Shown: one piece after another, positions 1 to 64,000 of the stretch | Position numbering within the stretch: position 1 is the first letter of the stretch | Layout of the letters: every line of letters begins with the position of its first letter | IMG/VR virus record: IMGVR_UViG_3300037189_014399 | Span: 32,001 to 96,000 of that record | Strand: one strand, 5' to 3' | Length of the DNA: 64,000 nt | Origin: a virus | The notes under the pieces: generated by a model | The model's database searches: none | The model's input: the letters and a program-made list of their open reading frames with translations, nothing else | What the model was told of the DNA's origin: nothing | Position numbers and translations under genes: made by a program

Positions 1-142
1 ATACAACATCGAGTGTTAGTGATCCGGTTGGAATACGTTTGATAGTGCTTACCTGATCGGCGGTAACCACTGTATTAACTCCCAGCTTTTTGTTTAGCTG
101 AGCAACTACTTTGAGAACATCTGCGTTTAGTGTCATTGTCAT
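1..142 (-). CDS. RecA/UvsX-like recombinase, N-terminal part (runs off window)
   Basis: Not in ORF track. Own translation from ATG at 142 (TAATG overlap): MTMTLNADVLKVVAQLNKKLGVNTVV...KRIPTGSLTLDVV. IPTGSLxLD matches the RecA ISTGSLSLD segment. Confidence 0.75.
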   Translation of the reverse strand, partial: MTMTLNADVLKVVAQLNKKLGVNTVVTADQVSTIKRIPTGSLTLDVV

Positions 143-540
143 TATCCGATCCTATCAATAATTGTGTGTGGTTGGAACCCACCGCTTTGTCCTACCTGCT
201 TTGCAGGAATAACTGTGCCTCCGTTTTGACCTTGAACCCCACCAACGCCTGAACCTGATTGACGCAGTGGATACCCACAGTCGTAGCAACGCTTAAGTTT
301 GGTTCCCATAGGAGCCATGTAATTTCCAGATCTGCACTCAGGGCAATTCTCAGATTCCTTTGCTGCTTGAGATTTTTGCATAGCGTTATCTAAAGCAGGA
401 TCATAGTTGACCGGGACATTGTCTTGTCCTGGTTGCCATCTATATGGAACCGGCTGTGCTGGGGCAGATGGGGGAGTTGATACCGGAGGCTTTGGTGCTC
501 CCATCTTTCTTGCATACCAGTCTGCATCACTCATCTTCAC
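142..540 (-). CDS. hypothetical protein with Zn-ribbon
   Basis: CPECRSG...CYDCGYP; overlaps both neighbours. Confidence 0.7.
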   Translation of the reverse strand: MKMSDADWYARKMGAPKPPVSTPPSAPAQPVPYRWQPGQDNVPVNYDPALDNAMQKSQAAKESENCPECRSGNYMAPMGTKLKRCYDCGYPLRQSGSGVGGVQGQNGGTVIPAKQVGQSGGFQPHTIIDRIG

Positions 541-949
541 TTACCTTCGTTTCTATTAGGTCTAGGTGTAACAATGTAGAAATACAAGAGACAGCGGCTG
601 ACATAGAAACCAGTTTAAACAAACCGGATAGGTCTTCAACGTTATCTCCTGTAATGAAATCATCCTTGCCTTCTTCTTTAGCCTGGATGATGTATGCGGA
701 AGCAGCAATGCGAGCAGCAATGTCTGAGTGTGCATCAATGATAGGAATTAAAGATGCAAACGAACTTATACGATTGCTACTTGCTATAGCTTCCATCTCT
801 GAAACATCCTTTGAGACAGGAGACAGCCCAAGCATGTCTGCAATCTCTTCTGCATGTTCTTCAAAGATTGAATCGTAAATAGCTTGACGAATCAATACAG
901 GCATTGGTACTGCATGTACAGATACTTTTTTTCTTCTACGTCTAAACAT
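527..949 (-). CDS. hypothetical protein
   Basis: Start moved to the ATG at 949 (MFRRRRKK), which overlaps the polymerase TAA (TAATG). Confidence 0.7.
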   Translation of the reverse strand: MFRRRRKKVSVHAVPMPVLIRQAIYDSIFEEHAEEIADMLGLSPVSKDVSEMEAIASSNRISSFASLIPIIDAHSDIAARIAASAYIIQAKEEGKDDFITGDNVEDLSGLFKLVSMSAAVSCISTLLHLDLIETKVSEDE

Positions 950-2925
950 TACTTTGCATCCCCCCACTTATCAACGATCTTAACATCTGCAATCATAGGA
1001 ATAGAAAGAGCAACGATGCCTTCCATAGCCGATCTGATTGCCTCAGCAGTTTCTTCTGCTAGATGATCTGGAGTTACTGTAACCAATTCATCGTGTACAG
1101 TCAAAATTAAGCTGGCCTCTGTAGGCACCAGGTTCCTTGCACGAACCATGGCTAGCTTGATGATGTCTGCTGCTGAGCCCTGGATCACAGTGTTGAATGC
1201 CTGACGTTCTGCCTTGGCTCGCAGGGTAACTTCCTTAGCCCGTAGGTTAGGTAGGTAACGTCTACGACCCAACATAGTTGAGACATAAGGCACAGGAGTC
1301 TTTAGGCGTGCGTTCTGGATCACATGCTTCTTGTACCGAACAACCGATGGGAACTTAGCCATAAAGGTATCTAGAAGCTCTCTAGCTGCCTCTACAGAAC
1401 AGTTCAAAGAGTTGGCAATCTTGTCAGGACCAACACCGTAGGCAAGGGATAGAACAAGTTCTTTTCCTGCCTTGCGGTCAACCCCCATAGTATTTCCAAT
1501 AGTTGTATAGAGATCTTCCTTGTCAGCGTATGCCTGGCACATGATTCGATCCTTACTAAAGGATGCAATGATGCGAGGTTCGATCTGAGAGTAGTCGGCA
1601 ACTACAAGCTTATGTCCCTCAGGAGCTACAAATAGATTACGTACTGCTTTTCCATTAGCGGTATGGGGAGCAGGAACATTCTGTAGGTTTGGGTTACGAC
1701 TAGAGAAACGACCAGTCTCTGTTCCATACTGAACAAAGTCTGTGTGAACACGTCCGTTGAGAACGATACTTTCTCTAGCAACTACCTTTGTCTTTCCTGC
1801 AACAGTCTTTGCAGTCATGCCACCTTGGTATGGAAGCACGTAAGTAGTCATCAACTTGTTAAGATCTGAATAGTTGAGAAGCTCATCGATAAGAGGATCT
1901 CGTCCACGCATATACTCCATGGCATCGTGAGCTACCGAGAAGTCATGCACAGTCAATGGCTTGCCCTCTTGCTGTCTACGCAATCCGGCAGGAGTCATCT
2001 TCTTAGGACGGATACCACGTCCGCCTTCTTTCTTTGGTGAGAAAAGAATGCGTTGCTTCTCTTGTACAGAGTTAATGTTAAATGCTCTACCTGCAAGCTG
2101 ATAGATAGTTGCCTTTGTTTCCTCAAGCTGACGATCTACCTCTGTCTTTAGATCAGACAATGCAGAGAGATCAATGTTTGCTCCATGTAGTTCCATCTCA
2201 CAGATGACCTGTAGGACATCCATCTCGAGTCTGAATATACCCATGAGCTTATTGGTCTCAAGATCTTGTTGGTACTTCTCATAGAGTTTAAAGGTCCACT
2301 CAGCATCTAGTGCGGAGTAAGTAGCAACCTCATCAAAGGTGTGCTTCTCGATCTCTTTACCTACGCCCTTGACCATCTCGTATCTGAACTCACGCTTTAG
2401 ACAATCGTCAAGACCTAAAGAGTGTCGGTTCTGATTATTAATAATGAAGGCAGCGTTTAATGTACAGAAGTAAGTAGGTTCAGGAAGACCACCGATGTAC
2501 TTAGATACGCTCTGCAAGTCAAACTTAAGGTTGTGCCCAACCTTTACCTTATCTCCGGTAAGTAAAGGCTTAAGAGCTTTGAATACTTCTCCAGGAGTAA
2601 GTTGATCTGGTGCCGGTCCAAAGACCTTTACACCTTTCTTTTCATCCTTACTGTAGTCATCCTCACGTAGCTCTTGACCTTTGGCAAGACGACGTTGACC
2701 ACTTACTAGAAGTGGGAAGTCAGTTCGAATGTACTCTCCGTTTGGATGTCCCATAGGAATAACATCAACACGAGATTTGTTTGCTAATGAGATCCACACG
2801 ACACGATTCTGTCGTGGATCGCCACGGTGATCTCCCATGGTTTCTACGTCAAATGCAAAGGCATCTTCTTTTTCATATGCCTTAACTAAATCTTTTAGTT
2901 CCTCTTGTGTACGAATTACGTTCAC
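949..2925 (-). CDS. polA: family A DNA polymerase with 3'-5' exonuclease
   Basis: Exo motifs FDVET, HNLKFD, YSALDA; TGRFSSRNPNLQN; motif A ADYSQIEPR, motif B RKAGKELVLSLAYG, motif C TVHDE. Confidence 0.97.
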   Translation of the reverse strand: MNVIRTQEELKDLVKAYEKEDAFAFDVETMGDHRGDPRQNRVVWISLANKSRVDVIPMGHPNGEYIRTDFPLLVSGQRRLAKGQELREDDYSKDEKKGVKVFGPAPDQLTPGEVFKALKPLLTGDKVKVGHNLKFDLQSVSKYIGGLPEPTYFCTLNAAFIINNQNRHSLGLDDCLKREFRYEMVKGVGKEIEKHTFDEVATYSALDAEWTFKLYEKYQQDLETNKLMGIFRLEMDVLQVICEMELHGANIDLSALSDLKTEVDRQLEETKATIYQLAGRAFNINSVQEKQRILFSPKKEGGRGIRPKKMTPAGLRRQQEGKPLTVHDFSVAHDAMEYMRGRDPLIDELLNYSDLNKLMTTYVLPYQGGMTAKTVAGKTKVVARESIVLNGRVHTDFVQYGTETGRFSSRNPNLQNVPAPHTANGKAVRNLFVAPEGHKLVVADYSQIEPRIIASFSKDRIMCQAYADKEDLYTTIGNTMGVDRKAGKELVLSLAYGVGPDKIANSLNCSVEAARELLDTFMAKFPSVVRYKKHVIQNARLKTPVPYVSTMLGRRRYLPNLRAKEVTLRAKAERQAFNTVIQGSAADIIKLAMVRARNLVPTEASLILTVHDELVTVTPDHLAEETAEAIRSAMEGIVALSIPMIADVKIVDKWGDAK

Positions 2926-2951
2926 CTTTTTATGCTCCCTGTCTGGTTGTG

Positions 2952-3018
2952 CTCCCCCTTAGCAACTGTTAGAGGACCCTAGGAAAAAGGAGGAGGGAAA
3001 ACCTAGGGTCCCTCTAAC
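2952..3018 (-). promoter_or_regulatory. long hairpin / possible pseudoknot in the polymerase leader
   Basis: 16-bp stem with one bulge (2968-2983 with 3002-3018). The pyrimidine loop is complementary to AAGGGGGAG at 2952-2960. Confidence 0.55.
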
Positions 3019-3028
3019 TATTGAGAGA

Positions 3029-3733
3029 TTACTGAGCGGCGAGAATTTCCCTTGCAATTTCTTCAAGCTCAGACTTAGTGGATGGCCGGAGAGCTTCGGG
3101 TCCTAGTGGCTTGAATTTGTTAAGGATCTCAGCAGCAGCAACAGGATCAATCTCCCAATCCTCTGCAAGGTCACGTTCCTTGACTACTTGAATTGAGTAG
3201 GTGGTCTTCGTGCCTGTACCTGACTTAGCTACAGCCCAGTAGAGATCATTACGGTGGATTGGACCTGTTGCCTTTGAAGTTGAAAGCTTCTCAAGCTGAG
3301 AGAACAAACGTACGCCAACAACCATTAGCTGTACTTTTGGTTCTTCTTCTCCAGTCAAGTTAACAACGCTGAATGCAAACTTGCGTTCAGGACGATTGCC
3401 TACTCGCTCTAGCGGATCTCCGCTCCATCCAATGAATGACTTCTTTCCTGGACGTTGTACCCAGTGTTGCAAGAACACCATAGGTTCATCGCTAAGGAAC
3501 TTAATTAGTTGCACATCTTCTGTGAACTTAAAATCTGATGTAAAAGAAGCGCTGGCTTCGTCTTTAGCTTTCTTAGCTGCAGCCCAACCAACCTGGATCA
3601 CTGATGAGCGATCCGGCACTTCGTTCTCATCCTCTTCTTCGAACACATCGGGATTGAACTCTTCCATATCTGGTGAGTATGTGTCCATGTTTACTTCATC
3701 CTTGCGAATACGCAAGCTGTTATTAGTTGTCAT
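3029..3733 (-). CDS. single-stranded DNA-binding protein (T4 gp32-like)
   Basis: LIKFLSDEP..FLQHW, KFAFSVVNL, WAVAKSGTGTKTTYSI pattern; adjacent to polymerase. Start probably MTTNN at 3733 (alternative in-frame ATGs lie just upstream). Confidence 0.65.
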   Translation of the reverse strand: MTTNNSLRIRKDEVNMDTYSPDMEEFNPDVFEEEDENEVPDRSSVIQVGWAAAKKAKDEASASFTSDFKFTEDVQLIKFLSDEPMVFLQHWVQRPGKKSFIGWSGDPLERVGNRPERKFAFSVVNLTGEEEPKVQLMVVGVRLFSQLEKLSTSKATGPIHRNDLYWAVAKSGTGTKTTYSIQVVKERDLAEDWEIDPVAAAEILNKFKPLGPEALRPSTKSELEEIAREILAAQ

Positions 3734-4214
3734 TTCCATTTCCATTTCCATTGGCAGTTTCATTGGCATGAATCTTAGTCCATGTTTCTACCAATTCAAT
3801 TGATAGATCACGATGTCGATTCCAATCAATCCTAGGGGCTTCGAGAAGTCCCCGAGATTGAAAGCTCTGTAAGGAGGACTCTATCATAGCACGACTGTAC
3901 ATACGCCAGCCTGGCTTTTTCTTACCGTCCACCATCATTGATTTTAATCTATATGGTGCTTTAGGGATATACCCCTTGCGTTCCCATAGTCGTACAGTAA
4001 CTAATGGCCTACCCAGCGCAGCAGCAAATGCTCCAGCGCTATAGAGCTCAAGTGTCTTGCCATTAGGAAGCTTTTTTATAACTGGCTTTACTTCCCAGTT
4101 ATCTTTGTCAAGCTTTTCTTTTACAGGCTTCTCGACAGCACGACGTTTACGTTTGGAACCAGGATAGAACTCATCAAGCTTTCCAAACATATCATCAATT
4201 GCGTCCTTGGCCAC
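3723..4214 (-). CDS. MerR-like helix-turn-helix DNA-binding protein
   Basis: YSAGAFAAALGRPLVTVRLWERKGYIP...GWRMYS MerR signature. Confidence 0.8.
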   Translation of the reverse strand: MAKDAIDDMFGKLDEFYPGSKRKRRAVEKPVKEKLDKDNWEVKPVIKKLPNGKTLELYSAGAFAAALGRPLVTVRLWERKGYIPKAPYRLKSMMVDGKKKPGWRMYSRAMIESSLQSFQSRGLLEAPRIDWNRHRDLSIELVETWTKIHANETANGNGNGNDN

Positions 4215-4296
4215 GGCACTCCTTACACAAGTAAACGCTAGTAACTCCGAAGAGTGTTAAGTCCTCGGAGGTACCGCATTTAAAACATACGTTCAT
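4195..4296 (-). CDS. 33-aa CxxC-CxxC micro-protein
   Basis: Not in track. MNVCFKCGTSEDLTLFGVTSVYLCKECRGQGRN; ATGA overlap with the upstream frame. Confidence 0.45.
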   Translation of the reverse strand: MNVCFKCGTSEDLTLFGVTSVYLCKECRGQGRN

Positions 4297-4377
4297 TTAC
4301 ATCCCATGCAGTAATTAGGTACACGAAGGTTGGCTCGAGCAGTTTTATACTCACGCCCACAATGTGAACAAGTTACA

Positions 4378-4824
4378 TTAACGCTTTGATGGTACGAATG
4401 CCCAAGAGATAGTCTTGGGATACATAGAGTCAATTTCGTCTTCCGAAATCTTACCTGTATAGAGGGCAGCAAGTACCTTTTCTTCGTTGACCATCGGGAC
4501 CATTTCAACACAGTCTTCATATAGACCACGCTCCTTCAATATGCGCTCTGCTTCTTCCATGTCAAACTTCTTTGTGACACGACGCTGACGCTGTAGTGAT
4601 GTGTAACCACTGATCTCTTCTGGCAACTGAAGCCAGTAGTGACCCTCGGTATCTTCTTCTCCGCTAAGTTCTACTGCTTCCATCAAGTCACCCTTGATTT
4701 CATTAGAAGCTTTAGTTAGCTTATCGATCTGAGTTTTGTAATTTAAAAACTCACGGATTTTTGTTAGGAGTTCTGACTCCTGCTTATGATGCGGCTCTCT
4801 AGCCGGTTCTGCGATCTTTGGCAT
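4378..4824 (-). CDS. hypothetical coiled-coil protein (loosely Gam-like)
   Basis: SD AAGGAGG upstream; helical N-half; no diagnostic motif. Confidence 0.6.
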   Translation of the reverse strand: MPKIAEPAREPHHKQESELLTKIREFLNYKTQIDKLTKASNEIKGDLMEAVELSGEEDTEGHYWLQLPEEISGYTSLQRQRRVTKKFDMEEAERILKERGLYEDCVEMVPMVNEEKVLAALYTGKISEDEIDSMYPKTISWAFVPSKR

Positions 4825-4852
4825 AGCACCCTCCTTAAGGTGTACCTACAAT

Positions 4853-4890
4853 AACACAAAACCCCCCGGTTTCAAAACCGAGGGGTTGTG
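4853..4890 (-). terminator. Rho-independent terminator
   Basis: Minus-strand hairpin AACCCCTCGGTTT-TG-AAACCGGGGGGTT followed by TTGTGTT. Confidence 0.7.
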
Positions 4891-4904
4891 GGTAAGTCCG
4901 TGTA

Positions 4905-5051
4905 TTAATCCTCTTTTATGTACGCCTTTAGGGCTTCGATAATAACGTCTGTGACGGTTCGCTTGTCCTCTGCAGCCTTTACCTTCACAGCTGCCCATAA
5001 CTCTGACGAGACACGAATAGTGCGAGTTGGGGTCTTTGGTGCGTTTGGCAT
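4905..5051 (-). CDS. ribbon-helix-helix (Arc/CopG-like) DNA-binding protein, 48 aa
   Basis: Not in track. SD AGGAG; MPNAPKTPTRTIRVSSELWAAVKVKAAEDKRTVTDVIIEALKAYIKED has the beta-helix-helix pattern. Confidence 0.8.
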   Translation of the reverse strand: MPNAPKTPTRTIRVSSELWAAVKVKAAEDKRTVTDVIIEALKAYIKED

Positions 5052-5058
5052 TTCTCTC

Positions 5059-6639
5059 CTAGATCATTGCGGCCTGTAAGAATGACCTCAAGCTACCGGC
5101 CGTAAGGTTGACACCTCCACGGTCATTAATGCCCTCACCATCTACAACAGCGTTAGCTACTGCCGTCTTCTGTTGAAGCATGGCGTGTTGACGTTCTTCT
5201 ATTGAACCTCTTACGAGTATGTCTTGTATGACGATGTGGTTCCATGTGCTTGAGGCACGCTTTATTCTACCGTTTCTTTGCACAGCTAGCCCGGCATTCC
5301 AAGGTAAATCGTAATTAATTAAAAGATTAGCTTGAGGTAGATCTACACCATATCCTCCAGCATCTGATGAGATCAGTACACGACATTCTGGATCAGTTTG
5401 AAATTCAATCTTTGATTTCTCTTTTTCTTTTGCAGACATACGACCGGTGTACTTAGCAGACTTGTATGGAATAGCCTCAGCTAATAGGTCTACCATCTTT
5501 ACATAGGATGTAAAGATTACAATCTTATTGCCATCGTAATCTGATAAAAAGTTATCTACGTATTCTTTTACTACATCAAGCTTGACTGGCTTGAGTGGAG
5601 CATCTAGGTATCCCAACTCTTTTAGGTCTGCAGCGTATGCCGATCCCTCACCAGTTAATGGGCTGTAGATATTTGCAGAATGCTTTACTAGATCTGGGTG
5701 ATCACATAACATGCGTAGGCAAGTTAGTTTAGACATGATGCGACCACGGAGTTCATCCATGATGCCGCCCTGGTCAGATCCTCCGTAATGATCAAAGAGA
5801 TCAAAGCTTGATCCAAAGGAGTTAAGAGCATCGTCAAGATCACGAAGTAGATCATCAGCTATGTGCTGATAGAGCTTTGCAGCTGAGGAGTTCATATCTA
5901 CCAGAATAGGTTCAGCTGTAATAGTCTCAGGTAGATACGGAGCTACATCAGGATCTTGTTGACGCTTACGTACACACGCCTTACTTAAAGCCTCATGAAG
6001 TGTGGGTAGGTTTCTGTAACGATCTACTCCACCAAACTGGTTTCGTACAATGAATGTCTTGTCAAACAAATCAAATCTTCCAAGCACAGATTGATCTACG
6101 AACTGCATGATTGAGTACAGCTCTTCAGGTCGTCCGTTCTCTACAGGTGTTCCGGTAAGAGCAAACTTGTAACGACTGTCTAGCTTCTTTATATACTTAG
6201 ATCGTTTTGATCTGAAAGACTTGATTGCTGTTGCTTCGTCAATAACGATGAAGCTTCTGTTGAGCTGCTGTACTTGCTCCCAGTCGTTAACAACCTGCTC
6301 GTAGTTAATAATGACGTAATCAACAAGCGAATGCCCCCAGTCGAGGGCCTCTGTATATTGCTCGAGTCGTTTCTTTGGCGTTCCGTCAATGACCAAAGTG
6401 TTTGCATGTCCATCGGTAAACTTTTCTATTTGTGCGGCCCATTGATATTTCAATGAGGAAAGACAAATTATAAGGCCTGGCCCTGTAATTTTCCCCTCAT
6501 CTCGAAGGCGCTCTATTGCTGCAATGGTAAGTACTGTCTTACCAAGACCTAGGTCATAGGCAACAAGCATCTTACGTCGCTCGACCATACGATCAACAGC
6601 TTCTGGTTGATAGGGTAGGAGAGTTCCTGTAAAGGTCAT
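5059..6639 (-). CDS. SNF2-family helicase
   Basis: LLPYQ, DLGLGKT, IDEAT, LTGTPVEN, AGGYGVDL, QRNGRIKR. Confidence 0.93.
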   Translation of the reverse strand: MTFTGTLLPYQPEAVDRMVERRKMLVAYDLGLGKTVLTIAAIERLRDEGKITGPGLIICLSSLKYQWAAQIEKFTDGHANTLVIDGTPKKRLEQYTEALDWGHSLVDYVIINYEQVVNDWEQVQQLNRSFIVIDEATAIKSFRSKRSKYIKKLDSRYKFALTGTPVENGRPEELYSIMQFVDQSVLGRFDLFDKTFIVRNQFGGVDRYRNLPTLHEALSKACVRKRQQDPDVAPYLPETITAEPILVDMNSSAAKLYQHIADDLLRDLDDALNSFGSSFDLFDHYGGSDQGGIMDELRGRIMSKLTCLRMLCDHPDLVKHSANIYSPLTGEGSAYAADLKELGYLDAPLKPVKLDVVKEYVDNFLSDYDGNKIVIFTSYVKMVDLLAEAIPYKSAKYTGRMSAKEKEKSKIEFQTDPECRVLISSDAGGYGVDLPQANLLINYDLPWNAGLAVQRNGRIKRASSTWNHIVIQDILVRGSIEERQHAMLQQKTAVANAVVDGEGINDRGGVNLTAGSLRSFLQAAMI

Positions 6640-6848
6640 CGCTCAGCCTTTGCCCAGCTTCTGTGGTTCTTAATGTAGACAGCCATGTATGCAACTGATC
6701 CTAGGTAGAAACCATATTGCTTAGTCTGTGTAGCGTAGATCAACCAGAGAGTTTCATTAAAGAACAATACAACCCAACCCAGTTTGTTTTTGGTACCCAC
6801 AATAAATGTACCTGTGATGCCGCATATAGCTAGGACCCAAGACCACAT
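6636..6848 (-). CDS. small membrane protein (PnuC-like)
   Basis: Hydrophobic segments and GW..LF..E.LW..YA pattern. Confidence 0.5.
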   Translation of the reverse strand: MWSWVLAICGITGTFIVGTKNKLGWVVLFFNETLWLIYATQTKQYGFYLGSVAYMAVYIKNHRSWAKAER

Positions 6849-7789
6849 TAGATTAAAGCCGCCTCTCCCATTACACAGTGCTTCGAGTTTTCAAGAGACC
6901 AGTCTATCTGATCTTTTGTCATGTCTCCAATGTCTTTGACTTCAAAGTCACCGTAGTTAAATACAAAGAACTCAATGCCTTCTTTTCTCAGCTCTTTAAA
7001 TAGAACTCTAGTTGATTCCTTGCCGGCAGCATCGTTGTCTAAAGCTAGGATCAGCTTGTCTGCCCTACGCATTATCTTTATCTGGTCATGGCTGATGATG
7101 GCACCACAGGCAGCTACGCCGCCCTGGATGCCTAAGCTATGTAGACGTACAGCATCTAGTGGGGATTCCACAATAATCATTGTTCCCTCTTCCCACTTGT
7201 GTAAGCCAAAGAATGTTCGTGACTTAGGAACTCCTGGTGGGCGATTAAAGAACTTCCTTGTGATCTGACCCTTCTCTTGCCAGCCCATTAAGTTTCCATC
7301 TTCTCCCCTTATAGGAAGGATCCAGGTAGAGTCACCCTCACGCCACAAGACCCCGTAATGATTACAGGACTCAACGGTTAGCTTGCGTGCCTCTGCAGCC
7401 CACTCTGGTACTTCTTTAAACAAACCTAGTCGTCCCTCTGACATAGGAACAATGCGTGGCACTGCATAGTAAGTCTTGCGTGCTTCTTCTAACTGCTCTG
7501 ATACAAAGTTCCAATCAACCTCTACATTTTCATTAAGCCAAGCTTTAGCTTCATCGAGGTTACCTAGATCTAAGTAGTCTGAGATAAGAGTTAATAGGTT
7601 TCCCTTATACCCACAGGAGAAACAATTGTGAAGGCCACTGCCCACGTGAATTCCCCATGAGGGATTTCTATCCTCTGTGCCTGTTACAAACTTATGCATA
7701 GGACAAAGCGCAGTGATGTTGTCACCACGTTGAACACCTTCGATACGAAGTCGAAGCAGGATGCGTTCTACATCCCCGTCCTTAAACAA
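6848..7789 (-). CDS. dnaG: DNA primase (CHC2 Zn finger + TOPRIM)
   Basis: CPMH...HNCFSCG; IIVESPLDA; LALDNDAAG; KDIGD. Confidence 0.92.
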   Translation of the reverse strand: MFKDGDVERILLRLRIEGVQRGDNITALCPMHKFVTGTEDRNPSWGIHVGSGLHNCFSCGYKGNLLTLISDYLDLGNLDEAKAWLNENVEVDWNFVSEQLEEARKTYYAVPRIVPMSEGRLGLFKEVPEWAAEARKLTVESCNHYGVLWREGDSTWILPIRGEDGNLMGWQEKGQITRKFFNRPPGVPKSRTFFGLHKWEEGTMIIVESPLDAVRLHSLGIQGGVAACGAIISHDQIKIMRRADKLILALDNDAAGKESTRVLFKELRKEGIEFFVFNYGDFEVKDIGDMTKDQIDWSLENSKHCVMGEAALI

Positions 7790-8057
7790 GGTTTGGCCGA
7801 TCTACTGGTGTAGGTGCGAGAGCATACGTTCCACAGATAGCACACTCCATCTGTAGAAGGTATGAGGAGATCTCATAGTCAGCAAATGAAACTTTAAGGT
7901 TCCACAAGTTGCTTTCACACTTAGGACATTCATGGCATATAACATCTTCATACTCCATGGTGCCTGTGTAGTCAGGTTTGATTTCTCTAACTGACTTTGC
8001 GACTTGCTCTCCTTCTGATCCGCTTTCGGTCATTGTGATCCGTACCTCCCCACACAC
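7782..8057 (-). CDS. hypothetical Zn-ribbon protein
   Basis: CPKC...CAICG; true start uncertain. Confidence 0.6.
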   Translation of the reverse strand: MCGEVRITMTESGSEGEQVAKSVREIKPDYTGTMEYEDVICHECPKCESNLWNLKVSFADYEISSYLLQMECAICGTYALAPTPVDRPNLV

Positions 8058-8256
8058 CTAATAGACTTGAGTCAGACAAAGCATACTCTAAACATTCAAA
8101 CTTAATTGAACACCCCATGCATACAGCCTTTGCTGCCTGCACGGTTGCCAAGTACTTAGGGTCATCGTCTTCTGGAAAGAAGAGATCTGGATCTGCATCT
8201 AAGCATGCTTGATCTCCATTAAAAGGAGAAGTTGCCTGTATCGTAAGGATTTCCAT
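7987..8256 (-). CDS. whiB: WhiB-family Fe-S transcription factor
   Basis: C..D.DLFFP...AKAVCMGC....EC.EYAL....GVWGG; start moved to MEILT at 8256. Confidence 0.93.
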   Translation of the reverse strand: MEILTIQATSPFNGDQACLDADPDLFFPEDDDPKYLATVQAAKAVCMGCSIKFECLEYALSDSSLLGVWGGTDHNDRKRIRRRASRKVS

Positions 8257-9478
8257 ATTCCTCAAACCTTCCTTGTTCCCAGTCCCATAGTAATTCGGTT
8301 TCAGCAAAGCCACTTGAACGGCTCTTATCAATTCGTAGTACACGTGAGCTATCGTCTTCTTCATCTTTTCTTTGTAGTACAAGTACTACGTCAGAGTCTT
8401 GAACGAATGAAGACGAGTAACCAATAGCATCAGAAGTAACCTTGCCCTTAGTAACCTTGCTACTAAGAACCTGAGTTGTCTGAATAACGGGAATATCAAA
8501 ACGCTGAGCAATACGCTTCATGCCCTGAGTAATGTGTTGTAGATTCTGCCAGCTACCAAAGCGTTGCTCACCACGTGTTGCTTGCTCATCCTCCATAAGG
8601 TAAACACCATCAACGAATAAAGCATCAGGCTTAAACTTTTCTACCTTTGCAATCAAAGCAGTCAAAGTCATAGCAGTGATTGACTCTGTTAGGTAGAAAG
8701 GATGCATATCCTTAGACTTGTCATACCAAGCCTTTAGTAACTCTTCTTCTTCAGGAGTTGACTGTCCACGCATAAATCTATAGCTAGAGATGTGAGAACA
8801 CATACAGTCGTAACGACGTTGCTGTTCTATGTTTGTCATTTCAAAAGATTGAAACATAGGAACAAAGCCATCAAGGTGCAGGTTAATGGCTGTTTGTAAT
8901 GCAAGCACAGACTTACCTGTCTTTGGTGGAGCAATGATAGTTACAAGCTGACCTGGTTGCAGACCACCGGTTGCAAGATCAATAGTTTTAAATCCTGTAG
9001 GCATTCCAATAAGACCATCTGGACGCAGCTTAATATTTGTATATTGCTCCCAGCGTTCTTCGGTAGTCTTTGTAAGATCTACGTCGTGGCTTTCACTTCC
9101 ACCAGTCTGACTGATCTTGTGTAAGCCGGCGCTAAGTATTGTTATAGCCGAGGTGTGATCCCCGGCAGCAATTGAAGATCCTGCTTCTTGAACCGTATCG
9201 ATAATGCTTTGACGATTACGATATTCAATAAGTTGATCTAATAAATACTTTACCGAGTCGTCAACCTTCAACAACCTAAAGGTTGGGAAGTTATCTAAGA
9301 CGGTGACTGCTGTAGGTACTTCGCTGTACTTTACATAGTGCTCACGGATAAATTTCCATACAGCTCTATTTTCTTCAACAAAGAACCAGTCATCTTGTAC
9401 GCCACGTTCTAGTAGGTACCCGATGCTGCGGTCACGGACGGCCTTAGATATAAGCCGGAGTTCGTTATCAGCTGCCAC
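8219..9478 (-). CDS. dnaB: DnaB-like replicative helicase
   Basis: GMPTGFKTID..TGGLQPGQL, Walker A APPKTGKS, SFEM, FVDG, QDSDVVL. Confidence 0.93.
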   Translation of the reverse strand: MAADNELRLISKAVRDRSIGYLLERGVQDDWFFVEENRAVWKFIREHYVKYSEVPTAVTVLDNFPTFRLLKVDDSVKYLLDQLIEYRNRQSIIDTVQEAGSSIAAGDHTSAITILSAGLHKISQTGGSESHDVDLTKTTEERWEQYTNIKLRPDGLIGMPTGFKTIDLATGGLQPGQLVTIIAPPKTGKSVLALQTAINLHLDGFVPMFQSFEMTNIEQQRRYDCMCSHISSYRFMRGQSTPEEEELLKAWYDKSKDMHPFYLTESITAMTLTALIAKVEKFKPDALFVDGVYLMEDEQATRGEQRFGSWQNLQHITQGMKRIAQRFDIPVIQTTQVLSSKVTKGKVTSDAIGYSSSFVQDSDVVLVLQRKDEEDDSSRVLRIDKSRSSGFAETELLWDWEQGRFEEYGNPYDTGNFSF

Positions 9479-9883
9479 TTATACCCTCTCAAATTCTAGA
9501 TACCAATGTCCATACGAAAGCGCTCTATCGGGAATGTCTACTACATTTTTAACTTCCGGTCTATATGGAAGTTGCGATGCAAAGTCAGACGCTGTCCGGT
9601 ATGCGGTAGAGTAGTTAAACGGATTAGTACCTGAGTTGTCAAGATCTTCCATGACATCTCTCATATCCTTTTTTGTATATCCGAATCCAACTAACTCTAG
9701 TGTGAAGCCATGCTTGTGTGCAAAGTTCCACAACCTTCCTAGGGCCATTTGATTGTATTCAATTTCCTCTGTTGCTTGCAGTATGCCGAGGAAGCGCTTT
9801 CCTGATGGACGGCGTGTAAGAATGCAGTCCAAAGAAACCACTACTCTGAGTGGTAACTCGTTTGAAATATCGCCCCCCTTCAT
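9479..9883 (-). CDS. hypothetical protein
   Basis: Abuts dnaB; no confident motif. Confidence 0.6.
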   Translation of the reverse strand: MKGGDISNELPLRVVVSLDCILTRRPSGKRFLGILQATEEIEYNQMALGRLWNFAHKHGFTLELVGFGYTKKDMRDVMEDLDNSGTNPFNYSTAYRTASDFASQLPYRPEVKNVVDIPDRALSYGHWYLEFERV

Positions 9884-9886
9884 TTC

Positions 9887-10174
9887 TTATGGCAGTGTTT
9901 CTACTTTGCCCCAACGAATGAGTAACTTACGGAATGCATCATGAGAATGCTTAGCTTCTTCAATAGCTTCCTTTGGTGCATACTTTGAGATCTCTACAGG
10001 AAAGATTCCATCCTTTAGAGATTGTGAACACCACTCAGTGTGCTTGCACTTGGAACGAGCCTTAAACCCCTTGCAAGAGCAGCGTAGTTCTTTAGCAGTA
10101 GACGCTTCTACTTCATCGACTCCGTCGTCTGACAAGAAGAACTTAATCGTTTTCCATTCCACAGTTAAACTCAT
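9887..10174 (-). CDS. SWIM zinc-finger protein
   Basis: CSCKGFKARSKCKH. Confidence 0.75.
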   Translation of the reverse strand: MSLTVEWKTIKFFLSDDGVDEVEASTAKELRCSCKGFKARSKCKHTEWCSQSLKDGIFPVEISKYAPKEAIEEAKHSHDAFRKLLIRWGKVETLP

Positions 10175-10851
10175 TTCCTTCTATCCCCCTCCATAGAAAT
10201 TACCTGATACGTTGTAAAAGCTTCGTGTAGGAAACTATACATAGATTCCCCATAAACTTCACCCCAGCTTTCGATGGGAACGTTAGTGGTAATAATTGTA
10301 GGCAAGCCGTAATTAAAGCGGGTGCGAAGCAAAGCATCAAATTGATTCTCAGCCCACCCTGAGGCTGTCCTGTATTCTTTGCCAAGATCATCTAGAATTA
10401 GAAGCTTTACATTTTCTGATTTAGATTCTCCGTAGATTGCTGTTAGCAACTCTCGTTCATCCTCATTACCTTCATCCCATTGACGCTTCTCCATACGAAG
10501 AAGCTTTGGATAGTCTGTAAAGTAAACAGGACGATCAGCAATATGTTGCTTATCCCAAATCTCTCTAGGAGCTTTTAGGATCAATGCTTGAGCAATAGCG
10601 CAAGCCAGTGTTGTTTTACCGTGACCAGGTCTGCCAACAAAGAGCAAACCCTTTCCACAGTTTTCTTTGTCGTTACTTGAAATAACCTTACCTGCAAGTA
10701 CGTCATCGATCCAAAGCTGTACAAGTTCGTTCATACGTTGCTTGTACGGCTTTAGATCAGACAACTCAACACCAACGTGCTTTGCAGGAAGCGATGAAGA
10801 TTTAATCTGTGACTTAAGACTGTAAGGTCTTAGTTCGTTTATATCAAACAT
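10171..10851 (-). CDS. DnaC/IstB-like AAA+ helicase loader
   Basis: GLLFVGRPGHGKT, LLILDDLGKE, PTIITTN, GDRR. Confidence 0.9.
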   Translation of the reverse strand: MFDINELRPYSLKSQIKSSSLPAKHVGVELSDLKPYKQRMNELVQLWIDDVLAGKVISSNDKENCGKGLLFVGRPGHGKTTLACAIAQALILKAPREIWDKQHIADRPVYFTDYPKLLRMEKRQWDEGNEDERELLTAIYGESKSENVKLLILDDLGKEYRTASGWAENQFDALLRTRFNYGLPTIITTNVPIESWGEVYGESMYSFLHEAFTTYQVISMEGDRRK

Positions 10852-10996
10852 CTTTCTTCCTAACTATGTCCACTGCCCATTGAAGTCCTTTGGTTACTGC
10901 ACGATTTAAATCGTCTTCATGTGGTTCCATTACTGCCAAGATCTCTGCTGCGATTTTCTCACGCAGGGTATCTTCGCATTTGCAATTCTCGCCCAT
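10844..10996 (-). CDS. hypothetical 50-aa protein
   Basis: Not in track. MGENCKCEDTLREKIAAEIL...WAVDIVRKKDV fills the gap; TGATG-coupled. Confidence 0.6.
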   Translation of the reverse strand: MGENCKCEDTLREKIAAEILAVMEPHEDDLNRAVTKGLQWAVDIVRKKDV

Positions 10997-11958
10997 CACT
11001 CACCTCCTAACGCTTTCAACATCTCATTCTGCTTACGAAGTAATGACTCTGTCAAATACTGATCTTCTTCAACGGCAACTGCATTGACCTTTGCATGGAC
11101 GGTTGGGTAGAACTTAAAGAACCGAACCATCAGTGATTGACCAAAGCCGGCCTCACGGATCAAGCGTGGGTCGTTAAAGAACATCCGTATGGCTTTAAGG
11201 ACTCCAAGGTGGCTTCCGCCGTCCCGAACCATCTTGTTGATATAAGTTGCCAGGCGAGCGCCGTTAACCTGTCCTGGGACCCCTGGAGCCTTTATACGGA
11301 GCAAGTCATAGAACTCTGCTACCAGGTCTGCGGTTTTCCAGTCTTCCTCAGGTCGATCTGAACGCTCGGCGGATTTAGGTACTGCCTCAAACTTTGTGTA
11401 CTTAAGCTGACGCAGTTTCTTCTTGTCTTCAACGTTGCCTATAGAACCTGGCGCTGTGTCATCGATCTGACCACGCTTTGGTTCTGACTTCTGTTCCTCA
11501 AATGGCCAAGCCATCTCAACCTCCTCAGAAATATCTTCACCGACTTCTGGTAAAGACCTCATCGGGCGAAGCCCGTGAGGAACATTAGAAGTACGTAGTA
11601 CTTCTAATGTATTAACGCTACTAGCTATAGCTAAGCTATTATCTATAGCGGTACTACTGATTGTAACAAGGGGTTCACCGACCGTCGGTTCTTCGATAGT
11701 CGGTGGAATGAAATTAAGCGAATCCTCGCCAAATAAAAGCTGCGTTCCAAAGCGACCATGCTTGGTCTGGTAGCGCATAGCTTTGATGTAACCGGCTTGC
11801 TTCAACTCAGACATGCCGTTTGTAATAGCTGTACGGCCTTCAGGAAGGAAGCCGACGAGTTCATCGACTGTTAGTACCCGACCCATATGAACGCACAGCA
11901 AATAAATAAATCTAGCCTTTGATGTCAAGGCGTGATCTGTGTAGATTTCCTTTTTCAT
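10996..11958 (-). CDS. putative replication initiator (N-terminal winged HTH)
   Basis: LTSKARFIY...EGRTAITNGMSELKQAGYI; lies upstream of the DnaC-like loader. Confidence 0.65.
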   Translation of the reverse strand: MKKEIYTDHALTSKARFIYLLCVHMGRVLTVDELVGFLPEGRTAITNGMSELKQAGYIKAMRYQTKHGRFGTQLLFGEDSLNFIPPTIEEPTVGEPLVTISSTAIDNSLAIASSVNTLEVLRTSNVPHGLRPMRSLPEVGEDISEEVEMAWPFEEQKSEPKRGQIDDTAPGSIGNVEDKKKLRQLKYTKFEAVPKSAERSDRPEEDWKTADLVAEFYDLLRIKAPGVPGQVNGARLATYINKMVRDGGSHLGVLKAIRMFFNDPRLIREAGFGQSLMVRFFKFYPTVHAKVNAVAVEEDQYLTESLLRKQNEMLKALGGE

Positions 11959-11975
11959 TTGCCCTCCGGTTTAAG

Positions 11976-12251
11976 TTATCTTGGTGCGACCCTCTCAGGG
12001 AGTTTGCGAAACTCTCTGGTTGAGACACCGGTAAAAGTTTGCTCTACAAACATGGACAATGTCAAGCCGACAAAGGTTGAAGCGAGTATCGAAAAAACCG
12101 ACTCTCGGTTAAACGGTTCCATAACCAGGCAAGCTACCATAGAAAAGATCAAAGATACAAGTCCACGGAATTTGCCCAGTGAAACCAAAAGACCCTCTAC
12201 AGCCGTTAAGACGCAGGCGGTAGAGAGTCCAGCAATTAATACTAGGTTCAT
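11976..12251 (-). CDS. small membrane protein
   Basis: Three hydrophobic segments. Confidence 0.55.
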   Translation of the reverse strand: MNLVLIAGLSTACVLTAVEGLLVSLGKFRGLVSLIFSMVACLVMEPFNRESVFSILASTFVGLTLSMFVEQTFTGVSTREFRKLPERVAPR

Positions 12252-12257
12252 AGTTTC

Positions 12258-15200
12258 CTACTGTTCTAGAAGCGTCCTATCAATGTAGAACGTATTCGGG
12301 GTAGATGGGGTGTCAGGCGTAAAGGATACCGTCATATCAGCGTAGCTTGTCTGTAGACCGTACACCTCAGGCTGACGGGTAATAACACGTAGATAGTACC
12401 AAATGTTTGGCTGGGTGATGTGGATCGTTTCAGTCTTAGTTAATACCAAAGTCTGAGTAATCGTATAGAACTTGACAGTCAGGGTGTAGGTGCCGTACCC
12501 TGTTGCATCTGGGGCCTTAAGCACCACAGATCCAACTACTCCTCGGTTTGTATAAAGCTCACCCAAACTTGACGTTAGACCAAACGTTCCTGTACCCTGT
12601 ACAACGCAGTATGCCTGTCCGTGGCTACAAAGATCATTAAATAACGATCCCTTAGATACAGTTCTGTAAAGCTTTGCAGCATTGTTCGGTGTCCAACCTA
12701 CCAAGCTCTTTTCAAATGATGGTGACTTAATAAGATTGTTAATGCCGTACTCGGTATATACATCTAGGCTTGCAGCGTTACCACGGTTAAATGCCCAGCT
12801 AGAACCAAGAGGCATGTGATCTTTTACGTTCTCTCCTAAACGGAATTGTTTTAAAGAGAGGTTGTTCCAGTTGTTACTGACACCACCGTGCACGCTAGGT
12901 TCTCTTGTTGCATAATAGAACTTACCTTGTGATCCTAAGCTAGGAACTGTAAAGGTAGTTGCATCCTGTGGGTTAATAAACTTAGAAGTAAACTTTCCAA
13001 ACTCTACCTGTACACCGTCAACATAGAAGGTTGATACAGTACTCGAGATGGATAAAGTAAAGGTTGTCTCTCCAGCCCATGGAATTCTTTGTAGGGACAT
13101 GCGTGTCCAAGTGTTTGCATTGTTAGCATCAATACTAATTGTTGCTGTATCTACGTGATCTCCTGAGGTTGCTTTAAGGGTGTAGTCTCCAGCAGCTCCA
13201 TATATATAAGCAGAGCAAACGTAATCTTCACTTTGTGATCCCTCATCAAGCGCAGCATATGGGGCGTACACAGTTGTATTTAAGAATGCTGTAGCACCTG
13301 TTTTAACTACCTTACCTGAATGGGTTCCAAATTTTGCCTGCTCATTAGAGCGGGTTAAGGTACATCCAGTGGTTGACCAGTCATTAGTGTTAGTAATAAA
13401 TGATGGGTTATTAATATAATTAAATCTATTACGGGTTTCCCATACACACTCATCAGGATTAAAGTAATGCTCGTGTACTGGATCCATCAACATAGGAGAT
13501 CCAGAACCACTGAAGGTTTCAATTACTGCAGGATCTTCATAGGTTGCTTTAGGGGTATTAGTTAAAATTGCATTGTTAATATAAAACGTATCTCCAGCAG
13601 TAGCCCCCACAATATAGATAGATGCCTTAGCTAATGGCTGTGGGGAGTCAACAGTTTTTTCTGGTGAGAGTAGGGTGACAGAGATAGGGGACGCTGTAGA
13701 AGTTAGGGCTACCGGATCGCTATCAATTAACTGGTTAGCATTAAGATAGTAAGGAACGCCATTTACATCTAACTGTAGTTGGTTCTGATCGGTGTCGTTT
13801 TGAGGAGAAGAGTATTCTAATCTTACCTTTGCAGAAATGTTTTGTGCAGAAGCAACGTCTACCTGGAAAGTATATGTCTTTGATGCATCGGCAGCAACCC
13901 ACTCTGTGATCACTCCAAAGTCCCCATTTGCAGCAGCGGTTACTTTTAAAGCTGTTGTATTAAAATAACTATAGAAGCTAACCACACCATCAACCTTGGT
14001 TGATAGGGGGGATGTCAATGTAAGGATTGCACTTTGATTGCTGTTTTGAAGATCAAAGCTATCAATAGTATGTGCAGTCCCATTAATGTATACGGTTGTA
14101 AACCCTGAGATATCAATGTAGTTAATAGGAGCGTAACCACTATACTGATTATTAAGAAGGAGTTGAGTAGAGCCAGATTCTCCATACCCATAGGTATCTA
14201 CTTCAATGTCTTTTCTTAAGATGCCCTGTATAGGGTTGTGATCTTGTTCAAGAATTGCGTTGTAAGCAACCCACCCAGCAATTCCATCTTCAAATGTAGG
14301 GTTAGGTACGTTGTTGTTTTGTTCACCCTCAATAACGATAGTAGATCTTCTAGGGTCTTGATACTCAAGTGATATAGCTTCACCTTCAGTAACTTGACAC
14401 ATATCAAAAAGAATACGATCATTTGTACTTTGAGGTATTACTGTTAAAGTAAATAAAACGTAGCTTGCTCCAATTGGAACTTCAGCACCTCGTCTACTTA
14501 CCCCACCAGAAGTAAATTCAGTCCAAGAAGTTGTAGTTGTGTGCACATCGGAGGTGCTGTCATTTCCTAAGTGAGTACCTGTTTTATCATAAAAACTTGT
14601 AGTAACAGCAATAGTTGCTGGGCTATCTAAGTGTTTAATCCAGCCACTAAATAGCATGTATTCATACTTCTCTACCGGAATACCGTACTTAAGAGCATTA
14701 AGCTTTGTTGCAGGTGCTTGATCGTTAGGGTAGGTAGGCAAGGTTAGAACAGCTGATGCTTCGGTTACTGTAAGTAATCCGTAGCCTTTTGTTCTAGGTG
14801 GATAGTCAATATCAACAAAGTTTGGAACTGGTGCAGTCTGCTGGGTTCCAACATCCGTAGATGAAGTAGAGTACTGTTTACTTACAAAAGTACCACCCGT
14901 TACTGTCCAGTGTCCTACGTTCTCTTCAAATGAAGCGTCATTGTAATCAAGCATTCTATTAATGCCTGGTTTAATAACGGTATCCCAGTGAGTTAAAGCA
15001 GTGGTTAGTGACTGGATCTGAACTCCGGTTCCCTTTTCTCCAAGGGAACGAAGAGCTCCCTTATATAAAGAGCGGTGATATAGATCACCTAGAGATGGCT
15101 CATAGGTAAAACCAAAGTCAATAATCTGTTGGGTCAAGATCTTTGTTGGGATGTAACGACTTTGACTAACGTTTTCAATAAGTCCTGCCTCAGCTCTAAA

Positions 15201-15713
15201 CTTATCGTATTGAAAAGCAAAAGCAGATAGAATGCTATTTAAGAATCCTGTTTCAGGTTCTCCGGTCGCATCTCCATATCCGTCATATTCATTTAACCAA
15301 GCAGAAGGTAACCACTTCTCAATTTTAGTCAGTGTGTCCGTATCGCCAACAAGCGTGTCATATCCGGCCCCACAAAGAATCCAATCGCGTCCATTGAACA
15401 CCCATAAAGAATAGTGAACTTCAAACCCGTAGTTAATATCAACATCATAGTAAGAGCTTTTAAAATTATTAAAGGTTCCACCATCTAGAATAATTCCATC
15501 GTCTGGTCTATCTGGAATTCCTGAATAGCTTTTAATTAACTTCCAGTGTGTAATAGTTCTATCTTGTGGGTCTCCTGTAACCGCTTTCCACTTAATAACA
15601 ACGCGACCATAGTCGTAGGACCACACCGTAAGGTCAGCGTTATAGAAGGCACCTACGTTGAGAATCTCACCGTATTTTTCTGTGCCGTACAGAAAGAGAT
15701 TATACTTTGCCAT
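12258..15713 (-). CDS. large baseplate wedge/tail protein with carbohydrate-binding-like repeats
   Basis: Wedge-like ..EKGT..I.. segment; repeated N...NPSFE....W starts (CBM4/9-like); follows baseplate J. Confidence 0.7.
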   Translation of the reverse strand: MAKYNLFLYGTEKYGEILNVGAFYNADLTVWSYDYGRVVIKWKAVTGDPQDRTITHWKLIKSYSGIPDRPDDGIILDGGTFNNFKSSYYDVDINYGFEVHYSLWVFNGRDWILCGAGYDTLVGDTDTLTKIEKWLPSAWLNEYDGYGDATGEPETGFLNSILSAFAFQYDKFRAEAGLIENVSQSRYIPTKILTQQIIDFGFTYEPSLGDLYHRSLYKGALRSLGEKGTGVQIQSLTTALTHWDTVIKPGINRMLDYNDASFEENVGHWTVTGGTFVSKQYSTSSTDVGTQQTAPVPNFVDIDYPPRTKGYGLLTVTEASAVLTLPTYPNDQAPATKLNALKYGIPVEKYEYMLFSGWIKHLDSPATIAVTTSFYDKTGTHLGNDSTSDVHTTTTSWTEFTSGGVSRRGAEVPIGASYVLFTLTVIPQSTNDRILFDMCQVTEGEAISLEYQDPRRSTIVIEGEQNNNVPNPTFEDGIAGWVAYNAILEQDHNPIQGILRKDIEVDTYGYGESGSTQLLLNNQYSGYAPINYIDISGFTTVYINGTAHTIDSFDLQNSNQSAILTLTSPLSTKVDGVVSFYSYFNTTALKVTAAANGDFGVITEWVAADASKTYTFQVDVASAQNISAKVRLEYSSPQNDTDQNQLQLDVNGVPYYLNANQLIDSDPVALTSTASPISVTLLSPEKTVDSPQPLAKASIYIVGATAGDTFYINNAILTNTPKATYEDPAVIETFSGSGSPMLMDPVHEHYFNPDECVWETRNRFNYINNPSFITNTNDWSTTGCTLTRSNEQAKFGTHSGKVVKTGATAFLNTTVYAPYAALDEGSQSEDYVCSAYIYGAAGDYTLKATSGDHVDTATISIDANNANTWTRMSLQRIPWAGETTFTLSISSTVSTFYVDGVQVEFGKFTSKFINPQDATTFTVPSLGSQGKFYYATREPSVHGGVSNNWNNLSLKQFRLGENVKDHMPLGSSWAFNRGNAASLDVYTEYGINNLIKSPSFEKSLVGWTPNNAAKLYRTVSKGSLFNDLCSHGQAYCVVQGTGTFGLTSSLGELYTNRGVVGSVVLKAPDATGYGTYTLTVKFYTITQTLVLTKTETIHITQPNIWYYLRVITRQPEVYGLQTSYADMTVSFTPDTPSTPNTFYIDRTLLEQ

Positions 15714-15721
15714 TTAATTAA

Positions 15722-16276
15722 TTACATTCCCGCCAGCATGAATGGATCAAATGGATTGGCGTTTGCTGCTGCAGTCAAAGTTGCAATTGCAGCTGTAAGG
15801 GCGTTGTACTCAGTACTGTTCACATAGACAACGTTGTTAGGTCCTACTTTAGGATTGCCGGCACCATCTACTGCAAAGCCCAATGTATTTGTATAATCAT
15901 AGGTTTCAAGTAAGTTGGTTCCATTAGTAGCAAGAATGTTCTTTGCCTTAATAGCAACTGAGTTAGCTACCGTTACTGTATCGCCTGACTTCTTAAAGTA
16001 TGGGCTGTTACCGGTAGTAACACCATTAACAAGGCCTGCCTCAATATTGTTAATGCGATCAGATAGAGATGGCCAAGCCGTTCCACGCTGTACGAATGAT
16101 CCAGACCAGTTAGAGGTAAGCATGCCAGCCTGAGGACTACTGGTTCCATTGAGGTAGTACTCAATGTTATAGACCTCAGTCTGAAGAGAGTTAACGTCGT
16201 CAGCGTTTACTGTGTCCTGAAGGTTTACCTTAGGAACGAAGGTGCGTACGTTAATCGGAAAGTATTGTGATGGCAT
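15722..16276 (-). CDS. baseplate-associated virion protein
   Basis: Position between baseplate genes; V.ADDVNSLQTEV..IE motif. Confidence 0.55.
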   Translation of the reverse strand: MPSQYFPINVRTFVPKVNLQDTVNADDVNSLQTEVYNIEYYLNGTSSPQAGMLTSNWSGSFVQRGTAWPSLSDRINNIEAGLVNGVTTGNSPYFKKSGDTVTVANSVAIKAKNILATNGTNLLETYDYTNTLGFAVDGAGNPKVGPNNVVYVNSTEYNALTAAIATLTAAANANPFDPFMLAGM

Positions 16277-16289
16277 TTATTCCTCTTTC

Positions 16290-17825
16290 TTAGCTGTGCC
16301 CACCGGTTGGATTGATAGTTAGTGCGCTCGCAGTCATGTAAGGTACTTGATCTGGATTTAAAGTAAGTGTAGCTAAACCACCGGCATTGTCGGCATTTAA
16401 CGCAGTAAGATCTACAGAGAGCACACCTTCAATAGATGAGATAGCAGTAATAACTGAAGAGATAGTTACAATTCTTTGGAAAGTATTGTTGTCATAGGAG
16501 AATAGTCCTGTTGCACTTAACAACGCTTTCTTAATGTTAATTACAACAGTAGATTGTTTATAGGCGCCATCAATAAGAATATTTGCTGTGGCGTAAATAG
16601 GAACATAGGTAGGAGGAGATACGGTAACAGTTGTTCCAATTAAAGATGGAGCTGTAAGAGCGGTCGTAACAGCAAGGGAGATATCATTCCAAGCGCCAGT
16701 AGCAATACCTGAAACAATACCTGGAGTATATGTTCCATCATCTTGTGGTTGAACGTATACAGTAACTGAAGTCCAGCTGCCAGCTACGGCATTTGCCTTA
16801 CCCACACCAGGAACTTGCTTAGCAAGGTTTACATAGTCATCAAGGGTTACAGCTCTGTTTCGTGTGTTTACAGATGCTTTAATCTTGCTACGAAGTTTAG
16901 TAAGATCGTCTGCATCTGCACCACCAAAAGCAGCGTATGAGTTTGTTACAGACAAGGAACCTACAGCTGCTGGGTCTGGGTTTCCTGGAATAAAGGTAAC
17001 TTCAGAGATAGAACCAGCAGTAATATTTCCAGATATACCTGAGCTTGTTTTATAGACAGCACCAACTAGCTGTCCGGTTGGTGGGATTAAACCATTTGTT
17101 CCATCACCAAATATAACGTTAGTGGATCCATCATCGTTTAACTTTGTAGTAAACACGTGATCTTGTGGGCCGTATTCAATTAAAGAAGATACATATTGCC
17201 ATGGAGCAAAAGCAACGCCTTGACCAATATAGACCTTTAAAGATCCGGTTACAAGATTCGTATCAAAGATATAAAAAGATTGGTTAGATGAACCGTCAGT
17301 TGTTCCAAGGCTAATTGGAATTGGTAGGTGATAGGTAGGATCAATAAGGTCAGGTCGATCCGTATTAACTGTCTTGCCTTCTACCGCGGTAACGGACTGA
17401 GTATCTCCAGCAGCAAGCTGGCTTAATAACTGTGTTGTCTCAAAGAATACTTCACGGTATGGACCATATACAAGGGGAGCCATAACCTGTGTTCCAATAG
17501 GAAGGTCTATAGGAGAGGTACCGTTATTAGTAAAAGCCACTGTAACGGCTGCTGGCTTTGGGCCAGATGGGTTATATCCGTATAGCTCAGCAAAGTTAAG
17601 AAGGGTTGTGGTTTTTACAGCGGTACTGATTGCCGTCTCATTTGCTGCTCTATCAATGTAGTAGTTAACGACATCGCCCATATAGGCAAACGCCTCTACA
17701 AGAACATTACCCAGATCATTGTAATCTGTAGGGTCCCAGTTAAGGCCTGTTCGTGCATTGATCAGCTTAATCAGATCCGTTTTAAGGGAGTTAAAGTCCC
17801 TAGAGGTGTAATCTATTTGCATCAT
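16290..17825 (-). CDS. baseplate wedge protein (gp6/baseplate J-like)
   Basis: IDYTSRDF, GDVVNYYIDRAANE, FGDG..G..P, GGADAD, RAVTLDDY. Confidence 0.92.
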   Translation of the reverse strand: MMQIDYTSRDFNSLKTDLIKLINARTGLNWDPTDYNDLGNVLVEAFAYMGDVVNYYIDRAANETAISTAVKTTTLLNFAELYGYNPSGPKPAAVTVAFTNNGTSPIDLPIGTQVMAPLVYGPYREVFFETTQLLSQLAAGDTQSVTAVEGKTVNTDRPDLIDPTYHLPIPISLGTTDGSSNQSFYIFDTNLVTGSLKVYIGQGVAFAPWQYVSSLIEYGPQDHVFTTKLNDDGSTNVIFGDGTNGLIPPTGQLVGAVYKTSSGISGNITAGSISEVTFIPGNPDPAAVGSLSVTNSYAAFGGADADDLTKLRSKIKASVNTRNRAVTLDDYVNLAKQVPGVGKANAVAGSWTSVTVYVQPQDDGTYTPGIVSGIATGAWNDISLAVTTALTAPSLIGTTVTVSPPTYVPIYATANILIDGAYKQSTVVINIKKALLSATGLFSYDNNTFQRIVTISSVITAISSIEGVLSVDLTALNADNAGGLATLTLNPDQVPYMTASALTINPTGGHS

Positions 17826-18215
17826 TTACTCCGCTGTAATAGTTCCGTTAGCTCTAAACACTGCTGTTCTAATTACGGTCTGCACCACAGTTCCATTAGG
17901 AATTTGTATAGAAACGTCTAGTGTGGCTTTTCCATCCCTATCAAAGATAGCTGAGGATACCCGGATTAATTTTACATCAGGCATCCACCGTTTAACGGCT
18001 GTATTTACAGCAGCTTCTACGGACTGTTGAATACGGCCTTCGTTTTCAAATAAGGCAGTACCAAAGTCAGTCCCATACTCTGGATACATTGGACGTTGAC
18101 CAATATGTGTAGATAGTAAAGTTACCAAGCGATCAAGGTAAATTGAACCTAGATCTTCAGTAGCAGAGATAACCCCATACTTATCTAGTGTCAGTGGGTA
18201 CTTTATAGATTTCAT
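17826..18215 (-). CDS. baseplate wedge subunit (gp25/GpW-like)
   Basis: LLST.IGQRPMYPEYGT....LFE; W.P.V; start at ATGA overlap 18215. Confidence 0.88.
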   Translation of the reverse strand: MKSIKYPLTLDKYGVISATEDLGSIYLDRLVTLLSTHIGQRPMYPEYGTDFGTALFENEGRIQQSVEAAVNTAVKRWMPDVKLIRVSSAIFDRDGKATLDVSIQIPNGTVVQTVIRTAVFRANGTITAE

Positions 18216-18823
18216 TGAACTCCAATCCATACTGGGTATTCAGGATCTCCAGCTATAAACATGATCCAAACCATTTGTCCCTCCACAGGAACCAACCTAT
18301 GAAAGGTATGCTCTGGAGTAGTTACGCCAGCTGTAGTTGTAGTTCCTGGTGCGGTAACTCCATTTTTATAAATACTTTCCTCAGCAGAATCCGTTGTAGA
18401 AGTAGTACTGGAAGTTAAAGCTCTTATCTTTCCCTTTGTTTCAACCATAGACTTAGTTGTTGTGTGAGCATGGTTAAGCTGCTTTGTAGCGTCCTTAGCA
18501 ACAACTGTTAAAGCTGGAATAGTAACTTGATGTGTGTGGGTTCCCACGGGGTAGGATGGTCCATTTCCAGATGTAACCGTTTTAGCTTCGGTAGTAAGAA
18601 GGGCCGCAACTTGAGCTGCGGTGTGGGGTAGGTGGTCGGGATGGTAAGACTCTGAAGTAATGGGCAGTACAGCTCTAGCCCAACCGGTTATAGCTTCACC
18701 TGTTGGTTGAAATACTTGAACTTGAATTCTATTTTTCTTTAATGGGTCTCTAATACTAATGACCTTAGCTTCATATATTCCGTAAAATCTAAGGCGACCA
18801 ATGTCATCCATTCCGTAATTCAT
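18212..18823 (-). CDS. baseplate spike (gp5/gpV OB-fold)
   Basis: YGIY.AKV....DP....RIQVQV...WA and P..GQMVW.MF.AGDPEYPVW.G. Confidence 0.8.
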   Translation of the reverse strand: MNYGMDDIGRLRFYGIYEAKVISIRDPLKKNRIQVQVFQPTGEAITGWARAVLPITSESYHPDHLPHTAAQVAALLTTEAKTVTSGNGPSYPVGTHTHQVTIPALTVVAKDATKQLNHAHTTTKSMVETKGKIRALTSSTTSTTDSAEESIYKNGVTAPGTTTTAGVTTPEHTFHRLVPVEGQMVWIMFIAGDPEYPVWIGVQ

Positions 18824-19440
18824 TAGATTATTTTACTACCCTTCGTTGCAACCCAGCTCGTAGTTCTAGGGGCTACCTGGTAATTGGGGATAGTTGAATC
18901 ATGGCTGTAGGGATTGGTTGATCCAGGAACAAAGCTAACTGGTTTAACTACCTTAGGAGATGCAGTTAACTTAGGAACAGGAATGCTATTTTGATTTGGG
19001 GCAACTGCATATGAGGTTAGAGCAGAGCTTGAAGAGCTAAGATCCTTGCCTGCTAACTCATTGTTAACGTTTCTAGTTTCGGATGCAGATGCTGCATTGG
19101 GATTTACATCACCAAGCAGATCACAACCCAGCTCTAGCTCCATCATGTATGGGGCTTCTGTTCCACCGAATATGTGACGGATAGATAAGACCGTCCAGTA
19201 CCCAGATAAGTTATTAGGTACCCCATCAATGTAGACAGGATCATATGGACGAAGGTTTGAATTACCCACAACGTAAGCTCTAGCTCGGTATGCGTATCGA
19301 TCTGTGTCCGCAATATCGCTAGCAATATACTTAGCTTCAGTTAAAGAGGTAGCTACTTCATAGACATTATGCTTTTTAAACTTAGCTTTAGGTTTATTAG
19401 ACTTGCCTACATTTGAGAACCGAGGTGTATTAGATGCCAT
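18823..19440 (-). CDS. baseplate hub (gp27/GpD-like), C-terminal half
   Basis: GNSNLRPYDPVYIDGV...LSGYWTVLSIRH resembles the GpD/VgrG C-terminal motif. Confidence 0.65.
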   Translation of the reverse strand: MASNTPRFSNVGKSNKPKAKFKKHNVYEVATSLTEAKYIASDIADTDRYAYRARAYVVGNSNLRPYDPVYIDGVPNNLSGYWTVLSIRHIFGGTEAPYMMELELGCDLLGDVNPNAASASETRNVNNELAGKDLSSSSSALTSYAVAPNQNSIPVPKLTASPKVVKPVSFVPGSTNPYSHDSTIPNYQVAPRTTSWVATKGSKII

Positions 19441-20281
19441 ATAAGAAGTAATCCTCACTAGGTATTACAGATCCGTTAACAGAGATAGTGTGGTCTTTGG
19501 TCTGATGTGTGGTAGCAATTACATCTCCTGTATTTACAGAGAAGCCGCTTACAACACGATCAACAATAACTGCTCTATCTGGACTTTCATCTGAAAGCTC
19601 AGGCTTAAACATAAAGCAGGTTCCATACATACGTTGAGCTTTTGTTACCCCATCGTTATATTTAAAATAGGGTGCAGATGCTTTCTTGTCACCGTAGATC
19701 TTATTCTTTGATAAGAAATAAATAGTTGTGTTTTCTGCCCTTAAAGCAAAACCACACTGCTTTGCAAGACGTTGAAGCATTTGCCAATCACTCTGTCCTG
19801 CTTGAACTACCTGCTCACGAATTCGTGGATGACGTTCAGTAATAGTATTTAGTCCATGCTTCTTGCAAATCTTAGCAACAACAGAATCAGCTGTAGCATT
19901 CTTATAGATTTGCTGATCTGTATTCTTAAGAACGTATGAGGCAGCTACGCAAGTAATGGTTGTATTGTTAGTTGATGTTCCCGTTTCAGGATCAAGGTCG
20001 TATACGTAGCCATTAAAGGATGATTCGTTTGGTCCGGTGCTCCAAGTAAACACAACAGGATCCCCAGATACAATTCGTGTTGAATCTAAAAAGGGTTTAC
20101 CCTTAAACTGCAGGACCAATACGTCGTGAGAGTTTACAGTCTGAAATAGTTCAGCACCAATAAGTATTAGTTCAATAGCAGGTGTGTTTGGAAACTTTAC
20201 TCCAAACTGAGAGGAGCGGGCAGCACCTTCCCATACAAAGTCATGTTGAGCACCCCTAGAATTAAAGACTTCATTAGACAT
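19430..20281 (-). CDS. baseplate hub (gp27/GpD-like), N-terminal half
   Basis: F.GYV, N.TAD.VV.KI..KHGL, Q.GQSDWQMLQRLA..CGF. Confidence 0.75.
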   Translation of the reverse strand: MSNEVFNSRGAQHDFVWEGAARSSQFGVKFPNTPAIELILIGAELFQTVNSHDVLVLQFKGKPFLDSTRIVSGDPVVFTWSTGPNESSFNGYVYDLDPETGTSTNNTTITCVAASYVLKNTDQQIYKNATADSVVAKICKKHGLNTITERHPRIREQVVQAGQSDWQMLQRLAKQCGFALRAENTTIYFLSKNKIYGDKKASAPYFKYNDGVTKAQRMYGTCFMFKPELSDESPDRAVIVDRVVSGFSVNTGDVIATTHQTKDHTISVNGSVIPSEDYFLYGI

Positions 20282-20564
20282 GAGGGATCCTTATGATGGT
20301 TCCAGGTTCAATAGAAAATGGATCTGTGATCTCTGGATTTAAATCCATGATCTTCCACCAGTACTCAGAGGTATATAAGATTCCAGAGTTGTAAGCAAGG
20401 TTAGCTAAGCTATCTCCTTCTTCCCAGGAATGGTCTACGTACCTTGCGGTTTGAGACTCAGGAAACTTTCTAAACACAGCAATGTTATAGATGCCTGCTT
20501 CTGTCTTTGCAGGAAGCTGAGCAATTGGTCCATCGTAATATCTAGACAATCTACTTATACTCAT
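20274..20564 (-). CDS. LysM/tail X-like baseplate protein
   Basis: EGDSLANLAY....WWKIMDLNPEITDPFSIEPGTIIRIP. Confidence 0.85.
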   Translation of the reverse strand: MSISRLSRYYDGPIAQLPAKTEAGIYNIAVFRKFPESQTARYVDHSWEEGDSLANLAYNSGILYTSEYWWKIMDLNPEITDPFSIEPGTIIRIPHV

Positions 20565-22399
20565 TTAGTACCCAATCCACCAGTAACGGTCTTTCTAACG
20601 GTTGCAGTAGAGTTTTGGAATACTGCCTCAATAGCAGGATCGATATCTCCAAACGCTGGGATTCTAGTCATAGAGACATCAACAGTAGATAGCATAGGAA
20701 CCATGTCTTCTGTAAACAGAACATGGTTTACTTGAATAGAGTTTAAAGATACTTTGTACCTTAGGTTATCGTGGAACTTTATCCAGAATGGAATACCAGT
20801 TACGTAACCAAAATCAGAGCTCTTTGCCCCAACAGATCCTTGAAGCAATCCTTGAGAGGCGTCTTCAGGGTTACCATTTACAATTCTGTAAAAGAATTCA
20901 AGGTCGTATTCAGTTCCTCGGCTTAATATGCCTGCAATCTCTTTAGGTCCTAATGCTCTTGGATAGTTAATGCTGTATGCGGACTGACCAACAGCCTTAC
21001 GCAACTCAGTCATGTCTGCAATTCTATTTAGATACAAAGTGCAGGAGACAGCTGTGTTACCACCAAGTACGTTAGCTGGATCTGCGTTTCCTAATGTCCA
21101 GTCAATTGAAGTATTACTTTGTGTAGTGTAGGCAAGAGTTGTAGGGTTATAGTTAAAGTGAAACCTTAATTTACCTGTAGAGTTTTGAGTCTCTGCAGAT
21201 TGCTTATCTTGATAGCAATAACCTAGGTTGTTTGTAAACCCAGGGGTTTCAAAATCAAGACCACGACCACCATTCTCTACTCCTATACCGGACATCTGAC
21301 GTTTCATGTATGGAATATCACGAGTGTAGAAATGGTTAGGGGGATTCTCTTGAGGTTCAGTGGTGTCATAGGGAGCAGCTTTGCCTGGGTCGTTACCGCC
21401 GCCACCATTACCACCGCCGTTACCATTATTTGTTGTAGCAAGGCAATTTGTTTTAGATTGAATAACTTTCTTTGCTGCTACGTATCGACCATCTTTTTGA
21501 TCAGGAAGAATATTAGGACGACCTTCAGAGTCAGTTCCGCCAACTGCTATAGCATTAATATCATAGGTAGGTGTAAGTGAAGTCTTTTTATTTCCGTGCT
21601 CATCGTAAACATTGATTGTTCCTTTGTAACGATTTTTAAGAGCAGAAGAACCCACATTAGAAATGGTTTGTTGAATACCTACTTCAAGTACATACCAAAG
21701 GCCATCACAAGGACAAAGCCCACCATATCCACCAACTGTAACGGCATTGCTAACCTCGCTAGGTATTTGAGTTGCATTTCCCTTACCGGCTGTAAATGTA
21801 ACAGCTAAAGGTTTCTTTCTATACTTAGATGCCGGCACTTCATAATCACTGGCAGAAGTATTAAGTGTTGAATTTTTTGTTAAAGTAACTCGTACAGGGG
21901 GTACACCAATTGATCCTGTTTTTCCTGCAATTGGATACGCATAAAGATAAAACGCATCTCCAGAGAAATATGCATGACGATAGCCTGCAGATACAAACTT
22001 TGGTGGCTCTTGGTTTAAAGAAAAATTACTTGATCCACCATGTACGTTTTGAATGCCTGTAATTCTTGCAACCTTATTGTTGCTGTCAGCCCAAGTACGA
22101 AGAGTGTAGCCGGTGTCAAAACCTATTTTTACACCATCGCTGTTTACTAAAGAAGCGGATCCATTAGATCCTTCTTTCCAAACACGGATTACGTAACAAA
22201 TTAATTGTTCATTTGAAACTGTTCCATTAGTTAATGGAATAAACCCGCCCCTAGTTCCAAAATAATTCCATACAAGATTCTTTGTAGTGCTGCAGATATC
22301 ATCTGAGCTTGCAACAATTGATCGTTCTTCTGGTTGAGATGTAACAATGAGTGCCGATACAAAAGCCTCTACTGTATAGTAGACATCTGTTGTTGCCAT
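20561..22399 (-). CDS. baseplate/tail-tube initiator-like protein with long N-terminal extension
   Basis: C-terminal F.FNYNPT...L..IQV.H.LF..DMVP....V.V pattern; lies between tape measure and LysM genes. Confidence 0.6.
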   Translation of the reverse strand: MATTDVYYTVEAFVSALIVTSQPEERSIVASSDDICSTTKNLVWNYFGTRGGFIPLTNGTVSNEQLICYVIRVWKEGSNGSASLVNSDGVKIGFDTGYTLRTWADSNNKVARITGIQNVHGGSSNFSLNQEPPKFVSAGYRHAYFSGDAFYLYAYPIAGKTGSIGVPPVRVTLTKNSTLNTSASDYEVPASKYRKKPLAVTFTAGKGNATQIPSEVSNAVTVGGYGGLCPCDGLWYVLEVGIQQTISNVGSSALKNRYKGTINVYDEHGNKKTSLTPTYDINAIAVGGTDSEGRPNILPDQKDGRYVAAKKVIQSKTNCLATTNNGNGGGNGGGGNDPGKAAPYDTTEPQENPPNHFYTRDIPYMKRQMSGIGVENGGRGLDFETPGFTNNLGYCYQDKQSAETQNSTGKLRFHFNYNPTTLAYTTQSNTSIDWTLGNADPANVLGGNTAVSCTLYLNRIADMTELRKAVGQSAYSINYPRALGPKEIAGILSRGTEYDLEFFYRIVNGNPEDASQGLLQGSVGAKSSDFGYVTGIPFWIKFHDNLRYKVSLNSIQVNHVLFTEDMVPMLSTVDVSMTRIPAFGDIDPAIEAVFQNSTATVRKTVTGGLGTK

Positions 22400-25300
22400 T
22401 ATAGACCCCCTCCAATTCCATGTACTTTGAGTTTTTTATTTAATTCTTTATTAAAGGTATCAATCAATACTTGAGCATCTTTAGCCCCACCGTTTTGAAG
22501 TGTGACTCTCATATCTACTTTGATCTCTACTTTCTGAGAGGCTGAGAAGTTTGCGCTAACGTTTCTATTAGCATGAGATCTTGCAGCAGCAACTTCAGCC
22601 ATAGCCATACCTGCGGCGGAGTCATCTCCACCCTTGCCGTAATACCCATCATTCTTTGCAACTTGTTGAGCATCGTCAAGGTACTTAATAAACTGCCCAC
22701 CAGTATATGTAGACCAGGCTTTCCAACTCTTACCGTGGCTACTCTTTTCCCATGCAGCACGGATGTTGTACTTAGGATCACGAAGTCTTGATCCATCACG
22801 ATACTGATCGTGACTTCCCTTGCCATCGTAGTTCTGCCAGTGCTTCAAAGAACGAATCTGGAATAGACCGTAGCTAGGTCCCCACTTAGCATCTTGTAAC
22901 TTAACATCTCCTGTAGCCCCTGGATCAAGATGTGATTCGGCCATTGAAACAGCAAATGCTGTCTCTAAAGACTTTCCACGGAAGCCCTGTGTGTACAACA
23001 TACGCATGTATGCTTCACGACTTCCACCAGGAATCTTATGAGAGATATCTCCAAGCACTACGTTTAGTGAAGGATCAATAAGAGGATCACCTGATGCATC
23101 TTTTGCATACGCAGCTTTAGATCCAAGTTCTTTTGTAATGTCTTTAATGTTTAAAGATAGACCACGTTCCATAGCGGTACCAAGACGAGCAGATAACTCC
23201 ATAGAGTTTAAAAGTGACGCATCACTTATTGTATTGATTGCAAAAGATTTATTCTTTGTACCATTAGGATTAAACAATGGATAGCCACCCTCTGTAGGAA
23301 GTGGTGGACTGAACTTAGCATCCTTACCAATGTACTTTCTTGGATCAACACGACCTTGTGCACCAGGACCTCCGTTGTCACGAAGTTCAAAGTGAAGGTG
23401 AGGACCAGTAGAGTTACCTGCACCGGTGTCTCCTGGCTTACCACCAGAACGACCAATCTCTTCTCCTTGATGAACGGTCTGTCCTGTACGAACCTTGATA
23501 TAAGAAAGGTGACCGTACAGTGTTGACTTCTGACCGTGAGTAATGATTACGTAGTTGCCGTAATCTTTATGCTTTCCTGTGTGGGTTACCTTACCGTCAG
23601 CTGCAGAGTAAACAGGAGTTCCCTTTTTTACACCGTAGTCAATACCACTGTGCTTTACAATCTTTCTTTTTGTTGTGTGAGGATCCTGACGCATACCAAA
23701 GCCGGATGTAACAATGGCTTTCCTTGTAGGGGCCTGGAATTTAGAGGCTACCTTCTGGCTAGCCAGTGACTGGGTACCGCCGCTTTCCCCTCCATGACCA
23801 AATACGCCGTGACCATGGTCGCCCATTCCAAGGCCTGGAACGTCGTTACCGCCGCCTCCACCCATAAGACCTGAGATAAGACCCCAGATGGTGCCTCCGA
23901 CGGCTCCTATGGCCGTTCCAGGGCCCGGTAAGAAGGATCCTATGGACGCTCCTATGGCAGCATCTTTACCCACATTTAGGGCTAGATCTCCAAACTTCTT
24001 AAGACCAGGGTTATTCTTAGCTAGCTTGGTATTGTCCAGGGGGTTCTTAACTGCCTGAGCAAGCATGGCTAGAAGGGCTAGAGGCCCGCCTCGTCTAATT
24101 CCCTTACCTAAAGCGCCCCGTATTCCTCCGCCACCCTTAGCTAAGCTGGCAGCAACAGATCCCTCTGTAGCCAAAGCTGCAGGATTGTTCATCATTGTCA
24201 TGGCTTGCATCATTGCCTTGTTTTGCATGTAACCATAACCCATACCAATTGCACCAGAGGTTACAGCTGAGATAGTTCCTCCAACACCACCTAATCCAGG
24301 CACGGTTTGAAGTACGCCCTTTAATCTTCCAAGAAGATTAGTTACCTCAGGAAGTGCCGCAGCAAAATCAGCAAGCGCATTGTTAGCAGCGGCTACGCTA
24401 TTTAAAGATGTGTTGTACCCAGAAACTAATCCCTGGTTAGTATTCTGAAGAAGCTTAGCTTCACTTGTATTGTAATTAAACTGAGCTCGCAACGGAGAGT
24501 TCTTTGCCACACCCATTAGATCTAAAGCTTTAGTAGATCCCTTAAAGGCGTCCTTACCTAAAGCTCCGTTGTTTCTTACTCTAGCTACAAGACCCATTTG
24601 AATTTGTGCCATAAGATCCTGGTTACCACCAGTGATCTGAAGAAGTGAGTTGTAGCCCTTACCACCAGGATTCATGACAGATGTCATGACCTGATCTACT
24701 GTTACTTTCTTTCCACCAAATAAAAAGTTATAAACGTCATTGACGATTGTAGGGATTGGTTTAAGCTGACCATTCTTATCACGAATTTGTACTCCCATTT
24801 TTAGGAAGGACATTCCGTTCATCTGTGATAGGGCACCAGCTACCTGCTCGTTAGTTCCTCCAGTGAGTGCACTGAGTCCACCAACAGAGGACATAATATT
24901 CTTTGAGCTTAATGTGTTTGCAAGGAAGCCACCACTATATGCAACTGAAGCCATAGCTTGAGTTGGACCAACGGCACTAGTTGCACCATTTCCTACAGCA
25001 CGGTTTGCACGAACAATAGAGCTCTGAGCTGACATTCCGCTAAGGCCTGCCATAGTATCTGCGGCCATACGAAGGTTAACAGCTGATTGCGTGTTGGGCA
25101 TTAAGCCCATACCAAGCGCAACAGTTCCAGCAGCTACAGTAATGCCACCGGCAATCTTTTCTGCCTTTGTGTAAGGCATTTCTGGCATGTCACCCATGCC
25201 AAGTTTCTTTGCAGGAGAGTTAGTCCCACCACCACCAGTGGGACTATCGCCTGTACTTAATTTTACATTTGCTGCACTCTTAATACTCTTTTCAGTATTT

Positions 25301-25461
25301 GCTGCAGACTTTTCAATCTTCTGAAATACGCCGTAGAGTTTTCCAGCAGCGGTAATTGCTAAGTTAAAGAACTTTTGGACACCGGCATTTGAGCCCATGC
25401 CAATGGAGCCCTTCTCATTATTTCCATCTGAGGGGCTAAATAAGTTCTGGTTACTTGCCAT
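22399..25461 (-). CDS. tape measure protein with M23 peptidase and lysozyme-like domains
   Basis: Ala/Gly-rich helical N-half; HSGIDY...YGHL...STGPHLHFE (M23); AESH...SYGLFQI...WSTY (lysozyme/transglycosylase-like). Confidence 0.88.
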   Translation of the reverse strand: MASNQNLFSPSDGNNEKGSIGMGSNAGVQKFFNLAITAAGKLYGVFQKIEKSAANTEKSIKSAANVKLSTGDSPTGGGGTNSPAKKLGMGDMPEMPYTKAEKIAGGITVAAGTVALGMGLMPNTQSAVNLRMAADTMAGLSGMSAQSSIVRANRAVGNGATSAVGPTQAMASVAYSGGFLANTLSSKNIMSSVGGLSALTGGTNEQVAGALSQMNGMSFLKMGVQIRDKNGQLKPIPTIVNDVYNFLFGGKKVTVDQVMTSVMNPGGKGYNSLLQITGGNQDLMAQIQMGLVARVRNNGALGKDAFKGSTKALDLMGVAKNSPLRAQFNYNTSEAKLLQNTNQGLVSGYNTSLNSVAAANNALADFAAALPEVTNLLGRLKGVLQTVPGLGGVGGTISAVTSGAIGMGYGYMQNKAMMQAMTMMNNPAALATEGSVAASLAKGGGGIRGALGKGIRRGGPLALLAMLAQAVKNPLDNTKLAKNNPGLKKFGDLALNVGKDAAIGASIGSFLPGPGTAIGAVGGTIWGLISGLMGGGGGNDVPGLGMGDHGHGVFGHGGESGGTQSLASQKVASKFQAPTRKAIVTSGFGMRQDPHTTKRKIVKHSGIDYGVKKGTPVYSAADGKVTHTGKHKDYGNYVIITHGQKSTLYGHLSYIKVRTGQTVHQGEEIGRSGGKPGDTGAGNSTGPHLHFELRDNGGPGAQGRVDPRKYIGKDAKFSPPLPTEGGYPLFNPNGTKNKSFAINTISDASLLNSMELSARLGTAMERGLSLNIKDITKELGSKAAYAKDASGDPLIDPSLNVVLGDISHKIPGGSREAYMRMLYTQGFRGKSLETAFAVSMAESHLDPGATGDVKLQDAKWGPSYGLFQIRSLKHWQNYDGKGSHDQYRDGSRLRDPKYNIRAAWEKSSHGKSWKAWSTYTGGQFIKYLDDAQQVAKNDGYYGKGGDDSAAGMAMAEVAAARSHANRNVSANFSASQKVEIKVDMRVTLQNGGAKDAQVLIDTFNKELNKKLKVHGIGGGL

Positions 25462-25616
25462 CAACCAACCCTAGGTTTCTCTAAGGCTTTGGATATCCAA
25501 AGCACTCTTTCTCTTACCGAAAGATTACGGATCTCAGTCAATGTCCACCCAGGATAGTTCTGTGAAAGAACATCATAGGTTTGAATGATTAGATCGTAAT
25601 CTATTTCACTCCTGAA
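25461..25616 (-). CDS. frameshifted C-terminal extension of the tail assembly chaperone
   Basis: Not in track. +1 frame reads FRSEIDYDLIIQTYDVLSQNYPGWTLTEIRNLSVRERVLWI...; no start codon at its 5' end; its TGA overlaps the tape measure ATG. Confidence 0.7.
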   Translation of the reverse strand, partial: FRSEIDYDLIIQTYDVLSQNYPGWTLTEIRNLSVRERVLWISKALEKPRVG

Positions 25617-26421
25617 ACAAAGAAGCCAGTGTTAGTGGCAACGGGACCTCCGACCCGCAGAACTGACAAGGCTTAGTAATTTCATCAAGTTGTGGACCTG
25701 GGTTGCGATCTGAAATGGCTTTAAGGATATCTCTACGATCTTTGATTCCAAGGTTGCGAACCTCGTCACCGTCAATCAAGGGAATACCGTTAATCGATTT
25801 AACGCAGCTCTTTAATACAATGGTGTCCAATTCGGCTGCGGTTTTATTATTAGAGTTTACTAGACTCTTTTGTGTGTGTCCTGTAGGAAGTGATACTTCT
25901 ACAGTCCCAACCTTACAAGTAATATTAAAGGTCTTATCAGATTCAAGCTTTTTAAGCTTTACATCTGTGTTAAGTCCAACAGTTAAGGTCTGGGTTTGAT
26001 CTGGGCACTTTGAGCATAGAGGACCTTCAAAGATAACCTCATCACCAAAGGTGACACGGCGGATTGCAAGCAGGAGCATTTCACGATCTCCGGCTAGCAA
26101 CATATCCAAAACGTCTTTTTCTGCTGGCTTGTCTCCAAGGCGTACAACCGCACGCTCTAGAATAAGCATCAAAGCCCTACCAATATCGGCCGCCTTTGCA
26201 ATGGCTTCCTCATCAGCCCCAGTTAATTCTCGTACTTCTGCTGTAGAGATGAATCCTTCAAATGGATCCATCAATCCAGCTACTAGTTCAACGGTGGTGT
26301 CAGGAGGAGTAGGAGCCTTACGTCTTACTGGCTCCTGACTCCCTACCTGATCACTTAATGCTTCTTCTGCGATTTGATTAACAAGTTGTGGATTATCTAC
26401 TGCACTGATTTTTGTAGTCAT
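25606..26421 (-). CDS. tail assembly chaperone (T4 gp26-like)
   Basis: VRELTGADEE, GDRE.LLLAIRR.TFG, CxxC pairs; lies between tube and tape measure. Confidence 0.75.
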   Translation of the reverse strand: MTTKISAVDNPQLVNQIAEEALSDQVGSQEPVRRKAPTPPDTTVELVAGLMDPFEGFISTAEVRELTGADEEAIAKAADIGRALMLILERAVVRLGDKPAEKDVLDMLLAGDREMLLLAIRRVTFGDEVIFEGPLCSKCPDQTQTLTVGLNTDVKLKKLESDKTFNITCKVGTVEVSLPTGHTQKSLVNSNNKTAAELDTIVLKSCVKSINGIPLIDGDEVRNLGIKDRRDILKAISDRNPGPQLDEITKPCQFCGSEVPLPLTLASLFQE

Positions 26422-26442
26422 TTTATACCTTATCTTTCGTTA

Positions 26443-27105
26443 TTAAGCTAGTGGTGTGTAATTCATACCTGATGCTTGAGAAGGATCCGCAGCAGTTGTT
26501 GCGTAGTCTGTTGCATAGGCAACGTCAAAACCTTCGTGAACAATCTGCATTTCTTCAACCATCAATGTGTTAGCTCCTGCATCAAGGTTGCTGTAGCTGA
26601 GGTTTGTGATCCATGCGTTATAAATATGGAAGTGAATTGACGCATGCTGCTCACCTGGAGTAGTGGCTGCCGCACCAGCTGAGGTCTTTGTAGCCTTTGG
26701 GTTTGGATGGCTAAGAACCTGGATATCAATGTCGCAACGGAAGTCTGCGCCAATACCTGACTGTGCATTACCAGTCAAGGTTGAGAATAGGCGCTTCATC
26801 CATAGGACGTTTGCATTCTGACCTAGTAGTACACCCTTTGAGAATGTAATAGGTGTGAATGAAGACTGTCCAGGAATCTGGTGGAAGTTGGTGTTGTATC
26901 CGCCTTCACGGTAAGCGATTGCTTCTGTAGCAATACTTAAACCAGAAACGGAGACGAAACCCATCTTTCCCCAAGTATCGGTGGTAGTTTTCCACCCCTG
27001 AGCAGAGTCAGTGTTCGTTGGGTTAAAAGAAACCACGAACTTGAAGTTACGTACTGGATCGGTTAGCAGTGTGCTAAACGGTCTTAGAATTGGCGAATCG
27101 GCCAT
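26443..27105 (-). CDS. tail tube protein (T4 gp19-like)
   Basis: DPVRNFKF, GFVSVSGL, YREGG, PITFSKG, YNAW...SNLDAG.N....E...HEG. Confidence 0.93.
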   Translation of the reverse strand: MADSPILRPFSTLLTDPVRNFKFVVSFNPTNTDSAQGWKTTTDTWGKMGFVSVSGLSIATEAIAYREGGYNTNFHQIPGQSSFTPITFSKGVLLGQNANVLWMKRLFSTLTGNAQSGIGADFRCDIDIQVLSHPNPKATKTSAGAAATTPGEQHASIHFHIYNAWITNLSYSNLDAGANTLMVEEMQIVHEGFDVAYATDYATTAADPSQASGMNYTPLA

Positions 27106-27119
27106 GATAGTTTATCTCC

Positions 27120-28682
27120 TTACGCCGTAGCGTTTCCTGTGAGTTGTCCAAGCTTGATAACAATGAATTCGGCTGGGTACTCGAGAGCAACGCCTACTTC
27201 AATGTTAACAATGCCATTTTGAATATCAGCTTCTGAGTTATTAGTTCCATCGCAAATAACATAGAAAGCTTGCTGAGGTGAAGTTCCACGAAGACCGCCT
27301 TGCTGCCAGTATCCGCGTAGGAATGTATTGATGCCGGTACGAATACGTGACCACAAGATTGAGTCGTTGTTCTCAAAGAGAGCAAACTGACTGCGGTTAT
27401 CGAGTTCTGTCTTCAAGTACATCATTGAACGACGAACGTTGATGTAACGGTTTGAAGATGTATTGTTAAGTGTACGAGCACCCATAAGTACAATGCCTGC
27501 GCCAGGAACCTGACGGATTGCATTGATAGGTTCTGTGCCGGTGTTTAGTGTGTCTAAGTCTGTATTTGAAAGCTGAGTCTGTGTTGACACTGCTAATGCG
27601 ACACGGTTTCCAAAACCTGCTGGAGCCTTGAATACACCACGTGATGTATCTGTTGCCAAGAACTGACCAGCTGCAATAGCACCTGGGGCCTGTAGGCGTG
27701 TTGCTCCACGAGCAGCCTTTGTTGTATCTGGGATATTAACCCAAGGATAGTAGATTGCTGCTACTTCTCCATGGTTGTTTCCAGAGAAAGGTGAGGTTGA
27801 TTTTAGATCTGAAGCGTACTGTTTAGCATCTGAGACGGTTAATCCAGCAGGAACATCGCAGATTGCAAATGCATTGTCACGGCTAGCGCAGTAATCAACC
27901 ATGTCAGCTTGAAGCTGCATAGACAATGTGCGATCGGCTGAGCTTCCTGCAGTGTTGTAAACATAAGCAGCATTAGGAACGTTAAACACAAGTGGGTTCT
28001 TTACTGGATCAAACAATGTATATGCAGATGAGTAATTAGAACGTGTTGGTGTGCTTCCATCTAGGCCGCCAGTAAGAGCGTGAGGAACACCATCTGCCGT
28101 TGGGCGGTTATCTGGGGCAACAGAGGCTGAATTTTGATCAGTCAATGTAATGTAAGATGAAGATGCATTTACATATGAAATTGCATAACGTGGGTCTGTT
28201 TTTACCATGCTTAGATCAGCAAACTGTTCTACAAGAACGGTGTTTCCTGAAAGTGACTGGTATACATAAAGTGCAAAACGATTAGCAGCACCAGAGTCAA
28301 TAACTTGAACTGCAAAGTTATTACCCCAAGCTCCTGCGTTATTTGCCTTTACTAAAAGTGTAGCCAGTGCTGATTGTGAACGGTCTGTCAATACAACAGA
28401 TGCTTGTGCGGCGTTTGAACCGACTACACGCTTGATGTAGGCCTGGTTACCACCGTTAGCAAAAAAGTTATATACAGCCCAGGTCATTGGATAGGCGTCA
28501 TTGACATCGCCAAAGGTATCGACGAAGTTTCTCCAAGAACGTACTAGAACAGGTAACGCTGTTGAACCCATCGCTGCTGGGCCGACAAATGCGCCTACTG
28601 CTGATCCGTTGTCAGACAACTGAATCGTCTGAGCAACTGGTACCTCTTGTACATAGACACCAGGTCTACTAAATGTAGCCAT
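27120..28682 (-). CDS. contractile tail sheath protein
   Basis: RPGVYVQE, FFANGG..AY, YYPW, RGVFKAPAG, GARTL, YINVRR, FENN, PAEFIVI. Confidence 0.97.
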   Translation of the reverse strand: MATFSRPGVYVQEVPVAQTIQLSDNGSAVGAFVGPAAMGSTALPVLVRSWRNFVDTFGDVNDAYPMTWAVYNFFANGGNQAYIKRVVGSNAAQASVVLTDRSQSALATLLVKANNAGAWGNNFAVQVIDSGAANRFALYVYQSLSGNTVLVEQFADLSMVKTDPRYAISYVNASSSYITLTDQNSASVAPDNRPTADGVPHALTGGLDGSTPTRSNYSSAYTLFDPVKNPLVFNVPNAAYVYNTAGSSADRTLSMQLQADMVDYCASRDNAFAICDVPAGLTVSDAKQYASDLKSTSPFSGNNHGEVAAIYYPWVNIPDTTKAARGATRLQAPGAIAAGQFLATDTSRGVFKAPAGFGNRVALAVSTQTQLSNTDLDTLNTGTEPINAIRQVPGAGIVLMGARTLNNTSSNRYINVRRSMMYLKTELDNRSQFALFENNDSILWSRIRTGINTFLRGYWQQGGLRGTSPQQAFYVICDGTNNSEADIQNGIVNIEVGVALEYPAEFIVIKLGQLTGNATA

Positions 28683-28740
28683 TGTGATTTACTCCTTAGT
28701 TAAGTTAGTTATTTTCTTAGGGGTCCGTATTGTTTTAAAT

Positions 28741-29340
28741 TTATACACTGAATCTAATAGTCTCTTTGTCTGGAAGAGAAGCAGTAATCGATATATTTGG
28801 CGGTTGAGTGACTGGGTAGATTTTATCAAGTACATCAGGCAATAGCTCTGAATACACTCGAATAGTATAGACGTTACTAAACAATCTTTTATCCTGTTCA
28901 GTTCTGTCTCTTTTGACGTAGCCTAAGAAGTCCACACGTCGGGCTGTGCCGTCTTGTGGAATTAGTAGCTGGCCAAATCTAAATGGGATATATCCCGGGG
29001 ATAGCAGAGTGGCAATGATCTGTCGATCATGCTGTGGATATCTGCAGTATGTTGTTATCTGATAGTCAAGGTTTACTGGGATTGGATACCAGGTTTTAGC
29101 AACCTCGGTAGCTCCCTCAGGAATATATGAAGTCTCTACATATCCTCTGTGGGCACGATCATTGGCTTCAGATACATCTATAAGTTCAATAGTGATGTAT
29201 GGGTAAGACTGCTGACGAATAGCAAGGTCTGGCTGACCGTAGAAGACAGCCACTGGACGATTAGGGTTTGCCTGATCTGAGACAGTGATGCCTTTTAGCA
29301 ATTCTTTTACAGCAGCATCTTCATTGAGAAGGAATGTCAT
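28741..29340 (-). CDS. tail completion/terminator protein
   Basis: YPYITI, P.PVNLDYQIT; directly upstream of sheath. Confidence 0.6.
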   Translation of the reverse strand: MTFLLNEDAAVKELLKGITVSDQANPNRPVAVFYGQPDLAIRQQSYPYITIELIDVSEANDRAHRGYVETSYIPEGATEVAKTWYPIPVNLDYQITTYCRYPQHDRQIIATLLSPGYIPFRFGQLLIPQDGTARRVDFLGYVKRDRTEQDKRLFSNVYTIRVYSELLPDVLDKIYPVTQPPNISITASLPDKETIRFSV

Positions 29341-29651
29341 AGTAGGCCCTCTTCTTCAAAGGCAAGATCAAACTCAGCAGTTATATCGTCTTCACTTATG
29401 TCATTTAAGAATCGACGGATGAATGGATCTGCTGGCTCGCCTTCAGGGCCGAACTCGTCATCATAGATCTCATCACTGTGATGATAGGGAAAGTTGGCTT
29501 CAAAGATATCTTCTTCATGAGAGATCTCAAGCATGCGGCCGTAAGACTTACCTACAGTCTCGGCTTCGTACTGAATCTTTGCAGTTAGGGTTTGATCTAA
29601 CCGTTTATCTGCTACTCCAAATGCGTTTAGGACTCTGGCTCTGATGGTCAC
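29337..29651 (-). CDS. acidic hypothetical (possible neck protein)
   Basis: D.EFG....PA.PFIR pattern; GTGA-coupled. Confidence 0.5.
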   Translation of the reverse strand: MTIRARVLNAFGVADKRLDQTLTAKIQYEAETVGKSYGRMLEISHEEDIFEANFPYHHSDEIYDDEFGPEGEPADPFIRRFLNDISEDDITAEFDLAFEEEGLL

Positions 29652-29806
29652 TTAGTCCGCCTTGAAGCTAGGTACCCTGCAATTAAACCAACGGCAATTT
29701 TTGTATTTGCCTTCTTAGGGTCTGCAGATCCCGTAACTCCACGGATAAACTCTCGGCGGTCAGCCTCGGACTCCTCACGTAGGAGGCGTCGAACTAGCAT
29801 AATCAT
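29648..29806 (-). CDS. hypothetical 52-aa protein
   Basis: Not in track. SD GGAGG; MIMLVRRLLREESEADRREFIRG...LIAGYLASRRTK; stop overlaps the next GTG. Confidence 0.6.
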   Translation of the reverse strand: MIMLVRRLLREESEADRREFIRGVTGSADPKKANTKIAVGLIAGYLASRRTK

Positions 29807-29877
29807 CAAAATCCTCCAGTAGAAGGCGCAGGGTCTTGCAGCAAAATCCCAAGGGTTTGGGCGTCAAGACAAGGATA

Positions 29878-29903
29878 AAGCAAAGGCCCCCAGTTGGGGG
29901 CCT
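29878..29903 (-). terminator. Rho-independent terminator
   Basis: AGGCCCCC-AACT-GGGGGCCT then TTGCTTT on the minus strand. Confidence 0.8.
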
Positions 29904-29908
29904 AAGCA

Positions 29909-30052
29909 TTACTTCTTCTTGACAGCCTTTTTCTTAGTTGTCTTCTTGACCTTCTTAGCTAGCTTGGCATCATTCTTTTCATCCTGAGCCTCAAACTTTT
30001 TCTTCTGAGCTGGGGTCATGCCCTTTTCAAACTTGCTATCTTTGTGTGCCAT
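29909..30052 (-). CDS. 47-aa Lys-rich protein
   Basis: Not in track. MAHKDSKFEKGMTPAQKKKFEAQDEKNDAKLAKKVKKTTKKKAVKKK; TAATG-coupled. Confidence 0.75.
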   Translation of the reverse strand: MAHKDSKFEKGMTPAQKKKFEAQDEKNDAKLAKKVKKTTKKKAVKKK

Positions 30053-30192
30053 TACATTCCCTTCTTACGGTTCATTGACTTCTTCTTGGCTGGGGCAGGG
30101 GCTGACTTCTTAGCAAACTTCTTATTTGCTGCAGACAGGGTCTTCTCCCCATGCTTAGCTTTTGGCTTCATGCAGCCACAGGTAGCGCACAT
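30052..30192 (-). CDS. 46-aa Lys-rich protein with N-terminal MCxxCGC
   Basis: Not in track. MCATCGCMKPKAKHGEKTLSAANKKFAKK...; TAATG-coupled on both sides. Confidence 0.75.
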   Translation of the reverse strand: MCATCGCMKPKAKHGEKTLSAANKKFAKKSAPAPAKKKSMNRKKGM

Positions 30193-30368
30193 TACTTCTT
30201 CTTCTTTCTTAGAGCAGCAAAGTCAGATCCCTCTAACTCACCGTTGTTATTTGCATCAAGCTTCTTTTGCTTAGCTGTAAGGGGTTTCTTAGCAGCTTTC
30301 TTTTTACCCTTTTTGCAGGCACCTTTGCAGCCAGGCTTTGAGCAGCCACATCCACATGATTTACACAT
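30192..30368 (-). CDS. 58-aa Cys/Lys-rich protein with EF-hand-like loop
   Basis: Not in track. MCKSCGCGCSKPGCKGACKKGKKK...KLDANNNGELEGSDFAALRKKKK; TAATG-coupled. Confidence 0.75.
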   Translation of the reverse strand: MCKSCGCGCSKPGCKGACKKGKKKAAKKPLTAKQKKLDANNNGELEGSDFAALRKKKK

Positions 30369-30574
30369 TATTTTTTACCTTTCTTATGGGGGTTCTTCTT
30401 ATGCCATTCTTTAGTAGCTTTGACGCCTTGCTTTACTGTCTTAGCTCCGGCCTTCTCAGTAAGATTAATCTTATCCCACTTTGGGTCGTTCTTACCGGCG
30501 TGATCAACTATCACATCGCCTTTTTTATTCTTCTTGACCTCGTGGACCTTGCCACTAACTTTTATTTTTGCCAT
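30368..30574 (-). CDS. 68-aa Lys-rich protein
   Basis: ORF track; TAATG-coupled on both sides. Confidence 0.75.
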   Translation of the reverse strand: MAKIKVSGKVHEVKKNKKGDVIVDHAGKNDPKWDKINLTEKAGAKTVKQGVKATKEWHKKNPHKKGKK

Positions 30575-31902
30575 TATTGAGCCAAGTAACTTCCCGATAA
30601 GTTAAAGGTTGTAGAGGTAGCAAAGTTACCAAGAAGGTTTTTAGTCAATGGGTCAAGTACTAGCTTGTTTCCAGGACCACCTGCGCTCTGCCCGTAGAGG
30701 GTAATAGTTGTAGAGCCAGCGGTTGTTGTGCCCACAATTGGGTAGATGGTTCCACCGATATTGAGAGTGCCTGAGAGGCTTGATGGGCCATAAGCTGCAA
30801 CTGGCAGTGTGAGGGTATAGGCACCTGTTCCAAAGTTAGAGACGTTGGTGCAAGCAACTGCAATCTGGAATTGGATAATCTTGCCAGTTCTTGCGTAGTA
30901 GCTAGTAGTAGGTGTGCCACTAAAAATAAGACCAGTACCCGCCCATGTAGACGTGTAAGAGGTATTAGCTGGTGAGACGTAAGCTGTGGTCTGGCTAGTA
31001 GAGTCGTTATAGTTAACTGTAGTAACAGCTAGAGTAGGCAACTGAGCCTGAGCAATTCCGTCAATATTAAAAACACCGTTGTTAATGGTAATGCCGGCAT
31101 TACTACCTAATGATTGATCTGTAATATATATGGTTCCGGGCCCGACGTGTATAGACTTCCAACGAAGAGCATCTGAACCTAAGTTGTAGGTATTATCTAG
31201 GGCAGGAATTACATCCGTAGAAATATTATTAAGGCTGGCTGCTTGAGCAAAGACAATGTTGTCCGTGCCAATCTTAATGCCGTAATCAACCATAGTTCCT
31301 GTCAAACTCTCAAAGAACGTTTTGTTTCCATTAAGAGTTCCATAAAGAACAAGTACTTGATCGCCTTGAGATACTTGACCTTGAACACTATTATCATAAT
31401 CAGTAGCACGGGTAAGAATAGGTGTTAGACCAGCAACCATACGGGTTGCCACATAGATACCATTTTGTTTAGCATCTACTTGGTCTTTAATAAGAACACG
31501 GTCATTTGGAGCAATAGTGCGACTATCAAGTCCAATAACCCCCGGTGTAGTCGATGTAAAGTTTGCACCAACACCGGTTCCACCATCAGCGCCTGCGCTA
31601 CCTGCGTGGTAAGTCCAAACACCGCTAAGAGGTGCAGTAGTGGCAGCAACAACCGCAGCGTGAATATTGGTTGTGCCTGCAGGACCTGTAGGTCCTGTTG
31701 CTCCTACTGCTCCCGTGGATCCAGTGGCACCAGCTGGTCCAGTTGGGCCCACAGCTCCTGTGGATCCAGTTGGGCCAGTTGCTCCCGTTGCTCCTGCACT
31801 TCCTGCAGCACCTGTAGGTCCAGTCGTTCCCGTGTCACCCTTTGCTCCAACCGGTCCTTGTGGACCAACTCCTCCGCTATTTGAATAATGAATGTTTGCC
31901 AT
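30574..31902 (-). CDS. collagen-like fibre protein
   Basis: N-terminal Gly-X-Y run, DRVLIKDQ....QNGIY...LTRATDYD module, beta-rich C-terminal head. Confidence 0.8.
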
Positions 31903-32180
31903 TATCGATTAACCTTTAGAACTGCTACGTAACCTGCTCCACTTGAAGATAACGCATAAACTTCATCTGTTGTGTAAAGGTTATCAATTGTAAGCGCTCC
32001 ACCGGCAACGATTGAGCAACCGTAGGATGTAGAAGTTAATCCAGCCCCACCAACATATACTGTTGTTGACCCAAGATTTTGTATTTGAATGGTGCAGCTT
32101 AATCCAGATTCAGCTCCAGCTTCTGTAACCATTACAGGGGTAGTGTCATTTACTGCTATACGTGCATGTGATAGTGGCAT
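31902..32180 (-). CDS. small beta-rich virion protein
   Basis: IQNLG...VYVGG motif; coupled to the collagen gene. Confidence 0.55.
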
Positions 32181-32189
32181 TTCATTCCT

Positions 32190-32753
32190 TTAGTTAGCTG
32201 CGTTATAACTTGCATACTGTAAAAATTGTGGATCATTATCCATTTCTTCAGGGTTAACCTGTAGACAATCAATGGTACATATTGTGTACTTACCCTTAAT
32301 TATACCCTTTTGAGTTATCTGATCGGGTGTAAATACTTCATTTCTAAATACAACACGATCACGTAGGAAGTGGTCTGGGTTAGCCATGAGCTGATCAAGA
32401 CGATCAATGGACGGGAATACTGATCCGGATACCTGGCTGTTCTCTTCTAAGATATCCATGTTAAGAGTGATGCGAAGAACGTCAGTGTTATAGAAACCAC
32501 GGTCAGTCTGCATTGTCACACCCTGGAACAAGGCGGCACGAATTACCGGAATCTTATGTGGCCCATTAAAGTAGCGACCCCCATGAGCAGATCCAACGTC
32601 ATAGACTGGATCAACTACGGTTCTCTCCGGGTCGTAGAACCACCAGTCAATGTACTGACCTACGGTGTAGACCAGCTCGCTATTGGTGCCCGCAATAATA
32701 GACTCACGCTCTGAATCTATATTGAAACGACCTTCTACTCTTTGTCCACGCAT
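32190..32753 (-). CDS. head closure / neck protein
   Basis: DPVYDVG, RGFY..D.L, DRVVFRNEVF; size and position. Confidence 0.55.
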   Translation of the reverse strand: MRGQRVEGRFNIDSERESIIAGTNSELVYTVGQYIDWWFYDPERTVVDPVYDVGSAHGGRYFNGPHKIPVIRAALFQGVTMQTDRGFYNTDVLRITLNMDILEENSQVSGSVFPSIDRLDQLMANPDHFLRDRVVFRNEVFTPDQITQKGIIKGKYTICTIDCLQVNPEEMDNDPQFLQYASYNAAN

Positions 32754-32767
32754 ATGAGCATTGTTCC

Positions 32768-33610
32768 TTATCTACCCTGACCTGTCAGGCCATGCAAGAT
32801 CTCTGATCTAACTATGTCTTTGATTCCCAAAGCATTTTGATATGGGAACCTATTTCTAGCTATCTTCTTTGGTGTCTCTATTAGGGCGTCTGAGTACTCG
32901 GCTAGTACCTCTACTCCGTACTCCTTGTACAGGGTTAAGATCGTATCTAGATCAGTATCAATACCAGAGCATACGTCGTAAGTAAGATTTGCTAGTCCAT
33001 CTAGGACTATGGATAAAGCAAGCACATTTATGTTAGCCACATCCATAACGTGAGAGTAATCTCTAGGGAATGTCTTTCTGTTCACTATAAAGGGTTTGCT
33101 GTCCCTTACACAGGATCTAATAACGTCAAATACATTCCCAACCTGGTATTGACTTGGAGGCTCTATTAAACCACCTACGTTAAAGTATCTAAGGATTATG
33201 TGATTAACTTTAGATTCTTTTAAGAGCTGTTCAAAAATAGACTTTGATCTTGAATAGGGATTTTCCCCATAGTAAACCGCAGCACTTGAAGCAAACACCA
33301 TGGGGATATTCAACTGCTCACAGACCCTTAATAGGTTTAGACTAGACACTAGATTATTAAAATAATACTCAGTAGGATTATTCTTTGAGTCAGGTATGCT
33401 TTTAAGTGCAGCCAAATGCAACACCGCCTTGATGTTATTAGTCACTATAAGATTATAGAGATCTTTATAATCTATTAAGTCTGTAGGGTTATTAGAATGG
33501 ATGTCTATAGGTAATGAGTTAGAAAGAAGACTTAAGGTAGCTCTTCCTATATACCCGTCTCCCCCAGTTATAAGAACCCTACTGTTGTTGCTTAAGGACT
33601 TCTGCTCCAT
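32768..33610 (-). CDS. NAD-dependent nucleotide-sugar epimerase (GalE-like)
   Basis: ITGGDGYIG, HLAALK, FASSAAVY, YSRSK (YxxxK), LRYFNV, RDYSHV.D.A. Confidence 0.88.
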   Translation of the reverse strand: MEQKSLSNNSRVLITGGDGYIGRATLSLLSNSLPIDIHSNNPTDLIDYKDLYNLIVTNNIKAVLHLAALKSIPDSKNNPTEYYFNNLVSSLNLLRVCEQLNIPMVFASSAAVYYGENPYSRSKSIFEQLLKESKVNHIILRYFNVGGLIEPPSQYQVGNVFDVIRSCVRDSKPFIVNRKTFPRDYSHVMDVANINVLALSIVLDGLANLTYDVCSGIDTDLDTILTLYKEYGVEVLAEYSDALIETPKKIARNRFPYQNALGIKDIVRSEILHGLTGQGR

Positions 33611-34496
33611 TAGACAGAATCCTTCCGTTTACAAAATCCAACCCACAGTAATCACCATAGTCTTTTAGACTTCGTTGTGTGCCAAGGCGATATTCCCCAG
33701 TCAGGGCTTCTGTTAAAACAAGTTTTATCTCATCTATAGACACTTGGTTTAGAGACGCACACAACTCTGGAAAATCTGGACACACCTGCCTACGTTTATT
33801 GTCCTTATCAGCTTCCCAATAAAGGTGGTACATAAACTGTCTGGTTGGAACCATTAAGGTATACCCCATAGTAAACGCACGAGCAGCCATAAAGATTTCT
33901 TCACCGTCAGCAAAGATAAGTTCATTAGGTTTCATAAACTCACCCTCTACAAATATGGATCCACCAGAGACGCTAAGTGAGGTGTGTAAAAATTCCTTTG
34001 GGGCATAAGATCCTTGCATAGGTGTTCTGAACAACTTAAATCGTTCTGGATCTTTCCAGTAGAACTGAGTAACTACATCCTCAACTTGCCTTACTACCTC
34101 ATTACCACCCTCATACCAGTATAGCTTTGGGTAGTTTGTTATAAGCGGTTTTTCTACACCCTCTGACTTATAAAAGTCCATAAGGTTTATTAAATAACTG
34201 TCCCAGTTCCTATCAAACCTACTATGAGAATCTACCTGTAAATAGTAATCCTCACCAGAATAAAATTGATGGGCTATAGCTCTTCCTTTACCCATACCTA
34301 AATTATCTGGAGCCTTACTGTAAAATACTTTTACATTTGGTAGGTTAGGAACCTCTATTGTGTTTTCTTCAAAGAAGATTGAGTGAACACCAAAGTTAAT
34401 CGTGTTAATTCCAGAAGCTTTTTCTATAGCATCAAAAATTGTCTTACTTAATTCTTGATCATGATAAGAAGTAATCTGTATGAAAATACTTTTCAT
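33579..34496 (-). CDS. GT60/Gnt1-like GlcNAc transferase
   Basis: SIFIQITSY.D.EL..TI.DA...A; G.G.GR.IA..FY.GEDYYLQVDSHSRF...WD; F..GEEI..AARAFT.GY...P.....HLY. Confidence 0.8.
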   Translation of the reverse strand: MKSIFIQITSYHDQELSKTIFDAIEKASGINTINFGVHSIFFEENTIEVPNLPNVKVFYSKAPDNLGMGKGRAIAHQFYSGEDYYLQVDSHSRFDRNWDSYLINLMDFYKSEGVEKPLITNYPKLYWYEGGNEVVRQVEDVVTQFYWKDPERFKLFRTPMQGSYAPKEFLHTSLSVSGGSIFVEGEFMKPNELIFADGEEIFMAARAFTMGYTLMVPTRQFMYHLYWEADKDNKRRQVCPDFPELCASLNQVSIDEIKLVLTEALTGEYRLGTQRSLKDYGDYCGLDFVNGRILSNGAEVLKQQQ

Positions 34497-35467
34497 TAGT
34501 CACTCCATACTGCGTGTGAGCAAGTAGTGCATAGTGTTTTAAATGAATGTTCTATCATCTCTATGCGCCGATTGCTTTCCCAAATCTCCTTTATAGAAGA
34601 GTCGTTTACGTTTCCAAAAACAGTTTCAAAGTCATAGTCATTACAGCAGATAAACACATCACCATTAGCGTTTACATGTAACCAGGTTTTGGTTCTATCT
34701 CCCATGTTAGTACAGCCAACAACCTTTGTTCCTTTTTTATTGTACCTTTCAATTGCTGGCATATTTGTCATTACTTTTGCTTTGTCTAGGTACCCGGCAC
34801 GATCAACTAACCCAATATTTGAAAACACATTAATGGTAGGAAAGATTCTTTTAAAATCTCTAAGGGCATTTGAAAGATCTCCAGTCTCAGGAGATAGATC
34901 TAAGACAGGCATATTTTCTAGGGGTTGCATCCATCCCCCATTTACAGGTAAAGACCTTTCATCAATTCCGTTTACTTGAATTGATAGCATATGGGCAGGA
35001 AGTTGAGACACCGCATAATTTAAATTATCCGTTACCCGGTTATGAATCTTTGGGTTCTTTCCAGTCATCCTTGACCATACCTCTGGATCTGCAGAGGGAA
35101 TATTAAAGTTAATTAGATCGACAACATCCTGATACTCTTTTATAAGATCAGTCTTCTCCGGTGTTAGGGGAATGCCATTTGTTAAAACCATAGTTCTAAG
35201 AGATAGTTCACGAAGTAGGTCCAGCATCCCATGAAAGTCTTTGTATAAAAGAACTTCGTTATAGTGCGCTGTATATACAAACGTAAACTGAGGGGAAACA
35301 AAATCTCCCATTCCCTCTTTAAGCTGGGTAAGGATACTTCTTACTGTCTCTAGTGGCATGTTCTTTCTTCCAACCTCAGGGTTGGGAGAGTATGCCACAG
35401 GACAAAACCAACAACCTGAATTACACAGGCCATTTGGATCTAGTTGAAGTAACTGAATCTGTGACAT
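34496..35467 (-). CDS. radical SAM enzyme with SPASM/twitch domain
   Basis: CNSGCWFC (CX3CX2C), LTNG, C-terminal C...NANGDVFICCND....GNV...IKEIW...CTTC. Start MSQIQ at 35467. Confidence 0.9.
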   Translation of the reverse strand: MSQIQLLQLDPNGLCNSGCWFCPVAYSPNPEVGRKNMPLETVRSILTQLKEGMGDFVSPQFTFVYTAHYNEVLLYKDFHGMLDLLRELSLRTMVLTNGIPLTPEKTDLIKEYQDVVDLINFNIPSADPEVWSRMTGKNPKIHNRVTDNLNYAVSQLPAHMLSIQVNGIDERSLPVNGGWMQPLENMPVLDLSPETGDLSNALRDFKRIFPTINVFSNIGLVDRAGYLDKAKVMTNMPAIERYNKKGTKVVGCTNMGDRTKTWLHVNANGDVFICCNDYDFETVFGNVNDSSIKEIWESNRRIEMIEHSFKTLCTTCSHAVWSD

Positions 35468-35471
35468 TAAG

Positions 35472-36080
35472 TTAATTCCACCACGCAACTACGGCATATC
35501 GAAGTCCTGAGATTACAGGGTGTACGCTATGGTTATAGATGTAGTTAGATGGAAACATAATCATTTGATTAGCTTTTGGTTTAATCTTTAAACCAAATCT
35601 AGGGAATTCAATTTCCCCACCTTCATAGTCTTCATTAAGATAGAAGCTCATAGATACTGTTCTTGGAAAGGCCCTAGAATCATCAAAGTGATTTATAAAG
35701 TGATTGTCTTTTCCATACTTAAGTATCTGCCAACCTTCTGATACGTACCATTGTCCTGCAGCATGACTGTTCTTATAGTGAAGGATGGCTTCATTAAGTT
35801 CCTCATTTAAAAGATCATGAAGAGCAAGCATGGCTCCACCACTTGTGTTTCTAAGCTCTGGATTGGCATCGTATGCCGGCAATGACATTACTTTACAATC
35901 ACGAATGCTCTTTACAGCTTTTGGTGAGTCTTCCTCCTGCCCGCTGCTTTGGTTAGCTTCAGCCCAAGCTAGGTTATTGATCTCTACTAGCCCTTCAAGG
36001 TCTGAAATAAAACCAGCGGGATCAGACATAACATTGGTGTAACTAACAATACCTGGTGCTAGTACTTCTACCTCAAACAT
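35472..36080 (-). CDS. 2OG-Fe(II) oxygenase, prolyl 4-hydroxylase-like
   Basis: QILKY...HF..HFD (HxD), YLNEDYEGGEIEF, IKPK....IMFPS...Y.HSV.PV.SG.RY. Confidence 0.9.
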   Translation of the reverse strand: MFEVEVLAPGIVSYTNVMSDPAGFISDLEGLVEINNLAWAEANQSSGQEEDSPKAVKSIRDCKVMSLPAYDANPELRNTSGGAMLALHDLLNEELNEAILHYKNSHAAGQWYVSEGWQILKYGKDNHFINHFDDSRAFPRTVSMSFYLNEDYEGGEIEFPRFGLKIKPKANQMIMFPSNYIYNHSVHPVISGLRYAVVAWWN

Positions 36081-36312
36081 CTACTTTGCCCCACTTTCCA
36101 ATTGGACATTCTGCTCCTGGAAGAGTTGTTTTAATCTTCATAAAGCATCCGCACTTCTTGCATTGTTTTGTAAGTTTAATAAGTTCTGGACATGCTTGAC
36201 ACATACCCCATCGCTCCTCATACACAGCATCGCTTACTCGTTCCGCTGTTGTAATAAGGTCCCAAGGTCTAGTTTCACCAAGGTTCTTCTTATAATCTTC
36301 CCATCTAGACAC
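36073..36312 (-). CDS. small Cys-rich protein
   Basis: CQAC...CKKCGCFM..K......CPIGKW. Confidence 0.75.
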   Translation of the reverse strand: MSRWEDYKKNLGETRPWDLITTAERVSDAVYEERWGMCQACPELIKLTKQCKKCGCFMKIKTTLPGAECPIGKWGKVDV

Positions 36313-36685
36313 TAGCTATTACCTCCTTGAATTCGCCGTTTACATAGCTCCAACCAGGGACTATAGCTGAAGAGTAACCAGTATCGATAGAAACGTCAAT
36401 TACTGTAGGCTCTGAAGAAAGAATTGCCCACATTTTTTCATCACATTGGATGGTTTCAATCTCTTGTTTATCCTTTATAACATCCACATAAAAAAGAGGA
36501 GGTGTTACAGGAAGTTCCTTGAATCGATCTGCGGTAAGCAAAAGGTTGGCTGCATCTACCTCAAGTGCTAGGACCTCGGCAACCTCATTGCCTACAATAA
36601 AGGCTACAGCTCTTGATGGTATTCCTTGAAGTTTCTTTTCTACTGCGGAATCGCCGGATCGTATATGGTCTTTTAATATAAACAT
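36305..36685 (-). CDS. hypothetical protein (possible fibre assembly factor)
   Basis: Duplicated AxL motif, C-terminal GW.Y..G.F; directly downstream of the 808-aa gene. Confidence 0.55.
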   Translation of the reverse strand: MFILKDHIRSGDSAVEKKLQGIPSRAVAFIVGNEVAEVLALEVDAANLLLTADRFKELPVTPPLFYVDVIKDKQEIETIQCDEKMWAILSSEPTVIDVSIDTGYSSAIVPGWSYVNGEFKEVIASV

Positions 36686-36710
36686 TTAATGCCTTTCGTC
36701 TAGTAGAAGT

Positions 36711-39137
36711 TTAGCACGCTCCACCAGAACCATATGAGCCCTGACAACAGCTTGTACAGGTACATGGGTTAGATGGGTTTGCATAGTCTGCAGAGGTACA
36801 TCTATAGTTGCCTGAGGATGCAGGAGTAGAGGTTGGTGCCGGAGTGCTTGTTGCTGGAGCATAATCTCCCTGGCAGATATTAGGGCAAGAGCCAGGAGTA
36901 ATACACCAAGTACCGTTTCCATAAGTTCCGCAAGCCCCACCGTAGCTAACGCATGTTGAGCATGAGGTGGCTGTAGGGGCAGGAGTAGATGTTGCAGTAG
37001 GAGTAGGAGTTGGATTACATGCTGGGCAGTTAGTGTAATTATAATCCGCACAACCTGAAGCTGTTCTACAAATAATATAAGTATTACCGCAAGCATCTCC
37101 GCAAGACATTGTTTCGTAAGCTGGGTGTGATCCCCATCCTACGCAAGCACTGCAATTTGTGGTAGAAGTAGGTGTAGGAGTAGAAGTAGAAGTCGCTGTG
37201 GGTGTGGGGGTAGGTGTAGGCGTTGATGATAAACAATACTGGAACTGTCCAGAAGTACATACATATGTTAACCCTAAGTCACTACATGTATTAGTTGTTG
37301 ATCGTGTAGAGGTGTAAGATCTTCCATCATTTGGAGGACATGCAGAAGTAGGAGTAGGTGTAGAAGTAGTTGTAGTAGTTGGTGTAGGTGTAGGTGTAGA
37401 TTGTGGTCCGCAGTTTGCAACAGGACCTGAAGTATTAAACCCGAATACATAACCAGAGCCGCCACAGTCAGCGTTAGCTACTTGTCGTCCAGTTGTATTG
37501 TAGCTGTTATAAGCCCCGTCACTATATTGACCTGGGTTACCACAGCAGTAATAGTAAGTAGTTGTAGGAGCAGGAGTAGATGTAGCTGTAGGAGTAGGAG
37601 TAGGTGTAGAAGTAGTTGTAGAAGTAGCCGTTGGTGTAGGTGTTGGAGTAGAGCCTGAACAGTTCTTACTCTGACATGATGGGTATCCAGATGTACTGTA
37701 TGAAAGCGATGAGTAGCTACCGCAGTTTCCTACAAACGTTGCTACCATCTCGTTATAGGTGTTTCCTGAGAACTGGGCGCAGTATCCATCGCAACAAGCA
37801 GTTCCGTAATAGGTTGTTCCACCAGAAGTTGGAGTAGGTGTAGCAGTAGCAGTAGCCGTTGGAGTAGGAGTAGGGGTAGAAGTAGTACATGTGTACGGGT
37901 TACTGTATCCCTGAGTACACGTAGTTGAGTAACCAGTTCCTGATCCAGATTGGTTTGCAGAATATGGACCAGATAATGAACAACCAACAGGTGTTGACTG
38001 AACATAAGTAATGCAGTAGTACCCATAGGTTGAAGTAGCTGTAGGAGTAGGAGTAGGTGTAGGAGTTACCGCTCCTGGACAGTTACCTGGGTAACCTGAA
38101 GTTAATACGTTATAGCCTAATGAAGGACAGTAGGTGTAAGCCGAAGTAGCTGTAGGAGTAGGAGTAGGGGTAGGCGTTGAAGTACAAGTACCGTTAACTT
38201 GATACTGTGCGTAATAACTTGGACTATATGTACCGCCACTAAATGTAGTTTGACCACATACCCAAGAGCTAATAGATGTTGATCCTGAAATACTGCTGTA
38301 AGCTTCTGCGCAGTATGCACTTGCGCTGCTGTAACCAAACAAAGTAACATCAATGCCGTCGTATCCATTTGACCCTGAAGACGTACAATACCCATAGGAT
38401 ACGTATATAGATCCTGTTGTAGGTGTGGGTGTGGGGGTAGGTGTTGGCGTAGATGTGCCTGATGATGCGGTGGTAAAAGATGTAGGTGCGCTACCGCATG
38501 CTGTTCCATTTAAGTAGCCAATAAGCGTTGCAGTGTAATTAGTTGCTGCACTTAATCCTGAAACAAGGATAGGCAAAGAAGAGCCAGTAGCAACGATACT
38601 TCCACCAATACTTACAGCAACTGAAGTATAAGCCTGAGTATTTCCAGTTATATAGGCAGCGTTTGTCGTCCAAGCCTGGCCTGCTCCGGCACCGTAAGCA
38701 GTTGCAGAGCTAATACATGAACCACCAGTTGTAGGTGTGGGGGTAGGAGTAGATGTAGCAGTTGGAGTAGGTGTAGGAGTAGGGGTAACTGTCGGAGCAA
38801 TATAATTATAATAAGTAAGATCAACTACCTGTGCAGATAGGTAGTATCCAGAGGCTACGCTCTGAGTAATGATCTGTTGATTATTTCCTGAAGTTGCTCC
38901 GGATGTAACTGCTGTAGAAGTCCCTACAGTATTTCCTGAAGAGGTAATTGCTGTAGTTGCAGCAGATAAAGTAGATCCGACTACGTTAGGTACTGTAACC
39001 GGAGGAACAAGAACTTGTCTCCATACAGTGTTATTTTTTGCATAGCCGTAGGTAACGCTACGCCAAGTACCATTTACTTTGACGTATGCCCTGTAGAGTG
39101 TTCTCCAGGTACCATTGATGCGTACATTACCGGCCAT
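36711..39137 (-). CDS. modular Cys-rich, (Thr-Pro)n-linked fibre/adhesin with PASTA-like domain
   Basis: NGTWR repeat N-terminus; VTVPNVVG...IITQS PASTA-like segment; FN3-like SGLSAATNYT; 10 TP linkers; 46 Cys. Confidence 0.75.
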   Translation of the reverse strand: MAGNVRINGTWRTLYRAYVKVNGTWRSVTYGYAKNNTVWRQVLVPPVTVPNVVGSTLSAATTAITSSGNTVGTSTAVTSGATSGNNQQIITQSVASGYYLSAQVVDLTYYNYIAPTVTPTPTPTPTATSTPTPTPTTGGSCISSATAYGAGAGQAWTTNAAYITGNTQAYTSVAVSIGGSIVATGSSLPILVSGLSAATNYTATLIGYLNGTACGSAPTSFTTASSGTSTPTPTPTPTPTTGSIYVSYGYCTSSGSNGYDGIDVTLFGYSSASAYCAEAYSSISGSTSISSWVCGQTTFSGGTYSPSYYAQYQVNGTCTSTPTPTPTPTATSAYTYCPSLGYNVLTSGYPGNCPGAVTPTPTPTPTATSTYGYYCITYVQSTPVGCSLSGPYSANQSGSGTGYSTTCTQGYSNPYTCTTSTPTPTPTATATATPTPTSGGTTYYGTACCDGYCAQFSGNTYNEMVATFVGNCGSYSSLSYSTSGYPSCQSKNCSGSTPTPTPTATSTTTSTPTPTPTATSTPAPTTTYYYCCGNPGQYSDGAYNSYNTTGRQVANADCGGSGYVFGFNTSGPVANCGPQSTPTPTPTTTTTSTPTPTSACPPNDGRSYTSTRSTTNTCSDLGLTYVCTSGQFQYCLSSTPTPTPTPTATSTSTPTPTSTTNCSACVGWGSHPAYETMSCGDACGNTYIICRTASGCADYNYTNCPACNPTPTPTATSTPAPTATSCSTCVSYGGACGTYGNGTWCITPGSCPNICQGDYAPATSTPAPTSTPASSGNYRCTSADYANPSNPCTCTSCCQGSYGSGGAC

Positions 39138-39153
39138 GCTGTAGGCTCAGTCC

Positions 39154-39384
39154 TTAGATGTACTGAAACCAAACGTCTCCGTCGTTTCCACCAGTTGGTC
39201 CGCTTGCGGACAAGGTAACGTTACGGACTACGTTAAGCGAGGTTGAGGCTGTTGTTACCTGTCCATTAGTTACGTTAACTGCACCAATAGATGATGGGGT
39301 AATACCCAAAGCGGTTACATCAAGCTGTGGGGTTCCAAATGCATCCCAAGTTCCAGTAGAGGAATTCCATTTTCTAATTGCCAT
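39154..39384 (-). CDS. small fibre-associated protein
   Basis: C-terminal SGPTGGNDGDVWFQY motif typical of phage fibre joints. Confidence 0.6.
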   Translation of the reverse strand: MAIRKWNSSTGTWDAFGTPQLDVTALGITPSSIGAVNVTNGQVTTASTSLNVVRNVTLSASGPTGGNDGDVWFQYI

Positions 39385-39956
39385 TAATTGACTCCATACA
39401 CTAGTGCAGTACCGGACATAGTTCCGGATGACAAAGATAGGTTTACAGTGCTAATAGCTGCTGGTGTTTTATAAAGTGCAGCGGTATTAATTATTGATCC
39501 GTTGTTTCCTTGAAGAGAAGCAAACTGCCAAGAAGCTGAATCTTGAGTATCTTCCATCCATAGGATTAATCCATTACTTGTAACGTTTGCTGATAATGGA
39601 ATCTGGAATAGTGCAGTAGTAACTGAGCTACCACCGATAACTTGTCCGGCATAGTTAGCTGCTGTATCAGCATTTAGGGTTACAGAAAGAGTTGCGCTAG
39701 CAGAGGCAGTGATTCCTCGAATAACAATAGCCACATCTTTATAGATTGAGGGTACCGCTAGGTTAGCTGCAGATCCTGAAAGAGTTACTGTGCTAAATAG
39801 ATTCTTACCCGCATTGTTTAATGGGTTTGAATCAATCCAGATATCACCATTGGTTGGGTTAGTTGGTGCCGCTGTGCCAATAAAAACTCTACTGCTAGGG
39901 TTACTATCAGTGAAGTTAATAGGGCTACTTGGCACACCGTTGTTGTTGATTGCCAT
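39384..39956 (-). CDS. fibre-associated beta-rich protein
   Basis: FIGTAAPTNPTNGDIWID; C-terminal GT..VYGV. Confidence 0.6.
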   Translation of the reverse strand: MAINNNGVPSSPINFTDSNPSSRVFIGTAAPTNPTNGDIWIDSNPLNNAGKNLFSTVTLSGSAANLAVPSIYKDVAIVIRGITASASATLSVTLNADTAANYAGQVIGGSSVTTALFQIPLSANVTSNGLILWMEDTQDSASWQFASLQGNNGSIINTAALYKTPAAISTVNLSLSSGTMSGTALVYGVN

Positions 39957-39965
39957 GTGTTACTC

Positions 39966-40307
39966 CTATGAAAGTTCTGAACCGAATGCTTGGAAAGCTA
40001 AACCTGTACTTGATGAATAAACTCCAACAACGTCATTTGTTGCAAGGGTAAGACCTACGGTATAGGTAGTAGTTGTATTTGCTGGAATGGTTGTTCCTGA
40101 TGCAAAGTACTGTTTTGTTGACAGAGTAGCTCCACCCTGACGAATAGCAATGCTGTAAGTAGCAGCTGAAGAGGTTGTGTTGCAAACTGAGATTGTGGAA
40201 AGTACAGCGCCTGTCTTTGGAGAAGCTACAGTGTAGAGGGCCACCTCTGTAGAGGCTGATCCACTAGTAGGGTTAGCCTGCCCCAAGATCTTATAAGCTG
40301 TTGCCAT
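39966..40307 (-). CDS. small virion structural protein
   Basis: MATAYKILGQ, ISVCN, IPANTT, AFGSE; resembles 46887..47189. Confidence 0.6.
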   Translation of the reverse strand: MATAYKILGQANPTSGSASTEVALYTVASPKTGAVLSTISVCNTTSSAATYSIAIRQGGATLSTKQYFASGTTIPANTTTTYTVGLTLATNDVVGVYSSSTGLAFQAFGSELS

Positions 40308-41385
40308 GTTTCTCCCCTAAATAAAAAGCTAGATTTGATTTTAGACGTTGATCGTTTGGACTTAATTGTAACGCTTCAGACCCATATTTAATGGCTTTCT
40401 CCAAATGATCTGCTTTTTCTTCTCTAGTTTCTACAGACTTATACAAGTTAAAATGAGAAATTGCAGCATAGTCGTGGGGGAGACTGCCCCAGGCAAACTC
40501 CTCACATAGATACTCCAAAGGCTTTTCTGTAATCTTTAGGGCCATTTCCGCTACCTGGTAGCAGGCAGTGCTCCATCCGGTCTCATAGTAATAACCAGCA
40601 AGCTCTACTAAAGCCTCTCTTCTATCGGGGGCTTCGTCGTACGCCTTGCGTAACCACTCATGACGCTCTTCACCTTCAGATAGCTTTGCTATATATCTCA
40701 TTGAGGCTGCACGTTCTGGTTTCCATAGTGCTCCTGGCAGAGATAGATGACGTAGGAACTCAGCCTTAGCTTCCTCAGCTTTGCCATAGAAGTAAAGTTC
40801 TCTGGCATAGTAGAAGGCGTTGCGATCATCGTTTGGATCTTCAACTACAGATTGAGCTAACAGGGGAAGGTATTGCCCACGGGACTTAGAGTTATCTGGG
40901 TAGTGGTGGATCTCAAGATCACACCATTCCTGGGTCTCAGGTATGCGGTCAGATACAAGGACTTCGTGTACCGGATGCTTCCACCTATAGCCCTTACGAG
41001 CATGGATCTTATCTCCGCCGTATTGAAGGCCTGGAGTGCCGTCTTCATTCCAAGACCAAGTGTACTTGTATCGAACTCTAGTTGCCTCGGTGGATTCCAA
41101 TTGGGTACGCCAACCAGGTAAGAAAACCTCATCCATATCTAAGGCTACACACATGTCAATGTCTGCTGGCAAAGCAGCCAGAGATGCATTACGTGCGTCA
41201 TCAAAACGCCAAGGATTGATTGTAATAGAGATTGTATTTATGCCAAGCTTATTGGCAAGCTCTACGGTTCCATCTGTGGAGCCAGTATCGGCTATAAGGA
41301 GGTAGTCTGCCTCTTTAGCAGATTCAAACCATCGCTCTACAAACTGTGATTCGTTTTTAGCAATGGTATATACGGCTATTTTCAT
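40291..41385 (-). CDS. GT2 glycosyltransferase with TPR repeats
   Basis: IAKNE, DTGSTDGT, FDDARN, LDMDE (DxD), PVHE; helical TPR-like C-half. Confidence 0.9.
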   Translation of the reverse strand: MKIAVYTIAKNESQFVERWFESAKEADYLLIADTGSTDGTVELANKLGINTISITINPWRFDDARNASLAALPADIDMCVALDMDEVFLPGWRTQLESTEATRVRYKYTWSWNEDGTPGLQYGGDKIHARKGYRWKHPVHEVLVSDRIPETQEWCDLEIHHYPDNSKSRGQYLPLLAQSVVEDPNDDRNAFYYARELYFYGKAEEAKAEFLRHLSLPGALWKPERAASMRYIAKLSEGEERHEWLRKAYDEAPDRREALVELAGYYYETGWSTACYQVAEMALKITEKPLEYLCEEFAWGSLPHDYAAISHFNLYKSVETREEKADHLEKAIKYGSEALQLSPNDQRLKSNLAFYLGEKHGNSL

Positions 41386-41399
41386 AGCCTAATTGTAGC

Positions 41400-41822
41400 T
41401 TAAGCGATACCCGCTACGTTAACAATAGTCTGCTTGCCGTAGATGGTTGTTCCACCATCTGGGCTAAAGAACTGATATACAGAACGAGCATTGGTTGTAA
41501 CTGTTGGGGCAGATCCACCAGACCAGGTAACACCTGTCCATGAGACTGTATAAGCACCAGCGTTAGCAATTTCAAGATACCACTCTGATGCGTAGGTTGA
41601 AATCATGCCTGTAACGTTCCATGAAAGGGTTGCGTTACCTGAAAGAACAATCTTTTGATAGCCGCTTCCAACGCCAGATGAAGAGGTTGTGTTTTGATTG
41701 GCTGGAACTAAAGCTACAGTTCCATTAACGCCGGTTGTGTATGCGCCAGCGTATGTTGTTCCTGCGTTGATGTATGAGGCAGAACTCTTCTGTAGTTGCT
41801 CTGGGTATGATGTTAATGCCAT
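41400..41822 (-). CDS. fibre-tip-like protein, paralog 3
   Basis: W.GGSAPT.....FFSPDGGTTIYG. Confidence 0.6.
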   Translation of the reverse strand: MALTSYPEQLQKSSASYINAGTTYAGAYTTGVNGTVALVPANQNTTSSSGVGSGYQKIVLSGNATLSWNVTGMISTYASEWYLEIANAGAYTVSWTGVTWSGGSAPTVTTNARSVYQFFSPDGGTTIYGKQTIVNVAGIA

Positions 41823-42232
41823 TATGCGTACGCTACCGTTCTTCCCTTAATGTTTACGCCATCTACAGTGTAGAACTCATAGATAGCAAATCCTGTGCTT
41901 AAAGTTGGGGCGTTGTAGCTTCCGCCATCAAATACGACAGAGGTTCCTGTAGCGGGAAGGGCTACTGCAAAGTTAATATTATTGATTGTTCCTGAAGGCT
42001 TAAACTCTACAATCCACTTGTAAGCATGTCCAGCAGTTGCGTTTGTTACAAGGTCAAACTTTAATGAGATTACAGATCCTGGAGTTAGCACACGAATGTA
42101 AGGTGTTGCAATTGGATCTACTGTTTGATCAGAGCTTGGTGATGTAATCGTGCTCTTAAGCGCATAAGAAGTAGAGTTGTTATAAGCCAATGTAGCCGGC
42201 TTGAAGATATCCGGGTAAGTTGTAAAAGGCAC
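41822..42232 (-). CDS. fibre-tip-like protein, paralog 2
   Basis: FDGGSYNAPTL....EFYTVDGVNIKG. Confidence 0.6.
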   Translation of the reverse strand: MPFTTYPDIFKPATLAYNNSTSYALKSTITSPSSDQTVDPIATPYIRVLTPGSVISLKFDLVTNATAGHAYKWIVEFKPSGTINNINFAVALPATGTSVVFDGGSYNAPTLSTGFAIYEFYTVDGVNIKGRTVAYA

Positions 42233-42240
42233 GATACTCC

Positions 42241-42684
42241 TTAGGAAGCTAGTGTGAAGAGAAGCTTGCCATTAATGGTTACACCATCATGGCTAGTGAA
42301 CATAATTGTGTTCTTGCCGTTTGCTGTAGCAAGAAGTGTAGGTGCAACACCACCGTCCCATGTGATACCTGAGAAGTTAAATGTGTATGTTGTGCCCTGA
42401 GAAACCTCTACGTACCACACTGTTGGGCGGTACATTGTTGCTCCGTATACATCTGTGTAGGATCCAGGCACCCCAGTAAAGCTAACAGTTGTGTTAGCTA
42501 CTGGGTTGTATAGCCTGACAAATCCACCGTCTGTTGGGTTAAGAGTTAGGATGTTATTACGTAATGCTCCCATAGGAAAGTTTCCTCCGGAGATATTACA
42601 TACCTGTACCCGAGATGCATGGGCACTGTTGATAAAGATATCTTGGCTTTGACCAAGCACCTGGGGTACAGATGTAATAGACAT
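42241..42684 (-). CDS. fibre-tip-like protein, paralog 1
   Basis: WDGGVAPTL....FTSHDGVTING. Confidence 0.6.
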   Translation of the reverse strand: MSITSVPQVLGQSQDIFINSAHASRVQVCNISGGNFPMGALRNNILTLNPTDGGFVRLYNPVANTTVSFTGVPGSYTDVYGATMYRPTVWYVEVSQGTTYTFNFSGITWDGGVAPTLLATANGKNTIMFTSHDGVTINGKLLFTLAS

Positions 42685-42969
42685 TTACTTACTCTTTTCC
42701 TTCTTCTTGTCCTCGATAGCTGGGGCTTCTTCCTCAGCTTCGATTACCGCATCGAATCCAGCACCATTCCAGAGTGAACGAGCAACTCCGGCAATTGTTT
42801 CTGGATACCAGATTTCATTTTCAAGAGTCCAGCCTGCTGCTGGACGGACAGCTTGGTGGGTCACATCTACAGCTGTGTAGAGCTGACCCGCTTCACCAAG
42901 GTCTGCCACTGAGTCGGCAACAAGGACATTTACGACCTTGTTACCGTCTAGTAGTGCGTAATACGCCAT
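42685..42969 (-). CDS. fibre assembly chaperone-like protein
   Basis: MAYYALLD.NKVVNV.VAD...GW; follows the Gly-rich fibre. Confidence 0.55.
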   Translation of the reverse strand: MAYYALLDGNKVVNVLVADSVADLGEAGQLYTAVDVTHQAVRPAAGWTLENEIWYPETIAGVARSLWNGAGFDAVIEAEEEAPAIEDKKKEKSK

Positions 42970-42984
42970 CAGTTATACTCCTTA

Positions 42985-45900
42985 TTAGAATGTGGTCTTA
43001 TCGAACCAACGGATGATTGCTACACCGTCAGATCCGTTTCCACCGTTTGAGTTGTAACCAAGGTATGTTAGACCTGAGATATCAACGTCAACAATGTCAC
43101 CAGAATCTAGGTAGTCAAACTCCCATGTTACATCGAAGAGGTAAGCATTTGCTGGAGCTGGCTGTGTTGTCCAACCACCTGACTGTGTGTAAACGATTGC
43201 GTTTGAAGCGTTTACAGAACCAAGGTAGTTAACTGTGTTGAGTGCTGTGAACACGATGTCGTAGATAGGACGGTCTTCACGAATGATTACGTTGTTCTGA
43301 TCCTTCCAACGGATTGTTGGACGAGCACGCTTTGTAGTTCCAGCAAATGCTGGGCTAGAGATTGAGCTTGTTGGAGATGATGTCAAACGAGCTGCAAGTG
43401 CAGGAAGCGTAATGATTGTACGTGGCAAGATCTGGAATGTCTGAGACAGTGTTACGATCTTGACGTTACCGTCATCTTGTGCTGTTACACGTAGGCCGTT
43501 TGTACCAAAGATACCAGCAGATGCAGAAGCCTGAATATCTGTTGCGTTGTATAGAGGCATCCACTTGTAGAATTCAGCAGATGTTGCTTCGTATGCAACT
43601 GCAGCGTTAGCAGGGAAGTGCATGATTGGTAGATCAGGGTTGTTACCAAAGTTGGTAGAACCACCGCCACCACCGGAACCTGTGTTAGGGATTGCATCGA
43701 TACCACGTGCGAAGTAGTTACCTGAAGATGAACCCCATGCAGTCTGGAGTGTGCCCTGTGAAAGATCAACGATGACGTTACCGCCACCCTTACCTCCACC
43801 AGCAGTTCCACGACCTGGAGCCATGTATGGGTTGAACTGGTAACCAGCTGCTGAAGTACCAACACCACCAGATGTCCATGTTACCCAACCTGCACCACCG
43901 CCACCTGCACCAAGTGCAAGTCCAAGTGATGATCCGCTGTTTAGACCTGAGACAACTGTTCCCTGACCACCATCACCGGCGATGCCTGGGATAGCTGAAC
44001 GGCCGTTAGAAGATGTGTTCATGATTGCGTAACCACCAGCGTTACCACGACCTGGGAATGCAGGCTGTGAGAATGCTGCGGTTGTCTGCCAACCAGCAAC
44101 AGGAATTGGGTTAGTTGTAGATGTAACTGCCTGTAGGTAGCTCTGTGCGTTCTGACCAGGAGTCAAAGAACCAGCACCACCACCAGCGACTGCAAGAGCA
44201 CCAGCTGTAGAGTTGTATGCAGCGTGACCACCGTTGTGTGCACCCTGGATACCAAACATCCAGTAAAGGTTGTTGGTGTTGTAGGTACCACCACCGCCAC
44301 CGCCTTCTGCGGCAACTGTCCAGCTTGAGATCAACTGTGATGCACCTGTCTGGCCTGACCAGAAGTAGGTTACGTTATCTGCCTTCTTAGGGAAGGTAGC
44401 AGCTGATGCAAGTTCAAGCTGTGGAGCGATCAAGTTGTACTGTACCTGAGTACCTGTACCGACTGCGCCACGGTATACAGAGAAACCAACACGAGCGTAT
44501 ACAGCGTTTGCTGTAGCCACTGCACCGGCACCTGTACCAACTGGTGTTGAGGCAAGAGGAGCCACTGCACCGTTAACACCAATACGTGCACCGTAGTTTG
44601 TAGCTGGCATAACAGCAGCAACTGCTGAGTAACCATTGAAACCAAGGAACATGTTTGGACCAACAGAGCGTGAGATTGGCTGGTAGTCAGCATCAAGCCA
44701 CTCAATGAAGCCTGTGATTGGCCAGTACTGGTTAGCAGTACCTGAACCAAAGGCGTACATAGAAGCTGAGTATGTCTGACCGGCAGTTACACGAACTGGG
44801 CGGTGTGCAACTTCGAGGTTACCGTTTGAGTTGGTTGATGATGAAAGAACCAAAGAGGTACCGAAGTTATAGACAGGAGGCTGCCATGTTGTAGGTGTTG
44901 AGCCTAGTTCAAGCTGAAGGTTATCAACAAGCAAGCTTGAGATGCTTGGCTGCTGAACGATCAATGTTGGGTACATGAATAGCGGAGATGTACCGTATGC
45001 ATATGTACCTGTTGCCTGAGCTGCGGCAAGACCTGGCATTGTGAATGTTGCTGATACACGAACCCAACGGTTTGTAAGAACCTGCTGACCAGATGGTGTA
45101 CCGAATGTGATCGATACAGGACCAGTGATAGCCTGAGTTGAGTTGGCGCTCAATGTAACTGTTGTACCGTTAATCGCTGTAATGTAGTTTGTAGTAGCCA
45201 AACCAGTTGGAGCAGATGTGATGTACATACCTGTAGTCAAACCAGTTGCGCTCGCTACTGTGAACTGGTTTACACCAGATCCGTAGCTACCAGTAATGGT
45301 TGTCGCAGTTGATGCACCGTAACCTGAGATAGGTGTAGGTGTTGCCTGACGTACGAAGAAGCCGTTAGCTGTACCACCAGCAGCATCGATTGATGATGTT
45401 GAAAGTGTTACAGGTGTACCACCAAGGTAGTTCTGGTTAACAGCAGCACCGTAAGTTGAGCCAGCAGAACGAAGCTGGAACAAGAATGGTGTAGAACCTG
45501 AGTTGATTACTGTGTTAGTCCATACATAAGCTGACAATGTGTATGTCTGGCCTGGGATGAATGGAACACCAGCATAACCGGTCTGTGACTGTGTTGCAGA
45601 ACCTACAGCTGTGGCGGTCTGAGTTGAGAAGATAACCCATGACGGAGTACCAGATGTAGTTGATGTACCAGTTGAAAGTGAAAGTGAGTTAAGACCCACA
45701 GTACCTGTGTATGAAGCAGTTACTGACTGAGCAGCAATTGTTGCGTTCAACGCCTGGTTCAAGTAAACAGTTGTTCCTGAGATGCTTGTGATAAATGTAC
45801 CGGTTGGGAAACCTGTACCAATCAAGAACATGTTAGGGATCAAACCTGTTGTGCTTGCAAGGGTTGCAAAGAAGTTACCTGAAGTACCGGTAGCAGTAGT

Positions 45901-46863
45901 TGTAAGAACACCACCAACCATTTCAGGAAGCTTAGTTGCAGAACCAACGTTTGCAATTGAGAAGGTTGAGAACGCAGTACCCTGCTGGCTTAGGTAAGCA
46001 AGTGATGAAATAAGTGTTAATGACTCCAACTGTGAAGTAAGAGGCTGTAACAAGTTATTAGAGTAGTTACCAGCTGGCTGAGGTGAGTGGTAGCTGTTAT
46101 TGGTGAAGGCGTTAGTTCCTGTGAAAGGATCCTGACCTGTCAAGTTGTAGTTGTGATACATAACCTGACCCTGTGTGATAACAGAGTTAGCTGAATCAAA
46201 ACGAACAACACCGTTAACTGCACCAGATGTAGCTGCAGATAGGGTAATCGTGTTACCTGAAATGTTTGTAATGTAGGTGTTAGATGCAATGTTAGATGTA
46301 GATGAAGAAACACCTGGGTAAGCTGTAGAAATGTATGAACCTGCAACTAGTGTCATACCTACAACAAGACCGTTAGCGTTTGGATAAACAGTCATGTAGG
46401 TAGATGTTGTAGCTGCGGTTACAACCTTGTATACAACTTCAGGATCCCAACCTAGAACGTTGAGATCAAAATCTGGGTTTGTTAAGTAGTTCCAGACTGT
46501 TGTAGAACCAAATGTGGTAGTACCACCATTTGTTCCTGGAAGAGTAGATGTGTAATCGTTAGACGCGATAAGTGCACCAAGACCACCCTGACCACCCACA
46601 CCAATGTTTACCTGGTATGAAGTTCCTGGGGTTACGTCAATGTTCTTAACGATGACAGCGCCACCAGCGCCACCGCCGCCTGCTACGTTATCTGCGCCGC
46701 CGCCACCGCCACCGCCGCCGCCAACGAGGACGACTTGAGCAGAGTTAACGCCAGCAGGAGCAGTCCAAGTACTACTAGAAGTAAAGACCTGCTCCTTGAT
46801 TGTTACACGACCCGAATTGTCGTTCGGGAAGACGATTAAGTCTTTATATGCGGAAATTGCCAT
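42985..46863 (-). CDS. glycine-rich fibre protein (1292 aa)
   Basis: FTSS.TW.AP.GV...V.LVGGGGGG start; NTGSGGGG and GGNGSDGV.IIRW end; internal beta modules. Confidence 0.8.
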   Translation of the reverse strand: MAISAYKDLIVFPNDNSGRVTIKEQVFTSSSTWTAPAGVNSAQVVLVGGGGGGGGGADNVAGGGGAGGAVIVKNIDVTPGTSYQVNIGVGGQGGLGALIASNDYTSTLPGTNGGTTTFGSTTVWNYLTNPDFDLNVLGWDPEVVYKVVTAATTSTYMTVYPNANGLVVGMTLVAGSYISTAYPGVSSSTSNIASNTYITNISGNTITLSAATSGAVNGVVRFDSANSVITQGQVMYHNYNLTGQDPFTGTNAFTNNSYHSPQPAGNYSNNLLQPLTSQLESLTLISSLAYLSQQGTAFSTFSIANVGSATKLPEMVGGVLTTTATGTSGNFFATLASTTGLIPNMFLIGTGFPTGTFITSISGTTVYLNQALNATIAAQSVTASYTGTVGLNSLSLSTGTSTTSGTPSWVIFSTQTATAVGSATQSQTGYAGVPFIPGQTYTLSAYVWTNTVINSGSTPFLFQLRSAGSTYGAAVNQNYLGGTPVTLSTSSIDAAGGTANGFFVRQATPTPISGYGASTATTITGSYGSGVNQFTVASATGLTTGMYITSAPTGLATTNYITAINGTTVTLSANSTQAITGPVSITFGTPSGQQVLTNRWVRVSATFTMPGLAAAQATGTYAYGTSPLFMYPTLIVQQPSISSLLVDNLQLELGSTPTTWQPPVYNFGTSLVLSSSTNSNGNLEVAHRPVRVTAGQTYSASMYAFGSGTANQYWPITGFIEWLDADYQPISRSVGPNMFLGFNGYSAVAAVMPATNYGARIGVNGAVAPLASTPVGTGAGAVATANAVYARVGFSVYRGAVGTGTQVQYNLIAPQLELASAATFPKKADNVTYFWSGQTGASQLISSWTVAAEGGGGGGTYNTNNLYWMFGIQGAHNGGHAAYNSTAGALAVAGGGAGSLTPGQNAQSYLQAVTSTTNPIPVAGWQTTAAFSQPAFPGRGNAGGYAIMNTSSNGRSAIPGIAGDGGQGTVVSGLNSGSSLGLALGAGGGGAGWVTWTSGGVGTSAAGYQFNPYMAPGRGTAGGGKGGGNVIVDLSQGTLQTAWGSSSGNYFARGIDAIPNTGSGGGGGSTNFGNNPDLPIMHFPANAAVAYEATSAEFYKWMPLYNATDIQASASAGIFGTNGLRVTAQDDGNVKIVTLSQTFQILPRTIITLPALAARLTSSPTSSISSPAFAGTTKRARPTIRWKDQNNVIIREDRPIYDIVFTALNTVNYLGSVNASNAIVYTQSGGWTTQPAPANAYLFDVTWEFDYLDSGDIVDVDISGLTYLGYNSNGGNGSDGVAIIRWFDKTTF

Positions 46864-46886
46864 TAGTAGTTACCTGTCTCCCTGAA

Positions 46887-47189
46887 TTAACTGACGTATA
46901 CGCCAGAGATGAAGTAGTCAACTGCTGACGCCTGATCCGCAGTTACGACGATTGAATCTCCAGTGTTTGCCACTGTACGAGAATCAAAATTTACTGTTCC
47001 ATTTGCTGGAATCTGCAACGCTGTGCAGAAAGCAAAGCCACCAAGCGTTACTGTTGCGTAACGGGTGTTTGAAGTTTTATTTGTTAAAACGATATTCGTG
47101 ATGATCGCTGTTGTCGAAGCTGGGATTGCAATACCAGCATCTGTTGTACCAGCGGTTCCTCTACGAATTAAGGTTACTGTAGTTGCCAT
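46887..47189 (-). CDS. small virion structural protein
   Basis: IITNIVLTN, IPANGT, FISG. Confidence 0.55.
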   Translation of the reverse strand: MATTVTLIRRGTAGTTDAGIAIPASTTAIITNIVLTNKTSNTRYATVTLGGFAFCTALQIPANGTVNFDSRTVANTGDSIVVTADQASAVDYFISGVYVS

Positions 47190-47527
47190 TATGCTAGAAC
47201 TCCCATGTAAGCTAGGACGGTTAGATTGGTTGCTGTGTTATTAACAGCTGCTACCTGTGTGGTACCGGCTGTATTCACTGCTGCCAACTGAGTTGTGCCA
47301 GCAGTGTTTACTGCAGATACCTGTGTGGTACCAGCAGTTGTAATTGATGTAACCTGGTTAGAGGTTGCAGCCACAATATCGTTGACTCCAAGCACTGTTC
47401 CCAGAGTAGTTAGTGCGTTTGCGTAGTATGCAGCGTCTTGAGAAGTTACTGTGCCACCAGCTAGGCTAGTGGAAATGTTACTCTTCAGTGCATTGATCTG
47501 CGTACTGAGCGAGCTATAATCGGGCAT
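47189..47527 (-). CDS. coiled-coil fibre protein with 11-residue repeats
   Basis: TAGTTQV/LxAVN three times. Confidence 0.6.
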   Translation of the reverse strand: MPDYSSLSTQINALKSNISTSLAGGTVTSQDAAYYANALTTLGTVLGVNDIVAATSNQVTSITTAGTTQVSAVNTAGTTQLAAVNTAGTTQVAAVNNTATNLTVLAYMGVLA

Positions 47528-47597
47528 TGTGGATTTTCCTACCTTCCGAGGTTTGTTAGAAGTATATCAAATTTAACCAAGTTGAATTCCCTAATCG

Positions 47598-50500
47598 TTA
47601 TGCCTGAGCTTCTGTCCAGGAAATACGAGCTGCGATTTGTGAGTTACCGGTACCGATATTTGTTGCGGTTACGACTAGTACGTCTGGACCGTTAGGGAAT
47701 CCAGGGCTAGATACGTTTCCATTACCGGATAGAGCTGAGTTACCGATGTCCTTACCACCAACGAGTGAGTATACGGATGAGTTGAATGATGAACCAGATC
47801 CGTTTTCGGTATAGAACGAGAAGACCGAGTCACCACCGACGAGTGTGCCAGATGGGGTTGGTGATGCAGTTGTGTAAGGAACCTGTCCCTGACCGTTACC
47901 TGTGTTATCAAAGTAGATGGTCTGGGCAAGAGATGAGTTACCTACCTGGTCACGAGTCCAGTCATTTGGAAGACCGGTGTAACCTGTGGTTGGGGTAAAT
48001 GTCACTGTACCGTTAGTAATAGCACCGGTAGTAGAGACGTTCAATGTAACAATGTTACCTTGAATATTAGTGATGTAAGCGTTAGCTGGAATGTTACCGT
48101 TACCAGAAACAAGCATACCGATCTGCATACCTGTAACAGTTGTAGTGTTAAGGGTACCGGTATCTGTAATTGTAAGCTGGTTAGATCCAGAAGTAGCGTT
48201 TACTGTTGTACGGTTAAAGGCAAGCTGAGACGTTGTCCAGTTTGTATAACCAAGATATGATGGGTTGAGGATACAGTCGATACGATATGAACCGTTAGTC
48301 TGTACAGCCACTGACTGAAGTTGAAGTGCCATGCGGTTAATCAACTCACGAACACCATAGTTACGAGCAATTGCGTTATCTGCAGATGGTGCTACACGGA
48401 TTGCAAGCAATGGACGTGTTGTACCGGCTAGAAGAGTTGCGTACTTGGTCATACCAGCTGTGTAGATAGGTAGTAAGTCTGTCTGGAATCCACCATCCAT
48501 AACAACCGATGATCCCCAGTGCTGAATGATTGGGGCGCAGTTTTGGTTGATAGGCTGAACAGATACCTGAGCAGAACCACCAACACCTGTCATAGATGAA
48601 TCAGCAGTAAAGACTACCTGGTTCTGTGTTGCTGTATATGTAAATGGAACGTCTGGGTAGTTAAGAGTTACTGATGCACGACGACCGCTGATTGTTACTG
48701 GGTAACCCTGGGCTGTAGAGTTAAACGCTCCAACTGCAGAGTAGTTCATAAGCTCTACGTTTGTATCGTCACGAACAATAATTGTTCCTGATGATGGCCA
48801 GTTAGTAACGTTGTCTACGTACATAGTGGTGTCTGTTGCTGTCAATGCAGATCCAATTGTTCCTGCTGAGCCAGCTACCATCTTGCTGAATACGATAGGT
48901 GAGTTATCAACTTCATAGCGTGCAGGCAAGTTACCTGACTTCTGATATGCAAGCTGGTTGACGTTGTTGTTTGAGATGCGGTGTACGTAAATGATCTGTC
49001 CACGAGGACCACGAACACCAAAACGAATAGTTCCAGCACCGTACCAGGAGTAATCGATGTAAACCATCTGCATCTTCTTAATGTCAATGACGTAACCTGA
49101 AGGGCCTGTACCATCGCACTTATCCATGTTCCACTGTGCCTGGGTGAACTGAAGGTTCTGTGTAACAGTGACACGGTTACCAACTGTGCTAACACCCTTA
49201 TATGCTGGAGCAACATAAAGCAATGTGTCGCTTGCAATTGCAGTAACTAAGTAGCTTGAGCCCTTAATTACAATCTTTTGACCAACTGAAAGCTGACGAC
49301 GGAAGTAAGTTCCGATACCAGTAACTGCAGGAGAGCCGTAAGTTACGTTTACACGTCCAGAGATTAGCTTCTCTGAGTGACGACGTACAACTGATAGAGT
49401 CTGGCCGTTGTAGGCAAAATAGAAACCATTCTGTTCATCATACATACCTGTACGGCACTCTGCGCCCTGCCACTGAACTGCGTGAGCGTATGCATACTGT
49501 CCGCTTGGTGTCTGATCTGCAAGAGATAAACCAGATGTAATTGTGATCTGATACTGGAATACGTTTGCATTAATGACGTTAGAAACGGTAAACGAACCGT
49601 TGAATGGGTTGTACTGTGTTGCATTTCCTACAACAACATTTTCCATAAAGATAACTGCGCCAGCCTGTAATCCGTGATCTTCAACAGTTGTTACTGTTAC
49701 TGTTTGAAGGCCAGCGTTAAGTGAGCTGAGAGAGATTGAATCAAGGTTAAATGTAGGTGTTAACTTAGCACCAGTTGAGAACTGGATTGACTTACCAGCC
49801 TGGTAGCGGAAGTAACGGCGTGACTGACGAATTGCTTGAAGACCAGGTACGTTGTTATATGTTGTGATAGCAACACCCGCGTCATATGGACGGTGAATAA
49901 CATAGCCGTCTGACTTTGCAATGATACGAGAAGTCGTTGGTGTAAACAAGCTACCGTATTGCTGTGTAGCTGTGAAGATAATCTGATTTGTTGTTGGTAC
50001 CTGCTTGACTAGGTAGTCACCATCCCAAGCGTTTGTTCCTGATACAGAAACAGTGATGCCTGGATAAAGTCCGTGAGGGTACTGGAATGTAACTGTAATA
50101 TTAGAAGGAATAGCACCGTCTGTCTGAGCAGTCCAGGTATTCATGTTGTTGGTACCACCTGGGATAGCACCTAGACCTGGATAGTTACCACCAGGGATGT
50201 GTGCGCCATCAAATACGTCACCAGCATATACGCTTGTTAGGTTTAGGTAGTTAACGTCACCAGTTACAACACCACGTGCACGGTATGTGAATGTGTAAAC
50301 AGTTGGTGCTGTAAGAACAGTGAATGTACCTTCTGCACGATAGTTTAGTGTTTCTTGAACGTTTACAACACCACCAGGTACAAGACCATGTGGGTTTGTT
50401 GTTGTTACTGTAACAATAGAGCGAGGTGAAATACCATCACCAATAATTGAAGACACTGCAATTGCGTTACCGCCGTTTGGCTTAGCAAAGAAGCTTGGGT

Positions 50501-50930
50501 AGTTAGACGCTAGGAATAGGGCTTCCCATTTAGATGGCTGTACAGAGTATTCAAAGTCTGTATCCATAAGTGACTGTGGCTGAGAAACACGCTGCTTCTG
50601 AGCACCATCAAGAAGTGTTTCTTCAGGAATATTAATTGTTGCGTAGTCATCAATGTAGACCTGAACGTAGTCTGTTGATGCCATTGTTGTGCTTAAGAAT
50701 GCAGCAGAGTTAAGAACAATAACAGTGTTATAGGTTGCGTTACCGTTATCTGTCTTAGTCCAAGATGTTGTGGACTTTGTTGAGTCAGAGAAGTTATAGA
50801 GAACAACATTCTTTGTGACGTTGGTAATCAACATCACACGCTCAGGACGGATCCAACGATTCTTGATTGTAAGTGTGTAGGAAGACGGATCAAACGTATA
50901 ATCAGTCTCTAGCAAAACGTTTCTTGCCAC
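47598..50930 (-). CDS. large beta-rich fibre/appendage protein (1110 aa)
   Basis: YTFDP...MLITNVT.NVVLYNF N-terminus; repeated VTVT...HGL..G..V.V modules. Confidence 0.75.
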   Translation of the reverse strand: MARNVLLETDYTFDPSSYTLTIKNRWIRPERVMLITNVTKNVVLYNFSDSTKSTTSWTKTDNGNATYNTVIVLNSAAFLSTTMASTDYVQVYIDDYATINIPEETLLDGAQKQRVSQPQSLMDTDFEYSVQPSKWEALFLASNYPSFFAKPNGGNAIAVSSIIGDGISPRSIVTVTTTNPHGLVPGGVVNVQETLNYRAEGTFTVLTAPTVYTFTYRARGVVTGDVNYLNLTSVYAGDVFDGAHIPGGNYPGLGAIPGGTNNMNTWTAQTDGAIPSNITVTFQYPHGLYPGITVSVSGTNAWDGDYLVKQVPTTNQIIFTATQQYGSLFTPTTSRIIAKSDGYVIHRPYDAGVAITTYNNVPGLQAIRQSRRYFRYQAGKSIQFSTGAKLTPTFNLDSISLSSLNAGLQTVTVTTVEDHGLQAGAVIFMENVVVGNATQYNPFNGSFTVSNVINANVFQYQITITSGLSLADQTPSGQYAYAHAVQWQGAECRTGMYDEQNGFYFAYNGQTLSVVRRHSEKLISGRVNVTYGSPAVTGIGTYFRRQLSVGQKIVIKGSSYLVTAIASDTLLYVAPAYKGVSTVGNRVTVTQNLQFTQAQWNMDKCDGTGPSGYVIDIKKMQMVYIDYSWYGAGTIRFGVRGPRGQIIYVHRISNNNVNQLAYQKSGNLPARYEVDNSPIVFSKMVAGSAGTIGSALTATDTTMYVDNVTNWPSSGTIIVRDDTNVELMNYSAVGAFNSTAQGYPVTISGRRASVTLNYPDVPFTYTATQNQVVFTADSSMTGVGGSAQVSVQPINQNCAPIIQHWGSSVVMDGGFQTDLLPIYTAGMTKYATLLAGTTRPLLAIRVAPSADNAIARNYGVRELINRMALQLQSVAVQTNGSYRIDCILNPSYLGYTNWTTSQLAFNRTTVNATSGSNQLTITDTGTLNTTTVTGMQIGMLVSGNGNIPANAYITNIQGNIVTLNVSTTGAITNGTVTFTPTTGYTGLPNDWTRDQVGNSSLAQTIYFDNTGNGQGQVPYTTASPTPSGTLVGGDSVFSFYTENGSGSSFNSSVYSLVGGKDIGNSALSGNGNVSSPGFPNGPDVLVVTATNIGTGNSQIAARISWTEAQA

Positions 50931-50942
50931 TTAGGATCCTTC

Positions 50943-51485
50943 CTAGATTAAAGTGATCGGTGCGATCACCGAGGTAGTAGTTGTTACATTTACATTGTTA
51001 ATGTTCTTAGGGAAGTAAAATCCTGTACCTAAGAATGCATCAGCAATGACTTTTTGATTAAGATTAGTATCTCCAGACGTACCTGCAGGGCCTGTAGCTC
51101 CCCTTGATCCACCGCGTATTAGTATAGCCCAATATGTAGGGGTTAGGTCTGGATCTTTGTTCGTGTTATCTTGAAGAGCAATATACGTGTTATTGTCATC
51201 GTAGGGGATTACTGTTCCCTTTGGATAAAAAGTAGTTGAATTCCAAGTTTGCACTACTTGAGTAATACCAGTACCGGCAGGACCTGCCGCACCAGCTACA
51301 CCAGCAGGACCTGTAGGACCTTGTACACCAGATGAATAAGAAAGTTGAGTCCAGGTAGATGTTCCATTACCTAACTTAAACTTTCCTGTATCTAGCTCAA
51401 GACCCAATTCACCTTCTGCAAGGATTGGGTTTGCAGAGGTCCATTGAGCTGCTGATCCACGTCTAAATTGAACTTGAACGGCCAT
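50943..51485 (-). CDS. short fibre: Mtd/hyaluronidase-like N-domain, collagen, CBM5/12-like motif
   Basis: QFRRG.AAQWTSANPILAEGE.G.E.DTGKFK.GNG; short Gly-X-Y; WN...Y..G......Y.A.......P.....W. Start MAVQV at 51485. Confidence 0.75.
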   Translation of the reverse strand: MAVQVQFRRGSAAQWTSANPILAEGELGLELDTGKFKLGNGTSTWTQLSYSSGVQGPTGPAGVAGAAGPAGTGITQVVQTWNSTTFYPKGTVIPYDDNNTYIALQDNTNKDPDLTPTYWAILIRGGSRGATGPAGTSGDTNLNQKVIADAFLGTGFYFPKNINNVNVTTTTSVIAPITLI

Positions 51486-54259
51486 TAGATTCCTCCACAA
51501 TCAAGATTTGTTAATCCACCATATGTACTTGTTGGTGAGCCTGCATCAATGTTGACAATGCTACTACCTGCAGGGCCTGTAGGTCCTTGTGAACCTGTTG
51601 CACCTGTTGGTCCTTGTGCACCAGTCGGTCCAGCTACTGTAGATGCAGCACCAGTTGGTCCTGTTGGTCCTTGAATATTTCCTGTGTTAAGCCACTGAGC
51701 AGTAGTAATAGACCAGATGTAAAGATTAGTTCCAACAATGTATGCATCTCCTGCAGCACCGGTTGGGTGTGCAGCCTGTAATGCAGATAAGGTTGTGTAG
51801 TTTCCAAGGATGTTGATGCCTGTTCCTTGAGGTCCAGTAGCACCTGTTGGACCAGTTGCACCAGCAAATCCTTGAGCACCTTGTAGGCCTTGTGGACCCG
51901 TAGGACCAACATTACCTTGTGAGCCTTGAGGACCAGTTGCACCAGTTAAACCGGTAGCACCTGTAGGACCAGTAATACTTAATCCTTGTGGTCCTGTTGC
52001 ACCAGTAGGTCCAACATTACCAATAGGTCCTGTAGCACCAACAGGTCCTTGAACACCTGTAGGGCCAAGAGGGCCTTGCGGACCGGTTGATCCTGTAGGA
52101 CCAGTTACACCTTGAATACCCTGAGGTCCGGTAGGGCCAGTTACAGTAGATGCTGCACCTGTAGGACCAAGAGGGCCTTGCGGACCGGTAGGACCAGTGG
52201 GTCCGATACCACCAGTAGCAGTAAAGTTAAGGACGTCAACGCCAATAACAATGCTTTGCTCAAAACCTGAACCCTTTTGATATTGAATAAATGAACGACT
52301 ATTGCCGTTTAGATTTCCAAGTTGAATAGAAAGATAGTCACCAGCAGTTGCCTCAGCAACAACGCTTCCATCGTAATCTGTTGCACGAGTAAGGATGTTT
52401 GGTGTACCAGAATTTGAATCATAAACAGTTGTTAACTTATAGATACCATTCTGACGTGCATCAGTTTGATCTTTAACAAGAATACGATCACCAAGACTTG
52501 GTGTAAATCCGTCAACAATAAGAGTAGACATTGCAGTAAGTGTGAGCGTTGCTCCAACACCATATCCACCGTCCCCACCTAATGTACCTGGGGTATACGT
52601 GCCGGCAAGATTTGTAGTGGTTGCTACACGTGCAGAGTTGTGTGCGTTTGAGGTTCCTGCAGGACCGATAGGACCAGTATCACCCTTAGCGCCAGTCGCA
52701 CCAGTTGCTCCTGCCGCACCTTGAGGACCAATAGGTCCCTGAGCACCAGTAGGTCCTGTTGCACCAGTAGCACCGGCGCCTGTAGGTCCAACTGCACCAG
52801 TAGGACCAGTAGGTCCTTGTGGACCTGGAACTGCTGAGTCAGCACCCTTAGGGCCTGTTGCACCCGTTGCACCGGTAGGTCCAATAGCACCAATTGGTCC
52901 TGCTTGACCTGTTGGGCCTTGCGGACCTGTCGGTCCTTGTGCACCAGCTGGGCCTTGTGTACCTTGAGAACCAGTAGCACCAACAGCGCCTGTAGCACCA
53001 GTGGGACCAACCTGTCCCTGAATACCCTGTGGGCCTGTTGAACCTGTTGCGCCTGTTGGGCCAGCAGGTCCGGTAGCACCAGTTGCTCCTGTGTCTCCCT
53101 TAGCGCCAGTAATACCTTGTGGGCCTTGAGGACCGGTGGCACCTGTTGCACCAACGTTTCCTTGTAAACCACCAGGACCTGTAGGACCGATGTTTCCTTG
53201 AGGACCAGTTGCGCCAGTTGCGCCAACAGCACCTGTTGCACCTACTGGGCCCTGTAATCCAGTATCACCCTTAAGTCCTTGTGCTCCTTGTGGACCTGTT
53301 GGTCCAGTTGCACCGGTTTGACCAATGTCACCCTTAGGACCAGTTGCACCTGTTGCACCAGCTTGTCCTGTAGAACCAGTAGGTCCTTGAATGTTTCCAA
53401 CACTTACCCACGCACTGCTGTTAACAGACCATACGTAAAGTGTTCCTGCAACTAAATACGATTGACCAGCAGATCCTGTTGGACGTGCTGTTTGTAAATC
53501 TTGAAGTGTGCTGTATGAACCAAGAATGGTTACAGAGGTACCGGCAGGGCCCTGTGCACCAGTAGCACCTGTAGGACCGGCAGGTCCTTGAGATCCGGTT
53601 GAACCAGCTGGGCCTGTAGGACCAGCATCACCACGAGCACCAGTTGGACCCGTTGCACCAGAAAGACCAATAGCACCAGTTGCACCCTGTGCACCGGTTG
53701 CACCCGCAGGACCTTGAGGTCCTTGTGCACCAGTTGGTCCAACTGGACCCTGTGCACCAGTAGGTCCTTGTGCACCGGTATTGCCTTGATAGCCCTGTGC
53801 ACCAGCAGGACCTGTGGCACCTGTAGCACCTACAGTTCCACGATCACCAGCTAGTGAGATTGACCATCCATAAAATGTGTCACCGATTTCACCAGCAGCA
53901 AAATCAGGACGAATAACAATTCTGTATCCACCTGTGTAAGGTGAGATAGATGTAATTAAACCTTCAATGTATGTTGCAACTGCGCCTGTTGCATTTGCAC
54001 GAACACGATTGCCTGCAACATATGCGCCTGTAGATGGCACAATAAATTCTGCTGTAGCGTATTGAGATCCAAATCCAACAACAACTCCAGTATTAGAAGT
54101 TAGGGCTGCATAACCAGCGCCTGTTGCTCCGGTAGGACCGGTTGGGCCAGTAGGACCTGTTGCTCCTGGAATACCACGAGGACCAGTAGCGCCACCGCCA
54201 CCACTGCCTGATGAGCCACGGCTATATCCGCTTAGATCGGGGAAATCAAAATTAGTCAC
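51485..54259 (-). CDS. long collagen-like fibre (924 aa)
   Basis: Several long Gly-X-Y runs (GPT/GAT/GPQ) interrupted by globular modules. Confidence 0.9.
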
Positions 54260-55347
54260 TGTGGATCTCCATAAGGAATAGATACTTGAGGTTTAGTAAA
54301 CACTTTTCCTTCTAAATACGTCTTGGTACGCCCTGCGCTGTCTTTAAGTTGTAGATCCCAATATGCTGTTCTTGGAAGTTCTGCAGTTATTGCACCAGGT
54401 AATGTAAGAGTTAGAGTATCGAGTATACCACCCTGTATTGAAGCAGACTTGGTGATTGTAAAGGTACCAAGAATGTATGGACCAATCTGACTTCCAGGCC
54501 ACTCTGTAAAGGTTCTGATCTGGGAGAACGGTGTAAAGTTTGCAAGATCTCCACCAAATGGCACCACGTATTCAAAGTCATCACCTGAGTATAGGGATAG
54601 ATCTTTATGTACTACTGCCGCAGATGGGGTCGCATCGCCGTAGTCAGGAAGTGGAAGAGCAATACGTTGAGCCAATGATCCGTCATCAATCTCTTGAGGC
54701 TTGTAAAGAGGAACGTATTTATTGGTACGTTGAGATATACGACGTAGATCAAACACAGACATCTTGTACATTCCTATATCAAGCATCTGGCAAAGATCAC
54801 GATACTGTTCTTTACGCTGATATACCATCTCCATAAGTTGACGGTATCGTTGAGAACGTGGAATGGTTACACCATCTGGTGAGGAGATATCAATATCAAA
54901 GGCAGCATCTGTAGCCAGCGTATAAAGGGCAAGGCTTGCTGCAAGTAGCATCAATGGGTATTCATTCTCTGGGCTTAAAGCCTCTAGTGAGGGAGTTGTA
55001 CCATCAACGGTATTCATAAAACGAGTATGCTGCTCATAAGCATCTCTTAAATAATAGTAGATCTCAATATCAGTAAAGTATTTAAATGTTTGACCTGAAA
55101 CAATAATCTTTGCACCTGGGCTAGGAACTACAGATAGCTCAACTAAACCTGTTACCTCTTCAATGGTGCAGTCATTAGAGATCTCTAGACCATCTACGGT
55201 GATTGAAACACTTTGACCATTTACAGGAGAAACGGTAAGTTGATATCTAAAATCTTGTCCGTTACCTACAAAGGTTTCTACAAAGCTGTGGCCAATATCG
55301 CCAATCTCAGCACGAAGCCGATTGATCAATGATGATAATGACGCCAC
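54256..55347 (-). CDS. head-tail adaptor/neck protein with C-terminal Ig-like (BppU-like) domain
   Basis: [28 protein letters not shown]; C-terminal [10 protein letters not shown]...YWDLQL...TYLEGKVF. Confidence 0.6.
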
Positions 55348-55404
55348 ATTTCCTCCGACTGTCTAACTCTAATATTCTCAGTATTACATAACCCATGTCT
55401 GCAT

Positions 55405-55445
55405 AAAAAGACCCACTCCGACAGGAGGGCGGTTGTCGGAGTGGG
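55405..55445 (-). terminator. Rho-independent terminator
   Basis: 12-bp perfect stem CCCACTCCGACA/TGTCGGAGTGGG then TCTTTTT. Confidence 0.85.
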
Positions 55446-55462
55446 CATTCTAAATTGCGGCA

Positions 55463-55831
55463 TTAGAGCCGGTCGTATAGGTAACCCTTTTCTTGAAGGT
55501 GTGCCGCTACGTTTTTAGCTACCTTGTATTTCTGACCAGCTTTGAATGAGAAGTGGTTGCCCACTCCAATTGTTACAAAATCTAGGTCTTCAGCCACACG
55601 AATAACTACTGTGTCATCCGCTGACTCTACTCCGAGTGATTCAACCTCATCGATCACTGTAGGTACTGCACCTGCAGTTGTGAGATCAAAAATCTCTGTC
55701 TCTAGTCTTTCTGCTTCAACTTGTGAAGCAATAGACATTTCTTGTGCTCTTTTGGCTACTTCTTCTGCGTTAGCCTTGAGCATATCTTCACGTTGACGTC
55801 CAGTGAAGTCTGTTACTTTAGCTTTTGCCAC
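55463..55831 (-). CDS. hypothetical head-associated protein
   Basis: SD AGGAG; directly downstream of the capsid gene. Confidence 0.6.
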   Translation of the reverse strand: MAKAKVTDFTGRQREDMLKANAEEVAKRAQEMSIASQVEAERLETEIFDLTTAGAVPTVIDEVESLGVESADDTVVIRVAEDLDFVTIGVGNHFSFKAGQKYKVAKNVAAHLQEKGYLYDRL

Positions 55832-55858
55832 GATTGTTATTCTCCTAAGTGTTATGTG

Positions 55859-55884
55859 GGGGGCGGGCTTTTATACCCGCCCCC
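55859..55884 (-). terminator. GC-rich hairpin after the capsid gene (attenuator or stabiliser)
   Basis: GGGGGCGGG/CCCGCCCCC stem; no clear U-tract. Confidence 0.5.
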
Positions 55885-55895
55885 GTCTTATTAAA

Positions 55896-56972
55896 TTAGT
55901 TGGTTTCTGCAATAATTACAGACTGGTCAGTAATTAGACCAAGACCGTAGATTGCGTACCAAGCAAGTGCGTGCTCACGACCGAAGTCCAAGATACCGCC
56001 GTCACGAAGTTCCACAGGAAGTGAAATAGCGTGACCGAATGCGTTATCACCGATAAAGATTGCTGAGTAGCGATCTGAACCGCCGTTACCTGTCTTGGTT
56101 GTTGGAGATGTGTATCCACCACCAGTTGGGTAAACGATTGATCCTGGAGCAACAGCTGAGTCAGTTGTGTAGTTTGTACCAGCTCCACCTGGGACCTTCT
56201 GGATCTGTGTTGTCTCAATGAATACTACGTCGTACAAACGACCGATTTCACCAAGCATGAAGTTTCCTGGAGCAGCGTACTTAGTGACTTCAATAAATTC
56301 TGGATTGTCACGGAGCTTACGGCTCTGGTGTGGGTGTACGAATGCAACGTATGTCTCGCCAAGACGTGGGATGTTCTTGGTTGCGAGGGTCTCGACTGCG
56401 TCCTTAACAGTTGCAGTTGTGAGAGCGAAGTTGCCGGTCATTGAAGCTCGTGATGAGCCCTTTGTGCCGTAGTCGTACCAGTTATTGACTGCGTTAGCAG
56501 ATGTGCGGTCATAACCGTAGATAACTGAAGATGCGGCCATGAGTGTGTCACGAGCCTGTCCATCTAGGTATAGGGCCATGTTGCGGCCAAGTAGACGAGA
56601 AGCAGAAGCCATCACGTCATCGAATGATGCGTTGAGGAGCAATTCAGAAACGGCAATGCCATATCCGTGCTCTGCAACGGTGATTGAGAACTGCTGTGCT
56701 GTCAAAGCGTTAGTTGTCATACGGACACCTTCAACAAGTGCTGAAGCGAATCCGAGGTTGTTATAACGCATGAAGTTGATCTGGAGACCAGGTGCGACAT
56801 TCAATTCAGTCTTCTTAACAGCGAACTGTTCGAAGCGTAGGATTGGCATGGACTGGAACAAGATTTCCTTGGACCAGATGACCTGGATCGCCTGTGTAAG
56901 CTGGCTATTAGCGCCAGAATACGCTGTTGGGGCAGCGGCTAAATTGCCGGTACCAGTTACGGCTGATGCCAT
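55896..56972 (-). CDS. major capsid protein (N4-gp56-like)
   Basis: WSKEIL....P.LRFEQFA, L.EG, EHG, HPHQ..LR, GEIG....V.FIET, DFGR...LAWY; follows scaffold. Confidence 0.92.
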   Translation of the reverse strand: MASAVTGTGNLAAAPTAYSGANSQLTQAIQVIWSKEILFQSMPILRFEQFAVKKTELNVAPGLQINFMRYNNLGFASALVEGVRMTTNALTAQQFSITVAEHGYGIAVSELLLNASFDDVMASASRLLGRNMALYLDGQARDTLMAASSVIYGYDRTSANAVNNWYDYGTKGSSRASMTGNFALTTATVKDAVETLATKNIPRLGETYVAFVHPHQSRKLRDNPEFIEVTKYAAPGNFMLGEIGRLYDVVFIETTQIQKVPGGAGTNYTTDSAVAPGSIVYPTGGGYTSPTTKTGNGGSDRYSAIFIGDNAFGHAISLPVELRDGGILDFGREHALAWYAIYGLGLITDQSVIIAETN

Positions 56973-57016
56973 GTCGGTTTTACTCCTTAGTTAGTTAATT
57001 AACGAACTTGAACTTC

Positions 57017-57796
57017 TTATCCGAATATTCCCTTATTGCCATTTGATGATGCTTTTCCAAGCAGTCTCGAACGGTATTTTGCGTACTCGGTAACCGACAT
57101 TGCAGAAATATCTTCTGCAGTGAACTGTTGTTGATCCGAATTGGTGTCCAAGGGTCCGGAGGCGGGCGCAGTGATGCGACTGCCAGTCATTTCTTTACGA
57201 GCAGACTGCATAGCCTGCTGCGTATTGTCAAGGATACGCGAGGTGCGATCCTTAAGTCCTGCAATGCTCTGCTCAATTTCTTCTGGAGTATTTCCAGTAA
57301 TGAGGTCAAGCAATTCAGGAAGAACATTGTCTCGCTCCTGGGCGAGGCGAGCTGAACGGTATTCATTGAGTTCTGCTAGCTGACGTTCCTTCTCTAGTAG
57401 GCTAAGTGCCTGCTGGCGATCTCTACGTTCTTGCTCTAGCTTCTCTGCCCATTCTTTTTCTTTAGCTTCTAAAAGCTGACGCACATCCATTTCAGCTTCT
57501 GCCTTCTTCTTAGCTTCTTCCTCTGCTGCGAATCGGGCTGCTTCAATTTCTTGCTGACGTGCGCTATGTTCTGACTCAATTGAAGTTACTTTGCTCTTTA
57601 ATGACTCAATAGTGTCATAGAGCTTGTTCTTCTCACGAGCTGTAACATCTTCACGAATCTTACGTACATCTTCTTCGGTGTACGTACGAGATGTGGTCTT
57701 AACTGGAGTTACCAGTTCTTCGGTAGCTTGTGGGACATCCTGTAAGAATGCCTGCTGAGCTACTTCTGTCTCAACTACATTTGTTGTTTCTGACAT
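57017..57796 (-). CDS. capsid scaffolding protein
   Basis: Acidic coiled coil; C-terminal I.AMS..EYAK.R..L; lies between portal and capsid. Confidence 0.8.
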   Translation of the reverse strand: MSETTNVVETEVAQQAFLQDVPQATEELVTPVKTTSRTYTEEDVRKIREDVTAREKNKLYDTIESLKSKVTSIESEHSARQQEIEAARFAAEEEAKKKAEAEMDVRQLLEAKEKEWAEKLEQERRDRQQALSLLEKERQLAELNEYRSARLAQERDNVLPELLDLITGNTPEEIEQSIAGLKDRTSRILDNTQQAMQSARKEMTGSRITAPASGPLDTNSDQQQFTAEDISAMSVTEYAKYRSRLLGKASSNGNKGIFG

Positions 57797-57906
57797 GATT
57801 ATTCCTTAGGTGTAAGAGGTCGTTCTCCGAATAAGTAACACGATGACCTGCGGATTATTTCGAGTACGTATAGGTTTTCAAAATATAGCTATTTTGTCAG
57901 CCTAAA

Positions 57907-59619
57907 CTAGTTATCCCCATACTTCTGCTGCTCGTCTGGAGAGCGTCGTTGAGGAATCTTTGTTCCATAGGCTTTTGTAACCAGATCGGTTGCAAGAGCT
58001 TCAATGGTTTCAGCTTCAAACGGAGTAATAACCCCAGCTTGACCGTCTGGTCCAGGACCAACTCCGGCACCGGCATCTCCCATACCTGGACCAGGTTCTA
58101 CTCCAGCATCTGCTGGGGCGTATCCGGTTAGGGAGGTTATAGCTGAAATTATCTGTGATTTCATTAGCTGGAGTGCGCCATCTGCCTTGGCATCCTCGAT
58201 AAGCTCGGTACGAATCTCTTCGAGCTTCTCGTCTGGGAACTCCTCGCCTAGGGTACGTAGGGCACCCTTTCTTGACTCAAGGTTTAGCTGCATCATCTGT
58301 TGAACTTCACTAAGAACGATTAGCTTATCTAGAGGAAGTGGCTGTGGGAAGTGAATAGTAGATTCATAAGTTAAAGGATCTGAAGGATCTAGAACTGGTC
58401 GTTGATCTTCACGAAGTGGTCCGTTAAAGTCTGGGTTCCAGGTAAACATCTCTGGCTCTTTAAACCCAATTGTTAGAAGAATCAGTTCATTGATCTTCTT
58501 AATACCCTCGCTGTATTGAACAATCTTTTGATTAAAGCGATTCATCAACGGCTGATACTGAATTGAAAGTGCAACACCTGAAGTATTAGAGATAGGTTGT
58601 ACCTGTCCAAGCGCTGTCTCTGGAACACCCATCATCTCGTGCATTGATCGCTTAACGATCTCTAGATACTGAAGTGCACCCTGTAAACCTTGTCCGCCAC
58701 CTTCTAGGTTAAATACTTGTGCATCCTTAGGCAAACCACCCCAAACTTTCTTAGGGCCTTTTTCTAGTGATGATGCTTTAGCTCCAGTAATAACTGTAAC
58801 CGGTGCTGCGTGATAATTAATAATGTCTGCAATATCAGTTGCAACTTCGTTATAGTTGCGGTTAAGAACAATGATGTCGTGGCAATCAGCTAGTCCCCAT
58901 GGAGAACCTGATACACGAACGTTTGCAATATGAACGATAGGAACTACGCCAATTGGGTTTGGACGTGAGTCAATTAGTTCATCATTGATGTATTCTTCGA
59001 TGCGATCATCGGTAAGGATTTCGGTATATGTGTATACCTGACGAGTACCCTCCAGTGAAGTTCCCCAGAAACGATACTTCAGCTTAAACCGGATAAGGCG
59101 GGAGCGATCGTGTGGGTGAAACTCTGGGAAACAGAAAGATGCATTAAGTGGAAGGATTCTTACCTTACCTGGATGTACACGACCGGTAGGATCTGGATAG
59201 GATTCTTCATACGCTACCTTTACAAAGCAATCTCCAGATACTCCGCCTTGCTGTCCCATTTCCCATAGAACAGTGTGCTTATTGTTATCTGTTTCCCATA
59301 CACGCTTTAAGATGTCTGGAACGATTGCTTCGGTTTCGTAAGGACTGCGGAATGTAACTCCACGATTAAAACAAAAGTTAATAATGTAATCAGTAAATGC
59401 TCTGTAATAGTTATAAACCATCTGTGCATCACCGATCTCACGACGGTATGCCCAGTGGTGACCAAGATACATGGCCCAGTTAAGTGAATAGCGGTTTAGT
59501 CGAGGACCGTGAACTTCAAACTCTTCATCAGCGAGTTCAACAAGGCCCAGTGGAGAAATAGAGATTGTTAAGTCAGACGACGCCGCTCTATACGACGGAG
59601 GACTAAAATCAATGCTCAT
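57907..59619 (-). CDS. portal protein
   Basis: V.GD.FVKV, NP.G.VPIVH..N......WG.AD, SNTSGVAL; position. Confidence 0.9.
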   Translation of the reverse strand: MSIDFSPPSYRAASSDLTISISPLGLVELADEEFEVHGPRLNRYSLNWAMYLGHHWAYRREIGDAQMVYNYYRAFTDYIINFCFNRGVTFRSPYETEAIVPDILKRVWETDNNKHTVLWEMGQQGGVSGDCFVKVAYEESYPDPTGRVHPGKVRILPLNASFCFPEFHPHDRSRLIRFKLKYRFWGTSLEGTRQVYTYTEILTDDRIEEYINDELIDSRPNPIGVVPIVHIANVRVSGSPWGLADCHDIIVLNRNYNEVATDIADIINYHAAPVTVITGAKASSLEKGPKKVWGGLPKDAQVFNLEGGGQGLQGALQYLEIVKRSMHEMMGVPETALGQVQPISNTSGVALSIQYQPLMNRFNQKIVQYSEGIKKINELILLTIGFKEPEMFTWNPDFNGPLREDQRPVLDPSDPLTYESTIHFPQPLPLDKLIVLSEVQQMMQLNLESRKGALRTLGEEFPDEKLEEIRTELIEDAKADGALQLMKSQIISAITSLTGYAPADAGVEPGPGMGDAGAGVGPGPDGQAGVITPFEAETIEALATDLVTKAYGTKIPQRRSPDEQQKYGDN

Positions 59620-59621
59620 TG

Positions 59622-59876
59622 TTATCCGATTCTGTTTTCACGTTTTGCTTTAGCAACACGAGCTTTTTTCTTCTTTACTGCTTCAGTCTTTAGATCACGC
59701 ATCTTAGGTGGTACATCTTTTTTAGATGGAACGTATTGTCCACCCTCTCGCATATATTCTTTTCTTGCTTCACGATTAGCTGCAAAGCTTGACTTTCCAT
59801 TTCTTGACGGATAACGTGCCTGCATTCTTTTTAGAATGTTATTCCAGAGTACTTGATTCTCTGGTACGTCAGCCAT
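59622..59876 (-). CDS. basic hypothetical protein
   Basis: LWN.I......RYP..S.AA......EY..EGG. Confidence 0.55.
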   Translation of the reverse strand: MADVPENQVLWNNILKRMQARYPSRNGKSSFAANREARKEYMREGGQYVPSKKDVPPKMRDLKTEAVKKKKARVAKAKRENRIG

Positions 59877-59888
59877 TTTATCCCCTAA

Positions 59889-59940
59889 GAAAGAAAAGGT
59901 TCCCTGGTTCTTGAAAGCAGTAAAAAGAACCAGGGACCTT
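59889..59940 (-). terminator. Rho-independent terminator
   Basis: AAGGTCCCTGGTTCTT...AAGAACCAGGGAACCTT then TTCTTTC on the minus strand. Confidence 0.75.
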
Positions 59941-59953
59941 AAGTATATCCTAT

Positions 59954-60352
59954 TTAGTCGTTAACCTCTGCAGGGTTGATGCGCTGATAGCGTGATCCAC
60001 TGCGGGCTACTTCTTCAAAGCTAGCTTCTGCATAATCCTGAAAGTTACCCTGTGAAAACTCATTTAGATAAGTTGGGGCTTCTACCCAGGCTGCTGAACC
60101 AACGTGAGCACGTTCGCTCATGGTTTCTGCTGCTGGCTTTTCAAACACGTTCATGTTGTGGTTAGGACGACCGGCTGGTGTGTCGTAACCCTGTGTTAGA
60201 CCTAGTTCAAAATCATTTGGAACATCGGTATCTGTTGCAATGCCCTCTTCAAAACGAAGTGGACCACGAAGGCCAGTCTGAGCTGCGCTCATCTTGCGCT
60301 CGTATACAGTTCCTTCACGTTCTGGGAACTGTGGGTTTGGGGCGATAGTCAT
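59954..60352 (-). CDS. hypothetical protein
   Basis: SD AAGGAG; GPLRFEEGIATDTDVP, ERAHVGSAAW. Confidence 0.65.
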   Translation of the reverse strand: MTIAPNPQFPEREGTVYERKMSAAQTGLRGPLRFEEGIATDTDVPNDFELGLTQGYDTPAGRPNHNMNVFEKPAAETMSERAHVGSAAWVEAPTYLNEFSQGNFQDYAEASFEEVARSGSRYQRINPAEVND

Positions 60353-60430
60353 TGTTACTCCTTATAAGGTTTGAGGATCCTCAGGTAATATTCTGATACC
60401 TGTAAGGACATTTTTCTCAATAAACGTAAA

Positions 60431-62083
60431 TTATTTAAAGAACGGGCTAGCTGAAACCTCAATAGTCGGCATAACTAACTCTTGGGTTAGAGAGCAGGCT
60501 AGAGACAAGGAATCAACGTAATCATCATGGGCATGGGCTTCATCTGGGGCTTCAACTAGGAAGTTTGGACCTTTGTACTTAACTTCTGCATCTGTCATTT
60601 GCTGGTAAAACCGCTTCCAGTTACGGAGGCGTCTTGTCTTAGCATGGGCTGGCCAAGAGATCATTTGACGTTGAATTAGAGCCTGGAGGTGCTTCCAACG
60701 CTTGGACTGTTCTCCTGGACTAGATGAGATTGGAATGATCTCAGCTCTAGGCATTAAAATCTTTAATCGGTCAGCAACAGCATCACCAACACCATTTGTA
60801 TCTACAGCTATGGCCATAACGTCATAGCTTTCTAAGAAGTTAACAATTTGGAAGTATTGCTCTTCCCAGTCATCTCCCTGAATTTCTAACCAGTTAAGAA
60901 TTCTATGATCGTAGTATCCATACTCATCTGGCCTATCCCAGTCAACCCAGACCACGGTTACTACGGTTGAGTCCATCTTACGAGCCGGATCTATGCCCAC
61001 GACTACGGGTGATCGGTGCCAAGACTTTACAATTTCTGAAGAAGTATCCCCAAGATCATCCATAGCACTGGATGTAATAAACATTCCTCGCTCTAGCAAC
61101 CACTTGCAGTTGTATGAGATCTGGAACTCATCTGAGTCTTCTCCAATACGAAGCATCTCTTTCTTAATGAACTTCTCATAGTTCTCGTTAAACTTTGCTA
61201 CATCTTTCCAATCCCATTGAAAATGATTCTGTTTGGCATTACGTCCTGAGTTCTGACGTCGCTTATTTAGTTGAATCGCTCTGTAGAAGTTATTTTTAGA
61301 AGTTGTCGGCGTACCCGTCTTAACCATCGTAGCGTTATAGTAAGCTCCCATAGGAGCAATAGATTTAGAAACAATAAAATCGTCGGCCTCCTGACACTCA
61401 TCAATTACCATTAGGTGAAAAGATTTAGATTCAATCTTTGCACGTGGGTTAGCAGTCATCATCATAAGTTGAGAGCCTGAGTTCTTTAACTTAATATTTC
61501 TTGTCACCCCCGCCATCTTGGTGACAGAATCATCAATCTCCGCATCTCCCAGAATTGCTAGGGCATGCTCACTAGTCAATCGAGATACGGTACGTGAATA
61601 TAGGGTTTCAGCCTGTGCTTGGATGGGAGCAAACATACCTACCCAAAGGCCATCTCTGAACTTGCCTAATAGATCTGGGTACATTCGTGCAAGGCGTGGC
61701 AGTAGGACCATTAGAGTTGCCACAACATCTGCCACAGTCTCAGACTTTCCTGACTGACGAGCAGCTAATGCTGTGATCTCTTCTCCATCATTGATAATGA
61801 CGGATTCAATAATTCTTCTAGCTAACGGTTTTTGATACGGGTGAAGGTCATGGCCCACAAGTAGTACCAAAAACTCCATAACTTTATCAACAAGCTGTAA
61901 TACAAATTCTTTAGAGAGTTCATCAAGCTCTTCTTCTTCGTGGAGTTCTTCAAACTCGTCTTCTTCTCCAAAAGATTCATTTGGGCCATTAGAGACGAGG
62001 CTATCCAACTCAGGCGTATCAAAGTCGCCCTCTTCATCAAAGTCTTGAAAATCAAAGTCATCTCTCATTCTTTGTTCTTTCAT
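60431..62083 (-). CDS. terminase large subunit
   Basis: LHPYQ, ARQSGKS, VIDECQ, TGTP; RuvC-like VGIDPA...DST, HDDYVDS. Confidence 0.95.
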   Translation of the reverse strand: MKEQRMRDDFDFQDFDEEGDFDTPELDSLVSNGPNESFGEEDEFEELHEEEELDELSKEFVLQLVDKVMEFLVLLVGHDLHPYQKPLARRIIESVIINDGEEITALAARQSGKSETVADVVATLMVLLPRLARMYPDLLGKFRDGLWVGMFAPIQAQAETLYSRTVSRLTSEHALAILGDAEIDDSVTKMAGVTRNIKLKNSGSQLMMMTANPRAKIESKSFHLMVIDECQEADDFIVSKSIAPMGAYYNATMVKTGTPTTSKNNFYRAIQLNKRRQNSGRNAKQNHFQWDWKDVAKFNENYEKFIKKEMLRIGEDSDEFQISYNCKWLLERGMFITSSAMDDLGDTSSEIVKSWHRSPVVVGIDPARKMDSTVVTVVWVDWDRPDEYGYYDHRILNWLEIQGDDWEEQYFQIVNFLESYDVMAIAVDTNGVGDAVADRLKILMPRAEIIPISSSPGEQSKRWKHLQALIQRQMISWPAHAKTRRLRNWKRFYQQMTDAEVKYKGPNFLVEAPDEAHAHDDYVDSLSLACSLTQELVMPTIEVSASPFFK

Positions 62084-62297
62084 GCAATGTTGTAGTGATG
62101 GCCATCAGAGCCTCTGCTCCAATTTTAGCCTCTTCTAGATAAAAAGGGTCTTGATTACGTTGCCAAAGAGAGAGGTTACGACTAACAGCATAGACGCTAG
62201 ATTCAGACCAACCTATAAGTTCTGAGGTTGGAAGAGAAGAAGCTCGTCTTTCTATTTTAGACTTTGGTCTTTCTTCTCTAGTTCTTCTTCTAAACAT
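62058..62297 (-). CDS. hypothetical protein
   Basis: ORF track; overlaps neighbours. Confidence 0.55.
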   Translation of the reverse strand: MFRRRTREERPKSKIERRASSLPTSELIGWSESSVYAVSRNLSLWQRNQDPFYLEEAKIGAEALMAITTTLHERTKNER

Positions 62298-62581
62298 TCG
62301 TCTGCTCCGTATCGTATGAAATCCCAGTTTACTTCTTCATTCATTAGGCCTCTGCCATTTATGGCGTATGTAAGACCTTGGCTCTCAGTATATCCTGTTT
62401 TTTTCCATACCCCTAAAACCAAAGCCTTTTTAGTAAAGGGGGCCCGAATAGATACTCCGTATCCCTTACGATACTGTCCCTCGATCTCTTGACTAAAAGC
62501 ACGCTCAATTAGTCCACGAGGTTTTACAGGATAGGTTAGGGGATGGCAATAAAAGGGCCCTAGATCTTTAGTGGCTGCCAC
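62252..62581 (-). CDS. hypothetical protein
   Basis: ORF track; TAGTG-coupled. Confidence 0.55.
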   Translation of the reverse strand: MAATKDLGPFYCHPLTYPVKPRGLIERAFSQEIEGQYRKGYGVSIRAPFTKKALVLGVWKKTGYTESQGLTYAINGRGLMNEEVNWDFIRYGADECLEEELEKKDQSLK

Positions 62582-63357
62582 TATTCACTCCACTTTCCAT
62601 TTAAGCCCTCATCAAGGATCGGTGCCCTGTATCCGGTTCTTTTATACTCTTTAAATGCCTTGTCATAATCTGAAAAGAATTGCTTTTGCTTACGTGCCGC
62701 TTCTTGTGTTTGTTTGAGGGAATAGGCCTCAGCTTGAAGGCTTCTACTAAGAAGCCAAGTCTTCTGACGTATTTCTTCAGGAAAGTCACTAGTATCTGCA
62801 GGTCCACGTGGGTGTGTATCTAAAAATTCTTTTATTACTGGTCCCTTACTTGTTTCTCCATGAAACAGATCCCACTCATCCATGCTGCACTCGTAATAGT
62901 TATAAACAGTTCCGTCTCTGAACATAATGGTTATAACTTGTCGCTCAGGATCATATGCTGCTGCGACAGTTCTTGGACGTGCTGCATTGGACGTGGATGT
63001 AGGAACCTCTGTGTAGTCACTACCAAACCCAGCGTTTCCATAGATTAGTTGACCACCAGGACCGGCTTCACCTGCCTCTGGAAACACGTAGAGAGGATTA
63101 CCTAGATCAGCACCATACTCTGATGCCCTAGTTGAATCAACAGCTAGTTCATCAATAATGTCCATAGCGTATGTATCCATAGGCTTTGTTACATCGTGAC
63201 GACCTCGAGCCATTCTATTTAATAAGTCTTGAGGTATATTTTGTTGAACGGCTTGTTGATACAACTCATTGTCGTTCTTAGGAGCTAAACTGCTTCGCAG
63301 TTCTCTCTCAAGACGTTTCTCTCTAGATGATGCTCTAGAAGATTTAAAGTTACGCAT
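62581..63357 (-). CDS. KTSC-domain protein
   Basis: PRTVAAAYD.....I.IMFRDG.VY.Y........F....SKG..I...L. Confidence 0.75.
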   Translation of the reverse strand: MRNFKSSRASSREKRLERELRSSLAPKNDNELYQQAVQQNIPQDLLNRMARGRHDVTKPMDTYAMDIIDELAVDSTRASEYGADLGNPLYVFPEAGEAGPGGQLIYGNAGFGSDYTEVPTSTSNAARPRTVAAAYDPERQVITIMFRDGTVYNYYECSMDEWDLFHGETSKGPVIKEFLDTHPRGPADTSDFPEEIRQKTWLLSRSLQAEAYSLKQTQEAARKQKQFFSDYDKAFKEYKRTGYRAPILDEGLNGKWSE

Positions 63358-63613
63358 TACAGATATGTGTCTCTAACTGTGTGTCGGGAACAACCTCACC
63401 ACAGTCATCACATGAGAACCACTTAACAGGAGAGAAGTTATTCTGTGCAGTACCTTCTAAAGCGTCCTGCAAGTTTCCATCTTCTCCTTGACGAGGATAA
63501 TCATAGATAACTTTAGGTTGTTGAAGTAGCTCTGGTGGAAATGGTCCATTTGGACGATGAGCTTTAGCAGGTATTGGATGTCCCTGCTTTGTGATGATTC
63601 TCTCAATTTTCAC
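63350..63613 (-). CDS. hypothetical protein with C-terminal Zn finger
   Basis: CDDC........HIC. Confidence 0.55.
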   Translation of the reverse strand: MKIERIITKQGHPIPAKAHRPNGPFPPELLQQPKVIYDYPRQGEDGNLQDALEGTAQNNFSPVKWFSCDDCGEVVPDTQLETHICNA

Positions 63614-63836
63614 TAGCTTCAGCCTTCAAGGCTTCTGCATTTTTAATATCCGCTTCTTTTTTAGTTTCCGCTTCTCGTTTAAAGTCAGCCTTCTTATCTA
63701 AGCGTGGAAGTGTGCCTTCTACTGCTGCTTTACGCAAGAACCATGGGAGATCTAGATCACAGAATACTTGAGTTTGTGCGCCCTTTGTCTCTACAAGCCA
63801 AATTGCCTCATTTACGCAATTTAAACATTTTGCCAT
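63603..63836 (-). CDS. hypothetical protein
   Basis: SD GAGG; CLNC...FC...LPWFL. Confidence 0.6.
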   Translation of the reverse strand: MAKCLNCVNEAIWLVETKGAQTQVFCDLDLPWFLRKAAVEGTLPRLDKKADFKREAETKKEADIKNAEALKAEASEN

Positions 63837-64000
63837 TTTAATACCTCTCTAAGTTGAGTTGCCCCTGTATTTACTGCTATGGTTTATCCATGACCAGGAA
63901 ACTGGTCATACGCATCCAGTAAGTATAACGGGGTTGCAGGTAGGTTCGGTAGACATAGACCGCACCGCCGATAGGCAAGTGACAGTTGTCAGTCGGTTCA

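Follow-up and report, generated by a model that had tools for sequence, protein, structure and literature searches.

Our preferred reading, which we hold to be reasonably probable, is that this phage encodes its own post-translational tailoring, in the host cytoplasm, of an 808-aa mucin/extensin-like protein (TP808), by two separable modules, Thr O-glycosylation and Pro hydroxylation, that would act on its (Thr-Pro)n linkers to give a stiff stalk. The GT60 glycosyltransferase would O-glycosylate linker Thr, probably with HexNAc, and a zinc-ribbon protein, DUF6171, would work alongside it; the GalE-like epimerase and the radical SAM enzyme, which resembles the sugar-acting BtrN and DesII, would supply or alter the sugar; and the P4H-like oxygenase would hydroxylate linker prolines. 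The outcome would be a stiff, hydrophilic, protease-resistant stalk that displays small Cys-rich modules on the virion. The direct findings are the gene content, the conserved synteny, the covariation between enzymes and linker makeup, the natural fusions and the fold assignments; the chemical steps, the sugar and the location on the virion are predictions.

Layout of the cassette and its presumed substrate

The features in the window (the whole 64-kb stretch of DNA that was analysed) are:

32768..33610, minus strand: SDR NAD-dependent epimerase/dehydratase, GalE-like, 280 aa (PF01370, 88 bits)
33579..34496, minus strand: soluble GT-A glycosyltransferase, PF11397 'GlcNAc' (CAZy GT60), 305 aa (profile match)
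34496..35488, minus strand: Radical_SAM + SPASM enzyme (profile match)
35472..36080, minus strand: P4H-like 2OG-Fe(II) oxygenase (profile match, 2OG-FeII_Oxy_3, PF13640, 58 bits)
36073..36312, minus strand: DUF6171 CxxC protein (profile match, PF19668, 31 bits)
36305..36685, minus strand: g126, 126-aa small protein of no known family (conserved position)
36711..39137, minus strand: TP808, 808-aa mucin/extensin-like protein, presumed acceptor (composition, linkers, upstream equivalents in related loci)
40291..41385, minus strand: GT2 + TPR glycosyltransferase (phrog_13126), possible extra member four genes upstream of TP808

The first seven ORFs, all on the minus strand, lie where the first-pass annotation had placed them; the gene content, order and tight packing that it described held up, and profile searches returned the domains that it had named. 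TP808 is followed by a 25-nt gap; the cassette genes after it are packed edge to edge, with overlaps or abutments of 8, 8, 17, 1 and 32 nt. TP808 sits in the virion-structural module, with fiber genes on one side and the tail sheath on the other, and from this gene position we infer that it is carried on the virion. The host of this uncultured freshwater phage is probably actinobacterial, judging by three WhiB genes.

TP808 is 21% Thr and 9.7% Pro and has 46 Cys; no other ORF in the window has a low-complexity tract rich in T/P that reaches 20 aa. Its ten TP-type linkers, (TP)n, separate modules whose Cys count is even throughout (0, 2, 4, 2, 4, 6, 4, 4, 14, 6); it also has an N-terminal repeat (NGTWR, three times), a PASTA domain (47-108), an FN3-like module, and Cys as its last residue. 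Its equivalents are located upstream of the cassette in related loci. Members of the g126 family, which share a C-terminal W-(S/T)-(Y/W)-x-G-x-F motif, always fall between the fiber gene and DUF6171 (21 loci by jackhmmer), and g126 may be a fiber chaperone.

Assignment of the enzymes

The GT60 scored 106.2 bits against PF11397 (cut-off 21), and 86.3 bits in the genome search. The residues D89-x-H91 and H224 do not vary among 16 diverse homologues and, by analogy rather than by structure, would make up the catalytic/metal site. Searches found at least 240 homologous proteins and, separately, at least 478 viral contigs in IMG/VR. Known acceptors in this family include Thr, in mucins of T. cruzi and Dictyostelium, and Hyp, in Skp1 (PMC3769586, PMC6939170).

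In the oxygenase, the iron triad H131-x-D133...H184 and the basic 2OG-binding R194 are intact, and these residues are conserved across 49 homologues. Foldseek ranks 1-7 for its AF2 model (pLDDT 86) were taken by DdPhyA, Cr-P4H, vCPH and PHD2 (TM 0.57-0.71); the best match was Dictyostelium PhyA, the Skp1 prolyl hydroxylase, and the top matches included Chlamydomonas P4H with (SP)5 peptide, PBCV-1 vCPH and B. anthracis P4H. The first-pass call of a P4H-like enzyme is supported by the PF13640 match, the intact catalytic residues and the prolyl hydroxylases that come first among structural matches. That its substrate would be peptidyl proline is indirectly suggested by the association with linker Pro described below.

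The likely start of the radical SAM enzyme is the ATG at 35467. Its cluster motif CX3CX2C (C15, C19, C22, all invariant; PF04055, 47.5 bits) begins at residue 15 (residue 22 of the TTG-started ORF), which leaves no room for an N-terminal domain, and neither Pfam nor NCBIfam found an RRE/PqqD-like domain there. The C-terminal SPASM/twitch-type domain (PF13186, 47 bits) has five invariant Cys versus the seven of the SPASM motif. The nearest folds to its model (pLDDT 90) were BtrN, DesII, SuiB and anSME; BtrN, the closest, has a single-cluster twitch domain, and the match to the peptide maturases SuiB, anSME and SkfB was nearly as good as that to the sugar enzymes. In both seeded sets of loci described below the enzyme was found only with GT60, always directly upstream of it. 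The epimerase is a short extended SDR with GxxGxxG and YxxxK, scoring 94.5 bits against the GalE equivalog TIGR01179, under the cut-off of 262.3.

DUF6171 is zinc-ribbon-like, with about 76 aa, six invariant Cys and a C-terminal CPIGKW. The first-pass annotation was silent on its role and on the coupling of the radical SAM enzyme to GT60. Some phages have natural DUF6171-GT60 (PF11397) fusions of 394-402 aa. Complex prediction for DUF6171 with GT60 gave 0.55 versus 0.02 for the best control, a value that the tool itself rates as weak support; in these runs partner pLDDT was at least 73 and contact agreement at least 57%. DUF6171 is therefore offered here as a candidate docking or accessory domain for tailoring enzymes. 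A bolder version, which we put forward tentatively and think rather doubtful, makes it a portable docking domain that would recruit interchangeable enzymes (GT60, P4H-like, sulfotransferase-like and others) to Cys-tipped mucin-like fibers, a modular eukaryote-like 'mucin/extensin factory' in the bacterial cytoplasm of hundreds of freshwater phages' hosts, with linker Thr versus Pro co-evolving with the enzyme set; an unusual sugar modified by the radical SAM enzyme may be part of this scheme.

Recurrence in viruses and bacteria

We collected 80 viral loci seeded on GT60 and 79 seeded on the oxygenase, the latter from a scan that hit at least 460 IMG/VR contigs. The GT60-seeded loci have a fixed gene order: fiber, small protein, DUF6171, optional 2OG oxygenase, optional radical SAM enzyme, GT60, optional epimerase. 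The oxygenase-seeded loci run from a Pro-rich Cys-rich protein to DUF6171 to the 2OG oxygenase. Since the same order is found in 80 + 79 other viral loci, the arrangement in our window is far from chance. DUF6171 is the constant companion (68/80 GT60-seeded and 68/79 oxygenase-seeded loci); the epimerase lies downstream of GT60 in 34 of the 80 GT60-seeded loci, GT60 is also present in only 16 of the 79 oxygenase-seeded loci, and the phrog_13126 glycosyltransferase accompanies the cassette at 10 GT60-seeded and 5 oxygenase-seeded loci.

The first-pass annotation had asked whether P4H and GT60 genes track T/P-rich Cys-rich genes, and in viral loci they do: among ORFs of the 80 GT60-seeded loci, 64 that are T/P-rich with at least four Cys are located 1-9 genes upstream of GT60, versus 4 of 1017 ORFs elsewhere. 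Its proposal that substrate, hydroxylase, transferase and sugar-nucleotide enzyme form one cassette likewise stands: the cassette is conserved, and its neighbor is a mucin/extensin-like Cys-rich protein. The evidence that ties these enzymes to that substrate is strong. The trio of substrate, oxygenase and GT60 turns up independently in bacteria as well: in one Patescibacteria MAG and one Rhodospirillales MAG, TadE-like pilins with (TPAP)n adjoin GT60 and an oxygenase of the PF13640 family. In Pseudoduganella and Sterolibacterium, the protein encoded immediately upstream of GT60 has (TETPAP)n or (TTTAAP)n. A literature search found no publication describing GT60 adjoining Thr-rich phage fibers.

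Linker composition and enzyme set

Composition was compared over 77 non-redundant loci, 41 with the oxygenase and 36 without. Linkers are Pro-rich (about 40% Pro) in the 41, whether GT60 is present or absent, and Thr-rich (about 53% Thr, median Pro 11%) in the 36, which have GT60 and no cassette oxygenase; linker Pro reached at least 25% in 37 of the 41 versus 1 of the 36, figures that ignore phylogeny. The oxygenase occurs without GT60, beside Pro-rich repeats, in 23 of the non-redundant loci, and both enzymes occur in 18. Because GT60-only loci (36) and oxygenase-only loci (23) both exist, the two enzymes are separable, and they look like independent tailoring modules for one substrate class, both present in this window.

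The association with the oxygenase extends over divergent lineages: GT60s from loci that have an oxygenase belong to two or more deeply separated clades. Among the GT60-seeded loci alone, those with the oxygenase make up one clade. Exceptions to the trend are the Pro-rich linkers without oxygenase of L058-L063 and Pseudoduganella L118, and the Pro-poor linkers despite oxygenase of L234; the L039-L049 clade has a different, 161-aa oxygenase type and Pro-poor linkers. As these phages carry up to about eight 2OG oxygenases per contig, some of the oxygenase-substrate adjacency could be incidental.

Alternative explanations

An unlikely alternative is a relay like that on Skp1, in which the P4H would make 4-Hyp in the linkers and GT60 would then add alpha-GlcNAc/GalNAc to Hyp only, giving an extensin-like stalk with Hyp-O-glycans. 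It gains from the PhyA-like fold of the oxygenase, from Gnt1 being a soluble cytoplasmic GT60 like the phage enzyme (PMC6939170), from the sharing of an operon by the two genes, in this window as in 18 non-redundant loci, and from the divergent 2OG-GT60 gene pairs of SAR86 genomes. Such a relay predicts obligate co-occurrence of the two genes, because GT60 action depends on prior hydroxylation; PhyA is strictly required by Gnt1, yet 36 loci, whose linkers have 53% Thr and 11% Pro, carry GT60 and no cassette oxygenase, and a further 23 carry the oxygenase and no GT60, so that the obligate order of Pro to Hyp to GlcNAc advanced by the first-pass annotation is not supported. The GT60-only loci therefore point to a non-Hyp acceptor for GT60 in most lineages, and by analogy with the T. 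cruzi and Dictyostelium enzymes Thr would be the more economical one.

It is less probable still that the enzymes target something other than TP808, its adjacency reflecting only shared late expression; the target might then be collagen-like tail fibers, a (PAPEPA)n stalk protein that is secreted and encoded elsewhere in the genome, glycans of the host cell wall, or nucleotide sugars. Collagen-like fibers are indeed encoded nearby (51485-54259 and 30574-31902), a second Pro-rich protein is encoded at G000:C1:23086-24993, and 2OG oxygenases and glycosyltransferases are common phage auxiliary genes. However, collagen-like genes are equally frequent in loci with and without the oxygenase, and their Gly-X-Y triplets carry Pro at X and Thr/Gln at Y, with no Pro at Y; positional enrichment and compositional covariation favor the adjacent protein, and the identical pairing is found in unrelated bacteria. 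We give equally little credence to a RiPP-like cross-linking core, in which the radical SAM/SPASM enzyme and DUF6171 would install thioether or other links in the Cys-rich modules as substitutes for disulfides, whose formation the cytoplasm precludes, with glycosylation secondary. The substrate modules are Cys-rich, even in Cys count and often Cys-terminated, and the radical SAM enzyme has weak NCBIfam matches to peptide maturases and model matches to SuiB, anSME, SkfB and CteB; but about half of the GT60 loci and every locus without GT60 lack it, although their Cys-rich modules are of the same kind; the enzyme has five conserved auxiliary Cys where SPASM has seven and no RRE domain by Pfam or NCBIfam, and its best fold matches are sugar-acting enzymes.

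Significance

If tailoring of the linkers by separable Thr and Pro modules is confirmed, phages would be seen to build mucin-/extensin-type glycoproteins with their own enzymes in the bacterial cytoplasm, joining Thr O-glycosylation to proline hydroxylation, a chemistry held to be eukaryotic. Operon and neighboring substrate gene together offer a test bed for GT60 acceptor specificity (Thr versus Hyp), for a P4H that is encoded by a virus and whose partner is known, for DUF6171 as an orphan family and for a glycosyltransferase-coupled radical SAM enzyme. The system is abundant, each marker being found on at least 460-478 IMG/VR contigs. In lakes, glycan-coated stalks could influence how phage particles adsorb, withstand proteases and stick; the enzymes might also be tools for producing mucin-like polymers in bacteria.

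Comparison with known systems

Virion protein glycosylation is described for mycobacteriophages Che8, Corndog and Myrna (Freeman et al. 2023, via PMC12363180). As summarized there, an actinobacteriophage's own glycosyltransferases likewise O-glycosylate virion proteins, but they belong to other families, their targets are the C-terminal tails of capsid and tail-tube proteins, and P4H, radical SAM enzyme, DUF6171 and mucin-like Cys-tipped fiber do not figure in it. Chlorovirus PBCV-1 and algal/plant P4Hs, whose substrates are Pro-rich repeats and extensins (PDB 5c5t, 3gze), share with our system the combination of a virus-encoded P4H fold and repetitive Pro-rich sequence; the phage oxygenase differs in being bacteriophage-encoded, in its genetic linkage with both the glycosylation genes and the presumed substrate, and in a sequence identity of only about 20%.

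The Skp1 PhyA-Gnt1 pathway of Dictyostelium and Toxoplasma (PMC6939170) similarly encodes a cytoplasmic prolyl hydroxylase together with a soluble GT60, and DdPhyA is the best structural match; in the phage cassette, however, a repetitive stalk would take the place of a Skp1-like single-site substrate, and the enzymes are not obligately coupled across loci. In protists, mucin-type O-glycans are initiated on Thr (PMC3769586) by polypeptide alpha-GlcNAc-transferases of GT60 (TcOGNT-2 of T. cruzi, Gnt2 of Dictyostelium), which have in common with the phage enzyme the PF11397 family, Thr-rich mucin-like acceptors and a DxH-type metal motif. Those enzymes are Golgi membrane proteins, whereas the phage GT60 is a soluble 305-aa protein predicted to act in the bacterial cytoplasm and, unlike them, is paired, and sometimes fused, with DUF6171.

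Cassette composition and its mucin-like neighbours

All seven open reading frames described in the first-pass annotation are present with the domains it gave them: on the minus strand, an 808-aa Thr/Pro-rich, Cys-rich fibre-like protein (TP808), a 126-aa protein (g126), a CxxC protein of family DUF6171 (PF19668), a prolyl 4-hydroxylase (P4H)-like 2OG oxygenase (PF13640), a radical SAM enzyme (rSAM), a GT60 glycosyltransferase (PF11397) and an SDR epimerase. The presumed acceptor, TP808 (36711-39137), is 21% Thr, 13.5% Ser, 9.7% Pro and 5.7% Cys, lacks a signal peptide, ends in Cys and contains ten TP linkers, with 0, 2, 4, 2, 4, 6, 4, 4, 14 and 6 Cys per inter-linker module; no other ORF in the window has a T/P-rich tract. 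An Atlas search with its Cys-rich C-terminus gave no usable match, and PHROG and Pfam searches with fibre proteins, g126 and accessory ORFs of variant cassettes mostly found no family.

The cassette and its link to an adjacent mucin-like protein are real and widespread. At least 240 GT60 homologues were found in a 5.8-billion-protein set, many on contigs of 60-120 kb, and a GT60 relative turned up on at least 478 IMG/VR contigs. The best 80 loci keep one order: T/P-rich Cys-rich protein, small protein, DUF6171 (68 of 80), optional 2OG oxygenase, optional rSAM (42 of 80), GT60 and optional epimerase (34 of 80). The T/P-rich Cys-rich proteins of these 80 loci span 70-1280 aa with varied N-terminal domains; common to them are mucin-like repeats (TTTTAAP, TPTP, PPPIIAT, YAPSPY) and then a small Cys-rich module, often Cys-terminal. 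Mucin-like Cys-rich ORFs numbered 64 at one to nine genes upstream of GT60, against 4 among the 1017 ORFs in the rest of these loci, so the co-occurrence of enzymes and T/P-rich Cys-rich genes proposed earlier as a check is borne out.

Many of the short mucin-like proteins open with a conserved (M/V)SPLFRxPSGIGV immediately ahead of the repeats (loci L012, L013, L016, L017, L020, L022-L025, L028, L080, L229 and L243), which may serve as a tag for virion attachment or enzyme recognition. In one clade (L039:3408-6401, L040, L044, L047-L049) the mucin-like Cys-rich proteins carry a conserved C-terminal segment of ~90 aa whose final residues, FFVSGILIHNK, resemble a Hint/intein-like C-terminal block; directly 3' of these proteins the L039-L049 clade has a distinct 2OG oxygenase of 161 aa. 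On phage contigs L075 and L077, ~7-8 tandem paralogous 2OG-Fe(II) oxygenase genes adjoin the GT60 cassette.

Oxygenase and GT60 as separable modules

The P4H-like assignment of the oxygenase held up well. Its catalytic residues are kept (H131-x-D133, H184, R194), its best solved relatives by sequence are Bacillus anthracis P4H, PHD2 and PBCV-1 P4H, and the first structural matches to its AF2 model (pLDDT 86) are the prolyl hydroxylases DdPhyA, Chlamydomonas P4H, PBCV-1 vCPH and PHD2. The GT60 has invariant D89-x-H91 and H224, and a PDB sequence search with it found no match; its family is known to include Gnt1, which is specific for Hyp, as well as mucin initiators that are specific for Thr (PMC6939170, PMC3769586).

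In the first-pass annotation these two enzymes formed a relay, in which the P4H makes Hyp and GT60 then adds sugar to it. In the GT60 tree the ~200-aa cassette oxygenase and Pro-rich linkers mark one well-supported clade of 19 rows, the window included, where Pro makes up 21-49% of linker residues, versus 7-11% (with Thr at 40-71%) in the sister lineages lacking the oxygenase. A reciprocal scan seeded with this oxygenase clade (A5) reached at least 460 contigs, and the 79 loci fetched have the order Pro-rich Cys-rich protein, DUF6171 (68 of 79), oxygenase, with GT60 also present in only 16 of the 79. In the remaining loci most of the other genes lack annotation; an SDR epimerase is present, and in some cases a carbamoyltransferase or JmjC-like protein. 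Linker composition was then compared over 77 non-redundant loci pooled from both scans.

Linker composition by enzyme content (loci; median Pro; median Thr)
GT60 only: 36 loci; 11%; 53%
Oxygenase only: 23 loci; 40%; 32%
GT60 + oxygenase: 18 loci; 41%; 38%

The oxygenase clearly follows linker Pro content, which was at least 25% in 37 of 41 loci with the oxygenase and in 1 of 36 without it (Mann-Whitney p ~1e-12, a value that ignores phylogeny). The GT60s from the oxygenase-seeded scan fall into deep, separate clades, so the association between oxygenase and Pro is not restricted to one GT60 lineage. Exceptions are L058-L063 (linker Pro 25-30%, oxygenase absent), L234 (oxygenase present, linker Pro 7%) and the L039-L049 clade, whose different 161-aa oxygenase accompanies Pro-poor linkers. 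The enzymes thus behave as two separable modules, and the occurrence of GT60 without oxygenase in 36 loci and of oxygenase without GT60 in 23 makes sugar addition to hydroxylated Pro the less likely chemistry. Thr glycosylation by GT60 running parallel to Pro hydroxylation by the oxygenase fits the comparative data better; here as for the rest of the cassette, we infer the chemistry.

Genes of the GT60-less oxygenase cassettes (L200:12025-13464, L223:9162-9680 and the orf19x family, e.g., L229:4032-4604) include the carbamoyltransferase, the JmjC/cupin-like protein and several conserved ORFs without a Pfam family, one of them for a 190-aa protein 3' of the oxygenase in 49 loci; all are candidate new tailoring enzymes.

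Accessory proteins

The rSAM has a CX3CX2C motif and five invariant Cys at its C-terminus. Its model (pLDDT 90) is nearest to BtrN and DesII, which are both sugar-acting enzymes, and then to SuiB, anSME, SkfB and EpeE. In both scans rSAM was confined to GT60 loci and always lay directly upstream of GT60. From its nearest structures and this placement we consider participation in the sugar branch somewhat more likely than not, and give peptide cross-linking roughly a one-in-three chance. The epimerase, previously called GalE-like, is an extended SDR that falls under the GalE equivalog cut-off.

Six Cys are invariant in DUF6171 (C-x2-C-x9-C-x2-C-x-C-x12-C), which ends in CPIGKW and accompanies both enzyme types, GT60 and oxygenase. 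An Atlas structure search with it led to a 395-aa PF11397 protein, and a follow-up search confirmed that DUF6171 and PF11397 are naturally fused in proteins of 394-402 aa, encoded on phage contigs as long as 111 kb. Complex prediction for DUF6171 with GT60 gave 0.55, against 0.02 for the best control, a result classed by the tool as weak support. In the tool's own counts 58 of the 80 solved complexes reached its mark, as did 2 of the 110 mismatched pairs; at 0.60 or less it was reached by only 7 of the 80 and by both mismatches. The partners had pLDDT values of 73 or more, and 57% or more of the contacts agreed between runs. We read DUF6171, of which the searched literature makes no mention, as an accessory or docking domain.

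Two further apparent fusions, g126-DUF6171 in P0130 and rSAM-DUF6171 in metagenome protein P0136, were tested and rejected. In P0136 (347 aa) DUF6171 is instead fused to a ~270-aa domain with no Pfam match and a 'HIAKTGGT' motif; its 'KTGGT' resembles a PAPS-binding motif and, at motif level, suggests a sulfotransferase-like domain.

Phage genome, host and other possible substrates

The window covers bases 32001-96000 of an IMG/VR phage genome that is 104,858 bp long and has direct terminal repeats. Nearly every gene is encoded on the minus strand, and together they make up a myovirus structural module:

60431-62083, terminase
57907-59619, portal
55896-56972, major capsid protein (71-73% identity to the Streptomyces phage BRock group)
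51485-54259, minus, collagen-like fibre protein (175 Gly-X-Y triplets)
30574-31902, minus, collagen-like fibre protein (23 Gly-X-Y triplets)
27120-28682, tail sheath
other module genes: large fibre or virion proteins, a peptidase-bearing tape-measure-like protein and a baseplate wedge

Three WhiB-family genes (window 8020-8211, minus strand; whole-record G000:C1:4904-5107 and G000:C1:30522-30746), a PASTA domain in TP808 and a G+C content of 44% point to a low-GC actinobacterial host, probably freshwater. Among GenBank phages, blastn with the region and tblastn with rSAM gave no match, and GT60 had four matches only, at ~25% identity in Xanthomonas/Stenotrophomonas jumbo phages; there is thus no close model among cultured phages. 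A promoter/terminator scan found nothing exceeding shuffled background.

Genome-wide, one strongly Pro-rich protein exists besides TP808, a secreted or anchored stalk protein that is a possible P4H substrate and the only other one:

G000:C1:23086-24993, plus, (PAPEPA)n stalk protein, 7.0-8.9 kb ahead of the window start

Its open frame of 635 residues runs from a signal-peptide-like N-terminus through an FN3-like domain and PT/PS linkers to a long stalk of 44% Pro and a hydrophobic C-terminal anchor. The collagen-like triplets (GPT, GAT, GPQ) have mostly Pro or Ala at X and mostly Thr or Gln at Y; since Pro stands at X, not Y, and these fibres do not covary with the oxygenase, we set them aside as P4H targets. 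Their Thr at Y might be an additional site of glycosylation.

Independent recurrence in bacteria and comparison with known systems

PF11397 genes of GTDB genomes share 24-31% identity with the phage GT60, and several adjoin similar repeat proteins. In Pseudoduganella (L118), Sterolibacterium (L153) and others, the gene immediately upstream of GT60 encodes a (TETPAP)n or (TTTAAP)n protein, and in two MAGs both GT60 and a PF13640 oxygenase adjoin the gene of a TadE-like pilin that has (TPAP)n and Cys:

L087:3425-4240, TadE-like (TPAP)n pilus protein, Patescibacteria
L116:8280-9137, TadE-like (TPAP)n pilus protein, Rhodospirillales

SAR86 genomes have a conserved divergent pair of a PF13640 oxygenase (~206 aa) and a PF11397 glycosyltransferase (~330-350 aa) with no obvious T/P-rich protein nearby (L088, L092, L095, L096, L100, L105-L107, L112, L113, L115, L123, L126, L132, L133 and L138), a possible bacterial counterpart of PhyA/Gnt1.

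The literature searched does not describe the phage cassette or its link to the mucin-like protein, and its sole mention of GT60 in phages is a CAZy tally given in passing in one virome preprint. Going by what PMC12363180 relates from Freeman 2023, the closest demonstrated phage case is the glycosylation of mycobacteriophage capsids and tail tubes.

Follow-up and report, generated by a model that had tools for sequence, protein, structure and literature searches.

An 808-residue mosaic protein of an actinobacterial myovirus as a putative string of disulfide-closed beads

How could a phage protein without an evident export signal make use of dozens of cysteines, and what would it use them for? 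The question is raised by a gene at 36711..39137 on the minus strand of the window, as we call the whole stretch of 64,000 nucleotides analysed here (positions 32,001 to 96,000 of the IMG/VR record IMGVR_UViG_3300037189_014399). The gene encodes a mosaic protein of 808 aa (P0001) with 14 TP/AP linker stretches and 46 cysteines, the total that an earlier note had given. At 5.7% cysteine the protein is a strong outlier from the whole genome (0.94%); the large structural proteins of 1292, 1021 and 511 aa have no cysteine, and that of 924 aa has one. The source phage is a complete 105-kb myovirus genome, and its three WhiB genes, together with a capsid protein 73% identical to that of Streptomyces phages, indicate that the host is an actinobacterium. 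The reading we favour, with a probability of roughly 0.65, is that the mosaic protein is a beads-on-a-string fibre or whisker of this actinobacterial myovirus, with modules each closed by disulfides of their own.

Layout of the mosaic protein

Splitting the protein at its TP/AP linkers delimits ten cysteine modules, M1 to M10, which contain 2, 4, 2, 4, 6, 4, 4, 8, 6 and 6 cysteines from the N- to the C-terminus (all coordinates within the gene refer to the minus strand). The N-terminal 117 aa are free of cysteine. The linkers, with AF2 pLDDT of about 40 against the confident beads, are read as disordered, and their coding DNA is present as 21 copies of one repeat family. An obvious signal peptide had been reported missing, in agreement with the mean Kyte-Doolittle hydropathy of -0.41 over the first 30 aa; the single 19-aa window reaching 1.6 sits within the FN3-like domain, and the protein has no LPxTG motif.

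The first 43 residues (39009..39137) form a putative anchor of three NGTWR-type beta-hairpins without cysteine, modelled as six strands at pLDDT 82-90, and the same domain is found in Cys-free PASTA-repeat proteins (P0008, P0009, P0013, P0020) as well as in two related loci, L004 and L010. It is followed by a likewise Cys-free region at aa 47-110 (38808..38999), which matches Pfam PF03793 with E 6.3e-5 at 23.3 bits, just above the cut-off of 23.2, while its homologues score up to 55 bits. The AF2 model of this region (pLDDT 94-98) has one helix and three strands, and its best Foldseek match is the PrkC PASTA region 3py9 (E 1.5e-3, probability 1.00). With a profile score above the gathering threshold and a predicted alpha+beta PASTA fold, it can be assigned as a PASTA-like domain; cellular proteins use this fold to bind peptidoglycan.

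The first cysteine module, M1 (aa 138-227; 38457..38726), carries C141 and C214 in an FN3-like domain, of which aa 145-222 are modelled as seven strands at pLDDT 82-94. Its Foldseek matches are the FN3 domains of CbhA and chitinase A1, with target TM-scores of 0.52-0.68 and E-values of only 6e-3 to 1.7e-2; M1 itself has no Pfam match, and the relatives P0002 and L005 carry PF00041. Nine unique aligned homologues contain no cysteine, and in the clustering of modules the M1 family counts four with 0 Cys and one with 2. The 'knottin/lectin-like scale' proposed earlier does not suit this module, which is an ordinary FN3-like domain with one gained cysteine pair.

The nine modules after M1 span 24-77 aa and are nearly uncharged, with Tyr, Gly, Ser and Asn abundant. 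A cysteine typically lies close to each module end, within 0-9 and 0-4 residues, except that the last cysteine of M1 stands 13 residues from the end. Two of them have four cysteines and no relatives: M2 (aa 242-318; 38184..38414; no homologue found, pLDDT about 40) and the orphan M4 (aa 371-417; 37887..38027). M3 (aa 334-357; 38067..38138) is a two-cysteine loop with the motif YCPSLGY..GYPGNCPG, and all 18 unique members of its family have 2 Cys. M5 (aa 439-495; 37653..37823) and M10 (aa 776-808; 36714..36812) both contain 6 Cys where the rest of their families (11 and 10 members) have 4. M6 (aa 528-579; 37401..37556) and M7 (aa 600-636; 37230..37340) have 4 Cys each and are of the YYYCC... 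and CPPNDG... types, the homologues of M7 all having 4 as well. M8 (aa 661-709; 37011..37157) has 8 Cys, as do all its homologues, with a CxxC at each end, and M9 (aa 726-759; 36861..36962) is a 6-Cys module of the CGxYGNG..C.TP..C.N.C type, in whose family (n=28) 24 members have 6 Cys and four have 8. No module duplicates another, as the earlier note stated: in BLASTP of all ten against a ten-sequence database, without composition correction, the best match between two of them has E 3.6e-4.

Do the modules fold on their own, and into what? AF2 models M8 (pLDDT 79-90) and M9 (about 75) with confidence as small beta folds, which, with the M1 model and the low-scoring linkers, supports the proposed independent folding; M2, M4, M6, M7 and M10 have poor models or few homologues. 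The knottin size of 6 Cys in about 30-50 aa is approached by M5, M9 and M10 (57, 34 and 33 aa), and this part of the 'knottin/lectin-like' description holds; the remaining modules have 2, 4 or 8 Cys, so that most are not knottin-like by count, and no knottin or lectin fold was matched. Neither Foldseek searches of PDB and BFVD nor a VIA-wide search with aa 599-808 gave a match (best Z 2.6; best Foldseek E 4.7 in PDB and 0.6 in BFVD), which is not evidence for a new fold. No Pfam CBM family matches the protein, no carbohydrate-binding fold was matched among the modules, and the ESM Atlas gave no usable match, its own model having a pLDDT of 0.48.

Cysteine parity and the chemistry of the beads

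The strongest regularity of the modules is the even cysteine number of all ten. We shuffled the 500 module residues 200,000 times, holding the number of Cys at 46; all ten modules came out even in roughly one round in 540 (0.18%), the same order as the 1 in 1000 given earlier. The pattern extends to the other mosaic proteins (n=50), where 148 of 150 unique linker-flanked cysteine modules are even, as are 88 of 90 after near-duplicates are collapsed; the counts in the 50 proteins spread over 2 (22 modules), 4 (70), 6 (40), 8 (13) and 12 (2). In the 34 viral loci alone there are 105 even modules and no odd one. These even counts are not independent, owing to shared ancestry within families, and a fairer number is roughly 67 families. 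Odd counts among homologues, which if frequent would have spoken against disulfides, are confined to two modules in 150.

The comparison of homologues for paired gain and loss leads in the same direction. Seven module families vary in cysteine number, and every step is of two, for example from 0 to 2 in the FN3-like family, from 4 to 6 in the M10 and M5 types, and from 6 to 8 in the M9 type. The PASTA modules of L004 and L010 have a cysteine pair that the copy in our protein lacks. A bias towards even cysteine numbers is an established indicator of disulfides and has been applied to exported proteins of Actinobacteria (PMC2823432). Only pairing of cysteine with cysteine would predict both parity and steps of two: a thioether imposes no parity, and Cys4 sites do not suit the 42% of modules that have 2 or 6 Cys, which is why we favour disulfides. 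Both observations support the view of each module as a disulfide-bonded mini-domain. Each bead is almost certainly closed by disulfide bonds, as judged from sequence patterns; a module would hold one to four of them, with the cysteines near its ends acting as a staple.

Other uses of the cysteines have to be weighed against this. The proposal that some modules, mainly M8 and M9, are zinc-binding Cys4 mini-domains, and that parity reflects metal sites, has some appeal: CxxC stands at both ends of M8 and at the start of M9, four cysteines of the DUF6171 protein encoded nearby are invariant and form a zinc-ribbon-like pattern, and a metal site can fold under the reducing conditions of the cytoplasm, so the puzzle of oxidation would disappear. 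We nevertheless consider it improbable, since the cysteine number is 2 or 6 in 62 of the 148 even modules, a count that Cys4 sites do not accommodate, the whole mosaic protein offers only one His and a total of 15 Asp plus Glu to complete such sites, and cysteine numbers in the seven variable families change by two, not four. Moreover, the first CxxC has become Cx4C in the M9 homologues P0035 and P0087, a change that a zinc knuckle would hardly tolerate. As a set, the modules do not conform to Cys4 metal modules with four ligands per site and invariant CxxC, though a single site within M8 is conceivable. Thioether cross-links of the sactionine or ranthionine kind deserve even less credence. 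They are suggested by a radical-SAM/SPASM gene (34496-35488) four genes downstream of the mosaic gene, SPASM enzymes often forming cysteine thioethers in peptides. This gene is, however, absent from all 34 loci with homologous cysteine modules, a co-occurrence count that already largely refutes the idea, and a thioether joins cysteine to a non-cysteine residue and hence predicts no parity. The encoded protein stays below every cut-off of the NCBIfam maturases (best 52.9 bits against 250), its sole PDB relative is the sugar-modifying BtrN (E 3.4e-8), and its gene is set among epimerase and glycosyltransferase genes; the gene is not part of the bead system.

A further alternative keeps the disulfides but places them between chains or proteins, where they would lock an oligomeric fibre or tie the fibre to the particle. 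Parity alone is compatible with this, because cross-links around a trimer ring also need two cysteines per chain, and extensive inter-subunit disulfides occur in phage Milano. On the other side, long disordered linkers keep the beads apart, and the beads have cysteines at both of their ends and move singly among proteins with their cysteine number kept; the other large structural proteins, being almost free of cysteine, offer no partners. Bonds of this kind seem to us unlikely to be the main use of the paired cysteines, and closure within the bead is the reading we retain.

What, then, could oxidize the beads, whose route to oxidation the earlier note had called unexplained? Profiles of thioredoxin, glutaredoxin, DsbA and VKOR, all with positive controls, have no match in the complete genome. 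The Erv1 profile has none either, but its own positive control was silent too. The known cytoplasmic disulfide pathway of poxviruses and NCLDV is of the Erv1 type. The mosaic protein, which lacks a signal peptide, would be synthesized in the cytoplasm, and its disulfides would form non-enzymatically when the particle meets oxygenated water upon lysis. Oxidation most likely follows lysis, because no recognisable thiol oxidase is encoded in the genome.

A shuffled module set and its companion genes

Relatives of the mosaic protein were not found by conventional means. Among 50,697 phage records, neither tblastn with P0001 and P0003 nor megablast with 20 kb of the phage DNA gave a match; over-specific patterns derived from the same two proteins found no relatives, and a word-based homologue search, dominated by linker words, gave 3 matches only. 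Related contigs were gathered instead by scanning viral contigs for module patterns. The family as a whole counts at least 50 proteins besides ours, about 67 bead families and 34 contigs. The M3 and M9 patterns occur in 13 and 22 viral loci, respectively, and in none of 185,579 cellular genomes, and a literature search found no description of such a fibre family. By the distribution of these two modules, the bead set is a previously undescribed kit restricted to viruses.

The modules M1, M3, M7, M8, M9 and M10 turn up elsewhere, rearranged and differently combined, after no fewer than four types of N-terminal domain; the shuffled library that had been suspected is therefore real. In the syntenic orthologue of L004, the flanking genes are 38-67% identical, but only the anchor, M3 and M9 are held in common. 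The repetitive DNA of the linkers would permit the exchange of beads between phages.

The mosaic gene does not travel alone. Its constant companion, present in 32 of the 34 related loci, encodes a 79-aa DUF6171 protein with 6 Cys (36073..36312, minus strand; Pfam PF19668, E 3.1e-7), in which R34, C38, C41, C51, C69, P70 and W74 are invariant; a literature search for DUF6171 by name found nothing. Extra copies of the DUF6171 gene go in step with duplicated oxygenase genes. We rejected the idea that its copy number tracks cysteine load, as loci with only 12 Cys have two to three copies. Directly downstream of the mosaic gene lies the gene of a 126-aa protein of no assigned function (36305..36685, minus strand), with homologues in 5 of the 34 loci. 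A 2OG-Fe(II) oxygenase of the P4H type (35472..36080, minus strand; PF13640, E 1.8e-15), with invariant H131, D133, H184 and R194, is present in 19 of the 34, and a 305-aa glycosyltransferase (33579..34496, minus strand; PHROG 24687, E 1.4e-25) in 14. A candidate identity of the GT2-TPR protein as a SunS S-glycosyltransferase was discarded, since its 15.9 bits fall short of the cut-off of 350 and the similarity is generic to GT2.

In these loci the DUF6171, oxygenase and glycosyltransferase genes lie directly downstream of the mosaic gene, and in L005 and L010 the complete cassette has relocated elsewhere in the genome. Such co-inheritance suggests that the glycosyltransferase and the oxygenase belong to a linker-modification cassette. 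The oxygenase is likely to modify the TP linkers, and the cassette as a whole (DUF6171, oxygenase and glycosyltransferase) probably hydroxylates and glycosylates them.

Place in the virion and wider meaning

Where would such a string of beads be used? The mosaic gene has the capsid gene (55896-56972) on one side and the sheath gene (27120-28682) on the other, in the same structural block as the fibre-like genes at 51485-54259, 42985-46863 and 30574-31902, and, both here and in L004, it comes after three small fibre-like genes. This position fits a tail-fibre gene. The anchor itself matches no PHROG (E 1e-3) or Pfam family; matches to PHROG minor-tail, tail-fibre and virion-structural families (E 1e-7 to 1e-14) come only from the homologues P0028 and P0002, whose N-termini are of other types. 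Attachment to the particle is thus deduced from context. A search of sequencing runs listed the probable source run, with no RNA or proteome data. The Cys-free triple beta-hairpin would attach the protein to the particle, with the PASTA-like domain, the FN3-like domain and then nine small modules on Thr-Pro linkers in order behind it. The beads are probably used for sticking to the host, and would bind polymers of its envelope in a multivalent manner with low affinity. This binding function is suggested because of the bead composition and the PASTA domain, and 'adhesion' is accordingly kept as a suggestion of function.

The protein might also act outside the virion, as a soluble factor binding cell wall or polysaccharide that is released at lysis or works within the infected cell or at its wall. 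Its N-terminus matches no structural family, PASTA also occurs in non-structural wall-binding proteins, and in L005 and L010 the cassette stands outside the tail gene block, beside early or packaging genes. Homologous bead arrays are, however, joined to N-termini of tail-fibre and minor-tail PHROGs, the gene sits within the structural block both here and in L004, and the protein has no enzymatic domain. We hold a soluble role to be a rather poor prospect, and the virion fibre is the reading we pursue.

Several known systems resemble the proposed fibre in part. The virion of the Agrobacterium phage Milano, a tailed phage assembled in the cytoplasm, contains a network of disulfides (PMC10811340), and many structural disulfides in a virion protein of a tailed phage built in the cytoplasm are what we infer here. 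The Milano bonds connect subunits of sheath and baseplate and block contraction (PMC10811340), whereas the cysteines considered here are found in the small, self-contained beads of a single accessory protein, the phage's own sheath and baseplate being almost Cys-free.

Secreted glycoside hydrolases and cellulosomal proteins share with the mosaic protein the PT linkers, spacers of FN3 or FN3-like type and beads rich in aromatic residues, 30-50 aa long and with 4-8 Cys; their carbohydrate-binding modules, small and disulfide-bonded, include CBM1 and hevein/CBM18. Those proteins are, however, exported through Sec and oxidized outside the cell, and ours is without a Pfam CBM, a fold match or a catalytic domain. 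A PASTA fold is typical of Gram-positive wall-sensing proteins such as PknB/PrkC and PBP2x; unlike them, the mosaic protein joins it to a phage anchor and beads, without kinase, transpeptidase or membrane segment. Virion glycosylation has reportedly been described in mycobacteriophages by Freeman et al. 2023 in Cell Host Microbe. The likeness lies in the glycosyltransferases of actinobacterial phages encoded near structural genes and in a Ser/Thr-rich virion extension as the presumed substrate. The mycobacteriophage substrates are capsid and tail-tube C-termini without cysteine beads, while glycosylation of our protein is predicted only, and we know of no 2OG oxygenase or DUF6171 partner in that system.

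A wider generalization, possible though doubtful in our estimate, would be that uncultivated actinophages and their relatives keep some 60 families or more of very small domains, closed by disulfides, without a known fold and found in viruses alone. They would recombine these through linker repeats as a combinatorial means of host recognition, and the array would depend on a dedicated Cys4 protein, DUF6171, inherited along with it throughout. As part of the same tentative proposal, the DUF6171 protein would recruit the linker hydroxylase or aid the folding or oxidation of the beads. If true, this would be a phage counterpart of the maturation that proteins undergo in the eukaryotic secretory pathway, acting on a protein made in the cytoplasm.

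The host range of a phage is set mainly by its receptor-binding parts, of which the bead arrays would be a candidate in uncultivated aquatic actinophages. The combination of even cysteine numbers per bead, TP linkers and a downstream DUF6171 gene offers a signature for finding such fibres in metagenomes, and the beads, given that no PDB fold matches them, are candidate minimal disulfide scaffolds. The locus also opens two testable questions: how proteins of a reducing cytoplasm may gain up to 23 disulfides per chain, and how phages may diversify their adhesins through the swapping of domains.

Cysteine parity in P0001 and its relatives

P0001, the 808-aa mosaic protein encoded on the minus strand (36711–39137; 46 Cys by translation of the open reading frame), is cut by runs of TP or AP dipeptides into an N-terminal part without cysteine (aa 1–117) and ten modules, or beads (M1–M10). 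Re-splitting the protein returned the module counts of the earlier note unchanged (2, 4, 2, 4, 6, 4, 4, 8, 6 and 6), and its statements that the modules are not copies of one another and that P0001 lacks a signal peptide also held: similarity among the modules is not significant, and sequence analysis found no signal peptide, membrane segment or sortase motif. When the 500 module residues were permuted with the cysteine total kept fixed, all ten modules came out even in 0.18% of 200,000 shuffles. Cysteine makes up 5.7% of P0001 (genome mean 0.94%), about one seventh of all cysteines in the genome's ORF set sits in this one protein, and the large structural proteins of the phage have almost none.

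The same parity pervades the family. In a survey of 50 further proteins, each with two or more linkers and 8 or more Cys, one fixed linker rule delimited 150 unique linker-flanked Cys modules. The number of Cys is even in 148 of them (2 Cys in 22, 4 in 70, 6 in 40, 8 in 13, 12 in two and 28 in one), and in 88 of 90 after near-duplicates are collapsed. Odd-count modules are rare in homologues, both coming from P0071, a protein of another type; odd whole-protein totals arise from the single Cys of a Hint/intein-like domain at the C-terminus, from poly-Pro linkers missed by the linker rule and from truncated ORFs. Clustering yields about 67 bead families, seven of which vary in cysteine number, always in steps of two (0/2, 4/6 five times, 6/8) and with no odd-count member in any of the seven. 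The FN3-like bead has two Cys in P0001 and none in homologues, while the PASTA domain has none in P0001 and a conserved pair in the related loci L004 and L010. Such gain and loss in pairs is in keeping with the disulfide-bonded mini-domains proposed in the earlier note, and a bias towards even Cys numbers serves in the literature as a sign of disulfide formation in exported proteomes, those of Actinobacteria among them (PMC2823432).

Chemistry of the cysteines

Could the cysteines serve a different chemistry? Thioether cross-links might be made by the neighbouring radical-SAM/SPASM enzyme (34496–35488, minus strand), which has no assignable subfamily. However, a thioether joins Cys to a non-Cys residue, so that parity is not predicted. 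Moreover, the gene is missing from all 34 related viral loci, the enzyme falls below every maturase cut-off and its sole PDB relative is BtrN, a sugar enzyme, which makes it more likely that it belongs to a sugar pathway and may modify a sugar; its gene sits between that of the 2OG oxygenase and those of a glycosyltransferase and an epimerase. Metal binding by Cys4 sites would also employ cysteines in even number, but it does not fit the beads with two or six Cys, which constitute 42% of the total; P0001 contains a single His, and one CxxC has turned into Cx4C in homologues. A single metal site in M8 is possible. Inter-chain disulfides are possible too, but are a poor match for beads that are exchanged one at a time and hang on flexible linkers.

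As for the route to disulfides within P0001, profiles of thioredoxin, glutaredoxin, DsbA and VKOR had no matches in the complete genome, with positive controls detected; the Erv1 profile had no match either, but its control was silent too. On the simplest reading, the disulfides would form by oxidation after release. Phage Milano, a cytoplasmically assembled tailed phage with an extensive disulfide network (PMC10811340), is a precedent for virion disulfides, although P0001 is not a member of its system.

Domain structure and exchange of beads

In an AlphaFold model of the N-terminal domains (alignment of 29 rows), P0001 displays three beta hairpins around a repeated NGTWR motif (aa 1–43, pLDDT 82–90), a PASTA domain (aa 47–110, pLDDT 94–98) and a sandwich of seven strands (aa 145–222, pLDDT 82–94). 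The Pfam match to PASTA is barely over threshold, and Foldseek matches the model to the PrkC PASTA region and several FN3 modules. The model of aa 599–808 (14 rows) contains small beta structures, confident for M8 (pLDDT 79–90) and M9 (about 75) and weak for M7 and M10, with linkers at about 40; the beads of this region have no match among solved or predicted viral structures, and no Pfam, PHROG or NCBIfam family matched the beads.

Exhaustive searching with HMMER retrieved 80 proteins, each of metagenomic origin, among them the TP/PT-linked bead arrays P0002, P0003, P0007, P0011, P0028, P0035, P0041 and others. The earlier suggestion of a shuffled library of modules is upheld by this set, in which single beads of P0001 recur in changed order and behind no fewer than four N-terminal types: the NGTWR anchor (P0001, L004, L010), the P0028 type (with hits at E 1e-10 to 1e-14 to PHROG families of minor-tail, tail-fibre and virion-structural proteins), a further tail-fibre type in P0002 (E 1.5e-7) and a short P0003 type followed by PASTA. 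Degenerate DNA patterns for M3 and M9 hit 13 and 22 viral contigs, respectively, and nothing in 185,579 prokaryote species (one genome each). The L004 locus is syntenic, its four upstream genes being 38–67% identical, and its mosaic protein likewise has 46 Cys; what the two proteins have in common is limited to the anchor, M3 and an M9 region of 66% identity. Within the P0001 gene, the DNA encoding the linkers forms a repeat family with 21 copies, a plausible substrate for bead exchange.

Other elements accompany the beads in some relatives. The mosaic ORFs of L002, L008, L011 and L012 carry PPYFVPPFFPP aromatic-proline repeat blocks between TP linkers, and the sole Cys beads of these fibres are 4–6 copies of the 2-Cys M3 loop. 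Some mosaic relatives (L029:7070–10498, plus strand; L005:11906–13558, minus strand; L031, L036, P0012 and P0025) end in a Hint/intein-like domain that starts with a single Cys and is preceded by PPFFPPSFFAPP-type aromatic-proline repeats. Its match to Pfam Intein_splicing is only at E 0.0071, with a PDZ-like stretch at E 1.3e-5; such a fibre end might process itself or mediate self-attachment.

The downstream cassette and the phage

In 32 of 34 loci the mosaic gene is followed by a gene for the small protein DUF6171 (36073–36312, minus strand), whose invariant residues include four Cys, R34, P70 and W74; the two exceptions are contig ends. A 2OG oxygenase (35472–36080, minus strand), retaining its HxD...H and Arg residues, follows in 19 loci and a 305-aa glycosyltransferase in 14. 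DUF6171 is named in no paper found by literature search, and fibres of this cysteine-bead type likewise appear to be unpublished. The DUF6171–oxygenase pair is tandemly duplicated in L002, L008, L011 and L012, where fibres have 12–14 Cys only; DUF6171 therefore tracks the oxygenase rather than the Cys load. Complex prediction weakly supports an association of the two proteins, with a score of 0.44 (best of three controls 0.00). Of 80 solved complexes 58 reach the mark, as do 2 of 110 mismatched pairs; those passing at 0.60 or below are seven solved complexes and both mismatches. Contacts agree by at least 86% between runs and partner pLDDT is at least 75. The location of the whole cassette beyond the terminase gene in L005 and L010 indicates that it moves as a unit.

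A 235-aa protein (63859 to the window end, plus strand, continuing to genome position 96566) has a counterpart of 46–53% identity beside the cassette in 11 of the first 13 loci, mostly encoded on the other strand. Upstream of the fibre lies a GT2 glycosyltransferase–TPR repeat fusion (40291–41385, minus strand), 67% identical in L004; its match to the S-glycosyltransferase SunS is weak (15.9 bits) and not meaningful.

The source record is a complete viral genome of 104,858 bp with direct terminal repeats. Judging by the encoded sheath, baseplate wedge and collagen-like fibres, the phage is a myovirus. Its host is an actinobacterium, because the genome has three WhiB-family genes (4904–5107, 30522–30746 and 40020–40211 of the whole record, the third being window 8020–8211) and a major capsid protein 71–73% identical to those of Streptomyces phages BRock, LuckySocke and relatives; the 44.5% GC of the phage suggests that this host is probably low in GC. 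The capsid and sheath genes are separated by 27 kb (27120–56972), as against about 5.5 kb in BRock, the closest cultured relative, and the extra DNA contains the P0001 gene, at least four fibre-like genes and sugar enzymes. The architecture of P0001 works like that of secreted PT-linked carbohydrate-binding arrays and of glycosylated mycobacteriophage appendages, although it is a member of neither group, and we rate the protein as a probable modular phage adhesin fibre.
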